From a virus, in IMG/VR virus record IMGVR_UViG_3300023251_000001, positions 7,606-71,605 of that record: a stretch of 64,000 nt of DNA, one strand, 5' to 3'. The notes beneath the pieces are model-generated. The model worked only from the letters and a program-made list of their open reading frames with translations, was not told the DNA's origin and did no database searches. Made by a program: the position numbers and the translations under genes. Numbering within the stretch: the stretch's first letter is position 1; each line of letters begins with the position of its first letter. This document shows positions 1 to 64,000 of this stretch, piece after piece.

Positions 1-832
1 TAATTTGGCACTTAGGCAGAGTGAAGGTAATCGTGGTGACCGCATCTGCGATTACATACGACAAAGCAGTAGCCGTTCCAGCTTGGAATTGTGTCAGAAA
101 CGGAATACTTGCATTAAGAGCCGACAAAGGATTAAATGATCCTTCTGCATTTCTTGCGGTAATATCAATTCCTGCGATACCATACGCTCCACCAGTTGAG
201 TCAAGAGTTGGTCGCGCATAAAGTGTATTCTTCAAACCGAACGACAGTGATTCAACTTCTGGAAGAGTGCCGCCCCAAGAAAGAGCCTGATTGATACAGA
301 CAAAAGGCTTGCTAATGTCCCCGCCGCAAGGCCCAACTGGGAATACGAGAGGAGCATAAGGCGTGAAGAGTGATTGGAATGTGAATGATGCCTTTGCGGG
401 TTTTCCAGCTTCTAGAGTAAATTCAACATCTCCTCTAGCTCCGCTCGCTTTCCAAACCTGTCCGTCTAGATGCACCCACAAAGTAACAGAACTTGCCCCG
501 GCGGGATAAGTTGTATACGGAGTGTAAGCACCCGCTAAATATGCGTACCCGCATGCTTTAAGCAGCGCGTCGCACGGCGCGATTAACGGAGTCGCGGGAG
601 TTGCTCCTGTGCCAGTTAGTTCATGATCGAATGTAATGTCGAGATACTGCTTGCCTAACGTACCTTCTCTTGCAGACATAGAACAGTCCTGCGTTTCAGT
701 GTCATTCCACTCAGTATTAGGACTTACGCTTACGTTGTATGCGCCAACCATGTCTGTAGCCGCTGCAGGAGTGGTATCAGCGCCATACGTAGTTTCTAGC
801 TTAGCCAGCACCATAGTTTTTTCAGTTAGCAT
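1..832 (-). CDS. major tail / tail tube protein (3'-truncated by window edge)
   Basis: Manual translation from ATG at 832: MLTEKTMVLAKLETTYGADTTP...LLKACGY...GDVEFTLEAGKPAKASFTF. Typical tail-tube pattern; lies downstream of neck genes. Not in ORF track. Confidence 0.75.
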   Translation of the reverse strand, partial: MLTEKTMVLAKLETTYGADTTPAAATDMVGAYNVSVSPNTEWNDTETQDCSMSAREGTLGKQYLDITFDHELTGTGATPATPLIAPCDALLKACGYAYLAGAYTPYTTYPAGASSVTLWVHLDGQVWKASGARGDVEFTLEAGKPAKASFTFQSLFTPYAPLVFPVGPCGGDISKPFVCINQALSWGGTLPEVESLSFGLKNTLYARPTLDSTGGAYGIAGIDITARNAEGSFNPLSALNASIPFLTQFQAGTATALSYVIADAVTTITFTLPKCQI

Positions 833-963
833 TATTTGTTCTCCTCTACTTCAGCTGGCTTGTCTGTGGTCTTCACAACAGGCGCTTTAGTCTTTGTAAC
901 AGTTACCGGTTCCTTCTCTTTCTTAGGTGGTTTTGGTGGGCCACCATAAAATGTCTTTCCCAT
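832..963 (-). CDS. small Lys/Pro-rich hypothetical protein (43 aa)
   Basis: MGKTFYGGPPKPPKKEKEP...; AGGAGA SD; stop overlaps tail-tube ATG. Confidence 0.55.
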   Translation of the reverse strand: MGKTFYGGPPKPPKKEKEPVTVTKTKAPVVKTTDKPAEVEENK

Positions 964-972
964 GATTATCTC

Positions 973-1461
973 CTATAGTGTTGTGTCAACCCTAGCTTTA
1001 GTGAAAACCCACACAGAACCAACGTAAGCTGCTTCTGTTTCGTCTCTGGTTGCTCTGGTATAATTGATGCTGAATTCTGGACCGAACATGGTTATGTATT
1101 CTCTTCCGTAGTCGCCAGCATTGAATTTCTTCATGAATTTCACAAGTGCGTCTCCATACCTATGCTTCATTTTGTCAAGCTTTGTTGGATCTTGCTCAAT
1201 CATTATGATTACTACTGCTATCTCGTTATCAGCAACTAGCTCGCACCCCAATGACAGAGTTGAATCAACATCTTGTTTAGCACCGAGGATTTGACATACT
1301 GGATACTTGTTATAGATTGTGAAATTAGGATCAAAGTCCCACGAATAACTAGCAGGGACAGGAAGTTCCAAAGTCTCTCCTAGTCTCGTTCTGTAGTCGT
1401 CAAGGACATCATCAAAGTTCACCTTTAACTTTCTCTCAAGTTCATATTTGATTGCTTCCAT
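973..1461 (-). CDS. putative tail terminator / neck protein
   Basis: Position between virion-morphogenesis gene and tail tube; start re-assigned to MEAIKYEL (GAGGAG SD). Confidence 0.5.
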   Translation of the reverse strand: MEAIKYELERKLKVNFDDVLDDYRTRLGETLELPVPASYSWDFDPNFTIYNKYPVCQILGAKQDVDSTLSLGCELVADNEIAVVIIMIEQDPTKLDKMKHRYGDALVKFMKKFNAGDYGREYITMFGPEFSINYTRATRDETEAAYVGSVWVFTKARVDTTL

Positions 1462-1991
1462 TATGACTCCTCGAAACCATAATCTTCCATCATTGCAGAC
1501 TTCCAGTTGCCTTCTTGTCTTCCAATCTCCCACATTGCGTAGTCACGTATCATCCTAACCCACTTAGACGCAGTGCCAACAGGAACTTCGATTACTTTCC
1601 TGACTGGGTTGTTCCCAAGTCCATGCTGATGAGCGTAAGGATAGTGATAACCATTCTTGCTAGTGGTGCTGGTTCCAATCTTCAATTCGCGAGGAGAGAT
1701 ATTATTTATGCTTCCACGCGCTGTTTGTGTGGTAAGAGAGTCTCTCATTCCTCCGAACAGAACCATTATTGGCTGACCTGGGGCAACACGCGCCTTCCAA
1801 GCTGCATACTTATCGGTCAATGGTTGCCATGGAGTATAGCCACCAATAGTAAACTGTTGCTTCATCAAACGATAAAAGTCTTGGCTAATATTTTCGAAAG
1901 CAGGAGAGAAGTCTTTCACTCTTTCGCCTATGCCATCTATCGTTTTAAGTATCTTGTCTTCACCAGCAATCTCAAACGAAAGCTGAAACAT
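1461..1991 (-). CDS. phage virion morphogenesis protein (Mu gpG / tail-completion-like)
   Basis: QF..GG..PWQPL..KY, G.MRDSL, IGT...Y..AHQHG motifs; start at MFQLSFEI. Confidence 0.7.
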   Translation of the reverse strand: MFQLSFEIAGEDKILKTIDGIGERVKDFSPAFENISQDFYRLMKQQFTIGGYTPWQPLTDKYAAWKARVAPGQPIMVLFGGMRDSLTTQTARGSINNISPRELKIGTSTTSKNGYHYPYAHQHGLGNNPVRKVIEVPVGTASKWVRMIRDYAMWEIGRQEGNWKSAMMEDYGFEES

Positions 1992-1992
1992 G

Positions 1993-2442
1993 TTAGTAAA
2001 CTTGCCCCATTTCATGCTTTAACGCATGTTGCAGCGGGTTTCCATCAAGAAACGTGCTTCTAATGTCAGTGTCTGCCTCGCTTGTTAAATCTATCGCGTC
2101 AACAAGAAAACGCGGTGAGTTTTCAATCCTATCCATGCCTTCTTTGTATCTTGCGTAGTACAATTCTTCGCGAGGCGACAAATTTAAGACGTTCCCACCG
2201 TAGGAACTTTGTGTCCTGGCACAAACGCCGTTCAGCACGATGTTGTGGAGAATTGAGTATGAGATTGGCTGTCCAGTTTTCGTCGGAACAGCTAATCTTG
2301 CTACATTGACACACCCTTTTATTTCTGACTCCACATCTAGAATTATGCTCTCTACCTCGGCGCTTGAGGGCTGGCTTGTCTCGCTAAACTCTATGGAAAG
2401 CTCGCTTCCTACGTCCCTACGAACTAAGAATTGTCCAGCCAT
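1993..2442 (-). CDS. head-tail adaptor (Mu gp36-like), putative
   Basis: Size, position, ESEIKG and YYARYKEGMDRI segments. Confidence 0.5.
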   Translation of the reverse strand: MAGQFLVRRDVGSELSIEFSETSQPSSAEVESIILDVESEIKGCVNVARLAVPTKTGQPISYSILHNIVLNGVCARTQSSYGGNVLNLSPREELYYARYKEGMDRIENSPRFLVDAIDLTSEADTDIRSTFLDGNPLQHALKHEMGQVY

Positions 2443-2445
2443 CTG

Positions 2446-3135
2446 TTACTCCTTTTCCATCCATTCGTTGAAGGTTTCTTCAGTAGCAATATTTCCATAC
2501 ACATGGTGATAGTTCTTATGGCATTTTTTACATAACGTTATTCCGTTGCTGAGTAATGTTCTTTCGTTTTTGTTGTCAGCGTAACCAAGAATGTGATGCG
2601 TGCGCAGCTTACCGCCTCTTTCACCACATTTTTGACATGTATAATCATCGCGCTCGAATACTGCTTTATGCCATTCTGAATATTCAGAGCAAGACCTATC
2701 GTTCAGCCTTTCCTCATCAGTCTTATCAAACTTCCAGCTAGGGCTAAGCGGCCCTTTCCTGCCTGTGACAGCCTCTACTTGAAGACAACCGCAAGATTTT
2801 GTGGATGCACTAATCAACGCGTCTGATCTAATATAACAAATATTTCCGCAACTGCACAAACACCGCCACATGACAGATCCATTGCTGCTTCTTCTGTCAG
2901 TCGCCTCTATGGCTACAAGCCTGCCAGATCTTAATCCAGAAAGATCTTTTTTCTTTGCACATCCACAAGAAATAATAGTTTTAGTTTTCAAACTGCTTGT
3001 ATCTACGTAAGCGACACCGCCACACTCACATGAGCATTCCCAAACAATGTTGTGGCCCATCCTTTTTTCTGTCGGCCTAATAGCGGTCAATCTTCCGCAC
3101 TTAAACCCTGTATAATCTTTAGCGCTCGGATGCAT
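2446..3135 (-). CDS. HNH homing endonuclease (copy 1 of 3)
   Basis: Two DLxGxRxGRLxA...W.C.C.CG repeats; C-terminal VFERDDYTCQKCG...HH...NGITLCKKCH. Confidence 0.9.
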   Translation of the reverse strand: MHPSAKDYTGFKCGRLTAIRPTEKRMGHNIVWECSCECGGVAYVDTSSLKTKTIISCGCAKKKDLSGLRSGRLVAIEATDRRSSNGSVMWRCLCSCGNICYIRSDALISASTKSCGCLQVEAVTGRKGPLSPSWKFDKTDEERLNDRSCSEYSEWHKAVFERDDYTCQKCGERGGKLRTHHILGYADNKNERTLLSNGITLCKKCHKNYHHVYGNIATEETFNEWMEKE

Positions 3136-3140
3136 ATGAA

Positions 3141-3464
3141 TTAGCTTGAAACAAACTTTTCATAAAGATCCAAATCGTCAAGCGTGATTTGATTCGCTTC
3201 GTTCTTCTTAACGAATACCTGTTTCACTTTGTTGAAAATAATCTCATCGATGGTGAAGTTTCGCGTAGATTCAGAAGATTCTTTCCAATGGGTTTCCCCG
3301 GTATCGCTGTCGTACTCCATTCCAATCTCTTTTAGCTCGGCTGAATCGAAACCTATATCATCCATCACATTTTTCATAACACGCATTGTAATAATATCAC
3401 TCTGCATGCCTTTAAGAATTTGTAATAGTATAATCCTCTCTTTAATTGCAAGTTCAATATTCAT
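3141..3464 (-). CDS. hypothetical protein with own promoter
   Basis: Start at MNIELAIK with AGGAGGG SD; sigma70-type promoter at 3493-3521. Confidence 0.7.
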   Translation of the reverse strand: MNIELAIKERIILLQILKGMQSDIITMRVMKNVMDDIGFDSAELKEIGMEYDSDTGETHWKESSESTRNFTIDEIIFNKVKQVFVKKNEANQITLDDLDLYEKFVSS

Positions 3465-3492
3465 TTTTCCCTCCTGGGGTTTTGTTTCATAC

Positions 3493-3521
3493 ATTATAAC
3501 ATAAAAAGCATCGTTCGTCAA
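3493..3521 (-). promoter_or_regulatory. phage sigma70-type promoter
   Basis: gacTTGACG-17bp-TATAAT with TGn extended -10. Confidence 0.8.
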
Positions 3522-3534
3522 GTCACTTAAAATA

Positions 3535-3559
3535 GGGGTGAGGCTATGAACCTCACCCC
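3535..3559 (-). terminator. intrinsic terminator after head operon
   Basis: GGGGTGAGG-loop-CCTCACCCC hairpin with A/T-rich flanks. Confidence 0.7.
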
Positions 3560-3567
3560 GTTATTAT

Positions 3568-4449
3568 TTAAGCTGTGGCCGCAAAGTATTGTAGATACTT
3601 CGGTGTCCCATCGATTGTGATTACAACTGATCCTTCTGCTGCAACTCCAGCACCCGTAGCCGCCGCTACAACTGGAGCTGTTCCTGCAGCTGGCAACGCA
3701 AACAGGTTAGTGTGCGCGCCAACAACGGCCAGCACGTTAGTAGGCGTACTAGTCGTATTCTCAGAATGGAAAGCACTGGTTAGTGTGCCAGAAGCATTGA
3801 CCCGATAACCGGTATCAAGCTTTGATCCAGCTTGCACTCCCAGATAGATTCCACATGTATCAACTGTCATTGCGTTTGTTTCGCGCCAGTTGATGCGGAT
3901 TCCACTTACCTTTCCGTAGAAAGGTGAGCCTGTTCCAGTGATGTCTTCTGTGCCGTGAACCATTACGCCAATACCGGCTATGTTGCCAGTTTCAGCCATA
4001 TTGCAAGCAGCCGTTTCCAGCGTTGCGAATACACCATAAACCTGATTAACTTCCGGTATTTCACTTCCTACGGCACCGTCAATTGTGACAGCGCCACGGA
4101 TAGCATAAGAGTCAGTCAAATCATGCTTAATATCAATTCGACCATAAACTGCCTGAGCTACTGCATTCGTGCCAGAATCACCAGTTGTGGTGAACTTGAC
4201 GTGAAGTGGGATGATGTTTGAATCATCATCAGTGCTTCCAGAAATATGGATGCACTGACCAATTACATGCTCAGAGACTTCACCAAATGCGATAGCATTT
4301 GAATAATCACCCAAGGCAATGGCGGCACCGGTAATACCAGTCCCCCATGTACCTGAAATATCAATGTGATGGTCATCCACCACGCCTAACATCGTTAGAG
4401 TGTTAGCCCACAGAGGATATCGACCACGAATCTTTCTGTTAAACTTCAT
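3568..4449 (-). CDS. virion-associated beta-rich protein (head fibre/decoration?)
   Basis: Gly/Thr/Ala-rich; directly downstream of MCP. Confidence 0.45.
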   Translation of the reverse strand: MKFNRKIRGRYPLWANTLTMLGVVDDHHIDISGTWGTGITGAAIALGDYSNAIAFGEVSEHVIGQCIHISGSTDDDSNIIPLHVKFTTTGDSGTNAVAQAVYGRIDIKHDLTDSYAIRGAVTIDGAVGSEIPEVNQVYGVFATLETAACNMAETGNIAGIGVMVHGTEDITGTGSPFYGKVSGIRINWRETNAMTVDTCGIYLGVQAGSKLDTGYRVNASGTLTSAFHSENTTSTPTNVLAVVGAHTNLFALPAAGTAPVVAAATGAGVAAEGSVVITIDGTPKYLQYFAATA

Positions 4450-4458
4450 GGTCGCCTC

Positions 4459-5373
4459 CTAGGCTACGGCGATGGGGATGTAGTATCCGACGTCGGATGC
4501 TACGACCTTGAAGTCAAGGACGTTACCAGATTCGATATAGGTTGCCTCTTCAGGCTCATCGTACCATGTTCGGACTCTTGCATCGCGAGACATGAACGTA
4601 TACAACGCCGTTGGAGTCATGATGCCGGGACTAGGAGTAACATATGCGAAGAACGCATGCTTACCCCAGATCTGGGACATTGAAGCAGTTTGTGCCGGAT
4701 TGGCTGTGTTCTTGATAGAACGACCAATTAGGATTCGCTCAATGTCGAACGCCGCAGCTAGAAGCTGAGGTGTAGCAATTGAACGCTCAACAGATGAAAG
4801 AATGTCAAGGATATCAGGGTGGCGTCGAAGTTTCGACCATACCAAGCGTCCCATAACACCGGTGTTAAGTTCTTCTCCGGTAGCTGTACCAACGGTATCT
4901 TGAGCATCGATAATGTCTTCGATAGGCGTAGAGGCATCGCTGTCCCATGTAGTATCAAGAGTCTTATCAGTTCCCCAAGTTCCAGTAACATTTACAAGCG
5001 TTGCCAATTCAATATCGCGAGCCATTTCAATCTTGTCTGCTACGTATGCTGCCTTAGCAGAACGTAGAGTAAGAGGGCTGTCTGTGTTCGCTAGAACACG
5101 GTCAGCAATCTTGGTGGCAAGTGCGAATTCATCGCAGTTGTACGAATCAGTTGATACTGGGAAGCCACTTAGGCGAGCCTTAGTTCCAGGCGCACGAAGT
5201 GCTGCTTCGTTAGTAAACCATCTGGCTTTAGGGAAAGTGTAGTACTTATCACTTTCAAACTTCACCGGAATAAACGGAGCAAGTTCGCGATAGATGTACT
5301 TTTTGTTCCTGTAAGCGACGGCGATGTTGGTAAGAATCTTATCAACATGTACCTGTGATTTGGTAGGTTGCAT
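4459..5373 (-). CDS. major capsid protein
   Basis: VHVDKILTNIAVAYRN...PFIPV, SDASTPIEDI, WSKLRRHP motifs; follows decoration and protease genes. Confidence 0.85.
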   Translation of the reverse strand: MQPTKSQVHVDKILTNIAVAYRNKKYIYRELAPFIPVKFESDKYYTFPKARWFTNEAALRAPGTKARLSGFPVSTDSYNCDEFALATKIADRVLANTDSPLTLRSAKAAYVADKIEMARDIELATLVNVTGTWGTDKTLDTTWDSDASTPIEDIIDAQDTVGTATGEELNTGVMGRLVWSKLRRHPDILDILSSVERSIATPQLLAAAFDIERILIGRSIKNTANPAQTASMSQIWGKHAFFAYVTPSPGIMTPTALYTFMSRDARVRTWYDEPEEATYIESGNVLDFKVVASDVGYYIPIAVA

Positions 5374-5388
5374 TTTATTTCACCGTCC

Positions 5389-5769
5389 TTATGATGTAGA
5401 CATCTGACCGAACGGTCGCAAGAATACTTCAAACTCATCGCCGTCGGCAAGTGCCGCAGTCATTGCGATTCCAACAAAGTCATCAAGGTTTGTCGTAGTC
5501 GTCTGTAATTTTCCAGCAGAGTCAGGAGCTACATGATCAAACAGTGTAATAGCTGCTCCTGCTACGGCGATGGAAATGCCAATCATCCCAACTTCTGCCT
5601 CTTCGCCTTGAGCGTCAGGGCCATTCTGTAGGATTCCCAATGTTTCGCTTGTTGCATCTGCGAGTGCAACCTCTTCGTCTCCATTCAGCTGTACTGCGTA
5701 GCCGATGTAGTCGCTAAGGTCGCCGCTTGATGCCCAAGTATGTGAATAAATTATATATTCTAGGGCCAT
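5389..5769 (-). CDS. capsid cement/decoration protein (DUF2190-like)
   Basis: LGILQN.P...GEEAEV..IG.S...AG, VGIAMTAALADGD. Confidence 0.75.
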   Translation of the reverse strand: MALEYIIYSHTWASSGDLSDYIGYAVQLNGDEEVALADATSETLGILQNGPDAQGEEAEVGMIGISIAVAGAAITLFDHVAPDSAGKLQTTTTNLDDFVGIAMTAALADGDEFEVFLRPFGQMSTS

Positions 5770-6359
5770 TATTTCTCCTTGCCTATTCTAGATTCTGCTT
5801 TTAGAACGGCATCCATGTAGCCAAGGTCGCTGTCAGCGTCCTGTAGCTTGATGGCCTCATTGTGTAGTCGATCCTCATATTCTAGGGTTGTGTTGCCTTC
5901 TCCACCTAGCTCTTCTAGATTGACTACTGGACTACGCGCTTCAAGAACTGAAACGGTAGTTGCCTGATCTGCCTTATAAAGCAGCTTGAAGTTGTCCATT
6001 TCGGCAGGAAGCATCTTGCCTTGAGAAACCATGCTAGACAGGAATACATCTCTGTCTTTATCGAACAGCTGTACTTCAAGGGCGACACTCTTCGCTTGTT
6101 CAGCGACGAAGTCTGCGGATAGCTTAACAACCTTGTCGTTAAGTTCAGACAACTCAATCGTTGTCTCTGCGTCCGGTTCCTTGTCTTCTAGCTGTGTAGT
6201 CATTTCCGTAACCTTGCCGGTTAGTGTTGCAACCTGCTCGGTTAGAGTTGTGACTTCTTTGCCTTGGTCCTCAATGACCTGAAGGACTACATCCTCAATG
6301 TTCGAGGTGTCTTCCAACTTTACTCCTGCGTCCTGGAGGAACTTTTTCAATTTGTCCAT
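5769..6359 (-). CDS. in-frame internal scaffolding protein (Mu gpZ-like)
   Basis: AAGGAG-AAACT-ATG (MDKLKKF) inside protease gene, followed by coiled-coil region. Confidence 0.6.
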   Translation of the reverse strand: MDKLKKFLQDAGVKLEDTSNIEDVVLQVIEDQGKEVTTLTEQVATLTGKVTEMTTQLEDKEPDAETTIELSELNDKVVKLSADFVAEQAKSVALEVQLFDKDRDVFLSSMVSQGKMLPAEMDNFKLLYKADQATTVSVLEARSPVVNLEELGGEGNTTLEYEDRLHNEAIKLQDADSDLGYMDAVLKAESRIGKEK

Positions 6360-7025
6360 AGTTTCTCCTTGTACCTCTGTAAAAATTTCCACGTCTTCAT
6401 TGATGATATTTAATTCACCAAATAAAGGGTGCGTATAATCCCCTTCTCTTAATATCTCTATTTCATCCGGGTTATCACTTACCGGTCGCATGCCCCTAAC
6501 AAAGGGGCGGTTAGTTAAAGTCGCTGCCTTTAGTACGTTTTTGGTTTGTTTGTGCGATTCCGGATCTGTTGTCTTACCGTATTCAGACGAGATATAGTCG
6601 TAACGAGGGACTTGTTCCTTTCCAAAGTTGGTCCAGTCTACGTTAGCAAACAATGCTTGCTTCCCTATCTTAGACGTCGATGGTTTGATAGACAATCCCT
6701 TAATCCATCCTGCTGCTCCTTTTGATGGAGTGTGGGTTATGTCAATCGCTACTTTTGTTCCTAGTATTCCGCTGTCAAAGTTTTCTTTCATTTCCTGTAA
6801 GCTGGTTAGTCTCGCAAGCTTGACATCATCGTACACTAGCTTTTCGGCTTTTGTGTCTACGTTCTTAAGTGCAACTGCTATCGCTATCCTAGCCGCTTCT
6901 TCAACGGTCGCGCCGTCTTCAATGGCTTGAAGATTGATAGACTCTGCCTGCTTAATTGCTTTCCCTCTAGCCTCTTTGTCCAAAGACTTAAAAGCATTTG
7001 GGTAATTCTTTGAATCCCAAGGCAT
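5769..7025 (-). CDS. Mu gpI-like prohead protease fused to C-terminal scaffold; N-terminal MPW..YP domain
   Basis: IDITH..GAAGWI, VDWT..G, YISSE, ATLTNRPF motifs; start at MPWDSKNYP (AGGAGA SD); coiled-coil C-terminus. Confidence 0.85.
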   Translation of the reverse strand: MPWDSKNYPNAFKSLDKEARGKAIKQAESINLQAIEDGATVEEAARIAIAVALKNVDTKAEKLVYDDVKLARLTSLQEMKENFDSGILGTKVAIDITHTPSKGAAGWIKGLSIKPSTSKIGKQALFANVDWTNFGKEQVPRYDYISSEYGKTTDPESHKQTKNVLKAATLTNRPFVRGMRPVSDNPDEIEILREGDYTHPLFGELNIINEDVEIFTEVQGETMDKLKKFLQDAGVKLEDTSNIEDVVLQVIEDQGKEVTTLTEQVATLTGKVTEMTTQLEDKEPDAETTIELSELNDKVVKLSADFVAEQAKSVALEVQLFDKDRDVFLSSMVSQGKMLPAEMDNFKLLYKADQATTVSVLEARSPVVNLEELGGEGNTTLEYEDRLHNEAIKLQDADSDLGYMDAVLKAESRIGKEK

Positions 7026-7179
7026 TGTGTCTCCTTGACATCTTCTGTGTTTTGTGCTATAGTGGTGTCGATAAGGACGGATTGCCTTATCAACTCCTTT
7101 GATTTGGGGAAGAAGGGACGGCTGTTTAGGCTGTCCCTTTCTTCTTGGTGACATTTGTCCTATATTACTTTATCCTTAT

Positions 7180-9360
7180 TTACATGAACTGTGACACGCT
7201 TACGCCTTGTCTTAGTACCCATATCGTAATACATCTGCAAGGATTGCCACCAGAACCGTATTGATTTCCTAAGCAATCTGGGTTAGGCGTCGTGAAGAAA
7301 CCTTCCTCAGAACTTCTGCCGTGCATGTCAGAACATACGTAACATGTGTTCATGTCAAGTACTGCGCTGTAATATGAGACAGAGATTAGATTCACGTACT
7401 CATTCGCGTATCCTTCTCTTCCAAAACCAAATGCCCAGTTAATGGATTGAGCCTCTTTATCTACATGAGTGTCGCTGATCGACCATGCTCGTCTTGAGAC
7501 ATCGTCCCATCTTGCTTCACCTTTAGATGCAATCTCTGTAGTTACGCTATCTATAATGCTTCTGTGGACTATCTCTGACAGTGAAGACGCAGCTGACGAT
7601 GCAGCTATCGCAAGGAGGATCATTCGATCTTCATCCTCTTGCTCTTCTTCATCCGGATATTCTGCTAAGGAAGTGTCAGTCTGTTTGATAAATTCTCTCC
7701 GGACAGACGCTCTTCCTTCTACATAAACATCATTCATTATCTCAAGAAATTCTCCTGACATCTCTTCGATGAAAGGCATCTTCAGCAACGATAATTGTTT
7801 AGCTTCAGAACCTGTAACCGTTCCGCCAACAAAATCACCTAGTGCATCAAGCTGTTGCTTGAGATACTTTCTCCAAATAACTTTCCATTCAGAAGTAGCT
7901 GTGTCTAGGACTGACTCTATTCTCGCAAAGTCCACATTTTCTTCCCAAGGTAGGCGTTGAATTGCATTCTCTCCGAGTAGCGGCTGTTCAAGTTTGGTGT
8001 CTTCAGGCTTTGCAGGAGTTTCAGGAGTTGCAGGCTTTTCAGCTGGCAAGCCCTTGTTATCAGGAACACCGTTGTTGTCTTGATTAACCTCAGTCTCTAG
8101 CGGTTCAGTAGGAACAAGATTCTCAGTAGGTACGCCAACCAGTCTCCTAGTATGCTTCTCTAGCGACTCATCATGGATTAGTGCGCCTGACTGTACGAGT
8201 TGTGCAATCGTAGCAAGAACTGCTGAGGAGTTGTCTTTCTTAATCTTCTCACACTTCCATACAGGATAACCTTCAACCTCGCCAAAGTTAACATCGACTA
8301 GATACTTAAGGCCTTCGTTCTCTCCGAAGTTTCCGAATGAGATTACCTGGCTGATGTATCTTACAAAGGCACCTAGAGACATAAGGAACAGTGAAGACAT
8401 GTCCTCTGCTACGGCCCTTGCGCCTGTCTTTGTATCTCCTAAGTTGATGAATTGAGCTAGTACTGATCGTGCAATCTGAACATTGTGATGTTCGATAGCT
8501 TCGATGAGTCCTGTAGCGCCAGCCTCTCCACCTTCCGGAACGAGAATCTTGATAGCTTTATCAATGTCCGTTCCTCTAGGAAGCAACAAGTATCCCAGTT
8601 CATTCGAACGCATATTCTTCATTGACTCAGCAAGCGCTTTCATCTGCTCGTCTGTAGCCATTGAGTCTAGCGTTCCGACTGGTACACCTATTCCGTATCG
8701 CTCGTGTCTGATGATAAGGACATTGTAGAGAGTATTCTTATGGTCCCAATGCTTATAAGCACCACGTAGAATTGATTGTCCTTCGAAGTTATATCCATTC
8801 TGCCAGTTAGTGAATCTAAGAATCTTGGTTCCAGGTATCTTGTACTCTTTGTACTTGTCAGCTTTGTAATCCCATGCATATTGGACGACTTCTTTAAGAT
8901 AGCCGTCATCTGGAATCCAATCCTGTACAGTCCATGGTAAGCGAGGGGCTAACCTAGACCAGATGACTTTCCCATCAACAACTTCGTAAATAGGTTCGAA
9001 TAACATGAAGCCATACAATAAACAGTTCAAGGCTTGACGTAAAATGTCAGGCCACATCGGACGAATCATTGTTTCTAAAAACTCTGCAATCTCTTTATCT
9101 TTTTTATCATCACTGAAGGGCACCATGTCCCAGTCAGCTTGTTGGATGGCTAGGCTAATCGCATTCCACACAGCAAAGACCTGACCATCACCGTTGACCA
9201 TTTTATCGATCATGTCAATGGTAAATTTTGTATTGTAGTCTTCTCCTAGCGGTTGTGTAGGGATAAATGGACGCTGTACTTCTCCGCCTGAAATATCAGA
9301 ACCAGCAACACCCATAATAGACATCTTTGGTTTTTGTATCGTTAGTTTTTTGACAGCCAT
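7180..9360 (-). CDS. portal protein (Mu gp29/DUF935-like) with C-terminal MuF-like minor head domain
   Basis: LLYGFM.FE, GQSILRGAY, ERYGIGVP, IARSVLAQF, GARAVAE motifs; C-terminal YSAVLD.NTC.VC..MHG...CRC. Confidence 0.85.
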   Translation of the reverse strand: MAVKKLTIQKPKMSIMGVAGSDISGGEVQRPFIPTQPLGEDYNTKFTIDMIDKMVNGDGQVFAVWNAISLAIQQADWDMVPFSDDKKDKEIAEFLETMIRPMWPDILRQALNCLLYGFMLFEPIYEVVDGKVIWSRLAPRLPWTVQDWIPDDGYLKEVVQYAWDYKADKYKEYKIPGTKILRFTNWQNGYNFEGQSILRGAYKHWDHKNTLYNVLIIRHERYGIGVPVGTLDSMATDEQMKALAESMKNMRSNELGYLLLPRGTDIDKAIKILVPEGGEAGATGLIEAIEHHNVQIARSVLAQFINLGDTKTGARAVAEDMSSLFLMSLGAFVRYISQVISFGNFGENEGLKYLVDVNFGEVEGYPVWKCEKIKKDNSSAVLATIAQLVQSGALIHDESLEKHTRRLVGVPTENLVPTEPLETEVNQDNNGVPDNKGLPAEKPATPETPAKPEDTKLEQPLLGENAIQRLPWEENVDFARIESVLDTATSEWKVIWRKYLKQQLDALGDFVGGTVTGSEAKQLSLLKMPFIEEMSGEFLEIMNDVYVEGRASVRREFIKQTDTSLAEYPDEEEQEDEDRMILLAIAASSAASSLSEIVHRSIIDSVTTEIASKGEARWDDVSRRAWSISDTHVDKEAQSINWAFGFGREGYANEYVNLISVSYYSAVLDMNTCYVCSDMHGRSSEEGFFTTPNPDCLGNQYGSGGNPCRCITIWVLRQGVSVSQFM

Positions 9361-10826
9361 TAGTATACCCTTTTTATGCTATGAGACATTGCCTTCTTTC
9401 CAGAGACAACTTCGTCGTTGGATGCGCCTCTTTTCTGTAGCCAATGAGCCATGATTAGCGCGTCTCCAAAATCTGGCGACCTGTCCGGATCGATGATCTT
9501 AGTTTTGCCCTTCATGTCTGGTTCGACGCGATATCCAATCAGGTCATTCTTCAACTGGTCGCGATGTGGCCCTTTGGCTATTGCGATAGTTCCTTCTCTA
9601 AATCTTTCTCTTAACTCCCACCCGATCTGTGCTTTGAGGTTAGTAAATCTTTCTTTTACATTCTCATCTGGTTTGCGTTGTGATATCCATCCACGAACAG
9701 GTACGTGTAGCTCATACTTAAGTTTATCATATGGACCGCCGCCTAGTCCGTTTTCATCTATTACGGCAAAGCCACCCCAATCTGAGTAGGCTTCCTTAAA
9801 CATCAAAGCCGCTTTCATAACGTTTGGCGTTCTTCCTGCTCTGATATTGCTAACAACGTCACCGTCTAACAGCATCATTACTGTTAGATCGTCACCCGCT
9901 CTTGCAATATCCATGGCGCATACGCGCCTATCTTCATCTCTCATACATTTGGCTAGTCTGTCTTCAGTGCATGCTGCTTCGACCCATTCATATGGGATAA
10001 GTGCATCGTCAGAAGCTGTAGGCCACCGGCCTTCAATTCTAGCTTGATACATTGGGGATTCTACTCCCCACTCAATTTGCCGATTTTTCACCACTTTGTA
10101 GGACATGATGCCAGGAAGAATATCTTCCTTAAGCAAGTAGTTAGGTGTGTCTAGGCATGAAACCTGGATGACCTTCCTGATCTTCTTAGACTCAAGGTCA
10201 AGATTCTTAGCATCCGTGCAGGCTTCATACATCCATCCGGACAGTCTCATTGGGTTTGTGAATGCAACAATGTGCGAGTTGCTTGAAGTAGCACAGCCTT
10301 GGATTGCTTCTCTTACTACATCCGGTACTCCAGTAGCTTCTTCGATAATCGCAAGGAAGTTAGGTGCGTGGTATCCCTGAATCTTCTCTGGATTCTCTTT
10401 ATCAACGGCAAAAATCCCGGCATACCAACCTGGGCCTAAGATAAGGTCATGCGCTTGTAACTTTCCTTCGCCTAAAGGTATCTTTTGTCCTAACTTATAC
10501 CACGCCGCCTGTAATTCACCCCAAATTTGCTTGCGGATCTGCTCGAACTTCGGCCCGACTACAACCACTTTAGTGCTTCCTTCGGCATATCCATACAGAG
10601 GTGAGTGTGCAAGCAAGAAAGCAAGTATTAATCTTCCGCCAATGAACGTCTTTCCGACTGCGTTTCCTGTGTAAACTAGAGTTTCGTCATACTCGAAAGC
10701 TGACTGAAGAATTTCAACTTGTTTGTCCCATACTTGTTCTTCTAGGATGTCCGTTACTAATCTTTCGGGATAGTTAGGTAGGTCTAGCTGGTGGAGTAAC
10801 TTAGCTGCTTGTTCGATTTGGTTCAT
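9360..10826 (-). CDS. terL: terminase large subunit
   Basis: Walker A GNAVGKT, Walker B LAIIEEA, FTNP coupling motif, RNase-H-like MDIARAGDD ... SPDFGDAL; start likely MNQIEQ. Confidence 0.92.
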   Translation of the reverse strand: MNQIEQAAKLLHQLDLPNYPERLVTDILEEQVWDKQVEILQSAFEYDETLVYTGNAVGKTFIGGRLILAFLLAHSPLYGYAEGSTKVVVVGPKFEQIRKQIWGELQAAWYKLGQKIPLGEGKLQAHDLILGPGWYAGIFAVDKENPEKIQGYHAPNFLAIIEEATGVPDVVREAIQGCATSSNSHIVAFTNPMRLSGWMYEACTDAKNLDLESKKIRKVIQVSCLDTPNYLLKEDILPGIMSYKVVKNRQIEWGVESPMYQARIEGRWPTASDDALIPYEWVEAACTEDRLAKCMRDEDRRVCAMDIARAGDDLTVMMLLDGDVVSNIRAGRTPNVMKAALMFKEAYSDWGGFAVIDENGLGGGPYDKLKYELHVPVRGWISQRKPDENVKERFTNLKAQIGWELRERFREGTIAIAKGPHRDQLKNDLIGYRVEPDMKGKTKIIDPDRSPDFGDALIMAHWLQKRGASNDEVVSGKKAMSHSIKRVY

Positions 10827-11034
10827 TATGTCCTGCCCAGCCTTGTTCTCGTATCGGTAGATTGTATTTATGAAGCCAGTTAAGTATGGTGTTCTGAGAA
10901 CATCCAACGAAGTCAGCTATTTGCTGTGCCGTTTGTTTCTTGTTAATGTAATGAACTACCAAAAAAGTTCTATCTCTCCAAGTAAATCTCTTCTTAATGA
11001 ACGGTTTCTTTGGTTTCTTCCTCTTCCCCGTCAT
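10801..11034 (-). CDS. small HTH DNA-binding protein
   Basis: HYINKKQTAQQIADFVGCSQNTILNWLHKYNLPIR. Confidence 0.7.
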   Translation of the reverse strand: MTGKRKKPKKPFIKKRFTWRDRTFLVVHYINKKQTAQQIADFVGCSQNTILNWLHKYNLPIREQGWAGHNEPNRTSS

Positions 11035-11035
11035 G

Positions 11036-11497
11036 TTACTCGAACCACTCAGCAGACAATGAAACTTGCGTGTTAGCTGTCTGACTTGTGACAAGTAACA
11101 GATATTGCTCATTTTGTTTAAGAACGAATTCTCCAGAACCAATTGGGCCAGTCGCCATTCCAACACCAGACGATGGACCGATGAAGCCTTCGCTCAAGGC
11201 AGTACCGTTGCTACCGATTGTAGGCGTGTGTGTAGCGACAACAGTCGTAACAGCTGCGCTATTCCTATCGGTGTTTAGTTCTGCTAGTGCTGTGCCAACG
11301 CCAGTCAATGTAGGATTCTCAAACAACTGGACCTTTACAGCTAGAGTAGCGTTAACCGAAAAGGTAGCGTGACATCGCACAGCTGTGTCCGGAGTAGTAA
11401 TAACGATAGCTGCAACTTCCGCAGCATCTAGGTCAGCATCAATGAAGTGCGTAAGGAAGTATTTCCCATCACCCTTGAAAGGAATTGTCTTTTGCAT
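11036..11497 (-). CDS. hypothetical virion-associated protein
   Basis: Thr/Ala-rich beta protein, EFVLKQN..Y...EWFE C-terminus; AGGAGA SD. Confidence 0.55.
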   Translation of the reverse strand: MQKTIPFKGDGKYFLTHFIDADLDAAEVAAIVITTPDTAVRCHATFSVNATLAVKVQLFENPTLTGVGTALAELNTDRNSAAVTTVVATHTPTIGSNGTALSEGFIGPSSGVGMATGPIGSGEFVLKQNEQYLLLVTSQTANTQVSLSAEWFE

Positions 11498-11667
11498 AAT
11501 TTAATATCTCCTGTTTTGATATATTGGAGAAAAAGGGCAGAAAACATCTCCGCCCTTTTTCTCGCGGGGAGGGAAGTTGCCAGAATTTCACTGGCCTTTT
11601 AGCCGAGGGCTAAAATCTTTATAGTGCTGTAGGCTTATAATGCGTGACTATAAGCCTGAAAGCTTAT

Positions 11668-11769
11668 TTACACCTTGTGAGTAGTGGTCGGCTGGCAATT
11701 ACCCAAGCCTCTTCCAGTCTTCGGGCCTTTGCCTGCTGGGCCTTTACCGTCTCTGTTTCTTTTGTTCAT
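11668..11769 (-). CDS. DUF5320-like micro-protein (33 aa)
   Basis: Manual translation MNKRNRDGKGPAGKGPKTGRGLGNCQPTTTHKV matches the DGxGPxGxGPxTGRGxGxC signature; GGGAG SD; below ORF-track cutoff. Confidence 0.7.
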   Translation of the reverse strand: MNKRNRDGKGPAGKGPKTGRGLGNCQPTTTHKV

Positions 11770-11789
11770 GTTGTCTCCCTTTTCTTCTC

Positions 11790-11865
11790 TGACGGGCTAG
11801 TGGGAATTGAACCCACGACAACACAGCCTTTCTCGCGAGTTGCCGTGTAGCCCATGCTATAGCCC
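11790..11865 (-). ncRNA. tRNA-like RNA with non-canonical anticodon arm, abutting the tmRNA 3' end
   Basis: GGGCTA/TAGCCC acceptor-like stem, T-arm GTGGG-TTCAATT-CCCAC, central ACACGGC/GCTGTGT stem with 14-nt loop. Confidence 0.6.
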
Positions 11866-11867
11866 TG

Positions 11868-12192
11868 TGGTGTAGGTGGCGGGATTCGAACCCGCGTGTT
11901 GTTGCGTTCTTTGGCAGGATGCCACTAGGAATCTCCAGTCTTTAAGTCGCAGCCGGTTACTAGGACTGGCAAAGTTCGCCGCCTGCTATTCGCGGTTGTT
12001 AATCAGCTAGGTTATTGCGAAGCTTGCTAGTTGATATAGCTATAGTCGATACTTTTCTCGAAGGTAACTATCCCCGCAGAGAAAGCAGTTAAATACTCGT
12101 CGTAAATAACGTTTGTTTGATTGTTCTCGGTTATTGTTAATGTTGCCTAGCACCTGAACATTTCTCGCACCAATCGATACCATGTCACCCAC
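11868..12192 (-). ncRNA. ssrA: tmRNA
   Basis: 5' GTGGGTGAC..GGTATCGA; 3' GCGGG-TTCGAAT-CCCGC-CACCTAC-A-CCA with G3.U70 Ala identity pair and A73; 325 nt; ATAACC resume context and internal ORF 12128-12027; promoter at 12204-12232. Confidence 0.92.
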
Positions 12193-12203
12193 ATGTTTGT
12201 TAC

Positions 12204-12232
12204 ATCATACCACAAAAATCCCAATCCGTCAA
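12204..12232 (-). promoter_or_regulatory. promoter for tmRNA
   Basis: gacTTGACG-17bp-TATGAT. Confidence 0.8.
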
Positions 12233-12245
12233 GTCGTTAAAAAAT

Positions 12246-12266
12246 GGCGGGGTAGTTAGCCCCGCC
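12246..12266 (-). terminator. intrinsic terminator
   Basis: GGCGGGG/CCCCGCC stem followed by T run on minus strand. Confidence 0.7.
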
Positions 12267-12291
12267 GTAGTATTTCGTTTGCTATGCTACA

Positions 12292-12771
12292 CTACACACC
12301 GGCAGATGTGATGGTCCACGTTGCTGTAAGACTATCGCCTTCGGCTACGTTAATAGCTGCGAAGGTCTGATGAGCCAACAAGTCTCCTGCTGACGACGCA
12401 TTGAGCAGTCCAACTTCTGTGATAGCGAATGAAGCACCAGCCGTGAAATTAAACGTCACAGGGATAGTCGCTACTGCGGCAGCCGTGGATTCGCTTGTAG
12501 AATCAATGCGTGCGCCGCCAGCCGTGGTAATCTCTGACTCAAGCGTTGTGTCGCCAAGTACAGGTGTCGTAGTTCCAAGACCTATCGCAACAAAAGTAAA
12601 ACCAACAGACTCTGCTCCGATAAGCATTTTTGCGACTTCTGTAAGACCCATCGTTGTGATGATGTTTAGTATTTCTCTAGTAGCAAATACCTCACCATCT
12701 GAGTGTGCGGCAACCAGTTCAAACTCTCCGTGAAGGCCTAGGTTGTCCTTTTTTTTCATTCTGTCCTCCAT
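12292..12771 (-). CDS. virion structural protein (tail-fibre/collar-like)
   Basis: NIITTMG, AIG.GTT, AITEVGLLNASSAG.L, GDSL..TWTI motifs. Confidence 0.6.
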   Translation of the reverse strand: MEDRMKKKDNLGLHGEFELVAAHSDGEVFATREILNIITTMGLTEVAKMLIGAESVGFTFVAIGLGTTTPVLGDTTLESEITTAGGARIDSTSESTAAAVATIPVTFNFTAGASFAITEVGLLNASSAGDLLAHQTFAAINVAEGDSLTATWTITSAGV

Positions 12772-12783
12772 AGCAAGCGAGCT

Positions 12784-13029
12784 TTAACTTGTTTCTTTAG
12801 TACTCGCCGCAAGATCTGCGGCTTCTTTAACCTCTATTTTAATAGTAGATAAGTCCGCCCACTCCCCAGTTTTAAGACTTACCTCTTGATTCTTAAGAAC
12901 TCCATCGACAACAGTGCGGCGCTTTCCACGCTTATCAACAGTTTCGCCTTCTGAATTCTTCTTAGTCATTTCCATTTGCATAAGATTTGCCTCTCTATAT
13001 ATAATCCTTATTTGTGAATACAATGACAC
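12784..13029 (-). CDS. hypothetical protein
   Basis: ORF fills gap in operon; start may be the internal Met. Confidence 0.45.
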   Translation of the reverse strand: MSLYSQIRIIYREANLMQMEMTKKNSEGETVDKRGKRRTVVDGVLKNQEVSLKTGEWADLSTIKIEVKEAADLAASTKETS

Positions 13030-13032
13030 GAA

Positions 13033-13728
13033 TTACGTTGAATCTAACCATTCTTCTACTTTTTCTCTTGTTGAATGATTGCCGTAAATATGATGGAAGT
13101 CTTTGTGGCATTCCTCGCAAAGAGTTACCCCGTTACTAATCTCAACGCGAGATTCTGGATTGTCAGCATAACTATCAATATGATGAGCGTTAAGATTCCC
13201 GCCAGTGCTATCTCCGCATTTTTGGCACGTAAAGCCGTCACGTTCAAAAACTTCAAATCGCCATTTTGAGTAGCCAGGAACACAACGACCATGTACTCTT
13301 TCTTCATCAGTCAATTTAGGGTTCCAGTTATTGTTAAGATGGCCTTTTTTAGCACTCATAATATCTTTACTAAGACAGCCACAAGACTTCGTGTGTTTTC
13401 TAGTTAAGTCTCTTCCTGCAACATACACAAAATTCCCGCAATCGCACTTTGCTAACCATATTACCTCTGAACAAGAATTTCTTCTTTCGGTTGGTTTAAC
13501 CGCAACAAGCCTGCCAGACCTGATTCCAGTTATATCTCTAGCTTTTTCACATCCGCAAGATTTTTGCCCCCTAATAAGGTCGCTGCTAGCAACATAGACA
13601 AAATTCCCACAATCACACTGGCATCTCCAAACAACATTGCCGGAAGAATTTCTTTTTTCTGTAAGATTAACGACAATTAACTTCCCGAATCTTTGTCCTG
13701 TCAAGTCAAGTATCCTACTGTCCATCAA
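13033..13728 (-). CDS. HNH homing endonuclease (copy 2 of 3)
   Basis: DLTGQRFGKL..WRCQCDCG repeats; ERDGFTCQKCG..NAHHI..NGVTLCEECH. Confidence 0.9.
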   Translation of the reverse strand: MMDSRILDLTGQRFGKLIVVNLTEKRNSSGNVVWRCQCDCGNFVYVASSDLIRGQKSCGCEKARDITGIRSGRLVAVKPTERRNSCSEVIWLAKCDCGNFVYVAGRDLTRKHTKSCGCLSKDIMSAKKGHLNNNWNPKLTDEERVHGRCVPGYSKWRFEVFERDGFTCQKCGDSTGGNLNAHHIDSYADNPESRVEISNGVTLCEECHKDFHHIYGNHSTREKVEEWLDST

Positions 13729-13740
13729 TTATCGCTCCCT

Positions 13741-14049
13741 CTACACAGTCGCAGAAAGAACACGAATCTGAATCCTGTTGTTGTTCTTATGAGCATCCAC
13801 AACACTAGGAGCGACAGCCAAATACGTATCAGTCTCCATTCCTGTAGTGTCCCACCAATAATCATAAACACCAAGACCTGTCTGGACCATGACCACTTCA
13901 GCTAGAACAACAGTGTCAAACGCAGGCTCTCCTGAATAAACTGTAATGCTTGGGACTGAGTCTGCATTAGCGATACAGTCATCTGCATCATAAGTACTCA
14001 CTCTAAACCTAACTGAAGAACCGGCATTCACACTATCAATCTTAATCAT
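13741..14049 (-). CDS. small Ig-like virion protein
   Basis: GVYDYWWDT motif; within virion gene cluster. Confidence 0.45.
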   Translation of the reverse strand: MIKIDSVNAGSSVRFRVSTYDADDCIANADSVPSITVYSGEPAFDTVVLAEVVMVQTGLGVYDYWWDTTGMETDTYLAVAPSVVDAHKNNNRIQIRVLSATV

Positions 14050-14057
14050 TTTTACTC

Positions 14058-16772
14058 CTAGTTTTTGTATGCCTTAATCGCTGCCTTTAAGATTGAAACA
14101 GCTATGTTTGTTTCTGGAGAGTACACTAATCCGCTGAACTTTGCTCTTTCAGAAAGCACAATCGTATCTGTCAATATCCTAGCTATGCCAAATAATGCAT
14201 CACCGGATAATCCAAGCGCCTCTTCTTTTATCGAATCTATTGATTTGACAACAGCTTCAGCGATTTGGATAATTTCTGAAATATCTAGTGGAGGTAATGC
14301 CTTTCCAGCATAAGCAGCGAGAGAAAGGACTTCTGTGAATAATTTTACAGCGTCAAACGACACGCCGTCTGTAAAAGCAAGTTCTTCTGCGACATCGAGA
14401 AGAACCCCTGTTAAGAAACTATCATCTATGTTAAGTATTTCTCCGAAAGCCATAGCTATGTCGAAGTACAAGATGTCATTGAAGTTAAGTGTTTCAGACA
14501 TCTTCTTCTCTATAGCGGCTACAAGTGCAGATGCAATCTGCATCTCCTCAGCTGCCGCTAAACCAATACTCTCCGTCAATTCATCAGAGATTGATAGAGT
14601 CTCTGACTTTTGCAGCAAGATAATAAATGCTGCTTGCTCAGAGATAGTCATCGTCTCTGAGATGCCTCTTACTATGTCGAATAGTTTGCTATCATCTACA
14701 GAAAGAGTTTCCTCTTTGATAATGATAAGAGATATTATTCTGGTAAAAGAAGCCAATAGCGAGAGCGTTTCTGCTCTAGTAATATCTGTGCCAAACAGCA
14801 TATTGCCAGAAATACTAATTGCATCGATTATACTTCTAGCAATGCCAGAAGAGACTGAATCAGATAAATTGACTGCATCTGAATACGTGTATGCTCCTCC
14901 TTGAGAAACTACGCCTAGAAGATTTATCGTTTCAATGAAAAGCCTGTGAATATTTGCCGCGTCACCGTCTGAGAGAGTCAATTCATCTGTTAATATTTTA
15001 ACGATATCGATAACTCTAGTATAGGCTGCGTCTAATGAAACCGTTTCAGAAGTATTTTTTGCAGCATCAAATAGCTTGTTGTCATCAATGGAGACAGATT
15101 CTTCCTTTATAAGAGAAGTAGCTCTAATGATCGAATCTGAGAGTGATAGCCCTTCCGCTTTATTAGCGAGGCTGATATTAGATGATACCCCATCAGATGC
15201 ATTTATCACCTCTGAAATATCTCTCGCGACATCAAACGACTTACCATCATCAATAGAAAGAACCTCTCCCTTGATGAAAGACATCGCTTTAACAAAAGAT
15301 CCTAACAGCGACAGCGTCTCTGTTTTCGTAATATCAACGCCATTCAATACATCGCTAGCGATACTAATCGCTTCTATTATACTTCTAGAAATCTCTGAAG
15401 AAATCGAGTCAGATAAATTCAACGCATCTGAATACGTATATGCTCCACCTTGAGAAGCCAAACCGGAAAGATTCATCGTCTCGATAAATATCCGATATAG
15501 ATTCGCCGCATCCCCGTCAGATAGATTTAGCTCTTCTGTCACCATTTTGACAATATCGATAATTCTAGAGAATCCAGCGTCTAACGAAATTGTTTCATCA
15601 ACGTTAAGTTCTCTTCTCAAAGAGAAGGCATCCAATATGCTTAACTCATCTTCGAGCAAACGCGCAACATCTTTGACAATTGCGTCAGATAATCCTAACT
15701 CTTCTTCGAGGAAAGAAGTTACGGCCTTCACAATCGCGTCAGATAGGTCTATAGTCTCTGCGAATATTCTTCCGCATGATTTATCTATTGTATCAGCCAA
15801 ACTGATTTCTTCGGCAATAGACCTCGCCATAGAGTATCTTGAAGAGTCCGACACATTCAATTCTTCAGTCTTAGTGATAAACAGGTCGTATATTTCTTCG
15901 GCCAAAGCGTCGATGTTTATCGTGTCAGAATACGTTGATGCTATCCCTTTGGTAATGTCGTCAGATATTCCTAAACTGTCAGAGAAGGGCTTTGATGTTG
16001 AGCTGTATTCTTCGTCAGATATTGTTAAACTAGCTGACAGAGCTTTTGAAATAGCGCTAGCAATTGTGTACGACAATCCAAGATTCTCAATCAACGCTCT
16101 TGAAATCGCATTCTGTTCATCGTCTGAGATATTGATGTCGTCTGTAAATATCTTATGCAGCAATACACCGATATGATACGTATCGTCAAAAGTCAATTCC
16201 TCGGTTAGAAGATCTAATATTATCGAAGAGGTTGGCGAAGCGGTTATGCTTATCGTGTTAGAGAAGATCGTAGAAATGGCCTCAGACACTGACGTTGATA
16301 AATCAAGGTCTTCCTCAAAGATTCTAATAATATGAGCAATATCTCCGTCAGATAGTCCTAGCGTATCTGTGTACTCACGAACAAATGACTTGACAATACT
16401 CTTATCTCCAGAGATATTCACTGTTTCTGGAGCAGATTTGCCAGCACCTTTGCCCGGTGAGCCGGTAACTCCCATGCTCTCTACGTAGCTAACGCCGACA
16501 GCCTTGGAGATTGTGTCAGATTTGTCGATTTCTTCCGAGTAAGTTACTCCAATATCTCTTGAAATATCATCGGATTTGTTAACAGTCTCTGAATAAATAG
16601 CCCCAATGGCTTTTTGCATTGCATCAGACTGACTTATCGTGTCGGCATATATTACTGCAACGGCTTTGGCGATAGCCGCAGCCGCGCTGATCGTCTCAGG
16701 CAGTTCTTTAGTGAACGCCGCTGTTCCTTCACCAGCATAGACTGTCTCTCCGTATAAATTAGATCCGTACAT
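14058..16772 (-). CDS. long acidic repeat protein (~19-20 aa E.l.lSD repeats), probable virion fibre
   Basis: Dozens of E(T/E)(L/I)x(L/I)SD repeats; recent internal duplication; N-terminal MYG...YG...YAG. Confidence 0.6.
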   Translation of the reverse strand: MYGSNLYGETVYAGEGTAAFTKELPETISAAAAIAKAVAVIYADTISQSDAMQKAIGAIYSETVNKSDDISRDIGVTYSEEIDKSDTISKAVGVSYVESMGVTGSPGKGAGKSAPETVNISGDKSIVKSFVREYTDTLGLSDGDIAHIIRIFEEDLDLSTSVSEAISTIFSNTISITASPTSSIILDLLTEELTFDDTYHIGVLLHKIFTDDINISDDEQNAISRALIENLGLSYTIASAISKALSASLTISDEEYSSTSKPFSDSLGISDDITKGIASTYSDTINIDALAEEIYDLFITKTEELNVSDSSRYSMARSIAEEISLADTIDKSCGRIFAETIDLSDAIVKAVTSFLEEELGLSDAIVKDVARLLEDELSILDAFSLRRELNVDETISLDAGFSRIIDIVKMVTEELNLSDGDAANLYRIFIETMNLSGLASQGGAYTYSDALNLSDSISSEISRSIIEAISIASDVLNGVDITKTETLSLLGSFVKAMSFIKGEVLSIDDGKSFDVARDISEVINASDGVSSNISLANKAEGLSLSDSIIRATSLIKEESVSIDDNKLFDAAKNTSETVSLDAAYTRVIDIVKILTDELTLSDGDAANIHRLFIETINLLGVVSQGGAYTYSDAVNLSDSVSSGIARSIIDAISISGNMLFGTDITRAETLSLLASFTRIISLIIIKEETLSVDDSKLFDIVRGISETMTISEQAAFIILLQKSETLSISDELTESIGLAAAEEMQIASALVAAIEKKMSETLNFNDILYFDIAMAFGEILNIDDSFLTGVLLDVAEELAFTDGVSFDAVKLFTEVLSLAAYAGKALPPLDISEIIQIAEAVVKSIDSIKEEALGLSGDALFGIARILTDTIVLSERAKFSGLVYSPETNIAVSILKAAIKAYKN

Positions 16773-16793
16773 ATTATTTCCTTTTATCTTGCA

Positions 16794-17753
16794 TTATGAG
16801 ACGTTCGATACTCCATTGAATTGCTTGATGTCTCCGATTACTACTCCGTTGATTGACTTGATGTCTGCGATTGCTACTCCGTTGATTGATTTGATGCTAG
16901 AGGTTATTGGCTCTTCAACGCTGAATGTCTTGATGAAGCCGTCATTGTCAGCGCCTGTATATGCCAGGATGAAGTGGGTGGCGTCAATCATTACGAGAGA
17001 GCTGTAGTACGCGTAAGCAGCATCATGTTCAATGCTGTCTATCTGCGTAATATTGTCGTAGCTTCCGTCTATGCTGAATGTCTTGATGAAACCGTCATAG
17101 TCAGTTCCTGCATATGCCAGGATGAAGTGGGTGGCGTCGATCATTACGAGAGAGTTGAAGGACCCATTAACAGTATCATGTTCAAGGCTGTCTATCTGTG
17201 TAACGTCATAGTCAGCCCACTCATATATGTCGAATCCATCAACGGTTGGAAGCCACTCTACCTTTTCGCCAATCGCCGTCTCTGTGTAAATGCCGATGGA
17301 AATGTCTTTGTGCGGTAGGTCACTTAATTTTTTGAACGTAATGGCATTATTCCAATCAGGCCGAACTACGTCAAAACTAAACTCCTTGCCGTTCCCGTCT
17401 GGTATTGGTTCGGTTACAGTTACAGTTTTGTCCTCAGCGTACTTCAGAGTGAACGCCTTAGACATCTTGCTACGCTTGCCTTTTCTGTTGTAGAAACCAA
17501 GTACATCAAACAGGTCTTGTTTCCCAGTCCAGTCGTTCAATCGTATCTCTGCCACCCTGACGGATTTCCCAGCCCCAACCATCATCTTGTACGAAGACTT
17601 CAGAGACATGTCGATCATTGAGCTTTTGTCGCTTTTTTCAATTACTACAGATCTAGTTTCGTGTTTATAGTTCTTTACGAAACCATCTTTTGTAATCGCA
17701 CTATCTTTAGTACGTAAGGTATCTATAAAACTTCTTGATTTTAGTTCTTGCAC
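16794..17753 (-). CDS. virion protein with tandem ~53-aa beta repeats
   Basis: TQIDSxEHD...SLVMIDATHFILAY.G.D.DGFIKTFS twice; C-terminal IKSINGV triple repeat. Confidence 0.55.
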   Translation of the reverse strand: MQELKSRSFIDTLRTKDSAITKDGFVKNYKHETRSVVIEKSDKSSMIDMSLKSSYKMMVGAGKSVRVAEIRLNDWTGKQDLFDVLGFYNRKGKRSKMSKAFTLKYAEDKTVTVTEPIPDGNGKEFSFDVVRPDWNNAITFKKLSDLPHKDISIGIYTETAIGEKVEWLPTVDGFDIYEWADYDVTQIDSLEHDTVNGSFNSLVMIDATHFILAYAGTDYDGFIKTFSIDGSYDNITQIDSIEHDAAYAYYSSLVMIDATHFILAYTGADNDGFIKTFSVEEPITSSIKSINGVAIADIKSINGVVIGDIKQFNGVSNVS

Positions 17754-17765
17754 ATTACACCTCAG

Positions 17766-19937
17766 CTAAACGTATTCAACGTATGCCCCATCAGGCTTAA
17801 AGAACAGCACGTTCCCGGTGACAGCTTCTCCGATAATCCTGACAACAACATCTGTTGCCTTGGTAGGTATCGTTGATGTTGCGTCCCCAGCAGTTTCGCT
17901 AACGAATACAGGCGCACCAATTGTGAACGTCGGGAAAGCAGTATCTGCTCTAACTTTTCCATACGTTAGCATCGTAGTTGCTTCGGCATCTCCAGTTGCC
18001 GCTAAGACACAAATACCTAGCCTTCCTTTCGAAGTTGCAACTACAGTGGCATCAGCAAGTTCCCATCTGCTATCAGCGACTGCAAAATAGCACAAGTCTC
18101 CAAAGGCAAGCGTAGCGCCAGCCGTTCCCGTTTCAGTAATTCCAGAGTATTTACCGTCGGCGCTTAGGGCTGGGTCTAGTTGTATAGATGTATTCTCAGG
18201 CAACGCAGCACCTAACAATGCTGTAATTGCCTCAGCTACTGTCAAACCTTCTAATCCCGCTGCTGTGAATCTAGCAAACTCATCGTCATTCGGAGAGCCA
18301 TCAATAGTTACAATATGGTTATCTGTAATCGCATGAATAATTGCATGAATATGGTCAGCCCTTGCCAGTGAACTAGAAGTGCCAACACCAGCGGCAACAA
18401 CAGCAGATATTTCTGCAGCAGCAGCTGTGTCTAGTGCGTCTCCTCCGTCTTCTGGGTCGTGAGAATCTTTATGCGCTTGTGGTGCGTTATCTCCTGTTAC
18501 ATCCGCTCCGTCAGCGACCCCTATCAATGTTCTAACTTCAGTAGCAGTAAGAGCATCAATTGTGCCAGCTGTTATTCGCCCTACAAGCGTTTGCTCTGGT
18601 ACAGTTAGCGCAATTGGCGTATCGTCAGACGTAGCCATTATTAGCGTGTACGCATCCCACAGTGACTTCAATGTGTACTGAGTGTGGTCGTCTCCTTCTG
18701 TTAGCCCCGAAAGGCTGCTATGAGAAGAAGCGCCGCTACCAACAAATTCAGTATCTGTTGACATTTGGACAGCATCGAATGCATCCGTTTCTCCTTCTTG
18801 GAGAATGATCTTACCAATAAGGATTCCGAAGTCTGAAATAAGTGGTGGTAAGTCACCTGGAGGATTGGCAAGGTTCGCTTCAGCTAGAGAGTAAGAATCT
18901 CTGCCATAAACAATGTAGACATGCTCGTCGTCCGGATGAAGATAAACCCAATGGACTCCATAAGCTTTGTTGGCTAAGTCTCCGCCTGGGTGGCCCGTAC
19001 CATCAGTGTTATCATCATAGTACAAATTACTGATTACAGTAGAATCGGCTGTGTATTGCCACACATCAGAAATTCTCCAGCAATAAGTAAACTTACCCAC
19101 TGATGAATCATAAGCGCCAGCTGAAAATGGTGTATGCCTTTCGATTCCTACATAGGCTACGCCAGCAGCCATTGTTAATTCATTTGTAGCTTGCCATGCA
19201 ATAGTACAACCTGAAGCAAGAATGAGTTTGTTGATATCTCGGTTACGTCGAGACAGCTTTAATGCAGCATTCTGGAATCTGAATCCACCGTTATTAAAGT
19301 GGACGTTGTCAGATGCATCTTTTCTCACATTGCCAAGTTGAATCTGTCTATTGTCCCCGGCATAGGTTACAGCTAAAGAAACAGTTGGAGTAGAATCTCC
19401 ATCGTAGGACAAGACAACGAAGTACGTTGTATCAGCAGCTGTTATTGCTTGGTTGTCCTGTTCTGTAATACTATTCAAATGAAGAGGCGATGTAGGATCA
19501 AGTTCTGTATCCCGGAACGCTAGTGTGCCAGCTGATATTTTGTATGTTCCTGCGTTAGTACCTTCGGATATCTCACATCCGGTAATAACCATTGGGCTTA
19601 GTCCGTAGTCTTGGAAGTTTCTTGTGTCTTGCAGATCTTCGGCAACGGCTGATCGTTTAACAGTTGTAAGCGCAGGCCATTCTTTCTCCGTGTCTGCTGA
19701 ACTGACAACAACGCCTAACGTACAGGCAATAACGCCGGTGAGTGTGTTGGTTGTAATTCCAGTGTATTCTACAAGCGCGAAGCTTTCCCTTCCGCCAATT
19801 CTTGCGTACCCGCCACCGGAATCGAAGTCCGCTGCACTAGTAAGGACGACATCTGATTGTTCAGACTGGTCCTGTCTGGTCCAAGCGCTAGCCAATGTTG
19901 ACTGCACCTCATTTGTAATTGCGTAAGGTTTGGGCAT
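17766..19937 (-). CDS. tail-fibre-like virion protein
   Basis: H..LSGL..DDHTQY, ARADH.H, C-terminal AGATLAFGDLCY...GAPVFVSETAG modules. Confidence 0.6.
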   Translation of the reverse strand: MPKPYAITNEVQSTLASAWTRQDQSEQSDVVLTSAADFDSGGGYARIGGRESFALVEYTGITTNTLTGVIACTLGVVVSSADTEKEWPALTTVKRSAVAEDLQDTRNFQDYGLSPMVITGCEISEGTNAGTYKISAGTLAFRDTELDPTSPLHLNSITEQDNQAITAADTTYFVVLSYDGDSTPTVSLAVTYAGDNRQIQLGNVRKDASDNVHFNNGGFRFQNAALKLSRRNRDINKLILASGCTIAWQATNELTMAAGVAYVGIERHTPFSAGAYDSSVGKFTYCWRISDVWQYTADSTVISNLYYDDNTDGTGHPGGDLANKAYGVHWVYLHPDDEHVYIVYGRDSYSLAEANLANPPGDLPPLISDFGILIGKIILQEGETDAFDAVQMSTDTEFVGSGASSHSSLSGLTEGDDHTQYTLKSLWDAYTLIMATSDDTPIALTVPEQTLVGRITAGTIDALTATEVRTLIGVADGADVTGDNAPQAHKDSHDPEDGGDALDTAAAAEISAVVAAGVGTSSSLARADHIHAIIHAITDNHIVTIDGSPNDDEFARFTAAGLEGLTVAEAITALLGAALPENTSIQLDPALSADGKYSGITETGTAGATLAFGDLCYFAVADSRWELADATVVATSKGRLGICVLAATGDAEATTMLTYGKVRADTAFPTFTIGAPVFVSETAGDATSTIPTKATDVVVRIIGEAVTGNVLFFKPDGAYVEYV

Positions 19938-19978
19938 CTAACTACTCCTCTTAAATTATAATATAGCATAAATCGATG

Positions 19979-20050
19979 AGACGGCGGTGGGAGTTGAACC
20001 CACCTAGTGAAGTTTTGCAGACTACAGCATGGCCGATATGCTACGCCGTC
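19979..20050 (-). tRNA. tRNA-Cys(GCA)
   Basis: Cloverleaf; loop CT-GCA-AA; U73. Confidence 0.85.
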
Positions 20051-20056
20051 TTATTG

Positions 20057-20683
20057 TTACTTAAGCGCAATCTGGTATGAATGTACCGGCATGCGCTTGT
20101 CTCTAATGAATTTCCTGTGCTTCTTCAGCATCTTGTTTCTCTTGTATTCTCTCAGATGGTCCACCATCATTACTCCATCAAGATGGTCAATCTCATGTTG
20201 TGCGATATGGGCAATCATTCCAGACCATTCGTAACGCACTTCTCTCATATCTGCGTCAAGGCCTTCCACGACAACCCTGTCAGATCTTTCGACGTCCTCA
20301 GTCGCTCCTAGGATACTCATACACCCTTCGGCTATAGAGGATTCTTCCTGAGAAAATTCAACTATCTTCGGGTTAATGATCGGGATTATCTCTGCAATCG
20401 TGTTAACGATAATGATTCTTACGTTACGCCCTAACTGTGTCGCAGCAATTCCTAGGGCGGGGAATGAGGCTACTGCCTTCATCATGTCATCGATTAAGAT
20501 GTCATCGAAAGGACTAAGCTCGGTAACTTCATTCGCAACCTCGCGCAGTTTTGGGTGGCCGTAATTCAGAATCTTTACAAGCTTGGGTTTTTCAACATCT
20601 CCAAACGTTTTTCCGGTTTTAGGTTTAGGCGTAACGCATAAACCACTTCCCAAAGCGGTTGGTTGGTTCTTTTCCTCGTCCAT
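20057..20683 (-). CDS. def: peptide deformylase
   Basis: ALGIAATQ, EGCMS and QHEIDH motifs; start at MDEEKNQ (upstream extension overlaps a tRNA). Confidence 0.93.
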   Translation of the reverse strand: MDEEKNQPTALGSGLCVTPKPKTGKTFGDVEKPKLVKILNYGHPKLREVANEVTELSPFDDILIDDMMKAVASFPALGIAATQLGRNVRIIIVNTIAEIIPIINPKIVEFSQEESSIAEGCMSILGATEDVERSDRVVVEGLDADMREVRYEWSGMIAHIAQHEIDHLDGVMMVDHLREYKRNKMLKKHRKFIRDKRMPVHSYQIALK

Positions 20684-20699
20684 ATATCTCCCCTTTCTG

Positions 20700-20771
20700 A
20701 GTCCTCGACAGGATTTGAACCTGCATTGGCCGGTGTCGAAAACCGGTGCATCTCCATTCTGCCACAAGGAC
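20700..20771 (-). tRNA. tRNA-Arg(TCG)
   Basis: Stem CCGGT/ACCGG, loop TT-TCG-AC; T-loop TTCAAAT. Confidence 0.8.
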
Positions 20772-20778
20772 ATATTTA

Positions 20779-21447
20779 TTATCCTAAATTTTCTACTTCG
20801 ACCTTCTCGGCTGACGTATCTTCATCATGCACTTCGCTAAGGTGGAAACCCTTCTGATACCACTCAACGAAGGCATGACCTGCTAGCGCATTCCACATAA
20901 CATGATTAGACTTATGGACATCGTTCCTTGCCTCAGCAATATCCATTGCGATGTGATTCATCACAGAGATGTTGTAAATCGCATCGAACTTAGCCATGAT
21001 GTCTAGCGCATTGTAATTCTGTTTTCCTACAACGACGATTGAAGATTTGCTGATCCACGTTGCTGTCTCAGCCATAAACGTCATGAAATGTTCAGACTTA
21101 ACCGCTACTGTTGTCGAATAAAGTTTCGTGTTAGGGAAGTCTTTGTTATGGCATCCGTCCTGAAGCCAGCCGATAAAAGTATACGTGAAGATCTTAATCA
21201 AATCTCTCTCTCGACCGAAGATCTTCAACCGACCGCAATATTTAGAAACTGTTGCTGGAAGCCAAGCAGGTGCCATTCCAGTTAATACATCGGTCCATTC
21301 AGAGTTATCATCAAATGCATATTTCGTTCCGCCATGCTCAAATTGTTTCTTGATGACGTCTTCGAAATCATACCAAGCCTCTTTCCAGTCTACTGTTCCG
21401 AGGCATTCAATTCCTTCTCGGTTGTTAGCCCCATTTTCAATTCCCAT
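20779..21447 (-). CDS. hypothetical protein (possible nucleotide-modification/hydrolase-associated)
   Basis: QFEHGGTKY...KY..R motif; family not confidently identified. Confidence 0.4.
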   Translation of the reverse strand: MGIENGANNREGIECLGTVDWKEAWYDFEDVIKKQFEHGGTKYAFDDNSEWTDVLTGMAPAWLPATVSKYCGRLKIFGRERDLIKIFTYTFIGWLQDGCHNKDFPNTKLYSTTVAVKSEHFMTFMAETATWISKSSIVVVGKQNYNALDIMAKFDAIYNISVMNHIAMDIAEARNDVHKSNHVMWNALAGHAFVEWYQKGFHLSEVHDEDTSAEKVEVENLG

Positions 21448-21640
21448 TCTCTTCCCACCCTTTCTAAATGTTCTTCCAGAATTGGATAATCTCCCTCAGC
21501 AAAATAATCGAACTGTTTCATAAGTTCTTGCACTACACTTATTTCTGATATAGTAAGATTCCTAAAAGGCACAAGTCCATTGAACGTATCAATTATTACT
21601 TTCGCCTGCTTTAAGATTAGAATCATATTCCCTCCTTCCC

Positions 21641-21715
21641 TGGAGCCAGTGGTCGGAATCGGACCAACACAAAGTCGTTTACAGGACGACCGCACTGCCA
21701 TTATGCTACACTGGC
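21641..21715 (-). tRNA. tRNA-Thr(TGT) with C33 and TCC T-loop
   Basis: GCCAGTG/CACTGGC-T-CCA; loop CC-TGT-AA. Confidence 0.8.
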
Positions 21716-21719
21716 ATGT

Positions 21720-21788
21720 TGCAGGAGACGGGAGTTAAACCCGCATCCGGTCAATACAATTCGACCTCTCTATTTGAGCTACTCCTGC
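21720..21788 (-). ncRNA. degenerate tRNA-like RNA (short D-arm, abnormal anticodon loop)
   Basis: GCAGGAG/CTCCTGC acceptor, T-arm GCGGG-TTTAACT-CCCGT, GGTCG/TGACC stem with 8-nt loop. Confidence 0.6.
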
Positions 21789-21930
21789 ATTTGTAATTCT
21801 TTAGCTTTGCTCGCGCTACAACCACAGACTAGCCATGAATAACCATCGAGTACTTCTTGCGACATCTCAATGCCATCTCTCTCAATGGTCTCTAACAGTC
21901 TTTCTACACATCTAAGTTTGTCTTCCATTG

Positions 21931-22003
21931 GGTCCTCGGTCAGACTTGAACTGACATCAACAGATTCAGAAAATCTGCGCCTTATCCATTAGGCTACAAG
22001 GAC
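21931..22003 (-). tRNA. tRNA-Arg(TCT)
   Basis: CAGAT-TT-TCT-GA-ATCTG; GGATAAGGC D-loop with A20. Confidence 0.85.
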
Positions 22004-22349
22004 AGTTGTCGCTCTCTCACGACAGTCGCGCACTCATTTGGCGGTGTACGTTTAGCCATAATTTAATTAAGCTTGAGGAACTCTCGCGAGTATCCAGTAA
22101 GCTCAAGTTCAGAGTCATCAAGTGTGGCATGAATATCATGATGTTTCCCTGAGCTGCCATAACATCGGATTCTGCCATTACACACAGAATCAACAACGCC
22201 TCTCATTCCGTCGCCACACATGCTAGGTCCGTATTCATCAATATCATCTTGATCTGCAACTACTAGAACTTTATCCCCAACGAACAAACGTTTCCCGATA
22301 CGATCAAAAACCTTGCAAACCTTGTCATTCATATTCCCTCCTCGGAATC

Positions 22350-22424
22350 TGGTTACGGGGACTGGATTCGAACCAGCATATAGATGCTTATGAGACACCC
22401 CAGTTACCAATACTGTACCCCGTT
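22350..22424 (-). tRNA. tRNA-Met/CAT (1:72 mismatch)
   Basis: Loop CT-CAT-AA; ACCA end. Confidence 0.8.
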
Positions 22425-22965
22425 GTATGTTTCTAAACCTCGCTAATCCTTACCCGATATTTCTTTCCTGGCTTCAACATTCTTGATAGATGAGTAGGGT
22501 TAGATACACCATCGCCAATAGCAACAATTTGCTTGCCAATATATACAGTAGGTGCATAGATTCCTTCCTCCTCGTAATATCCAGGTCCTTCTGTCATAAA
22601 TCCCGTTACTTCGTGGATTACATTTTCCATCCGCCGACCTCCACCAAATTATTTGCAATGTAGCCGACATTGCCACATTGCGCTACGCCGTTCAAAATTT
22701 TCCGTGACTGTTGGGCCTATTCATATATAGGCACCCGAATCAACAGGTGTATGCAAACAACCACGCTCCGCACATACCGCAGAATCTGTAGGCCACCAAT
22801 ACCCGTCGTCAACCCCGTGGGTTTCATAGACGCTCCACTCTCGGTGGCAACTAATGGAGTAGGTTTTCTTACATAATTTTGCAAGATTGTTGCCCGTTCC
22901 TTAAATGAACGAGACGCAGCAAGAGGCGCATATGCAAACAATCAAGATCCGTGCATATCACGGGC

Positions 22966-23041
22966 TGGCGGTCAAGACGAGATTCGAACTCGCATAGCAT
23001 CGGTAGACAGCCGACTGAGATAACCATTCCTCTACATGACC
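22966..23041 (-). tRNA. tRNA-Asp(GTC)
   Basis: Loop CT-GTC-TA; G73-CCA. Confidence 0.85.
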
Positions 23042-23110
23042 GTGAAGCCCAGTAACTTTTACTCCACCTTTCGGTTCGTGCTATTCGCTGGGCAAGCCGA
23101 ATAGAAGTTT

Positions 23111-23188
23111 TGGCGACAACGGTTGGACTCGAACCAACATAAATCCTTGTTAACGGCAAGGGCATGGGCCTATTCATGTTACGTTGTC
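23111..23188 (-). tRNA. tRNA-Asn(GTT) with C33
   Basis: CCTTG-CC-GTT-AA-CAAGG; G73-CCA. Confidence 0.8.
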
Positions 23189-23294
23189 ATAAGTTGCGGC
23201 TTACTCTGAATCCGCTAAAGTCAAGCCTATAGTAGGCAGCACGGCTTTCTGCTGTAACCTCGTAAGGTTAATCGTGGCCTAGGACCACAATCTG

Positions 23295-23356
23295 AGGCAA
23301 GAGGCTGGAATCGAACCAGCGCATGAAAAACGCTCTACCACTGAGATACTCTTGCC
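23295..23356 (-). ncRNA. anticodon-less tRNA-like RNA
   Basis: GGCAAGAG/CTCTTGCC acceptor, D-arm CTC-AGTGGTA-GAG, T-arm GCTGG-TTCGATT-CCAGC, only 12 nt between D and T arms. Confidence 0.7.
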
Positions 23357-23386
23357 AATCCGCATTATTGGTTTCCCTCATGCAGC

Positions 23387-23460
23387 TGGGGCATCAGCGA
23401 GAATTGAACTCGCGTCACTGACGTGAAAAGACAGCATCCTGACCACTAGACGATGATGCC
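23387..23460 (-). tRNA. tRNA-Glu(TTC)
   Basis: TCGTCTAGTGGTCAGGA D-arm; loop TT-TTC-AC. Confidence 0.85.
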
Positions 23461-23558
23461 ATGTTGGGCCTAGTTTAAGTCCAGACCCAAGACTGGAGCA
23501 TCGTCATGAAAGAAGGAGCAATCATGAAAAACAAGTCTGTTACGACATCTCAAAAAAC

Positions 23559-23613
23559 ATTATACCACAAAACATGTCATCCGTCAAGTCATTTGAGCGG
23601 GACATTCGTCACC
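23559..23613 (-). promoter_or_regulatory. promoter for tRNA cluster plus upstream GACATTCGTCACC box
   Basis: TTGACG-17bp-TATAAT; box lies 13 bp upstream of -35. Confidence 0.8.
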
Positions 23614-24126
23614 TGAGTAATTTTACGAGTTGTATTGAGTACTTTATATCAGTTCTTCTCTTATGTCAAACAATTCCTGGAACTGTTCTATCTCAGGTAT
23701 CACAAACTGGCCGAGAACGATTGAGTTTTTCTCATCCCTAATGTAAGTATCGTATCGTTTAGCCCTGCCTTCGAAACCAGATGGCATCGTGATAAGAACC
23801 TTTTTATTATCGCTTACCCCTCTGACTACACCACGTTGCATTCCGCACGTTTTATAGCTGCTATTGATAGCTTTGACTTCATTGCACGCGAAGACAACAA
23901 TATCGCCAATGCTAAAATTCCTTCCCACCATATCAACTGGATTCATCGATTTCCTTTACAAACTTCCTGTATGATTTACGTAATCGTTTTCTGTACCCTC
24001 GTTTAATCTTCTTCCTCTCTCCTGGTTGCCAGAAACAATATCTCTTCCATCCAGTCAACGCATCATATTCGTCCCCGGATTTTAGTGGTATCCTAGCTTC
24101 TTTCATAGCAACCTTCTACTCCTAAA

Positions 24127-24447
24127 TCATCGATTATCGCCAGAACCTTTAATAACTCCTCTCGCCCTGCGGTCAAACAGTTTCTCGATGTTCTCTCTGG
24201 CAACATCTTCAAGCGAGACCCCTAAGTCTGAAGCGATTGCGGCTAGGTACCACAGAACGTCTCCTAGTTCATCTGGGACGCCACTGAAGTCTGCTCCTGG
24301 ATCGCCGCGCATCACTTTCTTCACCTTATTCGCTATCTCACCACTTTCTCCCGATAATCCCAAGGTAGGATAGAACACAGCTTGAGACTCAGGATAAGAA
24401 ACTGTTTCTGTAGCAAGTTTTTGATATTCTTCAAACGTAAAATCCAT
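24127..24447 (-). CDS. MazG-like NTP pyrophosphohydrolase
   Basis: LGLSGESGEIANKVKK...DELGDVLWY...NIEKL..R. Confidence 0.9.
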   Translation of the reverse strand: MDFTFEEYQKLATETVSYPESQAVFYPTLGLSGESGEIANKVKKVMRGDPGADFSGVPDELGDVLWYLAAIASDLGVSLEDVARENIEKLFDRRARGVIKGSGDNR

Positions 24448-24760
24448 TTCACTCCCTTGTTTTCATCAACTGCTTTCCCGATTCTTTCGTAGAAATCAAC
24501 AGGCACCAGTGTATAATTTAGCGACCTAACACACATAGCAACTTCAAATTCGACCCACTCTCTACGCATGATAGCAGAATGTTTTTCTTCAGACGGCTTA
24601 TGATACCACTCGTCAGAAATATCAATAATCGCTTTTTCAATTACTTCGCTTGTCTTCATTAGGCCTCCAGATAGAAAAAGCACCGACTTTCCCAAGATGA
24701 ATTCATCGGCATTCGCGACTGCCTCATGTCTGTCAGGTTCTCAGTATTCATCGGTGCCTC

Positions 24761-24834
24761 TGGTTGGCGAGCTAGGAATCGAACCTAGTCAAGCAGAATA
24801 TCAGTCTGCCACGCAGCCTTTACATCACTCGCCA
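24761..24834 (-). tRNA. tRNA-Ile(GAT)
   Basis: GCAGA-CT-GAT-AT-TCTGC; A73-CCA. Confidence 0.85.
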
Positions 24835-24837
24835 ATG

Positions 24838-24908
24838 TGGGGCTGACCGGAATCGAACCGACTCAGAAAGCTTAAAAGGCTCATATGCAGCCACTACATC
24901 ACAACCCC
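24838..24908 (-). tRNA. tRNA-Lys(TTT)
   Basis: Loop CT-TTT-AA; GGGGTTG/CAGCCCC. Confidence 0.8.
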
Positions 24909-24921
24909 ATTTTTATCTTTT

Positions 24922-25182
24922 CTACTGCTTGTTTTTCCCGTAACTGAATCCGGCAAGATCTGCCATTAACATTGCCGCAAGCAGCTTGTCTTCTTCATCG
25001 AAGAAATCAAGGATTTCTACATATTCGTCGTCAGGTAGATCGTAAACCATATCACCATCATTCATCATCGTAACAATCTTTGCAGAGGCAGCCACTCTGT
25101 CGAGTACATCAACAAACTGTTCTTCATCAATATCTTTTCCTGAAATCTTTTCTGCTAACAGATGTGTCTTAGATTTACTCAT
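24922..25182 (-). CDS. small acidic helical protein
   Basis: Start MSKSKTH with GGGAGG SD. Confidence 0.6.
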   Translation of the reverse strand: MSKSKTHLLAEKISGKDIDEEQFVDVLDRVAASAKIVTMMNDGDMVYDLPDDEYVEILDFFDEEDKLLAAMLMADLAGFSYGKNKQ

Positions 25183-25203
25183 ACTTCCTCCCTTTAACTC
25201 TAA

Positions 25204-25277
25204 TTGATCCGGCTGGCTTCGAACCAGCATCATCTTGCTTATGAGACAAGTGCCTTGACCAGTTAGACCACGGATCG
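25204..25277 (-). tRNA. tRNA-Met(CAT), initiator-like C1.A72
   Basis: CGATCCG/CGGATCA; loop CT-CAT-AA; lacks the three G:C anticodon-stem pairs. Confidence 0.8.
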
Positions 25278-25284
25278 TTGTATT

Positions 25285-25551
25285 TTACTCTTCGAATGCA
25301 GACGTATAACCCTCTGCCTCAGCCAACATAAGAGCCATTAGCACAATGTCTTCGCCATCTTCCAGTGCGTCAAGCAACGCCTCGGTATTAACTACCTCTG
25401 GAGAGTCATAACCAACCATAGCCTTTGTTATGACGCGAGTCATTCTTATGGCAATACGAGTCACGTCTTCTAATGTAAATGTAGACAACGGACTTTTGAT
25501 TGCCTTGTACATCGGCATCATGTGTTCTACAACTGCTTCTGCTTTATTCAT
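25285..25551 (-). CDS. small acidic helical protein
   Basis: GGAGGG SD; C-terminus resembles that of 24922 ORF. Confidence 0.6.
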   Translation of the reverse strand: MNKAEAVVEHMMPMYKAIKSPLSTFTLEDVTRIAIRMTRVITKAMVGYDSPEVVNTEALLDALEDGEDIVLMALMLAEAEGYTSAFEE

Positions 25552-25568
25552 ACTGTCCCTCCTTAGAA

Positions 25569-25904
25569 CTATAAATCGTACTCATCAATCATATCAGAAA
25601 GGTTCTCACTTGTCAAGGCCTCTGCAATTTCTGGAGGCAGCTCTTCAAAAATTTCGTCATATCCTTCAGTGAATCCGATGTACTTGATAATCATGAAACA
25701 AACAGCCGGTAAGTGTTTCTGATACTTCAGAACGTATTTATTGAAACATTCGATCCATTCTTCTTCAGTGCTGTTATTAGCAGCTAACTCAATGAATTCT
25801 GGAATGAAGTCGTCTATCATCTGATCAAGTTCATCTTCTGGCGGCATCAATATGTTGAGAACTTTTTTTATCGCTTCATTCGCTTCTGTTGTAGTCTCGC
25901 TCAT
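25569..25904 (-). CDS. small acidic protein
   Basis: Start MSETTTE (upstream extension overlaps tRNA-His). Confidence 0.6.
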   Translation of the reverse strand: MSETTTEANEAIKKVLNILMPPEDELDQMIDDFIPEFIELAANNSTEEEWIECFNKYVLKYQKHLPAVCFMIIKYIGFTEGYDEIFEELPPEIAEALTSENLSDMIDEYDL

Positions 25905-25917
25905 TTCATCACCCCTG

Positions 25918-25991
25918 GTTATGGGACGAGATTCGAACTCGCATTGAGCCAGGACCACAACCTGGTGCCTTGCCAATCGGCCACCCACAAC
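25918..25991 (-). tRNA. tRNA-His(GTG)
   Basis: CCAGG-TT-GTG-GT-CCTGG; encoded G-1:C73. Confidence 0.88.
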
Positions 25992-26034
25992 ATGTATATA
26001 AAGTTGGTGGCAGGTCGCAACCCGCCACCTAATT

Positions 26035-27372
26035 TTAACTCAATCCTTGTTCGTACTCTACCATCCACTTAAGAGCCGAAGCTGAGAAGCCACAAATATT
26101 AACCCATGGGCCATATCCGATAGAATTCTCGTAGGACGCGACATCCATCATATAGCCTCTTCCATCTGGAGCAGGAACATTCGACCGGGACTGCATGTCA
26201 GAGACAAAGATCGTCCTGTCAAATCCTGGAGCAGCTTTCTTAGCAAATCTGTAAGCTTGCTGAAAGTCAGTCCCGTGTCCAACTTGCCCAGAACTGAATG
26301 AATCTACAAACGCGAAACCTCTACGTGCAGGAACTTCAATCGTAGTAGAAGCAAACGAGAAGGCTCTTACCTCTTCTCCTAACTCCCTGATCATAGAACC
26401 AAACACAGCGCCAGCTTCTTGTGCGGTAACCACCGACCTTCCGGAGATGGTCGTCTGCATAGATCCAGACGTGTCAACGAGCAGTCTAGTCTTGCCTTTC
26501 AACTTAGGCTGCGACTCCAAAGCCCTAAGCATCAAGGTTTCTAGCTCAGTTTCGAAAACTGGCTCAATCTTTGCCGCAACGTAGAAACGGAAAGGCAAAA
26601 CTCTACTAACGTTCAACGACAGTAGGTATTCCTTGATCTTGTAAGTATCAATGCCTGCTTCTGTCATGTTACGCAGGTTTCTGATGGCGGCCATCGCACC
26701 AAGCTTGTTCTCTGCCATTAGCCTCTCGAAGGTTTCCCTCTTGCTGGCTCCACCTGACAATGCGACTTCCCAGGTGTCCGGAGACTCAAGAGTGTCGTCT
26801 GCTAACCTCTTGAAGACAGCTGCTTGCTCTTCATCCTTTGGCTTTGGCCTAGAGATAAACATAGCGTCTCGAAGCGTTACAGCACGATCCTTGCGGTTAT
26901 ACTTGCCTAGCCTGTAGGCGTCAAACTTGGTGAACGCATCAGCAATACCAAGTCTTAATTGCCTAGGGATAGACTTATTCTTATGCGGGTCGCTCGCGGA
27001 ATCACCAAGGAACATAGCAAGAATCTCGCCTAGCTCGTCAGGACGCTGGATTACGTTGTAAACCAAGTCCCTGATAAGGCTGTTGTTCTTCTTGTCCTTA
27101 AGCAATGAGGCGATCAACCAGAGAGGCGCATGCCTCAAATTGTAATCAGTCCTCGCTGTTACAGCAAGATTGGCAGCAAACTCAGGCTCGACATTCTTGA
27201 CTAAACTGGTAATTCTCTCAGCAATGCTTTCTCCTGACTCATAGAACGTGTCTTCGAATAGCATGCATGAAAGGACAGACCTAACCAAGTCCTGTTCTGC
27301 TGTAGTTCTATTTACCACAGCGCCTTCGTGAGTCCTTGGCGCAAAACCTGTAACCTTTCTGTTCGTCTGCAT
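26035..27372 (-). CDS. Ro60/Rsr-like TROVE-domain RNA-binding protein with vWA domain
   Basis: THEGA, LFEDTFYESG, IQRPDE, KFDAYRLGKY, PDTWEVALS, LGAMAAIRNLRN, VLPFRF, vWA LLVDTSGSM, HGTD, FVSDMQ; start MQTNRK (GGAGGG SD). Confidence 0.93.
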   Translation of the reverse strand: MQTNRKVTGFAPRTHEGAVVNRTTAEQDLVRSVLSCMLFEDTFYESGESIAERITSLVKNVEPEFAANLAVTARTDYNLRHAPLWLIASLLKDKKNNSLIRDLVYNVIQRPDELGEILAMFLGDSASDPHKNKSIPRQLRLGIADAFTKFDAYRLGKYNRKDRAVTLRDAMFISRPKPKDEEQAAVFKRLADDTLESPDTWEVALSGGASKRETFERLMAENKLGAMAAIRNLRNMTEAGIDTYKIKEYLLSLNVSRVLPFRFYVAAKIEPVFETELETLMLRALESQPKLKGKTRLLVDTSGSMQTTISGRSVVTAQEAGAVFGSMIRELGEEVRAFSFASTTIEVPARRGFAFVDSFSSGQVGHGTDFQQAYRFAKKAAPGFDRTIFVSDMQSRSNVPAPDGRGYMMDVASYENSIGYGPWVNICGFSASALKWMVEYEQGLS

Positions 27373-27422
27373 AATTCCCTCCTTTTCAGCTTGCACATAA
27401 TTGTGCAGCAACTACATCTTTA

Positions 27423-27493
27423 GCTCCTGCAACACGCGAGAACGGTGTTTTTTTATCCAATATAAGAAGTAACCGTACTCTTCAGCTAGGAGC
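27423..27493 (-). ncRNA. Y-RNA-like unit 4 (closest to Ro60 gene)
   Basis: GCTCCT..AGGAGC closing stem; AGCTGAAG..ACGGTTACTTC..CCGT..TGTTGC. Confidence 0.75.
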
Positions 27494-27500
27494 ATAATTT

Positions 27501-27584
27501 GAGACACTGTAACATTCGACCACGGTTATTGGCTTGTAGCCAGTTTCATTAGAAGAAGTATCCGTAATCTACAACTAGTGTCTC
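27501..27584 (-). ncRNA. Y-RNA-like unit 3
   Basis: GAGACACT/AGTGTCTC stem; ACGGATACTTC; 3'-strand GTCGAATG matches bacterial Ro-binding GNCGAAN(0-1)G. Confidence 0.8.
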
Positions 27585-27595
27585 GCATGTTTCAA

Positions 27596-27691
27596 GGACT
27601 GCAATATTCGATATCTGGATGTCAGGCTCGGCCAAGAGTTTCCACCAAACATCCAGATTTCTTAGGAGTATCCGCAATCTGCAGCTAGTCC
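27596..27691 (-). ncRNA. Y-RNA-like unit 2 (long hairpin insert)
   Basis: GGACT/AGTCC stem; GCGGATACTCC; ATCTGGATGT/ACATCCAGAT insert; ATCGAATATTGC. Confidence 0.7.
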
Positions 27692-27702
27692 CTAATCTTA
27701 AA

Positions 27703-27782
27703 GCACCGCAACGAGCGGAGACGGGTATGCCAATTAAGGCGTTCTGTAAGATAGAAGTAACCGTCATTCCTGCAGCTGGTGC
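27703..27782 (-). ncRNA. Y-RNA-like unit 1
   Basis: GCACC/GGTGC stem; AGCTGCAG..GACGGTTACTTC..CCGTC..CGTTGC. Confidence 0.75.
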
Positions 27783-27828
27783 CTATCTTTCTTGGCAGAA
27801 GTACACTATGCCAAGTTTTTAATCTTTT

Positions 27829-28071
27829 CTAATCGCTATCAATTTCGAACAAAGACATAGGTTCTTCTCTAGCTAAATTCACAGAGTGGAGATAGCCAGC
27901 GCAATACATTAGCATCGCCATCTCAACATCGTTGATAATGCCATCAAATCTGGCCGTAGTGACGATGTTTGCAATATCAAACGCATTCGAATCGCCTTCT
28001 CTGATACCAGCACGTTCAGCTGTATCTACAAAGTTGTCAATTCCAAAAAGCAATCGCATCGTTTCTTTCAT
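27829..28071 (-). CDS. small protein, first gene of the Y-RNA/Ro60 operon
   Basis: Start MKETMR with GAGGAGG SD, right after promoter 28093-28121. Confidence 0.65.
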   Translation of the reverse strand: MKETMRLLFGIDNFVDTAERAGIREGDSNAFDIANIVTTARFDGIINDVEMAMLMYCAGYLHSVNLAREEPMSLFEIDSD

Positions 28072-28092
28072 TTTTGCCTCCTCGATATTTAC

Positions 28093-28147
28093 AGTATAGC
28101 ACATTTCCACCCTTCCGTCAAGTCGTGCCAGAAAGACATTCGTCACC
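28093..28147 (-). promoter_or_regulatory. promoter plus upstream GACATTCGTCACC box
   Basis: TTGACG-17bp-TATACT; box 13 bp upstream of -35. Confidence 0.8.
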
Positions 28148-28831
28148 TATCCACTCTAGGAACATTTCTTCTGTTGAATGTCTCCCGTAAATACGGTGGA
28201 ATTTCTTATGGCACTCATCGCAGAGCGTCACGCCATTATTTAATTCAAAGCGCAATCCTGGGTTGTCTGTGAATCCTAGAATGTGATGCGCGTTTAGTTT
28301 TCCACGTAATTTTCCACATTTTTGGCACACAAACAAATCTCTTTCATAAACCATTTGACGCCACTCATAGTATTTTGGACTGCTTCGATCAGAATGCCTA
28401 TCGTCGTCTGTTTTATTTGGGTTCCAATTAGGATTTAGCGGACCTTTCCTAGTACTCATAACGTCTTTATGCAGACACCCACATGATTTTGTAAGCTCGG
28501 CAACAAGACTAGCCACAGGGATATATGCAAAATTTCCGCAATCACACCTACACTTCCAAACAACGCTACCATTAACCCTCTTGTCGGTAGGCTCTATGGC
28601 TACCAATCTTCCAAACCTCATCCCAGTTAAGTCTCGTTTACGCAACTCTCCTCTAAGGCACCCGCATGATCTTGTCCCACCTGTGGTAAGATGCGGGCTA
28701 GTGACGAGAGCGAGTGCGCCGCAGTCGCATCGACATCTCCATACAACGCCACAATCTTTTCTCATGTTAGTAGGCTCTATAACGACTAACCTTCCAAATC
28801 GCTGGCCGGTTAAATCTCTAATCTCGCTCAT
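28118..28831 (-). CDS. HNH homing endonuclease (copy 3 of 3)
   Basis: DLTGQRFGRL repeats; ERDLFVCQKCG..NAHHI..NGVTLCDECH. Confidence 0.9.
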   Translation of the reverse strand: MSEIRDLTGQRFGRLVVIEPTNMRKDCGVVWRCRCDCGALALVTSPHLTTGGTRSCGCLRGELRKRDLTGMRFGRLVAIEPTDKRVNGSVVWKCRCDCGNFAYIPVASLVAELTKSCGCLHKDVMSTRKGPLNPNWNPNKTDDDRHSDRSSPKYYEWRQMVYERDLFVCQKCGKLRGKLNAHHILGFTDNPGLRFELNNGVTLCDECHKKFHRIYGRHSTEEMFLEWIGDECLSGTT

Positions 28832-28859
28832 AGATACCTCTTAGTCGTTGATGTAGCTG

Positions 28860-28942
28860 CGGAAGGTGAGTGACTCGAACACTCATAACCTCTCGGTCAT
28901 ATCCGCTTTCAAAACGGATTGCTTTCCATTCGCCTACCTTCC
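28860..28942 (-). tRNA. tRNA-Ser(TGA)
   Basis: Loop TT-TGA-AA; long variable arm; G73. Confidence 0.88.
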
Positions 28943-29231
28943 GTTATTTCGCTCGCTTGATTATCGCGGGAATATCCCAATTCTAACTGGAATAACATCG
29001 CAGCTAAGAGCACGAGACTTCAGAGAAGCGGCCTGATTATCTGCCCCCGCCAACGTCTTGAATGTCCTGAGAGTATCGCTTGAGAATCTCACACGATCTT
29101 CCAGAAGCATTGGCTCCAACTTCCCGCGTTTATTTCTTTTCCAACAACTGTCAACCCCATTGTAGAAACTTCCATCGATGAACTGAATCGCGAATTCGTC
29201 TGTTTCAATCACGCTAAACATTTTCTTCATG

Positions 29232-29705
29232 TTAACCTCCCAAATTCACAGTGACTTGAACAACATTGCCGGACATCTTCTTCGCCGTCTTAATGGCTGA
29301 TGCCTCGATCTTGTAGATCGTTGGCAGCGTCCCGCTTTTCTTTGAAGTGAGTTGCGCTCTGCTTTGATAGCCAGTATTGTACGTATAAGACGGTTCCCAG
29401 CAATGGAACCAATGTTTGCCGTCTTTTGTTTCAACTACCCAGGCCGAACCAACTTCCTCGCCAAGATCAATGTCGCTTTCTACCTTGGCTGTACTTTCAA
29501 CCGTCAACACAGCATCAATTTCTCCATATGAAGAAACCTTATCCGTTTTGACGATTAGACCAGTGTCAATGTTGAGAAGACCGGCCTCAGTGGCAATTAA
29601 CAGAACATCTTTGCTCCCAACCTTTGCGGCTACTGGAATTCCCAGTGGGATATTCCCAGCCCTTGACGCTTTGAACACTTCTGCGCTAATCTTCATAATA
29701 ATCAC
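29232..29705 (-). CDS. hypothetical protein
   Basis: GGGAGGG SD; co-directional with neighbours. Confidence 0.55.
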   Translation of the reverse strand: MIIMKISAEVFKASRAGNIPLGIPVAAKVGSKDVLLIATEAGLLNIDTGLIVKTDKVSSYGEIDAVLTVESTAKVESDIDLGEEVGSAWVVETKDGKHWFHCWEPSYTYNTGYQSRAQLTSKKSGTLPTIYKIEASAIKTAKKMSGNVVQVTVNLGG

Positions 29706-29722
29706 CCTCCCAGATGTTATTT

Positions 29723-29808
29723 TGGTGGGTTGTGTAGGAATCGAACCTACGAAGTCCTTCGGACGCCGGATCTACAATCCAGAGCAATTGCCGCTATGCG
29801 AACAACCC
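29723..29808 (-). tRNA. tRNA-Tyr(GTA)
   Basis: Loop TT-GTA-GA; variable arm GTCC-GAA-GGAC; A73-CCA. Confidence 0.88.
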
Positions 29809-30316
29809 ATTATGTGTTAAAATGCAAACTTCTTATTCCATGTTTCAAGTATCACGTCTAACTCTTCCCTGTATTCTGCATTCTCAGTTGATGCCGCAGC
29901 AAGCTTCACTTTGTTCAGGTCAACTTTTATGCATCTGTCAGGCCGATAAATACGCCTCGTAAACAAAACGACTTCGCCTCTTCGTCTAGTAGGAATCGTT
30001 ACCCGTAGGTAATTTCCTCCAACTTCCACGATGAAAGCTACCGCTGAATCCAGTGAGCCTTGACGCATCGTAGGATAACATACGAAGTCCCCGATGTCAA
30101 GTTTCCTGTTAAGTTTATCTCTAGCCATTTCCCCACCCTAGCGCATTTTTAAGAGGCGCATATTCTTCTACGTCATCTGTAGCGTCTTCCCTGTAGGCTT
30201 CACTTCCGCAGTGAGGGCAATAAATCTCTTCGCCGTCGTCCAGAAAGAATCCCGAAATAGTCCATTTTGTCCCGCAATCCTCGCACTCAAGCATGTGAAT
30301 TTTCATCTTGAAAAAC

Positions 30317-30371
30317 ATTATACCCGAAAAACATGACGCCGTCAAGTTTATTGAGGTGGACATTCGTCACC
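30317..30371 (-). promoter_or_regulatory. promoter plus upstream GACATTCGTCACC box
   Basis: TTGACG-17bp-TATAAT; box 13 bp upstream of -35. Confidence 0.8.
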
Positions 30372-30752
30372 TTTTTGCTCCTTATGCCCGTTTATGCCCG
30401 TTGCTTTTCTCTCCTAAACACATTGTACGATATTCAGCGGCTATTTGTCAAGGGCTGAAATTCTCCCCCTATATACATCACGCGCACGTACGCGAGTTTG
30501 ATCTATGAATCTACTAGTATTATCATTCTACTGTTCTTGACTTTGAACTATAAACCTATACTAACATCATACCCGTCTCCGAGGGTGCTTTGATAACTTA
30601 CGGTCTAGTAGTGTTTGTAGTCTTTTAGTCCTGTAGTAAGTTATACAGAAAAGGTGACGAATGTCTTCTTTTTTTCACAGACAATCTTCCCCTCTAAAAA
30701 CGAAGATGATCAGCTTTTTTGGTGTATAATGGTGTTCAGGAGGAAAGAAAAT

Positions 30753-30923
30753 ATGGAAAATCTAGTACGCATTGAAGCAGTCGAGGGCAGTCCGTTGGAG
30801 ATTCAGTTGGTCGTTGATGCACTTGTCATTATGCAGGAAGAGGCCTGTCATCGTGCCAAGCTTGAAACAATTGCTAATCACCTGAAAGGCGTGATTAGAC
30901 GCGGACCCAACGTAGAACTATAA
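30753..30923 (+). CDS. lone plus-strand small ORF (56 aa)
   Basis: TATAAT at 30725, AGGAGG SD, hairpin terminator 30964-30998. Confidence 0.55.
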   Translation: MENLVRIEAVEGSPLEIQLVVDALVIMQEEACHRAKLETIANHLKGVIRRGPNVEL

Positions 30924-31098
30924 CTGGAATACCCGTATTCTCGTTTCGAACCCGCGAATACAAAGCCAGGACGAGACACCTCCCGTTTCGTCCTGGCTCA
31001 TTTTTAATACGCAAATGGAGGCCACTTATCTTCAGGCCAGATCATAATAGCAATCGTCATGACGATACAGACATACAACAACACTAATCGCCAGTCCA

Positions 31099-31524
31099 TT
31101 ATCGTTCGATCCGCCATAGTCCATCAGGCGCTGGAACGAATGTAGTAGATCCTCCATCATTGTCGAATGCAGTTACTGAGATGGGATACCATCCGACACC
31201 AGGAAATTGGTATGTAATCATCTCCGACTCATCGGCCATACGGTCTGTGTTCTGGTTATTGCCGATCCTAAACGTATGGCCATCAACACGAATAACCCAT
31301 GAGACAATATAGCCGTCTGGATCATAACCCTTGCCGTAAATGTCGTATTCGAAAGGAGCATGCTGTTGTATCCCGTTTGGTGAATGGATAGCCCCGAAAC
31401 CGATGACTGGTAGTTGGTTTGACCCGGTTTGAGACAAAACCGGATCATCGATTATCAAACAACCAGACAACGCCATCGGAAGCAAAAACGCTACTGCAAT
31501 CGCTACAAAAATTCTCTTATTCAT
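31099..31524 (-). CDS. lipoprotein with PKD/Ig-like domain
   Basis: LSGC lipobox; YDPDGYIVSW...G.Y.ISVTAFDNDG PKD signature. Confidence 0.75.
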   Translation of the reverse strand: MNKRIFVAIAVAFLLPMALSGCLIIDDPVLSQTGSNQLPVIGFGAIHSPNGIQQHAPFEYDIYGKGYDPDGYIVSWVIRVDGHTFRIGNNQNTDRMADESEMITYQFPGVGWYPISVTAFDNDGGSTTFVPAPDGLWRIER

Positions 31525-32105
31525 CTCAAACCTCCCACTCCATTCTTGCTTTAGCAAACATCTTCAGAGCATGCCAAACCTGCGAGTCAATGAAGATTGG
31601 ATCTGACTCACTGATTCCATCGAACGTATAAAGCTCGATCATACCGGCATCTTTCTCAGCATACACTCCATCACCGAGATACATTCTACCGTTTTCTTCC
31701 ATGTTAAACCTCCTTGCAAAGGCCGGTTAAGGCCTTTGCGCCATTACTATAACCGATATCACTGCGCTTGTCAAGCTATGCCTGATCTTCGTCCACCCAA
31801 TAGTATTTACGGCCTTCTACTTCTGGCAGTAGAATGTAAGGCCTGTCCTCAAAAACAACATTTCCATCGATGTCCTCCAAATCCATGTTGATAAACAGGC
31901 TGAGTATATCTCCGTAGTGTCCGTTGATATTTATCATGCCAACACTCTTTCGGCTAAAAAACCTACGCTTAGTCCCTTTAAGAGCGATCTTGTATTTACC
32001 GTACCATACATCTTCATTGAACACCAGAGTAGTTTGTTCATTCAAATCTTTCTTACGCAAACGCCTTCGTTTTCCTTTGTACATATGTCCTCCTATTTTA
32101 GGCGA

Positions 32106-32648
32106 CTAAGTTGATTCGCTAAGTTCATCTTCCAACTGTTTCATGTCTCTTTGTTTCATAAGCAACGAAATTTCATCTAGCGATATTGGCCTTCCAAATA
32201 CATCCCATCCTACATCCATCGACAACCCGAAGTCTGGTTGAGTACCATGCCAGTGTCCGTACAGATGAATCGATCCATATTCCCTCTGCTTCCACGTCCT
32301 ATGCGCGTAATGGGATAGGAAGAAACCCTTCGATGTCTTCAATTCCTTCGAACCAAGCCACTTAACGTCCTGTACAGACGAGAACATCTCTTTTTGCCAT
32401 AGTTTAAGACTGTCATGGTTGCCTAGGATCAAATGAATGCGTCCGTTAAGCCTGTCAACGAAGTCTTCTGGATGATACCAAGCAAAGTCGCCCAAATGGT
32501 AAACCGTGTCGCCTGGACGAACGGTCTGATTCCATCTTGCTACGATGCCATTGTTCATGTCTTGAACAGTCTCATATTCAGGTCGATACTTATGAGCTAG
32601 TACAGCATGCTCAAAGTGCGTGTCAGCTGTGAACCATGTGTTGTGCAT
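32106..32648 (-). CDS. calcineurin-like metallophosphoesterase
   Basis: FTADTHF, HLGD, GNHD, SHY, HLYGHWH motifs. Confidence 0.9.
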   Translation of the reverse strand: MHNTWFTADTHFEHAVLAHKYRPEYETVQDMNNGIVARWNQTVRPGDTVYHLGDFAWYHPEDFVDRLNGRIHLILGNHDSLKLWQKEMFSSVQDVKWLGSKELKTSKGFFLSHYAHRTWKQREYGSIHLYGHWHGTQPDFGLSMDVGWDVFGRPISLDEISLLMKQRDMKQLEDELSEST

Positions 32649-33022
32649 GCTACCACTCCTTGTTGTGATTGTGATCCTCTTTTTTCTCAAACTCGACGGA
32701 CGAAGCCAAGAAGTTAAGTAGAGAGAAAGGCTGGGCATCATCCACGTCGCCTGTATCTTCTATTGACTCCGCAAGACGCAATAGCAACCGGTTTGTCAGT
32801 GCCTGTCCGTCTGCAATACGCTCAAGAGCATTTGCGATTGCTACAAGAGAATCAGCTATAACAATTTCTGGACTTTTTCCGTCCATTATTTCTCCCCTGC
32901 TATAATTGGAGTATCATCCTTTGGCGCAAACGCACCGCATACAGGGCATTCCAGCATACTTGAGTCTCCTTCAACTTCCTGCATGTCTCGATAACCACAG
33001 TTAATGCAAAAATACTTCTTCA

Positions 33023-33274
33023 TTATTCTACCTCCACGCTTACGATTACTTCCAGAGGATTTAAGTTCAAATCTCCTCCACGAACATATCTGACCAGTAG
33101 TATTTCATTCTCCTGTGATACGAGCCATAGGACATCAGAGCCATCTACAGAAGTCAACGTTGCTTCTGGATATCTCTGAGCAACAAAATTCCTTATACTC
33201 ACCTGTCCTTGGCATCCGGATATGAGCAAACCAATGAACAGGACTGCCAACGCGATGACTATTCTTTTCTTCAT
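33023..33274 (-). CDS. small lipoprotein
   Basis: MKKR + hydrophobic stretch + ISGC lipobox. Confidence 0.65.
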   Translation of the reverse strand: MKKRIVIALAVLFIGLLISGCQGQVSIRNFVAQRYPEATLTSVDGSDVLWLVSQENEILLVRYVRGGDLNLNPLEVIVSVEVE

Positions 33275-33570
33275 AAGTGCTTCCTTAGTGTATTTTCAGC
33301 ATTTTCCTGACCTACGAAAAGATGTCCGACGAACTTACCTTCCAATAACTGATAACTGTCTAGGTATTGCCAATTACGGACATGCGCCGACTCTAATCCA
33401 GTGCCAACTGTCATGAATTGTCTGGTGACAAATGGGTTGCTTAGATCTACGTGCCACCACATAACTAACTTACCATGCTGCCAATCCATCTTGAGAAACT
33501 TAGCCCCACTTGGCATAGCTAGAGAGAAGTCGCGTACTTCAGTCACTGGGTACTTGTACACTGTCATCAT
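33271..33570 (-). CDS. conserved phage hypothetical protein
   Basis: VYKYP...MPSGAK.L...F.TVGTG...YL.SYQ....VGHLF. Confidence 0.65.
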   Translation of the reverse strand: MMTVYKYPVTEVRDFSLAMPSGAKFLKMDWQHGKLVMWWHVDLSNPFVTRQFMTVGTGLESAHVRNWQYLDSYQLLEGKFVGHLFVGQENAENTLRKHL

Positions 33571-33793
33571 TTTCTATCTCCTTGAATTTTTTCTCAATAG
33601 CTTCAAGCTCCAGTATAGCCTGTTCGACTACCCCAACATTAAATTCGTCATCGCCGTCAACTCTTTTGATGCACTCACGAATCCATCTTGTTTTCATCAT
33701 CCACCTCCTGCTACTTGTGGGCCACAGGCCATGAAAAGCACTGCCATAAACGCAATGATAAACGCTAGTCCTAAACTTGTCAAGACATACTGC

Positions 33794-33994
33794 TTAATCA
33801 TCTTCTTCTTCGCTAGTTTCACGCTTTCTCCTTCCGAGCCTCTTATTAAAGCTAGTTGAAGCCGAATGCGGAGAAGGTGCATCTCCCCCACATAGGCCGC
33901 ATTCAGCGCATTGAGCATAGAACCACACGCCTTCATTATTCTTAGAATGAACAATCAGATGATCGTGTGGACATTTGTCCGTCTTTCTAACCAC
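33794..33994 (-). CDS. Lar-like zinc-ribbon protein, putative
   Basis: KCPH...YAQCAECG. Confidence 0.4.
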   Translation of the reverse strand: MVRKTDKCPHDHLIVHSKNNEGVWFYAQCAECGLCGGDAPSPHSASTSFNKRLGRRKRETSEEEDD

Positions 33995-36900
33995 TTTTAG
34001 AATTCACTGACGTAGACTTGAACAGAATCGAACAGAGCCAAGTCAATCCCCATGCCTGCCAGAATGTGATAACGCCCAGCCCTAGGATACCGGGGATTAG
34101 CCAGTTCCACAGGAGCATCACGAATAATCCACCGAGCAGAGAAAAACCTGCACCTGTGAACAAACCACCAATTAACGCTAACAGAATCAAGAATCCTCTC
34201 ATTTTGCCTCCTTAGTTCATTACGGTTTTCCACGAGATAACGTAGTCTCGGCCTACTTTCTTAACCCCATATCCGTCATCTCGAAGCATGTTTATCGCTT
34301 CTTGCCACAAATTGCTGGATATCACAGCAACGAGGCGTCCTTGACCAGACATGGACCGAATTAACTTCTTCGCCCTCTTGAACTGTTTGTTATGTCTCTT
34401 AGCTCTTTCAAACGCTTCGTGTCTATACATCTTTATCCCTCTTTGCCTTTATAAGCATATGTACTTCTCCCGGATAGGCGGCAGCATAATCCTTTGCATC
34501 TTTCACGTAATCTGACAAACCCCATCCAGACCAGCAATGATTCGCATTTTCTCCAGTAATATCCATGTATGCACGTTGGACAGCCATCCGCATCGGAAAA
34601 TCACATCCGTGTGGAAGTTTATCTCTTGTGGTAGGGCCGATTGTACAACTCCAGTATTCCTTTTCCATATTCCCTCCTTGCCACAAATATTACTAACTTG
34701 TTGGGGTAGCTTCTTCCTCGCTATCTAAGTTCCAGTCTAGTAAAAAGTGTTCACAACTATCCTCGATAAACGGGGCAGTCACGAAGAACGATTGCCGTCT
34801 TGAAGCGACTGCCATAAACCTGTAGCACCGGTCACGCTGACAGCAAACTTCTTCATCTCTCTTCCCGTTACACATTGTGATATCTGGCATCATTCCTCCC
34901 TGCTAATTTCAGTCAACTCGTAGAATGGATCATCGAAGTCAATATCGATGTTTTTTCCCCGCTTAGGCAAGAATTCTGACCTATCGCTCCAGTTTATGAA
35001 TTCAACTCGGCCATGTTCATAAAGAAATACGACATATTCCCTTGGTTTGACAATAGCCTTGATGAAATTACTCTTGGTTTGATTAAGATCTGTGTAGATC
35101 ATTCTACTTCACGCATCGATAAGTCGCACCACCGTATAATGACAGCTGTTTCTCTGCCTAGTGAATCTACGCCAAAGAATACAGTTGCATCGCTTAGAGA
35201 GACAGCGCCAGCCCAACTTACATACCAATAGCCCTCGTTGTAACATCCATCTTCACCACAAGATCCGTAAAAAGTAGCCCCTCTATGATTACGGACTAAA
35301 TTTTCAATCGTCAGACATTCTGTATTGCATTTTGCTTCAGTTTTCTCAAATTTAATCATCCCAACAACACCTCCATTATTTTCACCGCTTCTTCGTAAGT
35401 CTCCGCTTCAAACATATTAGTACACTTCGCAACGAAAGGAGATGAAGAGGCTTCATCAACATCTCCTTGATCGAAGAACCTACGTAAGAACAGCTTCCCG
35501 TTTGAGTGTTTGTAAGCGTACCATTCTAACATAAGGCACTCTCCTCGATAACGAACTGTCTGGTATTGCTCAACATCTCTAAGACAAACTTCTCATCGAA
35601 ATCTAGACCATCATAGTCACTGTTGCTTATTTCGCGAACAGCAGATACGTAAGCAACCAGAGAGGCTCTTTCATGATTCATCCCTTCGCCAATAAGCTTT
35701 CCTGCTTCGAATGCCAGAGCAATAGAAATCCCGGTACCTACTGCTATGCTGTCAGTATGATTCATCGTTTCTCCTCAAAGTAGATAGTTACGTCGCAATC
35801 CAATACTTGGATTCTTGTCTTTTTGCTAGAAAGGGAAGTGATAACTGTCCCTTTGAACATGCCTAACACTTCAATCCCTTTGTCAAGTAGATTCATGATG
35901 AATAAAACTTGAACCCAGTCACCCATCCCGTCAATGCGGATAAGAAGAGGAGTTCCCGGCTTAAGCATCGCCTTAGAAGCTTCCAAAGGAGACATCGTCT
36001 TCTCTGCATATGTACCATTCTCGAATTTTAGCATATTTCCCTCCAATAGATGTCAAGATCGACCCATTTGCGTATAATGACCGTTGTGCTGGTACTTTTG
36101 CCGTCAACATATTTGAAATTAAAGTATCTGTCTAAGTCCCCCGACTCCGAATCATAAAGGATAGCAATACCTGTCCTCGTTATCAGGAAAAGGCCTTCTG
36201 CTGTGCCTACGCGACCGAAGAATGTCCTACCCGCTTTTCCTTCGAGCGTATGAATCTTAACTACGTCTTCGCATACTTCTTCTCTCTCATCAAATACGTT
36301 AATCATGTGAACCTCCTAATTTCGATTAACTATAGTATACAGCCTTTTAACGCTGCCGTCAAGTCGGTTTTGTCTATTTTACCTCTTTCCACGTCCGTTT
36401 CGCCCTGCCTACAGGTTTGATGTATTCGAACACCACAGAAAAATAGCCAGACTGGTAGAAGCTGATCTTCTTATACACTCCTTTCAATGTCTCACAGAAT
36501 ACGTGATGACCATCCGGATAGACGCCTCTCGGACCATGTCCAGTACCACCGCCTTCGAAAGCCGTCTTTACTACAACATACCTACCGCACGGCAAAGGTG
36601 CATGCTCTTCAGTTAAGACAATTACATCGCCTTCTTTTAGTTTTTCATATCTCATATTGTCTCCTTAGATCTTTGTTTGAAGATGAGTTATTGGTGAGTA
36701 CAAAACATTGTAGACTTCTGTGTTTCCTTCTAACCAATCGCACCTAAGTTTATTTATGCTCTTCGGATCGATTCTAATCAACAATGTTCCATTTTTGTAA
36801 CAAAACCATTCTTTTCCGTTAATCTCTCCCCAGAAAAACTTCTCTAGATCGATGTCTTGAAGCAGCATGCGTTTCTTAGTTATTTCCGCCATCGTAGCCT

Positions 36901-37692
36901 CCTACATATTTCCTTCATCAGCCTTTCTGTCGCTAGAGAAACCTCGATTAAGGCAGCGGCCCAGCTTTCTCCTGCCAAGTCGTACACAAACTTGTCGCTC
37001 CTGCCCTCTGACATGAAGAATACATAACGAAGTCTCTTCATGTATTCTGGATCGTTTAATCGTCTCTCGCGTTTATTTACCATGAGATTTTGTAGTAGTT
37101 GTTTTGCAACTTGTAGTCGTAATAATAACCACTCGCACTTACGTATAGAGGAGGCGAGATGCACTCAACCTTGTAACCTAATGCTTCTAGGACGATCTTT
37201 ATTGATGAGATATATCCCTTCACGTTAAGAGTATCAAACCCCGCTTTAGACCGCACCTTGATCATTCTTAGAATTTTCTTCAGCTTTTCATCATGCTTGT
37301 TCGCAATCTTTCTAGCTGCTGTTGCTCCGAACCATTTCATGTTAGCCTCCCTTATTTGTTCTGGACTTCTCACAGGCTTCCAGTTTTCTTAAAGCTTCAT
37401 TACGTTCTTGTCTAAGCCTGTTAATCTTATTCTTCAAAGCTTGTTCGTTTCTACTACTCATCCAACCACCTCGTAACTACTGTATTCTGGATCATTTAAG
37501 CGCCTAGTCTTTTTGTCCATGTTCAATCACTCCTTCAACAATCTTCTTGCCACAGTAGCAACAGAATAACATACCATTCTCAGACGGACTCCCTTCAATG
37601 ATCGTAAAAAGGTTACCGCAAGCTGTCTTCCACATATCAGAGCAATCATCCCATGGGTCGTTCTTCCACTCGCATTCGTTCATCTCAATCAC
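33987..37692 (-). other. cluster of about 14 small co-directional hypothetical ORFs (60-100 aa)
   Basis: Tightly packed, stop/start-overlapping ORFs with GGAGG SDs; promoters at 36334-36362 and 37702-37730. Confidence 0.6.
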
Positions 37693-37827
37693 CTCGCAAT
37701 CACTTTACCACGAAACAACCGTAAAGTCAAGGTTCTAGATAGGACATTTGTCCAAGATTATGTAAGCAAAAATCCCCTCGATATTTCGAAGGGATTAACG
37801 CTAGGTTGAGGTGCCACTAGATTGTAA

Positions 37828-38013
37828 TTATGTGAGACTGGGACGGTCAATCCTCATCCCTGGTATTGGTCCTGTCTTACGAAGTACATATCCAGCCCTT
37901 TCCAGCCTACGCTTGATAGTAGTTTTATGTACCTTCCTCGTCGTGGCTAGATCTTCCAACGAAGCACCTTTGTAATACAGCATTGCGAGTCTGTCTATCG
38001 CTCTCATTCTCAT
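37828..38013 (-). CDS. HTH protein, duplicate of the N-terminus of the neighbouring endonuclease
   Basis: LYY.G.ASL..L....VHKTTIKRRLER.GY shared with 38060 ORF; own promoter 38035-38063. Confidence 0.75.
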   Translation of the reverse strand: MRMRAIDRLAMLYYKGASLEDLATTRKVHKTTIKRRLERAGYVLRKTGPIPGMRIDRPSLT

Positions 38014-38059
38014 ATTGGCCTCCCTTTAATCTGTATTGTAGCATAGAACTGACGGTTTG

Positions 38060-38515
38060 TCAACGATCAAGATATTCCCATGCTGATAATAAAGTATTCC
38101 CGTTGTCGTTGAAATTTCCGAGGCCGTGATTGCATGCCCTGCATAGCAAACCACGAACCTTGCCAGTTTTATGATCATGGTCAATGTGGACTCCCATTTT
38201 CCAAGTAGATGGAATCTCTTTGCCGCAAATAGCGCAACCTCCTAGTTGTTCCTTGTACATTCTATCGTAATCGTCAAACGTCATACCGTAAAGATACTTC
38301 AGCGTCTCTGCCCTCTCCTTCAAGCTGAGAGGCAATTTGGACTTTCTTCCTCGCATTGGACCCATTTTACGAACCTTGTATCCGTTGCGTTCCAACCTAC
38401 GTTTAATGGTAGTTTTATGAACGCCCTCAATAGCACCTAGCTCTCTCAGTGATGCCTTCTCATCTCCGTAGTATAATTCTGCTAGTTCTTCAATCGGCAT
38501 GCTTTTCTTGGTCAT
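38060..38515 (-). CDS. HTH + Endonuclease VII-type HNH protein
   Basis: YGMT..DY..M...Q.G.CAICG...HIDHDH.TGKVRGLLC..CN.GLG; promoter 38536-38564. Confidence 0.88.
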   Translation of the reverse strand: MTKKSMPIEELAELYYGDEKASLRELGAIEGVHKTTIKRRLERNGYKVRKMGPMRGRKSKLPLSLKERAETLKYLYGMTFDDYDRMYKEQLGGCAICGKEIPSTWKMGVHIDHDHKTGKVRGLLCRACNHGLGNFNDNGNTLLSAWEYLDR

Positions 38516-39376
38516 TGTAATTCCTCCTAACTGCTATTATAGCACAAGTTGTTGCAACCGTCAAGTCGGTTTACTGTGTTATAGGAGATGGAATGGGTAG
38601 AGAGTCTGAGAATCCTCAAAATTATATTTTCCTGCAGGTCTATGGATGCGAGATTACGACTCCGTAAAGTACTGACAGATTTTTAACTTTGATTGAATGT
38701 TTATGGTAAAGCTTAATGGGTGAAGAGTCGGGAAAATGGGAGATGTGACGTAAGTGTAGGGTAGCTCGCGTTATCGTATGGGAGGGGATGCCCAGGGGCG
38801 GCCTATTCAATCACAATTAACTACAATCAATTAGAATATAGGAAAGAAACAGCCGATAATGGGCCTATTATCGGGAGTTGTTGCGTCTTGTTCGTGCTAT
38901 TTGGAGTTGTTCAATCGCTAAAGCGCTATTCTGATCTATGTTATAGCGATTTTATTTTAGCGCTCGCAACATTCCTCATACTTATGATGCGAGTACTATT
39001 GGTCGATTTCTCCTATGTTTCAATAGTTTCAGTTATGATTGAACTGATTGAACTAACTTAGGTGTGACGTGATGGCACTGTATGCATTTGGTATACAGTG
39101 TACTCAAGTCAATGAGCGTATCCCTTATCCTATCTAGAGAAATTGACTTCTACTCTACTTAGTCCACTGCTTAGCTAACCTATCGCCTCATTTCTCCTAG
39201 TTTATAATAGAAACTCCCAGCGCCTCCCTCTCTCCACTAGTACTAACCACAGTGTAATATAAATGAGGGGATATAGGGACATCGTCCCAGATCTATATAG
39301 ATTCAAGCAAAGTTAGGTGGATCATGCTCACCTATATAGGACGGCGTTATTGTACTGCCCACACGTACAGGATCAA

Positions 39377-39432
39377 GGACAACTGTCCTCTCTAGCATGG
39401 ACACATGTCTCCTCTGTATAGGACAGCTGACC
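39377..39432. promoter_or_regulatory. three phased palindromic boxes (GGACAnnTGWCY) at 22-bp spacing
   Basis: GGACAACTGTCC 39377, GGACACATGTCT 39399, GGACAGCTGACC 39421. Confidence 0.65.
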
Positions 39433-40090
39433 ATTGAGATGTCTTCGTTAAGATGGATACTCTTATCGGTTCATTGACAAGTTGACTTGCTCATGAGTAT
39501 CGCGTGGACAGTGTATAACCGCCCTAACAGGTCCATAAGTACACCGGTTACAGTGCGTCAATCAAACGCCCTCAATGCCAGAGTAAACGGTCTTAAGTCA
39601 CTACTGGCAGCCTAACACGTGCGGATAAAATCATGAGACGGTTAACAGGTTAACGGTCATTTACAGCAGAAACTATGAGCTTCCCCTAGAAAACGGGGAT
39701 TATGCCCATTATATGAACAACGTCCACTGAAAAGGTGGATTCCTCCTAGAAAAGAGGAGATGAGACGCAACTATCGTTGTTCCTGCACATAATAGAGGGG
39801 TTTCCATAGCTCCTCGCTTGTTCTCAGATGTTTGGGGCAAGCTACTCAGAACATATTCAACAATCTGTATTTCAGCTGGAGAATCCGGCTTTATAGGATA
39901 ATCCACTTAGATATAGCCTTCTAGATGATAGTGGTCTACAATGAATGATTCGCAGGTAGAATCAATCAAAGTTAACGAAACGTCGTCAACATGAGGGCTA
40001 TCTCATGAAACTAACTAGATTGTAGTAGAAACACTGAGAAATTAGTTAGGTTTCCCATCTTGCCCTATATCCTAATAGGAGGTAGGAGCA

Positions 40091-41668
40091 ATGACTCTTT
40101 TACAGTACAAAACCGGCAAACGCAGTAAGATTCAGTCGAAAGTATTCATTAACCAGTACTTCGCAGAGAAGTGGGTTGATTCATGCAGAGACTACTTACA
40201 ATGGTGGAGTTATAGCAACTCCAACAAGATTGTATCAATTGCTGGTGAAATCTTGTTTGATTTCGTAGAATCTGAACGAACATACTAGGAGTGATGGGAA
40301 ATGCATATGTTAATCTACAGGCTAATGGAAGATAATGATTCTAAGGTACTTACGTTCGTTTCTGCGAGTTGTGCATACAAGTTCCTAGTTAAACTGCAAA
40401 GTAAGCCGATTTGGTGGACTTTGTGGGAGATTGGGGAGGTTTGCACAAAAGATGGTAGTCATTCACATATCTTCGTAGATTCGGAGGGAATATCATGAAA
40501 CATTACATAGTCTGGTTCAAACTGATAGATCATGAGACAATTCAAGCAATGGAATGTGATTCTACGAGCGAAGCCTACAATCTCCTACTTTTCTATGCAA
40601 AGTCCTTGGAATGGTGGGAATTGTATGACAACGAATATAAACTCACAGAAGAAAGTAAAGCTGTGCAGTTTAGAATCGCTTCTAGGAAGTACTCATGATT
40701 ACTCACGTAGTCTGCTACAAAACACGCAATTCAAGGTGCGTCTATGTAGAGCTATTTCATTCTCTGGTCTTTGCGGAGAAATGGATAACTTCTCATGGTC
40801 GTCACCATGTTTACTGGATTTTGAAGGAAATTACAGGATTTCATGCCGAAAAAGGGTGTGCCACCTATAAAATCCTCAAAACAGATGAAAGTGAGGAGAA
40901 GTGAATGAAACGTATTGAAATCAACGAGATTCAACCGATAGGTAGCAAAACCTGCAAGTTTATCCGCAAGATGCTTGTAAAATGGGGTATCCTGCAGCAA
41001 GTTATAGGATACTAGGACAAACAAGGCGGATATAGGGCAAAATGGGGAATCTAACTGATAACTATGGAAAAGACGTATAATTTGCATCATTCTGCCCTTT
41101 TGTAGGATAAAAGAGGAGCAAAGAATGAGAGTGTTCATATTAAGATATGAAATGTTCAAAGATGAGGTAAAATGCTCAAAGTGCTTCAATACTCCTTATT
41201 CCGCCTACTTCTGGGTCGATAAGAACAGGTTAGGCATGAAATGGGTAAGTTGCCATCAATTATGCACAACTGTATCAACTGTTGGCATGATTGATGAGAA
41301 ACTCTGTTTTTCTAGGGGTTTCAATGAAGATGGCAGTCTTTCTACTAGAACTCCGTGGGGAATCCCATATTATGAGGAAATCTGCGAGAAACTAGGAGAA
41401 GCTAATGCTTCATGATGGAAGGTTGTATATTGTAACATCTTTGGCTAGAAATGCACCGATTCGCCCCAATTCTGGCGATTTCAAGGTGAAAACATTTGCG
41501 ACTGCCGAACTTGCGGATAAATGGTTCGAAGCTAATCAATCCTACTTAGAGTGGGCCGAATTTAGCAGAACCTCTCCAGTTAGGCACAGAGATGGCAGTT
41601 TCATACGGTTTATCAGCAAAACCTTTAAGTTCGATGAAGAGCAAGGTTTTTGTGTGAGAAGGTCGTAA
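40091..41668 (+). other. six small plus-strand ORFs (40091, 40301, 40495, 40695, 41125, 41405), apparent paralogue family
   Basis: SD-led, start/stop-coupled; shared F-x5-A-x2-W-x~9-W pattern. Confidence 0.65.
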
Positions 41669-41790
41669 AACATAGGACAAATAGCTACAAATGGGCAGAA
41701 TGATGCACTTTATACGTCGAACGCCTATAATCTGCATCATCCTACTCATTATGCTTAAGAACTGCAGCAATTGCTGCAAAAAGGAGCAAA

Positions 41791-42543
41791 ATGAGTACAA
41801 GATGCCAAGTTCAACTAGTTTTTGAAGGAAATGATTGGAATACCGGCGAAGCCAAGACATTCTGGGATAAATCCATTGTTTTGTATCATCATTGTGATGG
41901 TTACCCAGAAAACATGATACCTGTGCTGATTAGAGCATATGGTAGTGGAATGGCTGGTATTGTAGGAGATTACCTCAGCTATCATGAGGATCTAAGTGGA
42001 TTCAGCGGACACTACTATGATTCATTGTTTAGTAGTGCAAAAGCGGTGAATTACATAGTTGCTGCTGATCCTAAGCATTTTGAAATAGAACCTAATGGTT
42101 GTAGGGAGTTTCTGCATGGAGATATTGAATTCTTTTATAGAGTATTCATTTCTCCTACAAAGTGGGAGATTCAAGTATTTACCCCTGATAACCGCAAAGA
42201 TTTCTGGGAAACTGCTTCAATCCACTCGCTTGTAGCAATTACTCCTAGAATGTCCTTAAAGCTAGCAGCCCAATGGGTCGTGAATACGCTAGGACAGAAG
42301 CTAATGGTTTCTCCTATAAAGAAGGCGAAACCAGCAGTTTCTCCTACAAATGATGCACTTCTCACAGAAAACTATATGATTGCATATGCTTCAGTGGATT
42401 TCGGTGAAGATGGTTCAATCATGTTTGAAACAAGGGAAGAAGCGGATGTTTGGATAGAAGAACATAAAAGCGAAGTGCTTTTCGCTGATTTGTACGTAAG
42501 AGATTGGAAACACATTGTTTGGATCAGACCTACAGTGAAGTAA
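41791..42543 (+). CDS. conserved phage early hypothetical protein
   Basis: MSTRCQV...LYHHCDGYPE...HGDIEFFY. Confidence 0.7.
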   Translation: MSTRCQVQLVFEGNDWNTGEAKTFWDKSIVLYHHCDGYPENMIPVLIRAYGSGMAGIVGDYLSYHEDLSGFSGHYYDSLFSSAKAVNYIVAADPKHFEIEPNGCREFLHGDIEFFYRVFISPTKWEIQVFTPDNRKDFWETASIHSLVAITPRMSLKLAAQWVVNTLGQKLMVSPIKKAKPAVSPTNDALLTENYMIAYASVDFGEDGSIMFETREEADVWIEEHKSEVLFADLYVRDWKHIVWIRPTVK

Positions 42544-42647
42544 GCACAACCTGAGCAAAGTATAGCATAATGAGTAGAATGATGCATTTTATAGGCAAAT
42601 ACCTTACAACCTGCATAATCCTGCCAATTACCAACAGGAGTTGCGAT

Positions 42648-43094
42648 ATGTTGATAGCACATCCTACAACTGAAGATCATTACAGGAAATATGCTGAACT
42701 TGCAGAGCTTACCGGATTTACCCCTACATCTCATCATCCTATGGGAGAATATGAGTATCTTCTGGAGAAATACCTAGAAGATCATCTACTCAACAATATT
42801 CCATTGAAAGAATGGGATTCATGGGGAGTTTGGCTACAATGTAGCACAAAACGCCTAAGTACAGCAGAACTGTGCTGCTTAGGCAAACACCTAGTCATTT
42901 ACCGTGTTTTAGGTGCATTTCCCATCTTTTACAAGAGAATTCATGGGAATTGTCTAACAACTACTGGATTCATAGAGCTTTCAAGGATTTCTCAGAGAGT
43001 ATATGAGGATCTGGACAAGAATCAGGAAAAGTATGAAGTTTGGGCAGAACAGACTAGAAACCGCTTTATTGAAGCGAATGTTAAGATAGTCTAG
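42648..43094 (+). CDS. hypothetical protein
   Basis: Start MLIAHP with AGGAG SD directly after inverted-repeat arm. Confidence 0.65.
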   Translation: MLIAHPTTEDHYRKYAELAELTGFTPTSHHPMGEYEYLLEKYLEDHLLNNIPLKEWDSWGVWLQCSTKRLSTAELCCLGKHLVIYRVLGAFPIFYKRIHGNCLTTTGFIELSRISQRVYEDLDKNQEKYEVWAEQTRNRFIEANVKIV

Positions 43095-43181
43095 CTTTAA
43101 CTGTTACAAAAAGCTGGTAGTTGGCAGAATTATGCAGATTGTAAGGGCAATACACATCTTACCACAGATTGAAGGAGAATT

Positions 43182-43944
43182 ATGTACAAGTCAATCGAAT
43201 TGGTGATTTCCTTAGAGAATGATGCATTTAATGCAAACTTCTCGGATGTTCGCAGTGAAATGAGTGGAATGTGTGAGAGAATCATAGATTACACTGAAAC
43301 TGCGGCAATGTTAGGGACTGATGGTGAAAGATGCTGGCCTATAGTAGATTCCAATGGAATTGAGGTAGGTTACATCAAAACTGTTGATCTTAAGGAGGAA
43401 CCCACATGTTCTTACTAATCTTCCGATTTGTCGGTGAAACTGCGTGGAATTACAGAGAAGTTGATGAGATATATGAAGAACAGCAACTTCTTATTCATTA
43501 CTCGCGGATTGCAGGGAAAGTTATTGAAGAATCCCAGCGTCTAGGAGGAAATGATGAAATCTGTGCATTCTTAGGAGTAGATGTGGAAAGTACTGAGATT
43601 AAGCATGAAAAGGTGGTATGGTCATGAAAATGCCTGAATCCATAGTGAATAAACTACATCCTGCTAGATTTAGCGAGATGTCACCTAAAATGGCTGCATT
43701 TGTGGGGTTTATATGCGATGTTGCTTATACTGACCCAAAAATCACAAGTGTTAGCGTAACATCAGATGGTTTCCTACTTTGTCAGAGAAATCATGATGTT
43801 TGGCATAGTTCATTTGAAGGTTCCTATCTTGACCTAGAAAACAATATGTTGCGCTTGTTTGATGCAGCTTTGCTGACAGATGACGAGCAATACACGGCTT
43901 CTAGTGTAATGAGAGGAAAAATCACAGATTGGAGGATAAATTAG
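43182..43944 (+). other. three small acidic hypothetical ORFs (43182, 43406, 43618)
   Basis: SD-led, overlapping. Confidence 0.6.
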
Positions 43945-44564
43945 TGACACATGTTAAAATCTCGGAGAAAAACAGCAAGTTAGGTCGAATTGCCAATATT
44001 TCGGTAGTTCCTGTTGAAAGCTGCCCAAACTCAGGGTTTTGTCATGAGTTGTGCTATGCTCGACCTATTTATAATAGGTTTCCTCATACTAAAGCAGCTT
44101 GGGATAGGAACTGGGAGATGTTCAAACAATCTCCTAGAACCTATCGGGATTCCATCATTTATATGCTAAATCATGGAAAGCTCGGCACTTCTGGGCTTTT
44201 CAGGTGGCATGTAGGAGGAGATATTCCAAACCAGGAGTATCTAGGCATTATGGCTGAAATTGCTGAGTCTTTCCCAGAAACTGAGTTTATGGCCTTCACT
44301 AAGGCATATTCTCTTGACTTCTGTGGAGTTCCAAGTAACTTCCATACAATCATGTCTGCTTGGGCAGGAATGCCCATAAACACTGACTTTCCAATAGCTT
44401 ATGTGAAAGAATTGGATAATCGGTGGGAAGATCATGAGATTGTTTATGATTGTGCAGGAGATTGCAGAAGTTGCCGAAAGTGCTGGGAAGCTGAGAAAGG
44501 TTCAGCTATTACCTTGCATTTACATGGAACTAAGGCAAAATCAATACTTTCCGCATTAAACTAG
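43929..44564 (+). CDS. GP88-like (radical-SAM-related Cys-motif) protein
   Basis: ISEKNSKLG...SCP...C...CYA, FRWHVGGD, AFTK, C.G.C.SC.KCW; start probably GTG near 43944. Confidence 0.7.
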   Translation: MEDKLVTHVKISEKNSKLGRIANISVVPVESCPNSGFCHELCYARPIYNRFPHTKAAWDRNWEMFKQSPRTYRDSIIYMLNHGKLGTSGLFRWHVGGDIPNQEYLGIMAEIAESFPETEFMAFTKAYSLDFCGVPSNFHTIMSAWAGMPINTDFPIAYVKELDNRWEDHEIVYDCAGDCRSCRKCWEAEKGSAITLHLHGTKAKSILSALN

Positions 44565-44572
44565 GAGGAAAC

Positions 44573-44797
44573 ATGTACACACACGTAAACTTCCCAACAA
44601 AGAAGAGTTTGAAGCAGGCTGTAGCAGCTTTCAATGAAACCGGTGAGAATCCAGTTACTTTCTATCAACCTGGGCCATTTGGAGGTAAAGAAACTCAAAA
44701 TGGGTCATTTTGCGTAGAAGGTCCGCATTATCCACAACCTCACCGGTTTTATGCTAGTTGTAGGGCGAAAGACGGTGTAATTGTGAAGGTGTCCTAG
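44573..44797 (+). CDS. conserved phage hypothetical protein
   Basis: NFPTKKSLK.AV...YQPGPFG...EGPHYPQPH.FYA. Confidence 0.7.
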   Translation: MYTHVNFPTKKSLKQAVAAFNETGENPVTFYQPGPFGGKETQNGSFCVEGPHYPQPHRFYASCRAKDGVIVKVS

Positions 44798-44943
44798 ATT
44801 GACGTATCTTCTAGGAGGGTATAGTTGATTATCCGCAAAGGTCGGACAAAGACATGGGTTTCCCGCAAATCTCCGATAGAGTATGCAATTATCAGAGAAC
44901 GTATGGGAATCCCCACAAGATGGATGTAAGTTAGCACATTTGA

Positions 44944-44980
44944 GGGTAAGTCACCTGAAACTAGGTGGCTTGCCCTTTTT
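44944..44980 (+). terminator. intrinsic terminator
   Basis: GGGTAAGTCACCT-GAAACT-AGGTGGCTTGCCC-TTTTT. Confidence 0.7.
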
Positions 44981-45130
44981 CTATGCCTTCCTGATCTATT
45001 TGAATATGTTCTAGGAGAAGCTATGATCTTCTCATAGAATATGTTAGACTTAAGCATAATCTATTTCAATCTGTGGTAACATGTTGTAACATGAGATGAT
45101 GTAACATAGGATCACATGTCAGGATATGAC

Positions 45131-45270
45131 AGGCGAAAATATGTTGGAATAAAAAATCCTGGGCGAAAATATACTTCAAGTGAAGTCAAGCGAATTCGGG
45201 CGAAACTAGGCAAGCGAAAATTAGGCGAAAATCTCAAGCGAATTTAGCCAAGCGAATCCTGGGCGAAAAA
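45131..45270 (+). repeat. cluster of nine RRGCGAA(A/T) direct repeats
   Basis: GCGAA copies near 45133, 45163, 45190, 45201, 45214, 45225, 45238, 45251, 45263. Confidence 0.8.
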
Positions 45271-45271
45271 C

Positions 45272-45754
45272 TTATTGCGGCTTCGCTCTGCTCAATAACT
45301 CCACCAAATTATAATTGGTCAAATTCTCCGTAGGTCCACCTTGCAGCAATGACATCGTCTTCAGTATACGATCAAGACTGTTAGTCAAAGTACTCAACAC
45401 ATCCAATATCTTAGCTGAGTTGATGCTGTTGATATCATCGGCAAATCCTTGACTCAAAATTCTGATGGAGATTTTCAAAATAGTGTCGATCAAAATCTTA
45501 GCGCTCATTTGAGCCGAACTCACTAAGTCTAACTCTCCAACTATCTGTTCCGTTAGTTGATTCTCGAACTGCTTGTCCGACAACCTATCTTGTATTGCTG
45601 CCCTCTTATCGACCCACCCCATCTTTCTGCCATGATGCGCTACTGTCTCTGGCTTTACGCCCAGTTCCCTAGCAATCGCTGAATAAGACTTCTTAGGACT
45701 CGCATAAACGTATGTTCTTTCTACTGCTGTCCAGTCTGCTTTTGATTTTGGCAT
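45272..45754 (-). CDS. terminase small subunit-like HTH protein
   Basis: DW.AVE..YV...SYSAIARELGV...TV...G..MGW..KR N-terminal HTH followed by helical region. Confidence 0.6.
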   Translation of the reverse strand: MPKSKADWTAVERTYVYASPKKSYSAIARELGVKPETVAHHGRKMGWVDKRAAIQDRLSDKQFENQLTEQIVGELDLVSSAQMSAKILIDTILKISIRILSQGFADDINSINSAKILDVLSTLTNSLDRILKTMSLLQGGPTENLTNYNLVELLSRAKPQ

Positions 45755-45784
45755 TTCATTACCTCCTCTTACTTATCCTTTTCG

Positions 45785-45846
45785 GGACAAATGTCCACAC
45801 AAATTTAGACAAATGGCTTGAACATCTCAAGTTTTTCGAGTATGAT
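45785..45846 (+). promoter_or_regulatory. divergent promoter with GGACAAATGTCC palindrome
   Basis: TTGAAC-17bp-TATGAT; palindrome at 45785-45796. Confidence 0.6.
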
Positions 45847-46081
45847 CTGGAAGTATCCGGAAGTTAACAAGCTTCCGAATAGTTCCTGATACTTCCAGAT
45901 CCTTGACAATTTAACTGACACAGGCCGCTCGGTAAAGTTCCGAGCAAAGGAGACTACTATGGCATCAGATGAAATCACGACCGTTCTTGAGAACTCATGT
46001 GGTTACGTATACGCTATCATTGGAGGAGTTACGTACTACTGGGTACACGAAGATCATTACGTTGACTACTAGGAGGCAATA

Positions 46082-47927
46082 ATGGCATTCAAGCCGAACA
46101 CTGAACCAGAGAATGTGGAAGAACGGAGAGCATCTATCAGGGCATTCCATAAGCATGCTGATTCACTTGGCAAGGAAGATCTTCGTAAGCTTGTCACTCG
46201 ACTCGCTGACAATCTGACACCGGAGACACTAGATATCATCATAGGAGGCCAGAATGAAAATTAGCATTGGCAATAACATTGTGATTGCTAGATTCGGGAA
46301 TAAGCGTGGTCTGTTGCCACGTTTCGAAAGATATAAAAATGATCCGTTCGTAGATGGTTGGACTCTTAGGTTGGGAGGAACTGTCATCGACTATTCTCCT
46401 AGTGGATTCGGGAGGGTCGGCAGTGTAATTGACATGGACGAGATTAAGCTTTCGCCGTGGTGGAAGAAATGGTAATCAATTGGTGTCTAACGTGGCTTCC
46501 ACATTTGATGGTAGCTGCGTTAGCTTCCAGAGTTTTAATGTGGATCGTTCTTAAGTTGCGGCAAAATAACATTACTGCTATACTTATGGTATTGCTTGGC
46601 TCTGTGTGCTTATTTACATGGGCTGCGTCGGTAATTGGCTTAGGTGCGTTCTTATGGCTGGCTGGTGATGCATGCAGATCAGTCTTATCTTATTAGGAGG
46701 CAACATGACTAGACTAGTACTGAACAGGTTTCCAGATAATACAATTGTTCGAAATGGCCTTGGTTGCTACATTGCTGACGTCTTCTGGAGTGTTTCGAAA
46801 AGCAGTTGGGTTCACGACGATCTGAGAGGAGGACAAACCAGTTTTGGTATCAGGAAGAAGGCTGAACTCGATACGATTCCAGACGGCATCAAGTTCAAAG
46901 TGATTAACCGAAAAAGGAGAGCAGTATGCAGAACTTCGAGGCGATAAGGGGAGAGGTTGAATCTGAGATTGGTAGATTAGTACCAGTTTTCGTCGATGCT
47001 AAGTATGAGAAGTTGATACTATTGGCTCATCAAGCCGGTGGGCCTTTCAGAGTACAGTTACTGCCTATACTGTTGGCTAATGTAGTTGCAGCACAGTCAG
47101 CACTGGCTATCCAACTAAGCGCAATGGGGAACGCAATCGGAATAGACATGGCTCAATTCAAAACAAACCAATTGCCAATCGAAGAGAAGTTGAGAGGCTT
47201 CATGAGCAAACTTTCTGAGGAGGATAAAGATGCAACAGCCTAACATAGTTAAGAGATATGAATTCGCTGAAGGACCATTGCCGTGGGGATACCTTAAATA
47301 CGTTTCGTTCGACGTGGACGGAAACTGTTTCTACGAAAATGTAGACGGGAGCATAGACCCTGATACAACAGACGAAGGAAAGCAATACTGGACTGTGGCA
47401 ATGGCAAATGATAACGTAGTAGACGGTATTTGGAAAAAGGTGGAGGTGGAGAATGTCAAAAGATAAGGTAGCAACGCGCAAGTTCGAACATTTTACAGGC
47501 GAGTGGGGCGCTGTTTCGCAGAACGTGAACCTCAAGTATGTCGTATTTATCGACGGTGAATGTTACTTTGAATATCATGACGGGCGCACTGTAATCAAGC
47601 CAATGCTTCAATGGACTCTAGGAACAGCAGCATTTGCCGTCAAAGCAAAACAGTGGAAAGAAGTGGAGGTGGAAGATGGAAACAAAGGCTAAGGTAGCAA
47701 CGCGCAAGTTTGAGGATTTCACAGGCAAGTGGGGTGCTTACTCTACAGCAACTGGACTTAAGTACGTTGTCCTTGTCGATGGTGTCTGTTATTTCGAGTA
47801 TAACGACGGGCGTATTGAGAAAGACGAAGACGATTCCTGCCCTGGATATAAATCTACTTGGACTACAGAAGAAGTGGAGTTTTGTATCGCAGCAAAAATA
47901 TGGCGGGAGGTATTCGAATCAGAATGA
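46082..47927 (+). other. second plus-strand operon of small ORFs, ending in three paralogues (47230, 47453, ~47676)
   Basis: SD-led ORFs; LKYV.f.dG.CyfE..DG motif; hairpin 47938-47967. Confidence 0.6.
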
Positions 47928-47950
47928 ACAAAAGAAAAGCAGCGGGGATT

Positions 47951-48304
47951 TTACTCCTCGCTGCTTTCTGCACTCATATCAAGTGTCTCATTGAACTCCA
48001 TAGTTATATCTCTCGACCCATCATCCTCGGCAATCGATTCTAAGGCACCTGTAGTCCCATGGGTTAATGACCTTAGTAAACGAACCGCATCTATACCAGC
48101 CACTCGGCTTACACGCCTCTTGAGCGGACCCTGAAGGTAACGTATCAATTGATTACGGTGTGTAAATCCCCATTCCCGTGCTAACTGTACCATCGAATCA
48201 GCTTCTATCAACTCGATAAGTTGGAATCTAAGAGCAGGAACCGCTTCCATTTTCTCCCAGAATAACTCTTTGTAGACTGCTTCATCAAATGAATTTGTCT
48301 TCAT
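47951..48304 (-). CDS. hypothetical protein (HTH-like)
   Basis: Start MKTNSF overlapping end of upstream gene; MVQLAREWGFT. Confidence 0.45.
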   Translation of the reverse strand: MKTNSFDEAVYKELFWEKMEAVPALRFQLIELIEADSMVQLAREWGFTHRNQLIRYLQGPLKRRVSRVAGIDAVRLLRSLTHGTTGALESIAEDDGSRDITMEFNETLDMSAESSEE

Positions 48305-48683
48305 CAAACATATTCTCCAGATCCTCAATCGTTGTTTCTTCACCAAACGCCTGAGTGAAAGGTATTTCTCTCTGTGAGTATGCTGGGTACAGTAGTTGTC
48401 TCCGTCGCCCAGCTGCATACTCTCCGCTTTTATGTCTCTTGATAAACTGTCTCGCAGTTTGTGTTATGAACGCATCAAGGCTACTGATTAACCCGTCGTC
48501 TAATTTACTGGTGAGGATTATTAGTATCTCTTGCACGATGTCATCTGCATCAGCTATTGAGCGAATGTGTGACCTTACAAAGTCGTCTAGAAATTCGATT
48601 GAGTAACCACATACCGCCTCGATGGCACTGTCATTGCCAGAGTTGGCTTCATTTAGTAATCGTTGACTAATCACTTTAATCAT
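48285..48683 (-). CDS. sigma-factor region-2-like protein
   Basis: A.SGN.SAIE...DADDIVQE.LI...L.AFI...AR; no region 4. Confidence 0.6.
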   Translation of the reverse strand: MIKVISQRLLNEANSGNDSAIEAVCGYSIEFLDDFVRSHIRSIADADDIVQEILIILTSKLDDGLISSLDAFITQTARQFIKRHKSGEYAAGRRRQLLYPAYSQREIPFTQAFGEETTIEDLENMFDEDKFI

Positions 48684-48880
48684 CTTACCCGTGGAGTCGA
48701 ATTAGACTTAGTGAATCCACGGCCTTTGTATTTTCTACTGAAGTGAGGTGGCAATACACGCAAGAAAGATTTCTTGCATTCAGGACACCTTATCTTCGTT
48801 ATATCGCCAGATTCTAAACTAGTAACCGTTGTTTCTTCATGATCACATTTCTCGCACTTAATCCTTCGTCGTCGTTCCAT
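48680..48880 (-). CDS. FmdB-like zinc-ribbon protein
   Basis: CEKCDH...CPEC...YKGRGF. Confidence 0.65.
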   Translation of the reverse strand: MERRRRIKCEKCDHEETTVTSLESGDITKIRCPECKKSFLRVLPPHFSRKYKGRGFTKSNSTPRVR

Positions 48881-49023
48881 GTTGTCCTTTCGGCTTGAGG
48901 AAACCATCGCTACATTTCCAGCATTTAGTCTTACCTACCTTCTTAGCGTATGACGAACTTACCTCTGAGATAGCACCACACTTATTACATACTAGCGTGA
49001 CATTAGTAAACAGTTTGGGCTTC

Positions 49024-49203
49024 TTAGCCATTTAGCACCTCTTTTATTTGTCCAGCGATTTCTTTCGGTCGCTTATTGACATGTTCGATAGTGTACCTCA
49101 AAAGGGTCCAACCGTCAAGTGATATCTGGTTATATTTGTCACAATCGTTAATAAATCCAAGAGGGCTAGTGTGTCTGCTTTTTACAAACACACCACTCCT
49201 CTC
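49024..49203 (-). pseudogene. C-terminal fragment of a DUF559/Vsr-like phage endonuclease
   Basis: Manual translation SGVFVKSRHTSPLGFINDCDKYNQISLDGWTLLRYT...; N-terminal half absent. Confidence 0.55.
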
Positions 49204-49210
49204 TCTTTTT

Positions 49211-50122
49211 TTAATGTTCCCACCCAGGAATCATGCTTCCGAACATCTCGTCTATCTTTCTATATGCTTTCGCATCGATCAACTTCAATGATTCGCCTTT
49301 GTGGTGGATACCCATTCTCTTCAACTTAGTCTTGCTTTTTGGGTCCATATACCCCTTCACTTCGTGATACTCATAACTGCCATCAGCAGCCCATACCTTG
49401 AAATCTGGCGTGTAGAACTTTGATCCTCGCTTAACTGGAAACTCGAATGTGTCAGGCTCATATTCCCACCTGTCTATCTGGCCTTTTTCTTTCATCCAGT
49501 TTAGCAATCTAGCGTAGTTAGCTTCCCACGATGACCGAACGTAAATCCCAATATCGTCACGTTTGCCGCCTTTATACTTAGACTTTCGCATAACACCTCC
49601 AGTTGTTCTAGGATTACTGGACATATACCTTGCCTTGCACTCTATTGAGCAAAACGACCCGCCTCCTTTCCTCTTTTTATCAGATAAAACATTTGGTTTC
49701 ACATGGAATTCAATACCACATACGATGCATGTGCAATTATTCTTCGGCGTTCTTCCAATTTTTGCACACTCTATCGAACAGTATTTGCGTTTATCATCTA
49801 CATTTAATGACGAATATATCCAAAACTCATTCTTGCACACTGGGCATATCTTGCTCGTTCCTTTGTAGTCGTGCTTACACTTCGCGGAACAGAATATCCC
49901 TTCGCCTCTTGCAACGGCAAACGGCTTCTTTCTGAACTGTTTGCCGCAGTTTTTACAAATTCTATCTGGCACACTGCTGTCATATCTCGGATTATTCTCG
50001 CCAGTCATAGCCTTAGAACGGCACAACATAGAACAATACTTCCCCCATCCTTGTCGCTTGTGGCCTGGGCTTGCGTAAAACTCTTTGCCGCATACGATAC
50101 ACCGTGTATTAGCTTTCGGCAT
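49211..50122 (-). CDS. zinc-finger-repeat PD-(D/E)XK endonuclease (homing-type)
   Basis: Four C..CG..F...K(Y/F)CS..C repeats; RSSWEANYA...YEP..F..YTPDF...EVKG. Confidence 0.85.
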   Translation of the reverse strand: MPKANTRCIVCGKEFYASPGHKRQGWGKYCSMLCRSKAMTGENNPRYDSSVPDRICKNCGKQFRKKPFAVARGEGIFCSAKCKHDYKGTSKICPVCKNEFWIYSSLNVDDKRKYCSIECAKIGRTPKNNCTCIVCGIEFHVKPNVLSDKKRKGGGSFCSIECKARYMSSNPRTTGGVMRKSKYKGGKRDDIGIYVRSSWEANYARLLNWMKEKGQIDRWEYEPDTFEFPVKRGSKFYTPDFKVWAADGSYEYHEVKGYMDPKSKTKLKRMGIHHKGESLKLIDAKAYRKIDEMFGSMIPGWEH

Positions 50123-50738
50123 TGCCCATCACTTCAATTCCTGTTTGTTCATACAATTCACTTAATTCGATGGGATACGTTCCGTCAACTACGGTTACGA
50201 GTGGGTTATTCATAAGCCACTCGTCGTGAAGATCTTCAAGGTCTTGCAGATATCCTAGTGGAATCGTATTCTTTTCCTCGAATCTCCCCCGTGCTTCGAT
50301 ACGTTCGAAGCATACCTCAGCAGGTGTACGCAAGTAGATTATTTGATCTGGCTTGCTCGCCCATCGTTCCTCTAACCAATCCCACATTCTGCAGTACAAC
50401 TGATATTCAGTCTTACTTAATAATCCTGATTGATAGCAGTTCTTAGCAAATACATACCTATCACAATAGATAGATCGTTCTAGCAAAACGTTGGTGTGGT
50501 CTGTCATTTCGAGTACTTCTGTCCATGTTTTAGCGCGAGTTACAAACGCTGCTAACTGGAATGTGAAAGCCCACCTTTCTTGGTCCTTATAGAACAGGTC
50601 TAAGAGATTCTCTTCAAAGTCATGTTGCCATGCCCCTACTGGCTCTTCAATGAAACCCATTGCGTTTGTTTCAGCTATCGCTCTTCCTAGAGTTGACTTG
50701 CCCGCACCTATATTTCCTTCGAGTAGGATCATATTCAA
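50109..50738 (-). CDS. deoxynucleoside kinase
   Basis: EGNIGAGKST P-loop, EP, ERS...D..VF, R..ARGR..E lid. Confidence 0.92.
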   Translation of the reverse strand: MNMILLEGNIGAGKSTLGRAIAETNAMGFIEEPVGAWQHDFEENLLDLFYKDQERWAFTFQLAAFVTRAKTWTEVLEMTDHTNVLLERSIYCDRYVFAKNCYQSGLLSKTEYQLYCRMWDWLEERWASKPDQIIYLRTPAEVCFERIEARGRFEEKNTIPLGYLQDLEDLHDEWLMNNPLVTVVDGTYPIELSELYEQTGIEVMGNAES

Positions 50739-50965
50739 CTTTCTCTCCTATCTTGTCCGTGATATGCTCGTATTTCAAAAGCTATACGCTTGGATATGCT
50801 TTCCTTAACAAGTTCTGGAAGTTCAACCAGGCACAGATAATTAGCGATAACTCTCTCTCCATGCTCTTCTGGCGTCATTTCAGCCATAATATACTCCTTT
50901 ATTCAACGAAAACCACTTTTTGTTTAATAGCGCATCTGCTTATTATACGATTGTAAACAAAAGCG

Positions 50966-52723
50966 CTACACATTGTAAACTACACGGTCAGCATACTCAT
51001 CTTTTTTGCCATCATTCCACGTAGAAGTCGGTCGTAAGTATCCAACTATCCTAGTGTAGACTTCGCACCTGGACCCGCATTCAGGACATACATCGTGATT
51101 ACCGCCTAGGTATCCGTGTTTCGGACATATAGAATAAGTTGGAGTAATGGTATAGTACGGAAGCTTAGACCCTATGGCTATTTTCTTCACTAACAGCCTA
51201 GCTTGTTGCCAATCTGCAATAGGTTCGCCTATAAACGAGTGGAATACTGTACCTCCTGTGTAAGCCGACTGTAAATCTTCTTGGTGTCTGATAGCTGTAA
51301 ACAAATCGTCTGTATGACCTACTGGCAGTTGAGTACTATTCGTGTAGTAAGTATGCTGAGGAACGCCTTCCATCGTCTCAGAATCGATCTTAGCTAGTCT
51401 ATGAGCAGCACCCTCAGCAGGAGTAGCTTCTAGATTCCACATCAATCCAGTTTCTACCTGCCATTCTCGCAGGGTTTCTCGTATATAGGTTAAAACCTCC
51501 ATAGCGAATGCTTTGGCAGGCACTTGATCAATTCCCATATCTAAGAGGATTCGTGTCGCCTCATCCATGCCAATAACTCCAATAGTCGAGAAATGATTCG
51601 CCCAATATTTGCCTGTCTCTCTCTTAATGCCTTCAAGGTAGACGGAAGAATAGGGGTACAATCCTTGATCAGTCCAGTCTTCGAGAACTTGTCGCTTGAC
51701 GATGAGAGAGTCTTTGGCAATGGCGAGGATATCATCGAGTAATCTGTAAAATGTCTCTGTGTCCTTTCTGGCATCATAGGCGAGCCTCGGAAGGTTAAGA
51801 GTGACAACTCCAATAGATCCTGTGAGTGGCGCGGAACCGAATAGTCCTCCTCCACGATACATCAACTCCCTGTTATCGATTCTAAGACGGCAACACATCG
51901 ATCTTGCATCCTCTGCAGACATGTCAGAGTTGACATAATTGGCGAAGTAAGGAGTACCATACTTAGCTGTCATTTCCCACAAAGGTTTCAAGTCTTCGTT
52001 GTCCCAGTCAAAATCTTTGGTTATATTATACGTAGGGATGGGGAATGTAAATGGTCTGCCATCAGCATCGCCGTCCATCATGATTTCTGAAAATGCCCTA
52101 TTGAACACATCCATTTCTGGCTGAACCTCAGAGTAGTTGTACTTCAATGGCACTCCACCAACTACTACAGGGTTATCAGCGAATGACTTAGGCACCGATA
52201 GATCCATAGTCAAGTTTGTGAATGGTGTCTGGAATCCTACCCTTGTTGGCACATTCATATTGAATATGAATTCCTGCATCACTTGCTTGACTTCCTCGTA
52301 ACTTAGTCCATCTTCACGGATAAATGGTGCCATTAGCGTATCAATATGACTAAACGCGATAGCTCCAGCCGCTTCCCCTTGTAGCGTATACATGAAGTTA
52401 ACTACGTGCATCAGAGCAGTTCGTAGGTGTTTCGCAGGCTTTGACGCTAGTTTAGAACTAACTCCGCCAAAGCCTTTAATCAGTAGGTCGGTCAAATCCC
52501 AACCAACACAGTATGGTCCTAGAGTCCCCAAGTCATGAATATGGAGTCTCCCAGTGCGGTGCGCGTTTGAGACTTCCTCCTTGTATATGTCGTCCATCCA
52601 GTAATTCGCGATAGCTTTGGATGTAATATGCGTATTAAGTCCTTGCAGTGAAAAATGTTGATTTGAATTCTCCTTTACTCGCCAGTCCGCTTTGCTTAGA
52701 TAGTTCGTAATTCCTGAGTGCAA
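50966..52723 (-). CDS. nrdD: class III (anaerobic) ribonucleoside-triphosphate reductase, no ATP cone
   Basis: HIHDL, FTFPIPT, SMCCRL, EATPAE, YTGGT, glycyl-radical RIVGY. Confidence 0.95.
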   Translation of the reverse strand: MHSGITNYLSKADWRVKENSNQHFSLQGLNTHITSKAIANYWMDDIYKEEVSNAHRTGRLHIHDLGTLGPYCVGWDLTDLLIKGFGGVSSKLASKPAKHLRTALMHVVNFMYTLQGEAAGAIAFSHIDTLMAPFIREDGLSYEEVKQVMQEFIFNMNVPTRVGFQTPFTNLTMDLSVPKSFADNPVVVGGVPLKYNYSEVQPEMDVFNRAFSEIMMDGDADGRPFTFPIPTYNITKDFDWDNEDLKPLWEMTAKYGTPYFANYVNSDMSAEDARSMCCRLRIDNRELMYRGGGLFGSAPLTGSIGVVTLNLPRLAYDARKDTETFYRLLDDILAIAKDSLIVKRQVLEDWTDQGLYPYSSVYLEGIKRETGKYWANHFSTIGVIGMDEATRILLDMGIDQVPAKAFAMEVLTYIRETLREWQVETGLMWNLEATPAEGAAHRLAKIDSETMEGVPQHTYYTNSTQLPVGHTDDLFTAIRHQEDLQSAYTGGTVFHSFIGEPIADWQQARLLVKKIAIGSKLPYYTITPTYSICPKHGYLGGNHDVCPECGSRCEVYTRIVGYLRPTSTWNDGKKDEYADRVVYNV

Positions 52724-52732
52724 TTTATTCCT

Positions 52733-53215
52733 TTATTCGAAGAGACTATGTTCGATTCCAACAACATCTCCTCTTTTGTTTTTCCAAACTCTATCTGATC
52801 CGTCGTCTTCTAAAGTTATGCCCTTTATCTTCGTTTTGACTATTGCCTTCTCTATCTGATCCTTTTCGCTTCCGCTCGCTCCTTTCTTCTCTTCTCTTTT
52901 CCTTTTTCTCTCATCTGCTTTCTTAACCTTTTCAGCTAGCATAACTTCTGTCCTGACTATATGGTCAGTAGTTGGAGTAAAATATCCGTTAGTTTCACCG
53001 ATAACCTTCCAACTATTAGTGCCTCTAACCTTAACAGGAGTCTCCATGCACTCAGCGTAAGAGATATCTGCAATTGGCCTGAATAGAACAGTTGGCGAAC
53101 CGTCCATGTAATAGGTCCCCTTGGCTGAGAATGCCATGCACCTGCTTCTTCCTAATTGGAATAGACACATGCCACTTCCAGTCTCGCAAGGTTTCTTTTT
53201 GATTCGCTTCGCCAT
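52733..53215 (-). CDS. hypothetical protein
   Basis: GGGAGGGAGG SD; co-directional. Confidence 0.55.
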   Translation of the reverse strand: MAKRIKKKPCETGSGMCLFQLGRSRCMAFSAKGTYYMDGSPTVLFRPIADISYAECMETPVKVRGTNSWKVIGETNGYFTPTTDHIVRTEVMLAEKVKKADERKRKREEKKGASGSEKDQIEKAIVKTKIKGITLEDDGSDRVWKNKRGDVVGIEHSLFE

Positions 53216-53233
53216 ACTGTCCTCCCTCCCAGG

Positions 53234-53812
53234 TTACGGTACTACGTGTTGTATATCTTCTAGTGATGCAACAAACAGAGCATCATCTTGTTCTTCAACT
53301 AAAAAATAAGGGTAATCAACTTGCTCAAGCACTTGCTTAATGAACAACTGCCATTCGACAAGCCTGTGACTAATCCTCTGCTCTATTATATGCTGTAGCG
53401 ACTTATAATTCAAGCACATGATTCTTCGCTGCAGGAACGACTCTGGGAGATTCCACTTCACAGTGTCCCATTTTCCTTGATCAATCCAAAGGTTCAAAAG
53501 ATCTAGGTGTGCAATCGGCATTCTGTGGCTGAAATCGTCTTGTGTCAAGTTTCTCTCAGTCATGGTATGCATCGTAGATTCGCTCTGTTTAGTCATGCCG
53601 GTTCTGTAAGTGTCGAATTGTTGCCACCAATATCTAGGAGCATCGACGTCTAACCAAACAGCTATGGACTCAAGAAATTTTGAATGACCACTGCCTTTAT
53701 GCGCCAACGCCTTAGCTACTCTGTCCATCTCCTTGATATCGGTATTGTAAGACAACGAGATGCCTATCTTAGCTGATTCGTACCCATGCTCTTCCATTAC
53801 TGTAACTTTCAC
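53234..53812 (-). CDS. ThyX-like (flavin-dependent thymidylate synthase-related) protein
   Basis: GHSKFLE, APRYWWQQFDTY, QSESTMH, NYKSL..I..QR..HRL.EW; atypical of canonical RHR motif. Confidence 0.65.
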   Translation of the reverse strand: MKVTVMEEHGYESAKIGISLSYNTDIKEMDRVAKALAHKGSGHSKFLESIAVWLDVDAPRYWWQQFDTYRTGMTKQSESTMHTMTERNLTQDDFSHRMPIAHLDLLNLWIDQGKWDTVKWNLPESFLQRRIMCLNYKSLQHIIEQRISHRLVEWQLFIKQVLEQVDYPYFLVEEQDDALFVASLEDIQHVVP

Positions 53813-54104
53813 CTAATGTCTCCTTCATGAAATTTGGCAGATAACTTCAAGATATTCTTACCGAGAGTTACGCTATCTTCGCAGACTGAATACTCAGCGC
53901 CAAGTATCTCATAGCTTTTAACGGTTATTAGTTTCGCCAACCTGAAAATCTCAATATACTCATCAATTTCCTTTATTGGAATATGTAAATCAACACTGAG
54001 AGAGAAAGTTGCCCCAAACCCTGTTTTGCTTATCCGTTTCCAAACCCTATAAAAATCCCTTTCAGCCATCATTGTGTATACAACATCTGTAATTGGGATA
54101 AACA

Positions 54105-55034
54105 TTACTCCTTAACCTCATTACGAATATCCCTTTTTACTACACCGTCTACGATAATCTCGCCCTTCACGCCTTGTATATTCGGCGCTTCAACTAGTCT
54201 TTTCTCATTTCCGTCAATTACGAAATACGTTCGCATATTCACAGTTCTTGGTTTCTTGTTTTCGTCAATCAAATCAGTGAAGGATCGTTTATCAACTAAT
54301 CCTTTTGCTTCAGATAGCACGAATTCTATCTTTTCTGGCTTGATTTGCCTCAGAATCTTCTCAGCCCTTTCCGGATGGAGATGTAAGGCACTCTCCAGTA
54401 CGCCTAGTTCATTTGACTTGAAGTATGTCCTTCTGAGAGGATCGGCAAACGCCGTATCCAAGCCTATTTCAGCGATTAGCGAATTGTACGAACTACACCC
54501 GATTATCGCATGCCCGTCGTTCCTTTTCAGCCAATCTAGCGCTTTTGCAGCTTCCCACATGTTATTAATTCTGGCCTTTACAAAACCTTCAAGTGTCGCT
54601 CTATGTTTGTCAGCGACTACAGCCATTCCAGGAGAAGTGACATTATAGAAATGGATTCTGCTTTTCTGCATTAGTCGGTCGTTCATATTAACGAGAAGTC
54701 CATCTTTGCTATCGAGCGGATCGAACTTGATTATCTTAGACTTACCGGCATGCAAGAGACTATGGTTAGCCCTGGTAACTGTAATCATGTTCCATGGAGC
54801 TAAGGCCTTCAACCCCATCCCGCCTCTAGCAACTATCTCATGGACTTCTCCAAATTCGCCTGAGATTTGGCATACATTACCATCTCTTTCTGAAATCCAA
54901 AGCTTCCTGGCTATTTCATGTAACTCTACCCAATTCTCCACACCAAACGGAAAATAGTCGGAGTGCGGCATAGATAATTTTCCGGTTGGTGCTACAAACT
55001 CATGTCCCTCAACCCACACTGTTCCGTGCATCAT
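54105..55034 (-). CDS. hypothetical protein with degenerate HNH-like segment
   Basis: ERDG.VCQISG...EVHEI..RG......N.I......H. Confidence 0.5.
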   Translation of the reverse strand: MMHGTVWVEGHEFVAPTGKLSMPHSDYFPFGVENWVELHEIARKLWISERDGNVCQISGEFGEVHEIVARGGMGLKALAPWNMITVTRANHSLLHAGKSKIIKFDPLDSKDGLLVNMNDRLMQKSRIHFYNVTSPGMAVVADKHRATLEGFVKARINNMWEAAKALDWLKRNDGHAIIGCSSYNSLIAEIGLDTAFADPLRRTYFKSNELGVLESALHLHPERAEKILRQIKPEKIEFVLSEAKGLVDKRSFTDLIDENKKPRTVNMRTYFVIDGNEKRLVEAPNIQGVKGEIIVDGVVKRDIRNEVKE

Positions 55035-55470
55035 CCCTCCATTTTTTTGCTCTGATGATTGCTAATATCATCTCAGGTGTTATCATTGAGGCTGATTTCT
55101 GACAGCCTCCCGACTCAATCTCTATCTGTCTCCATGAGAGACATTGTATGTATTCCTCTGCCTCTTCTAATGTTTTAGGAGGATGAGATATGTAATCAAG
55201 CTCCTCGATTAGTCCAGGTAAACACATTACATTAGGTACAATATCATTAGGCTCGCCAGTGTTGCCAAACTTCCTGGCATCACTTTTGTTCCTCGACTCT
55301 ACTCCGTATTCTTCCATCAACTTTCTCAAAGCTCCAACTGTTATGTCAAATATCTCCGCTGCTTCAGTTTGAGTACACCCTTCTCCTTCATACAATACAC
55401 AATACAATTGATCTTTAGTAGGATTTCCCATTAGTCTGCTCCCTCCAAATCCAACAACGGTTTTCCCCAC
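55009..55470 (-). CDS. HTH DNA-binding protein
   Basis: LY..EG.TQTEAAEIF.IT..ALR.LM..YG; start probably MGNPTK. Confidence 0.55.
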   Translation of the reverse strand: MGKTVVGFGGSRLMGNPTKDQLYCVLYEGEGCTQTEAAEIFDITVGALRKLMEEYGVESRNKSDARKFGNTGEPNDIVPNVMCLPGLIEELDYISHPPKTLEEAEEYIQCLSWRQIEIESGGCQKSASMITPEMILAIIRAKKWRDDARNSVG

Positions 55471-56060
55471 TGTTGAGCCATCGCGCCTGCGATACCTTCG
55501 AATGTTTTAGACCTTACTCTCGCCCTTTCTTTAGGTGATAATCCAAATGAATCCGACATCCATTTTGACATTGATTTTCCGCTTGCGAATGTAACTTGCT
55601 CCCCTTTATCAACTATTTTTGTTGGCACAAGATCTGGCAGCCCTTTAAGCCACAAACATGTTTTCTTTGAGAAGTTGTCTCCAAATTGGAACGGTTGAAT
55701 TATTTGATCCGGCTTTCTCCAGGAGGTACTCATAATACCAACTGGATTTTCTATTGCAACTCGCTCACATCCTGTATCGGTAAAAAGCATGAAGAAATCA
55801 ATACATTGCTGTTGTCTCCCGTCCTTTCTTTTTTGCTCAAACCACCTAGCCCCACTAACGGAAATATGGGTACACGGAGGAAATGCTATAATCATATCCC
55901 ATTCTTGTTCAAGCAGAGGAGTTACGTCTTGTTGTAAATGCCATTCTGGACGGCCTCCAGAACAAGGTTCTATGTCGCAAGAGTACGCCTCGATGCCTAA
56001 TTCCCTCATCTTTATCGTCACTGCTTGTGACTCTTCACAGGCTACTAATATTTTCCCCAT
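55431..56060 (-). CDS. DNA cytosine methyltransferase (short phage type)
   Basis: LVACEESQ, SCDI, AFPPCT catalytic PC, ENP, RSKTF.GIA.AMA.QW. Confidence 0.8.
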   Translation of the reverse strand: MGKILVACEESQAVTIKMRELGIEAYSCDIEPCSGGRPEWHLQQDVTPLLEQEWDMIIAFPPCTHISVSGARWFEQKRKDGRQQQCIDFFMLFTDTGCERVAIENPVGIMSTSWRKPDQIIQPFQFGDNFSKKTCLWLKGLPDLVPTKIVDKGEQVTFASGKSMSKWMSDSFGLSPKERARVRSKTFEGIAGAMAQQWGKPLLDLEGAD

Positions 56061-57361
56061 TAAAATTTAACCTCCCCTTGTTCGAATCTTTGCGCTGGCT
56101 TATCAAAGTAGAACTGTAATGCACCGTCTCCCATTGCTAATGGACCATTTCTATCCTTAGCTATAATCAATTCGAACGCAGCATTAGCTTCACTCCATTG
56201 ATCAGGGTCGAATACAAACATCACCACGTCCGCATCTTCTTCGAAGCTTCCAGAACCTTTAAGATCAGTTAAGACAGGTCGATGTCCTTTCCTGTCTCTA
56301 ACTTCTCGATTGATCTGTGCTAGAACAACAATAGCAATGCCTAAATCTTTCTTGAGAGCATTTATCATGTGTGATATTCTAGCTAGATCTTCAGGCTTAT
56401 TCGTCTGGCTTAGAAGCTGAACATAATCGATGTACAGTATTTCTATCGGATTGGCCGAGAAACGCATCCTATAGGCAGCGCCGATGGCAGTTTCGACGGT
56501 TTTATATGGAGTGTCATCAATAACCAGCGGTAATGCAGCGATTGCCATATGTGTTGACTGTATTTCCGCTCTGAACTCTTCGTCTGACTGAGTTTTGTCT
56601 CTGTCATACCAACACCTCTTTAGATGTATGCTTGTCAGCCTGCCTAGCAATTCCTCTCTACTCATCTCAATGCTGAGGAAGCCTACAGTATGTCCTTTCC
56701 TTGCTTGACGATATGCCATGTTCAGTGCGAATGCTGTCTTGCCATTGCCCGGACGTCCTGCTAGCAAGTAATAAGCAGGCGTTAAGCCCTTTAATTTCAC
56801 GTCTATGTTATAGAAGCCAGACGACATTCCCCAATCATTCGAAAGCGCTTTGTTGATCATCACAGTAGAAAAGTCTTCAACTACCTTAGATATGAATTCT
56901 TCTTTGCTTTTGCCGCTAGACAATAACATTGTGTCTGACAACTGGCTAGCAAGTCGCTGAAGGTCTACTACATCTGAGTTTTTCTTACCAGCTTCGACTG
57001 CTATTAGTGAAGCCGACATTTCTGCTTGTCTTTTGATCCTATACTCTTCTAGTAAGTCTAGGTGATGATCTAGCATTTGATCAGACCATAGAACATTCAT
57101 CAGCTTAGTGAAATACATCCTGCCACCGACTGTCTCAAGTTTGTCTATCTTCTCAAGTCTGGCGATGACGTTCATCAATTCTACTTCTATCCCTTGGTCT
57201 ATTAACCAACTGATAGCCTCCGCTACCTGAATATGTCTAGGATGCGAACAGAACAACTCAGGTTTGAATTTCTGTACAAGAGTATGAAGTCTTTCAGATC
57301 CATACAAAATAACTGTGCCTAATACCATCTCCTCGATTCCAAAGTCACTTATCTGCTTCAC
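56060..57361 (-). CDS. dnaB: DnaB-like replicative helicase
   Basis: AGRPGNGKT, SIEM, IDYVQL, LAQINR, DLKGSGSFEEDAD, IAKDRNG. Confidence 0.93.
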   Translation of the reverse strand: MKQISDFGIEEMVLGTVILYGSERLHTLVQKFKPELFCSHPRHIQVAEAISWLIDQGIEVELMNVIARLEKIDKLETVGGRMYFTKLMNVLWSDQMLDHHLDLLEEYRIKRQAEMSASLIAVEAGKKNSDVVDLQRLASQLSDTMLLSSGKSKEEFISKVVEDFSTVMINKALSNDWGMSSGFYNIDVKLKGLTPAYYLLAGRPGNGKTAFALNMAYRQARKGHTVGFLSIEMSREELLGRLTSIHLKRCWYDRDKTQSDEEFRAEIQSTHMAIAALPLVIDDTPYKTVETAIGAAYRMRFSANPIEILYIDYVQLLSQTNKPEDLARISHMINALKKDLGIAIVVLAQINREVRDRKGHRPVLTDLKGSGSFEEDADVVMFVFDPDQWSEANAAFELIIAKDRNGPLAMGDGALQFYFDKPAQRFEQGEVKF

Positions 57362-57370
57362 TAACCCTCC

Positions 57371-57790
57371 CTACACTTTGATGCCGAAATCTGCGAAACT
57401 AGGAATCTTCTTGTCCTTTACCTCATACTGATCAGCTGTTATCTTCACCGCCTCTTCTCTTAAGGCAACGAAAAGATAACGGAGAGAGTATCCTCCGGAC
57501 AGAGGTTTTGGAATCTCACTAAAATTGATTGCAGCTTGCATAACTGCAGAATGTGATGGACGTATCCCTCTACTGTTATCTGTATTGTACATGGAGGAAA
57601 GCAACTGGAAGATTGGCTTCCAATTATCTGCTTGTACTTCTGGGATGTCTCTGAATCCTGGAGTGTGGTCCAAGACTGCAACGAGAATTTGTAACGGTGT
57701 GACTCCTTGTTCGGACAAGGATGATCCGTACTGTTTGTGAAACTTAATGATAGCATATCTACTCCAGTCTTTGAATGATATCTTAGCCAT
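57371..57790 (-). CDS. hypothetical replication-module protein
   Basis: Between ssb and helicase; start MAKISF (GGGAGG SD). Confidence 0.55.
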   Translation of the reverse strand: MAKISFKDWSRYAIIKFHKQYGSSLSEQGVTPLQILVAVLDHTPGFRDIPEVQADNWKPIFQLLSSMYNTDNSRGIRPSHSAVMQAAINFSEIPKPLSGGYSLRYLFVALREEAVKITADQYEVKDKKIPSFADFGIKV

Positions 57791-57861
57791 GATCCTCCCG
57801 ATAAAAATAAGAGCGACGGCTAACACGAACATCAGCCGCCGCTTAACGTGGGTGTGAAAGT

Positions 57862-58275
57862 CTAGAAAGGCACTTCCTCAGCAGTATTAGGAACGTAAGG
57901 AGCAGTCGCTGATGGCGGTTCGTAGCTGCCAGAATCATTGGTAGCAGGTTTTGGTGACAGATACTCAACACGATCAGCAACTAGGTCAAGGAAGTATTTC
58001 TTCTCGCCTTCCTTCTCATAAGATCCAGCTGAAATATGTCCAGTGACTCCTAGCTTGCCGCCTTTTTTCTGATACTCCGCAAGATTTTCTGCCTGCTTAC
58101 CCCAGCAAACGAAGTAAGGAAACTCGGCCGCGTCTTCCCATTCCCCTGTCTGTGCGTTCTTCTTTCGATTGTTGATAGCAATCTGGAATCGTAACCGTGC
58201 TTGTCCACTAGGTGTAAACTGTAGTGCGTCAGCAGGATCAAATGTCAGATTACCAATTGCGCTAAAGTTGTTCAT
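57862..58275 (-). CDS. ssb: single-stranded DNA-binding protein
   Basis: IGNLT.DP, WGKQAE, KKG, acidic EEVPF tail. Confidence 0.93.
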   Translation of the reverse strand: MNNFSAIGNLTFDPADALQFTPSGQARLRFQIAINNRKKNAQTGEWEDAAEFPYFVCWGKQAENLAEYQKKGGKLGVTGHISAGSYEKEGEKKYFLDLVADRVEYLSPKPATNDSGSYEPPSATAPYVPNTAEEVPF

Positions 58276-58888
58276 GTTGTCTCCTTTTCTTTTCTTCTAG
58301 TATTCTACAAACTTCATCCAATTCATCACAAAACATTGGCAGATACATGTCAAGGGCATCGTAAAACATACGGCTTGGTTTGACTCTGACCGTCAGCAGT
58401 GGAAGTCCAGGACTATAGCTTACAAAATCACACCATTTTCTGCCAGTTACGTACATTTGACCGTGTACCTGTTGAAAATAAGTAGACGGTAGTTTGTCTC
58501 TCAATGTGTACTTAACTAAAGTCTCTCCTTTAGGATTCTTTAACTCAACCATCCCGTCTTTACCCACTAGTCCGTCAGGACTGGCACCGAAGCGACCGCA
58601 GTCACTCAGGCAAAAACCTACCTCATCAACGAAAACTTCCTCAAACATTTCGTAGACTAGTCTGCTTTCAGCTTCTTGTTCTATGCCTTTTTGGATTGAT
58701 TTAGATGTAAATGGTTCTTCATCCACTCCAGATACGCGAGCAGCAGCAAGCTTGTTACGATAGCTGTTCCATTGCTTGGACTTTTCACCTTTGGTGGTGA
58801 GTATCTTAGAGAAGTTAGACGCAGTAGGAATCCCCCTCCTTGCATCGAACCACTCAGGTGTTTGCTGCTCGAATGTTAGGATCTTCAT
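58262..58888 (-). CDS. YqaJ / lambda-exonuclease-family nuclease
   Basis: Q.TPEW..AR.G..TAS, GASPDGLV, ELKNP, QVHGQM, WCDFVSY. Confidence 0.92.
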   Translation of the reverse strand: MKILTFEQQTPEWFDARRGIPTASNFSKILTTKGEKSKQWNSYRNKLAAARVSGVDEEPFTSKSIQKGIEQEAESRLVYEMFEEVFVDEVGFCLSDCGRFGASPDGLVGKDGMVELKNPKGETLVKYTLRDKLPSTYFQQVHGQMYVTGRKWCDFVSYSPGLPLLTVRVKPSRMFYDALDMYLPMFCDELDEVCRILEEKKRRQHEQL

Positions 58889-59895
58889 TTAGATTTCTTC
58901 TTACCTAATCCTGTGTAGTAGCTGTAAACCTGTGCTGCTCCAACTTCTCCACAGTCTTCAAGGATCTTCACCTTGTTATCAGGCCACCACTTTCTGAATT
59001 TGGCGACAGTATATTCCTCACAGGCATCAGCACAAAGAGACTTCCACTTAGATACGCCTTCATTGACGTCTTCATTATCGAAGATTTCTTGGCTATCTTC
59101 AGTTACGTCTACACCAAAATGCTTGCCACCAAGGTTGATCGCAGCAAAGTGAGGCAGGAAGTCATCAGACGACGGGAAATCTATCCGCATCCCGTTCATA
59201 GCATCTGAACGATCCTTCATCACGTAAGCGCGAATCAACATATCTGACTTTACTTTGATTCCTTGCCGCTCCTTCCTGGTCTTAGCCTTTTCTAGATCTT
59301 CTTTGGCGACTGGGATAGATTCCATTCTAAGAACAAGTGATGGTTCGTGAGAGAAGTCTTTCTCTGCTCGCATCCTATCGCCTGTTCGAATAAATTCAGG
59401 GGCGTTACCTTCAGTTATCGTCTCGTAAGTATCTTGAACTCTACCACATACAATTATGTGCGCATTCGAATTGGTAAATCTAGTTGCATAACCCTCGTTC
59501 CACATATTTTTGACCGGTCCCCAGTCAGTCATCCTCATGAACTTCAACTTCTTCTGCTTCATGTACGAGTCTTTGATTTCACTCCAGAAATGCGAGATAG
59601 AATCGATGATCAATACAGCGCCGTCTTTCTCGGCAAGGTCTATTGATTCTCGCAGCGCTTTGAAGTCTCTCCTCTTAGCACTCTTAAACGGGATGCCTAG
59701 TTCAGCCATACGTTCAACAAACCAGTCGCTTCCAGTTTCAGTGTCAAGATAATAGATAGGTCGTGGTGTCTTCTCCATCTGTGATAGTCCTACAGCTATC
59801 TTAATTGCCGTTGTTGATTTCCCACTGCCTGCTAGGCCGTATAGTCCGATCTTAGCAAACCCTTGTAGATTCTCTGCCGTTTGAAACAGTTCCAT
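58885..59895 (-). CDS. AAA ATPase, Sak4-like single-strand annealing protein
   Basis: GLAGSGKS, LDTE.GS, IIDSISHFW; adjacent to exonuclease and ssb; start MELFQT. Confidence 0.8.
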   Translation of the reverse strand: MELFQTAENLQGFAKIGLYGLAGSGKSTTAIKIAVGLSQMEKTPRPIYYLDTETGSDWFVERMAELGIPFKSAKRRDFKALRESIDLAEKDGAVLIIDSISHFWSEIKDSYMKQKKLKFMRMTDWGPVKNMWNEGYATRFTNSNAHIIVCGRVQDTYETITEGNAPEFIRTGDRMRAEKDFSHEPSLVLRMESIPVAKEDLEKAKTRKERQGIKVKSDMLIRAYVMKDRSDAMNGMRIDFPSSDDFLPHFAAINLGGKHFGVDVTEDSQEIFDNEDVNEGVSKWKSLCADACEEYTVAKFRKWWPDNKVKILEDCGEVGAAQVYSYYTGLGKKKSK

Positions 59896-60025
59896 GTCCC
59901 CTCCTAGAAAAATATTGTATGAATGATTGTACTCGATTTCTGTAAAAAAAGCAAACAAAAAGCAGGTGACGTTAATCACCTGCTAATTGCTTACCTATGT
60001 CTCCTATTAAGGGAGGATTATTGTC

Positions 60026-60988
60026 TCAACAGCCTGGATATGATGTTGTCGGAATTGACCACGACTCAGTAGTAGTCGCGCCTCTTTCATCTTCAAAAGT
60101 CGCTGTGATAACTGTATCTCCGCTAGGAATAAAGTTTTTGTTCCACGATAGGCATGCTAGTCCAGCACCTGGATACCCAGCTACTCCACGATCTGGTGGA
60201 GAATAAGGAAGGCTCGATCCAGCTTCTACAGGACCAATTTTTTCCCAGTAATTGAAATTCACCACTGGTTTTCTTGTCCCGTCTTCACTGTAATCAATGT
60301 CTTTTATACACCTATATCCTACCAATTCTAGTTGGACTTTGTCTCCTAGATAATAATCAATCAAGTCTTCCCACTCATCGTAGTCGTTAATGATTGCATC
60401 AATCTTTCCATTCCACATTGAGAAGAACATGAACGCATTCTCAAGAACTTCACCAGTATCTAGAGTTGTGTTGTAGACCGCAGGATTTGGAGTGCAAAAC
60501 ACAGAGTTTTCAGTCTTCTGTCCAGTATTGTATACTGTAACATTGACAAGCCTGACGTCTCCGCCCTCAAAATCTTGAGCGTCTGGGAATGTTACAATAT
60601 ATCTACCTTTTGGATGAATCCACCATAGGTTTGCAATCCCGTTTAGAACTGGAGTGCCAATATATGGTCCAGTATTAGTCAAGCCAATCCATGCTTTCGC
60701 TATCTGGAATTCTCCGCTTTCACTTTCCCATAACACTTCAACCGTGCAAGGCAAGTCTTCGATAGTCACAGTGAATGAATTGCCATTCTGTGTGTATGTT
60801 TTACCTTCGACAGTGAATGTATACTGTCCTCCAATTACACCCTGAGCAATCAAAGTGACCTCGCACGGAGGATAAGCTGAATCAGGTGCAAATAGAGTTA
60901 GAACACCAGCTGTGCTTGAAGGAAGACAGCCAGTTAGAAAAGCCAGTAGAGCCAAAGTCAAAATAGTTAGTGTAATTTTTAGTTTCAT
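60026..60988 (-). CDS. lipoprotein
   Basis: Signal peptide with LTGC lipobox; beta-rich. Confidence 0.7.
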   Translation of the reverse strand: MKLKITLTILTLALLAFLTGCLPSSTAGVLTLFAPDSAYPPCEVTLIAQGVIGGQYTFTVEGKTYTQNGNSFTVTIEDLPCTVEVLWESESGEFQIAKAWIGLTNTGPYIGTPVLNGIANLWWIHPKGRYIVTFPDAQDFEGGDVRLVNVTVYNTGQKTENSVFCTPNPAVYNTTLDTGEVLENAFMFFSMWNGKIDAIINDYDEWEDLIDYYLGDKVQLELVGYRCIKDIDYSEDGTRKPVVNFNYWEKIGPVEAGSSLPYSPPDRGVAGYPGAGLACLSWNKNFIPSGDTVITATFEDERGATTTESWSIPTTSYPGC

Positions 60989-61054
60989 ATCATCCCTCCC
61001 AAGAAGATAAATAGGCGGGGTTTTTACACCCCGCCACGTTGGGCTATAATGTTG

Positions 61055-61543
61055 CTAGATTGTTACGTCTGGAATCAAGTCTCCAAAAAGAATGTTGAAT
61101 CCGATAACTGGAACCACAAACAGAGTTGCATTTGGATTCAAGTTGAGTTGACCATACAGCTGAATAGGGCCAAAGGTCTTTGAGACACCAAGCACGAAAT
61201 TGAATCCTTGGTAGTAAAGACCAGCGACTCTAGCATCCCAAACACCGGCCACCCACTGCGGTCCTGTCCAATATTCCAACAATAGATCTGCTCCAACTCT
61301 ATATCCGAAGCTTTCGATTTGTGGGGTCCATAGAAGACCTGTAGCCCATATCCCTGCGACAGTATTTAGATTCGCTTTCTGGAATTCAAGGCTCACAGGA
61401 CCGAAATCATACCCGAAAGACAACGCTGCAAAGTTGCCTGCCACTGGGATATAAGATACCCCAAGCAACGGACCAGTTGCGAACGCTGAAACGCTAAAAA
61501 TCATCAATACTGCTAGTACAAATGCTGCTAGTTTATTCTTCAT
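61055..61543 (-). CDS. exported beta-rich protein, possible small outer-membrane barrel
   Basis: Signal peptide ending AFA; alternating aromatic/Gly strands. Confidence 0.55.
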   Translation of the reverse strand: MKNKLAAFVLAVLMIFSVSAFATGPLLGVSYIPVAGNFAALSFGYDFGPVSLEFQKANLNTVAGIWATGLLWTPQIESFGYRVGADLLLEYWTGPQWVAGVWDARVAGLYYQGFNFVLGVSKTFGPIQLYGQLNLNPNATLFVVPVIGFNILFGDLIPDVTI

Positions 61544-61552
61544 TTAATCCTC

Positions 61553-61735
61553 CTATTTCTTGAGACGCCCAAGAGCGTCAGCCAAACCTTCGATACCAAT
61601 AAAGCTACCAAGTGATGCTGTAATAATTGTGAGTGCAAACGTCCACTCAATAGCTCCGCCTACTGCAAGGAAAAATGCACACCCTGCTGTAGCAACTGCC
61701 ATCCAAAACTTTCGTGATTTGAGCTTTTCAAACAT
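61553..61735 (-). CDS. holin-like two-TM protein
   Basis: KLKSRKFW.A + 2 TM segments + IGIEGLAD; promoter 61802-61830. Confidence 0.7.
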   Translation of the reverse strand: MFEKLKSRKFWMAVATAGCAFFLAVGGAIEWTFALTIITASLGSFIGIEGLADALGRLKK

Positions 61736-61835
61736 TGTTTCCTCCTTAATTTTGTTGTTCATCCTGCAAAAGCCTCTCTATAATTCCCTCCTGTTGTTTG
61801 TAGTGTAGCACATCAAACACGTTCCGTCAAGTCGG

Positions 61836-62084
61836 CTATCTGTAAGCAAGCCACATACCAAGTGCAGTAAGCGCCAAAGGCACGACTGCTCCTATGAATC
61901 CGAACAACATTGACTTCCACCGATGATCATTTTTCTTGTTAGTTTCAATGGCTGTCAATCGCTCACATATCTCATCTAGCCTGATATCGTGGTCGTCTAA
62001 CCTTTTTTCATAACGAGCCATATTTTTTACTACCGCCACACTCCACTCTCTCCAAGGGTACCTTATCTTATCCTGATCTGACAC
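61836..62084 (-). CDS. XhlA/holin-associated coiled-coil + C-terminal TM protein
   Basis: RLDDHDIRL...LTAIE + C-terminal TM. Confidence 0.55.
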   Translation of the reverse strand: MSDQDKIRYPWREWSVAVVKNMARYEKRLDDHDIRLDEICERLTAIETNKKNDHRWKSMLFGFIGAVVPLALTALGMWLAYR

Positions 62085-62493
62085 TTGGAAACACCTCCGA
62101 GCGAGGAACAGAGATAGCGATTAGCTTCGCACCATTCTGCGAACCAACAGCATGTCTAACGTCTGCCTCAACGAAGAAATAATCCCCAGGGTCTAACGCA
62201 TATTCTGTCTTTACTACCTTGTGATGAGTCTCCGTAGTGCTGTCATAGATAACGACGATCAAGTCTCCTTCGTACAAGATGAACCATTCTCTTTCTTTGT
62301 GGGCATGCACTGGAGACATAGAGTCTTCAGCTATTTCAGTGTCGCATACAGCCACGTTAGATATGTTCATCAAGCCAGTTGATACTGACTCACCGGCTTG
62401 CATATCCACTTCGATCGTGCCGTTCTTGTGTATGACTGGCAAAGGTGGAAGACTTTCTGTCATTTCGTATAAACTTTTTAGGTCTGAGTGCAT
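62068..62493 (-). CDS. cupin-domain protein
   Basis: HAH.EREW..LYEG...L.PGD.FFV.A..RH. Confidence 0.8.
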   Translation of the reverse strand: MHSDLKSLYEMTESLPPLPVIHKNGTIEVDMQAGESVSTGLMNISNVAVCDTEIAEDSMSPVHAHKEREWFILYEGDLIVVIYDSTTETHHKVVKTEYALDPGDYFFVEADVRHAVGSQNGAKLIAISVPRSEVFPSVRSG

Positions 62494-62507
62494 TTAGTTT
62501 CCTTAAA

Positions 62508-64000
62508 TTATCCCTCTGATATTCTTACGTAGCTTCCTGGCGCATACAAAGCGCCGACTTCTTCTGGGTCACTAGTAGGTAAATTGCTCAGGAAGATGTG
62601 ATAGGCAGTGTTGCCAGCATGCATGAATATGTCTCGCCCTGCGTCAATTGTAATGCTGGTAGAGGCCTCTAATTCTACAGTGGAAGCACTGCTGTCTATC
62701 TTAATAGCTCCGGAAGAATTAAGAGTCATAGATGTGCTTGTCATGGTGACTGAACTTGAACCCAATAGCGTGAACGCTCCGTTAGCATCCAATGTCATTG
62801 TTCCGTTTGCTTCTAATTCAAGAGTTGTTACAGCGTCTAGTTTAATACTAGAACCAGCGGCGACCGTGATAGAAGAGGACGCAGTCATTGAGATAGCAGA
62901 GCCTGAAGAATCTATCGTCATAGCTCCAACAGTACTAAACTTTCCTGTGGCGTAAAAATGCAATTCCGGAGGTGTCGTCCCAGCCGATAGGTATATTTCG
63001 TTTCCGCCTGCACCGTCTCTAAGCTTTAGAAATCCGCCAGAACTATCATACAACTCGACTGACAAGTTATCATTAGCGTCATAGATCAAGAAACCGTGAG
63101 TCTGGTCACCCGACGGTGCCATAACAGCCCTCGCTCCACCGGACACGGCAGTCTGTAGTACAGCGCCAGTAATCGTTCCGCCTGAAATAGTACCAGTGCA
63201 AGTGATTGTCCCTGAGAATGCACCGGAAGTGGCTGTAATTGTGCCTGAAATTACAGCGCCTGTCGCATATAGCTTGCCAGCGTGAGTTACTCTAAACTCA
63301 GCACTAGCCGGTGTGTTGCTACCAGCCCAGAACGCATAGGTGGCATCACCAGTTGTAGTAGCAAGCCCGATTCCGCTAGCAGTCATTTTGCCAGCGGCGA
63401 TTACCCAGCCACTAGTTCCACCGATGTATCCCGTATCTGCTGTCAATACTCCTGAAATTGTAGCGCCTGTCGCGTATAAAATACCAGCTTGTGTAACTCT
63501 AAACGGCGCAATAGTCCTATTCCCATAAGTATTTCCTGCCCATATTCGAATACTACTAGAGGCAGTTTCGGTAGTCGATCCTGTTATACCGGCATTGGTA
63601 ACAGCGTTCTTATCCTTTACCTCTATTCTTCCAGTAGTTACAACCCCGCCGTCAATAACCGTTTCAGTATAATCACCAGGAGAGTCTTCCTGTCTGACTA
63701 ATACCCATTGACCAGCTGCAATAGTAGTAGCTCCAGCACTCGCCGCACGGTAGATTTTGTTACTGTCATTGGTATCAACCCATAAGTCGCCTATTCCTTC
63801 AGAGGTAGGGATGCCGTCTTGGTAGAAGGTAGTTACCTTTCCATCAGCCGTAGCTTGAGCGGCAACGGCGTTTAAGAACACCAACCCGATTGCACTCGTA
63901 GGTTCGTTGACCCACGTCATCGCGCCAGACGTGTATCCACCCGTGGCATCTTGGTAGCGGTAAATGTCTGCCGTGGTGTTCGGCGTATGCCCGTCAGTGT
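62508..64000 (-). CDS. tail/tail-fibre protein C-terminal part (5'-truncated)
   Basis: Frame is open to window edge; ADGKVT.FYQ..P...GDLW.DT, APFRVT..G, gp5-like short repeats. Confidence 0.75.
   Translation of the reverse strand, partial: TDGHTPNTTADIYRYQDATGGYTSGAMTWVNEPTSAIGLVFLNAVAAQATADGKVTTFYQDGIPTSEGIGDLWVDTNDSNKIYRAASAGATTIAAGQWVLVRQEDSPGDYTETVIDGGVVTTGRIEVKDKNAVTNAGITGSTTETASSSIRIWAGNTYGNRTIAPFRVTQAGILYATGATISGVLTADTGYIGGTSGWVIAAGKMTASGIGLATTTGDATYAFWAGSNTPASAEFRVTHAGKLYATGAVISGTITATSGAFSGTITCTGTISGGTITGAVLQTAVSGGARAVMAPSGDQTHGFLIYDANDNLSVELYDSSGGFLKLRDGAGGNEIYLSAGTTPPELHFYATGKFSTVGAMTIDSSGSAISMTASSSITVAAGSSIKLDAVTTLELEANGTMTLDANGAFTLLGSSSVTMTSTSMTLNSSGAIKIDSSASTVELEASTSITIDAGRDIFMHAGNTAYHIFLSNLPTSDPEEVGALYAPGSYVRISEG

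What the first reader, a model, noticed from the sequence alone, without database searches (positions are those of the whole stretch)
40041..45084. Five chained long-range stems, each looping out a complete gene cassette
Seen directly: five inverted-repeat pairs tile the plus-strand module end to end. Z 40041-72/41028-59 (28 WC + 3 G.U of 32) encloses four ORFs. A 41072-105/41685-718 (31/34) encloses two. B 41723-55/42564-96 (30/33) and C 42602-35/43113-46 (30/34 + 1 G.U) enclose one each. D 43154-73/45065-84 (19/20) encloses five. Each right arm is only 4-12 nt from the next left arm, and left arms end at or shortly before an SD/ATG. A, B and C are homologous (TAYAA-nn-TGCATmATyCTrC) but diverged, and each distant partner covaries (GACG/CGTC, GCC/GGC, CCT/AGG; TGCATC vs TGCATA). 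The long-range pairing is better than the local A'-B or B'-C hairpins, and a mismatch recurs right after TAYAA. Inference: the transcript or single-stranded DNA folds into a multi-petal structure. Options: rRNA-operon-like RNase III stalks releasing end-paired or circularised mRNAs, ssDNA promoters (A and B contain TATAAT at the mismatch), or cassette exchange sites. I know no described phage system with this architecture; T7/SPO1 RNase III sites are local hairpins.
Basis: partly seen in the sequence, partly recalled or inferred. Interest (0 to 1): 0.93.

Follow-up and report, generated by a model that had tools for sequence, protein, structure and literature searches.

The report
Phage gene cassettes looped by paired flanks
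In one operon of an uncultured 72-kb phage, successive gene groups each lie between two flanking sequences that pair with each other, and related phages keep this pairing while the letters change, so the message most likely folds into a chain of long stems like those used to cut out ribosomal RNAs.

Summary
Four inverted-repeat pairs (Z, A, B, C; 32-34 nt, 28-31 Watson-Crick pairs) are the only such pairs in the whole 71.6-kb phage genome. None of 40 shuffles comes near them. They tile the plus-strand operon end to end.

Five metagenomic relatives (66-90% nt identity) keep the arms in place. The arms are 76-100% identical, the enclosed genes 68-98%. Of 29 distinct changes in the arms, 10 are compensatory and 5 repair a mismatch; the 4 to non-wobble mismatches sit at helix ends.

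Each left arm pairs only with its own right arm: -40 to -49 kcal/mol against -9 to -21 for local hairpins, with pair probability about 1.0.

The fifth pair, D, is weaker. Its right arm lies beyond a strong terminator and is missing in the most distant relative.

Best reading: long-range helices in the polycistronic mRNA, built like rRNA leader-trailer stalks, probably cut by host RNase III or clamping each cassette's ends. No RNA data exist, and wobble pairs show no strand bias.

Cassettes are also gained and lost at the arms. Five paper searches found no description of this layout. This scan has noted the same layout in other phages.

The parts
40041..40072 (+). Z left arm (5' flank of cassette Z)
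   Evidence: Pairs with 41028-41059: 28 WC + 3 G.U + 1 C.A of 32. Kept in 3 of 3 relatives that cover it, with one internal compensatory change in L031. In the MFE the helix extends to 40034-40072 / 41028-41066 with 34 pairs.
40091..41015 (+). Cassette Z: five small ORFs (65, 65, 67, 69, 36 aa)
   Evidence: ORF list. Four of them share a weak common pattern with the ORF at 41405-41668 and with the C-terminus of the 250-aa protein. The loop is 943 nt here and 1173 nt in L027.
41028..41059 (+). Z right arm
   Evidence: Starts 12 nt after the stop codon at 41015. Cognate duplex -48.6 kcal/mol.
41072..41105 (+). A left arm (contains TATAAT at 41076-41081, then a 2x2 internal loop)
   Evidence: 31 of 34 WC with 41685-41718. 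Pair probability about 1.0 except at the three mismatches. In L030: 1 compensatory change, 3 repairs, 2 changes to G.U and 2 to C.A.
41125..41668 (+). Cassette A: two ORFs (96 and 87 aa)
   Evidence: no Pfam or PHROG hit. The whole cassette with both arms is absent in L031. The second ORF is absent in L030 and in two contigs of run X21.
41685..41718 (+). A right arm
   Evidence: Starts 16 nt after the stop at 41668. Cognate duplex -48.7 kcal/mol, against -21.0 for the local hairpin with the next left arm.
41723..41755 (+). B left arm (TATAAT at 41726-41731, 2x2 loop, conserved C.A mismatch)
   Evidence: 30 WC + 1 C.A of 33 with 42564-42596. Kept in 5 of 5 relatives, with 2 compensatory changes in L031.
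41791..42543 (+). Cassette B: one ORF of 250 aa (ORFan family)
   Evidence: Homologues in L030 and L031 lack the C-terminal third.
42564..42596 (+). B right arm
   Evidence: Starts 20 nt after the stop at 42543. Cognate duplex -44.6 kcal/mol; the local hairpin with C-left is only -11.7.
42602..42635 (+). C left arm
   Evidence: 30 WC + 1 G.U + 3 C.A of 34 with 43113-43146. Five pairs changed on both sides in L031; 90.7% of 204 cells are paired; 1 of 500 shuffles reaches the covariation score. RNAalifold finds the same helix unaided.
42648..43094 (+). Cassette C: one ORF of 148 aa
   Evidence: no family. Start at 42648 behind CAGGAG, read.
43113..43146 (+). C right arm
   Evidence: Starts 18 nt after the stop at 43094. 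Cognate duplex -45.7 kcal/mol.
43151..43192 (+). D left arm (core 43154-43178; the extension covers the SD and ATG of the next gene)
   Evidence: 22 of 25 with 45060-45084. Extended to 37 pairs in the MFE. The 24-nt core is kept in L027 but the extension is not. The left-arm sequence is partly kept in L031 without a partner.
43182..44929 (+). Cassette D: five or six ORFs, including a GP88-family protein (43929-44564)
   Evidence: PF17338 at E = 3e-26.
44942..44977 (+). Intrinsic terminator of the plus-strand operon
   Evidence: 16-pair stem, 7 G-C pairs, followed by a T run. Conserved in L027 and L031.
45047..45088 (+). D right arm (doubtful member)
   Evidence: Lies downstream of the terminator. 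Present in L027 and absent at the equivalent place in L031.

Best explanation
The plus-strand operon (about 40.0-45.0 kb) is transcribed as one polycistronic RNA. In this RNA the untranslated flanks of each gene cassette pair with each other over 0.5-1 kb. This gives a chain of four helices of 32-34 bp (Z, A, B, C) that do not cross-pair, and perhaps a fifth (D) in read-through transcripts.

These helices are built like the leader-trailer stalks that bracket 16S and 23S rRNA. Helices of this length are substrates of the host's RNase III. The most likely course is that RNase III cuts each stalk and releases one mRNA per cassette. The 5' and 3' ends of each released mRNA would stay paired in the inner part of the helix. 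That would shield both ends from exonucleases and keep the stop codon and the ribosome-binding site close together.

Shown: the arms exist, they are unique in the genome, they are specific for their own partner, and they are kept complementary by selection. Inferred: that the pairing strand is the mRNA, that both arms of a pair lie on one transcript, and that RNase III cuts there.
For: 1. Uniqueness. The arms are far beyond chance and are the only such pairs in the genome.

2. Selection on pairing. Over 4 stems and 5 relatives there are 29 distinct changes:
- 10 compensatory changes.
- 5 mismatch repairs.
- 5 changes to G.U.
- 4 changes to C.A.
- 4 changes to other mismatches, all at the outermost three positions or the innermost position of a helix.
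- 1 change from one mismatch to another.
For stem C the tool count gives 5 pairs changed on both sides, 90.7% of cells paired against at most 44.6% when the partner is slid, and 1 of 500 shuffles as high. RNAalifold finds this helix unaided with no broken internal pair.

3. Conservation. The arms are non-coding yet as conserved as the genes they enclose, and mostly far more so. In L028 the C arms are 100% identical and the C cassette 72%. In L030 the B arms are 97-100% and the B cassette 71%. Conserved mismatches persist across relatives at the same helix positions, namely the 2x2 loop after TAYAA and a C.A eight pairs further in. This argues against simple homogenisation of the two arms.

4. 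Partner specificity. Cognate duplexes are -40 to -49 kcal/mol. Non-cognate left/right combinations are -1.6 to -21.6 net. Local junction hairpins are -8.7 to -21.0. In the ensemble of 41020-43200 the cognate stems hold 29-31 expected pairs and the local alternatives 0.00. The MFE of the 5.1-kb RNA contains all five stems.

5. Placement fits an mRNA. All arms lie in untranslated spacers. Right arms start 12-20 nt after a stop codon, and the Z, A, B and C left arms end 12-35 nt before a start codon. No plus-strand terminator of more than 5 pairs lies between 40041 and 44942.

6. Size. E. coli leader-trailer helices are 25-40 bp around 16S and 27 bp around 23S and are cut by RNase III (PMC10250234, passages read). 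A 5'-3' UTR duplex of a bacterial mRNA is an RNase III substrate (PMC3868564, passages read).

7. Independent origin. Z shares no sequence with A/B/C, so bracketing arose at least twice in this operon.
Against: - No RNA evidence exists. No listed sequencing run that holds this DNA is on record as RNA.
- The transcription start is not identified. Promoter-like hits are no more frequent than in shuffles (22 found, 20.5 expected). A start inside Z-left cannot be excluded.
- Wobble pairs show no strand bias. The plus strand is better for Z (-48.6 vs -41.3), equal for A, and worse for B (-44.6 vs -48.6) and C (-45.7 vs -52.5). Fixed G.U and C.A pairs are about equal in number. An RNA of the coding strand would be expected to favour G.U. 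Among internal one-sided changes in relatives, G.U outnumbers C.A 5 to 2, which is not significant.
- All compensatory changes come from only two relatives (L030 and L031), so the number of independent events is small.
- D fails two tests. Its right arm is beyond the terminator and is absent in L031.
- The phage has no RNase III gene of its own and its host is unknown.
- Left arms A and B carry a perfect TATAAT, which may mean an additional or a different role.
Confidence: 0.55

Rival explanations
1. The same long-range RNA helices form but are not processing sites. They act as uncut clamps. Each cassette would fold as an insulated domain, with both UTRs protected from 5'-end-dependent and 3' exonucleolytic decay. 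Alternatively, translation would be tuned by holding the stop codon next to the ribosome-binding site. The conserved internal loop and the C.A mismatch would then serve to blunt RNase III attack.
For: All the pairing evidence of the main explanation applies. The conserved mismatches break the helices into runs of 8-9, 8 and 13-15 pairs in B and C. In E. coli the 16S leader-trailer helix is needed independently of RNase III (PMC10250234, passage read). The D helix in the window covers the SD and ATG of the next gene, as a translational clamp would.
Against: In A the inner run is 15 uninterrupted pairs, and the helices total 30-31 pairs with only 1-2-nt interruptions. From my recollection of RNase III specificity (about two helical turns are enough; not checked in a paper here), this would normally be cut. 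No data distinguish this reading from the main one.
Confidence: 0.2
2. The arms act on DNA. They are conserved junction sequences at which cassettes are exchanged, lost or gained by recombination between phages. The inverted arrangement lets single-stranded DNA fold during recombination or replication. The pairing constraint is then on ssDNA, not on RNA.
For: - Cassette A with both arms is missing in L031. The remaining left arm there has an A-like upstream flank and a B-like body, as recombination between the A and B left arms would give.
- One X21 contig joins 41067 to 42597 and so skips A+B arm to arm. Another goes back from 43075 to 41690 (one contig each; the skip joint has 27 nt on its shorter side, under the 30 below which the tool warns of other organisms or repeats).
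- Cassettes of one relative differ widely in identity to the window (L027: A 98%, B 92%, C 84%, Z 76%) while the arms stay at 97-100%. This is a mosaic pattern.
- There is no strand bias in wobble pairs.
- The phage has a Sak4-like annealing protein.
Against: - Exchange between genomes needs conserved junctions, not complementarity within a genome. It does not explain 10 compensatory changes or the partner specificity.
- Repeated conversion between arms would erase the mismatches, yet they are conserved across about 30% divergence.
- No cassette is inverted in 5 of 5 relatives, and no strand-change joint is listed for the four runs laid.
- The genome has no serine or tyrosine recombinase.
- The core motif does not recur elsewhere in the genome. 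In IMG/VR it gave only 21 single, scattered hits.
Confidence: 0.13
3. The arms are double-stranded DNA signals: promoters or operators for a host or phage factor. The shared 20-nt core is the site, and the TATAAT in A-left and B-left is a -10 element. The phage encodes its own sigma-like protein.
For: A-left and B-left hold a perfect TATAAT. Their partners read TATAAA on the other strand, an asymmetry kept in relatives. A Sigma70_r2 match lies at window 48429-48581 on the minus strand. A and B arms have a partial look-alike at 39696-39713 on the minus strand in the divergent intergenic region (2 mismatches).
Against: - Half of the sites would point antisense into the cassettes.
- No -35 element lies at the right distance (sequence; scan gives 22 hits against 20.5 expected).
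- C-left reads TACAAC, and L031 B-left reads TATAGT with a matching change in its partner.
- Z and D share none of the core.
- A protein site does not explain why the non-core parts differ among A, B and C yet are complementary within each pair, or why they change in step.
- The core occurs nowhere else upstream of genes.
Confidence: 0.08

Closest known systems
Leader-trailer processing helices flanking 16S and 23S rRNA in bacterial rrn operons (RNase III stalks)
   Same: Complementary flanks pair over 0.5-3 kb into a helix of 25-40 bp that loops out the enclosed unit. The helix is supported by covariation while the flank sequence varies. Several stalks follow each other on one transcript (PMC10250234, passages read; here).
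   Different: - Here the loops hold protein-coding genes with their own ribosome-binding sites, not a structural RNA.
- Four to five stalks abut with only 4-12 nt between them.
- No boxA-like element was found. The recalled E. coli boxA 13-mer gave no hit upstream of the operon and fewer hits than shuffles.
- Cleavage is untested.
RNase III sites between the early genes of coliphage T7 (and SP82/SPO1 in Bacillus); recalled, no paper read here
   Same: A phage operon of small genes whose intergenic spacers are almost entirely helix-forming sequence. The helices are interrupted by a small internal loop at a fixed position. The presumed purpose is one stable mRNA per unit.
   Different: T7 sites are local hairpins. 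Here the local hairpins that the junctions could form are weak (-8.7 to -21.0 kcal/mol) and have probability 0.00 in the ensemble, while the long-range partners win. The outermost arms, A-left and C-right, have no local partner at all.
5'-UTR / 3'-UTR pairing of icaR mRNA in Staphylococcus aureus
   Same: The two ends of one bacterial mRNA pair, and the duplex is an RNase III substrate (PMC3868564, passages read).
   Different: - icaR uses a 7-nt motif that masks the Shine-Dalgarno sequence of a single gene and represses it.
- Here the helices are 32-34 bp, leave the SD free in Z, A, B and C, and form a chain in an operon.
Integron cassette arrays (attC sites) and PeSL-flanked cassettes of T4-type phages (PeSL recalled, no paper read here)
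   Same: A row of promoter-less cassettes in one orientation, separated by imperfect inverted-repeat elements, with cassette gain and loss between relatives at those elements.
   Different: - attC and PeSL are local hairpins belonging to one cassette end.
- Here each cassette owns two distant arms that pair with each other.
- The genome has no integrase.

Membership tests
rRNA-type leader-trailer (RNase III) processing stalk | Flanks of the enclosed unit are complementary and form a long helix (25-40 bp) | tested here: met
   Z, A, B and C have 32-34 positions with 28-31 WC pairs and energies of -44.6 to -48.7 kcal/mol. All are in the MFE of the 5.1-kb RNA. The size range is from PMC10250234.
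rRNA-type leader-trailer (RNase III) processing stalk | Helix supported by covariation among relatives | tested here: met
   10 compensatory changes over the 4 stems. For C: 5 pairs changed on both sides and 1 of 500 shuffles as high. RNAalifold finds the same helix. Only two relatives contribute the changes.
rRNA-type leader-trailer (RNase III) processing stalk | Both strands of the helix lie on one primary transcript | tested here: inconclusive
   No plus-strand terminator of more than 5 pairs lies between 40041 and 44942. The start site is not found and there are no RNA runs. D's right arm is beyond the terminator.
rRNA-type leader-trailer (RNase III) processing stalk | Cleavage by RNase III | not testable with these tools
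   The phage has no RNase III gene. The host is unknown. There are no RNA data.
rRNA-type leader-trailer (RNase III) processing stalk | Encloses a structural RNA (rRNA) | tested here: not met
   The loops hold ORFs with SD sequences. There is no Rfam family at E <= 1 apart from one chance miRNA hit.
T7-type early-mRNA RNase III hairpin | Local stem-loop between cistrons | tested here: not met
   Junction hairpins are -8.7 to -21.0 kcal/mol and have 0.00 expected pairs in the ensemble. The cognate long-range stems have 29-31 expected pairs.
Integron cassette array | Integron integrase (tyrosine recombinase) with the array | tested here: not met
   PF00589 has 0 matches in the 71.6-kb genome, while the control rings in 14 of 14 genomes.
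Integron cassette array | One local attC hairpin per cassette | tested here: not met
   Each cassette has two distant arms. A-left and C-right have no local partner.
Invertible segment / shufflon (Hin, Gin, Rci type) | Site-specific recombinase encoded nearby | tested here: not met
   PF00239 and PF00589 both give 0 matches in the genome.
Invertible segment / shufflon (Hin, Gin, Rci type) | Both orientations of the segment occur in populations or relatives | tested here: not met
   5 of 5 relatives have all cassettes in the window's orientation. None of the 11 joints listed for the 4 runs changes strand. Those runs are contigs only, so rare forms could be missed.
Small mobile element with terminal inverted repeats (MITE / MPME type) | Copies at other places or in other genomes, with target-site duplications | tested here: not met
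   The core motif occurs only at the six arms in the window. IMG/VR gave 21 single scattered hits and no array. The flanks of the arms show no duplication.
Single-stranded DNA promoter (Frpo type of conjugative plasmids; recalled) | DNA enters the cell single-stranded, and a local hairpin recreates -35 and -10 boxes | tested here: not met
   This is a tailed phage with portal and large terminase. The partners are 0.5-1.9 kb apart, and no -35 element is seen.

The most novel reading that the evidence does not exclude
Phages have a general, undescribed way to run an early operon. Each gene cassette carries its own 'address pair' of flanking sequences that pairs only with itself. The long transcript is then cut by host RNase III into one end-paired (pseudo-circular) mRNA per cassette, resistant to exonucleases and able to recycle ribosomes. 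The same arms also serve as portable joints at which cassettes are swapped between phages. The chain here, and the similar chains this scan noted in other uncultured phages (unchecked notes), would be instances of one widespread system.
Probability: 0.3. Interest if true: 0.88.

Novelty: new variant of a known kind. Interest (0 to 1): 0.8.

Why it matters
Bracketing by long-range helices is textbook for rRNA. As far as five full-text searches show, it has not been described for protein-coding cassettes of a phage operon. If the stalks are cut or clamp the ends, this would be a new layer of phage gene expression. It would give stoichiometry and stability set per cassette from one promoter, and mRNAs with both ends hidden from host nucleases.

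The set of four non-cross-pairing helices is also a natural design for insulating genes in synthetic operons.

The arms are more conserved than the proteins they enclose. Cassettes come and go at the arms. The element may therefore also explain how early, host-takeover genes are shuffled as units.

The reading is directly testable with a cloned operon in wild-type and rnc-mutant laboratory strains.

Tried and rejected
Searches for relatives that found nothing:
- GenBank phages hold nothing similar (blastn).
- IMG/VR holds no relative of the 250-aa or the GP88-like protein.
- IMG/VR holds only short contigs with the terminase.
- The core-motif scan of IMG/VR gave 21 single hits and no array, as many as I would roughly expect by chance.
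- A 17-nt piece of Z-left gave 5 IMG/VR hits with no further similarity.

More distant homologues of the 250-aa protein:
- All 41 loci were scanned for inverted pairs.
- Only L027-L031 carry flanking arms.
- Pairs in L034, L038 and L059 are unrelated: AT-rich palindromic repeats, or pairs away from the gene.

RNA evidence:
- No RNA holder is listed.
- Laying contigs of four DNA runs gave cassette-skipping joints but cannot show RNA ends or rare forms.

Other negative tests:
- Rfam: no family, so no known ribozyme or riboswitch.
- Promoter scan: no enrichment. The transcription start upstream of Z was not found. An alignment of the upstream region shows a conserved block of about 25 nt before Z-left but no clear -35/-10.
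- boxA: none.
- Phage-encoded RNase III, RtcB, serine recombinase and tyrosine recombinase: none. For T7-like RNA polymerase there was no match, but the control was silent, so that answer is void.

Method notes:
- The MAFFT alignment of cassette B misplaced the right arms of L030 and L031 and split the left arm at a 20-nt insertion. I therefore did not use it for pair counts. I counted B, A and Z from ungapped registers checked by eye.

Readings rejected:
- A coding explanation for the arm homology. Small ORFs start in A' and B', but there is no SD, and the changes in L031 follow pairing, not a reading frame.
- The archaeal bulge-helix-bulge reading. The helices have 1x1 and 2x2 loops, not two 3-nt bulges four pairs apart.

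No supplementary files were asked for. Papers were seen as search listings, except PMC10250234 and PMC3868564, of which I read the passages returned.

Full report
WHAT THE WINDOW IS. The window is bases 7606-71605 of a 71,605-base IMG/VR virus record. It is a tailed dsDNA phage. It has a portal, a large terminase, a prohead protease, a DnaB-like helicase, NrdD, a Sak4-like annealing protein and a Ro60-like RNA-binding protein. It also has 14 tRNA genes and a sigma-like gene. Almost all genes are on the minus strand. The stretch 40.0-45.0 kb is a plus-strand island of small genes with positive GC skew. These genes match no Pfam or PHROG family, apart from one GP88-family protein. A 16-pair intrinsic terminator at 44942-44977 ends the island.

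- The 18-nt core shared by A, B and C matches exactly at six places in 64 kb, which are the six arms. With up to 2 mismatches there are 9 hits against 1.37 expected, and 0 of 100 shuffles reach 9.
- A scan of the whole genome for inverted pairs of at least 22 nt and 86% complementarity, 150-3500 nt apart, returns four pairs: Z, A, B and C.
- None of 40 dinucleotide shuffles of 39900-45200 has a 30-nt window with even 24 complementary positions. A, B and C have 27.
- The arms fill the intergenic spacers. Right arms start 12, 16, 20 and 18 nt after a stop codon. The next left arm follows after 12, 4, 5 and 7 nt. The Z, A, B and C left arms end 12-35 nt before a start codon, just ahead of the Shine-Dalgarno sequence.

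RELATIVES.

- GenBank phages and IMG/VR gave no relative of the module.
- A scan of metagenome contigs with an alignment of the 250-aa protein and four homologues returned 41 loci.
- The five closest are L027 to L031, with 90, 87, 68, 57 and 51% protein identity and 66-90% nucleotide identity. They carry the arms at the same places.
- Z is present in 3 of 3 relatives that cover it.
- A is present in 2 of 3. In L031 the whole cassette with both arms is missing.
- B is present in 5 of 5 and C in 5 of 5.
- D is present in 1 of 2 that cover both arms. L027 has it. L031 keeps part of the left-arm sequence but has no partner behind the terminator.
- The other 36 loci show no flanking arms. The inverted pairs in three of them are unrelated repeats.

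THE PAIRING IS UNDER SELECTION. I compared each arm position and its partner in every relative with the window and found 29 distinct changes:

- 10 change both sides and keep the pair.
- 5 turn a mismatch into a pair.
- 5 give G.U.
- 4 give C.A, two of them at a terminal position.
- 1 turns one mismatch into another.
- 4 create other mismatches. These lie at the outermost three positions of Z or the innermost position of C.

For stem C the counting tool gives 34 pairs and 204 cells, of which 90.7% are paired. Five pairs are changed on both sides. One of 500 shuffles reaches the covariation score, and at most 44.6% of cells pair when the partner is slid by 1-3 columns. RNAalifold, given only the alignment, predicts the same helix with no broken internal pair. 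The helices it predicts inside the coding region are full of broken pairs.

In L031 each C arm differs from the window at 8 of 34 positions, about as much as the surrounding DNA (76% against 68% identity). So the arms do evolve, and they evolve in step.

In the closer relatives the arms are much better conserved than the genes they enclose. In L028 the C arms are 100% identical and the cassette 72%. In L029 the arms are 97-100% and the cassettes 78-80%. In L030 the B arms are 97-100% and the cassette 71%.

The caveat is that all double changes come from L030 and L031, which are two lineages.

CONSERVED IMPERFECTIONS. A and B have a 2x2 internal loop right after TATAA, nine and eight pairs respectively from the outer end. 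C has a single C.A at that place, and it is paired in L031. Eight pairs further in, B and C have a C.A mismatch in all six sequences. A has this mismatch in L030 but not in the window. Z also has one C.A. Mismatches that persist through about 30% divergence while other positions change in step argue against homogenisation of the arms by conversion. They point to a helix with functional irregularities, as in known RNase III substrates (my recollection of the T7 sites; no paper read).

PARTNER SPECIFICITY AND THERMODYNAMICS.

- Co-folding gives -48.6, -48.7, -44.6, -45.7 and -40.3 kcal/mol for the cognate pairs Z, A, B, C and D.
- Net energies of non-cognate left/right combinations are -1.6 to -21.6.
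- The local hairpins that a right arm could form with the next left arm reach only -14.3, -21.0, -11.7 and -8.7.
- In the partition function of 41020-43200 the cognate stems hold 30.8, 29.7 and 29.3 expected pairs. The local alternatives hold 0.00.
- The minimum-energy fold of the 5.1-kb plus-strand RNA contains all five stems.
- A-left and C-right have no homologous neighbour to pair with locally, so only the long-range reading uses all six arms.

WHICH MOLECULE? This is the weak point.

For RNA:
- The arms lie on the coding strand's transcription unit, strictly in untranslated spacers. They never overlap an ORF, and they leave the SD free in Z, A, B and C.
- No plus-strand terminator of more than 5 pairs separates them.
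- Their length of 32-34 bp is that of rRNA leader-trailer helices, which are 25-40 bp around 16S and 27 bp around 23S and are cut by RNase III (PMC10250234).
- A 5'-3' UTR duplex in a bacterial mRNA is a proven RNase III substrate (PMC3868564).

Against RNA, or neutral:
- The helices are as stable on the minus strand. Z is better on plus, A equal, and B and C better on minus.
- Fixed G.U and C.A pairs are about equal in number. Only the recent one-sided internal changes lean to G.U, 5 against 2.
- No sequencing run on record as RNA holds this DNA.
- I could not place the transcription start.

WHAT HAPPENS ON DNA. Cassettes are gained and lost at the arms.

- L031 lacks A from arm to arm. Its B-left arm has an A-like upstream flank, the product expected from recombination between the homologous A and B left arms.
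- One contig of run X21 joins 41067 to 42597 and so skips A and B. Two contigs skip the second gene of A, as L030 does. One joins the end of cassette C back to the A right arm (single contigs, some with short sides, so these are hints).
- Cassettes of one relative differ strongly in identity to the window (L027: 98, 92, 84 and 76%) between arms that are 97-100% identical. This looks like mosaic exchange.
- No cassette is inverted in any relative and no listed joint changes strand. The phage has no serine or tyrosine recombinase.

I read this as a by-product. Conserved arms are convenient homology for recombination. Recombination does not explain why the two arms of one cassette must be complementary.

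PROMOTER READING. A-left and B-left carry TATAAT, and their partners read TATAAA on the other strand. This asymmetry would spare the cassettes an antisense promoter. Several points weigh against a promoter role:

- No -35 element fits.
- C-left is TACAAC.
- L031 B-left is TATAGT, with the matching change in its partner.
- Z and D lack the core.
- The core occurs nowhere else in the genome.

Internal starts are not excluded. They would still leave the inner 14-18 pairs of each helix on the transcript.

THE FIFTH PAIR. D is a real inverted repeat. It has a 16-nt exact core, and in the window it extends over the SD and ATG of the next gene. Its right arm lies behind the terminator. The extension is not kept in L027, and the right arm is missing in L031. 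It may act only on read-through transcripts, rather like lambda sib retroregulation (recalled), or it may be something else. The right arm lies in a region of short repeats.

COMPARISON AND NOVELTY. The closest known structures are the rRNA leader-trailer stalks. The closest known function is RNase III processing of T7 early mRNAs, which uses local hairpins. The element here meets the structural and covariation criteria of a leader-trailer stalk. It fails 'encloses a structural RNA', and it cannot be tested for cleavage. It does not meet the defining features of integron arrays, invertible segments, small TIR elements or ssDNA promoters (see the membership table).

Five full-text searches listed no paper that describes protein-coding phage cassettes bracketed by long-range helices. 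The library lacks most subscription journals, so this is not proof of absence.

This scan has noted the same layout in other uncultured phages: chains of 5 to 13 bracketed early cassettes and single bracketed genes. Those are unchecked AI notes and not independent evidence. They suggest that the layout is recurrent and not a curiosity of this genome.

VERDICT. Selected intramolecular pairing of cassette flanks is well supported for four of the five stems. The molecule (mRNA) and the action (RNase III cutting or end clamping) are inferred. I rate it a new variant of a known kind, with high interest because it is cleanly testable and possibly general.

Noticed in passing
window 45130-45270; L030 about 980-1120; L031 about 5380-5489: There are arrays of short GGCGAAA-type repeats. 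In the window they lie just downstream of the module, before the minus-strand HTH gene at 45272-45754. In L030 (and in one X21 contig) they lie directly upstream of Z-left. In L031 they follow the terminator. They may be binding sites of a regulator, or origin or packaging repeats flanking the module.
   Followed up: partly
window about 41752-41775: A 20-nt insertion in the leader of the 250-aa gene creates a local palindrome (CTGCAGCAATTGCTGCAG). It is absent in all 5 relatives and in contigs of runs X21 and X24.
   Followed up: partly
window 40091-40904, 41405-41668, 42346-42540: Four ORFs of cassette Z, the second ORF of cassette A and the C-terminal third of the 250-aa protein align weakly (10-22% identity). 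They share a pattern of a hydrophobic strand, then A.KW, then WW. Homologues of the 250-aa protein in L030, L031, P0003 and P0004 lack this C-terminal part, so it looks like a fused extra copy.
   Followed up: partly
window 48429-48581 (-): A Sigma70 region-2 match (25.6 bits, over the Pfam cut-off) lies in a 138-aa frame. The phage therefore probably has its own sigma-like factor, 3 kb from the module.
   Followed up: no
window 26035-27411 (-) and 19978-29808: A 458-aa protein matches PHROG 850 'RNA-binding protein' (E = 1e-39). It lies inside a cluster of 14 tRNA genes. The phage is unusually rich in RNA biology.
   Followed up: no
window 38564-38536 (-): There is a near-consensus sigma-70 promoter (TTGACG, 17-nt spacer, TG, TATAAT; 11 of 12) facing away from the module. 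The host therefore probably uses canonical promoters, which makes the lack of one in front of Z notable.
   Followed up: no
window 43075 joined to 41690 (run X21): One contig joins the end of cassette C, through 28 other letters, back to the A right arm. This suggests a relative with a different cassette order (table 5c). It is a single contig.
   Followed up: no
window 39696-39713 (-): A partial look-alike of the A/B/C arm core (2 mismatches) lies on the minus strand in the divergent intergenic region upstream of the module. No partner was found.
   Followed up: no
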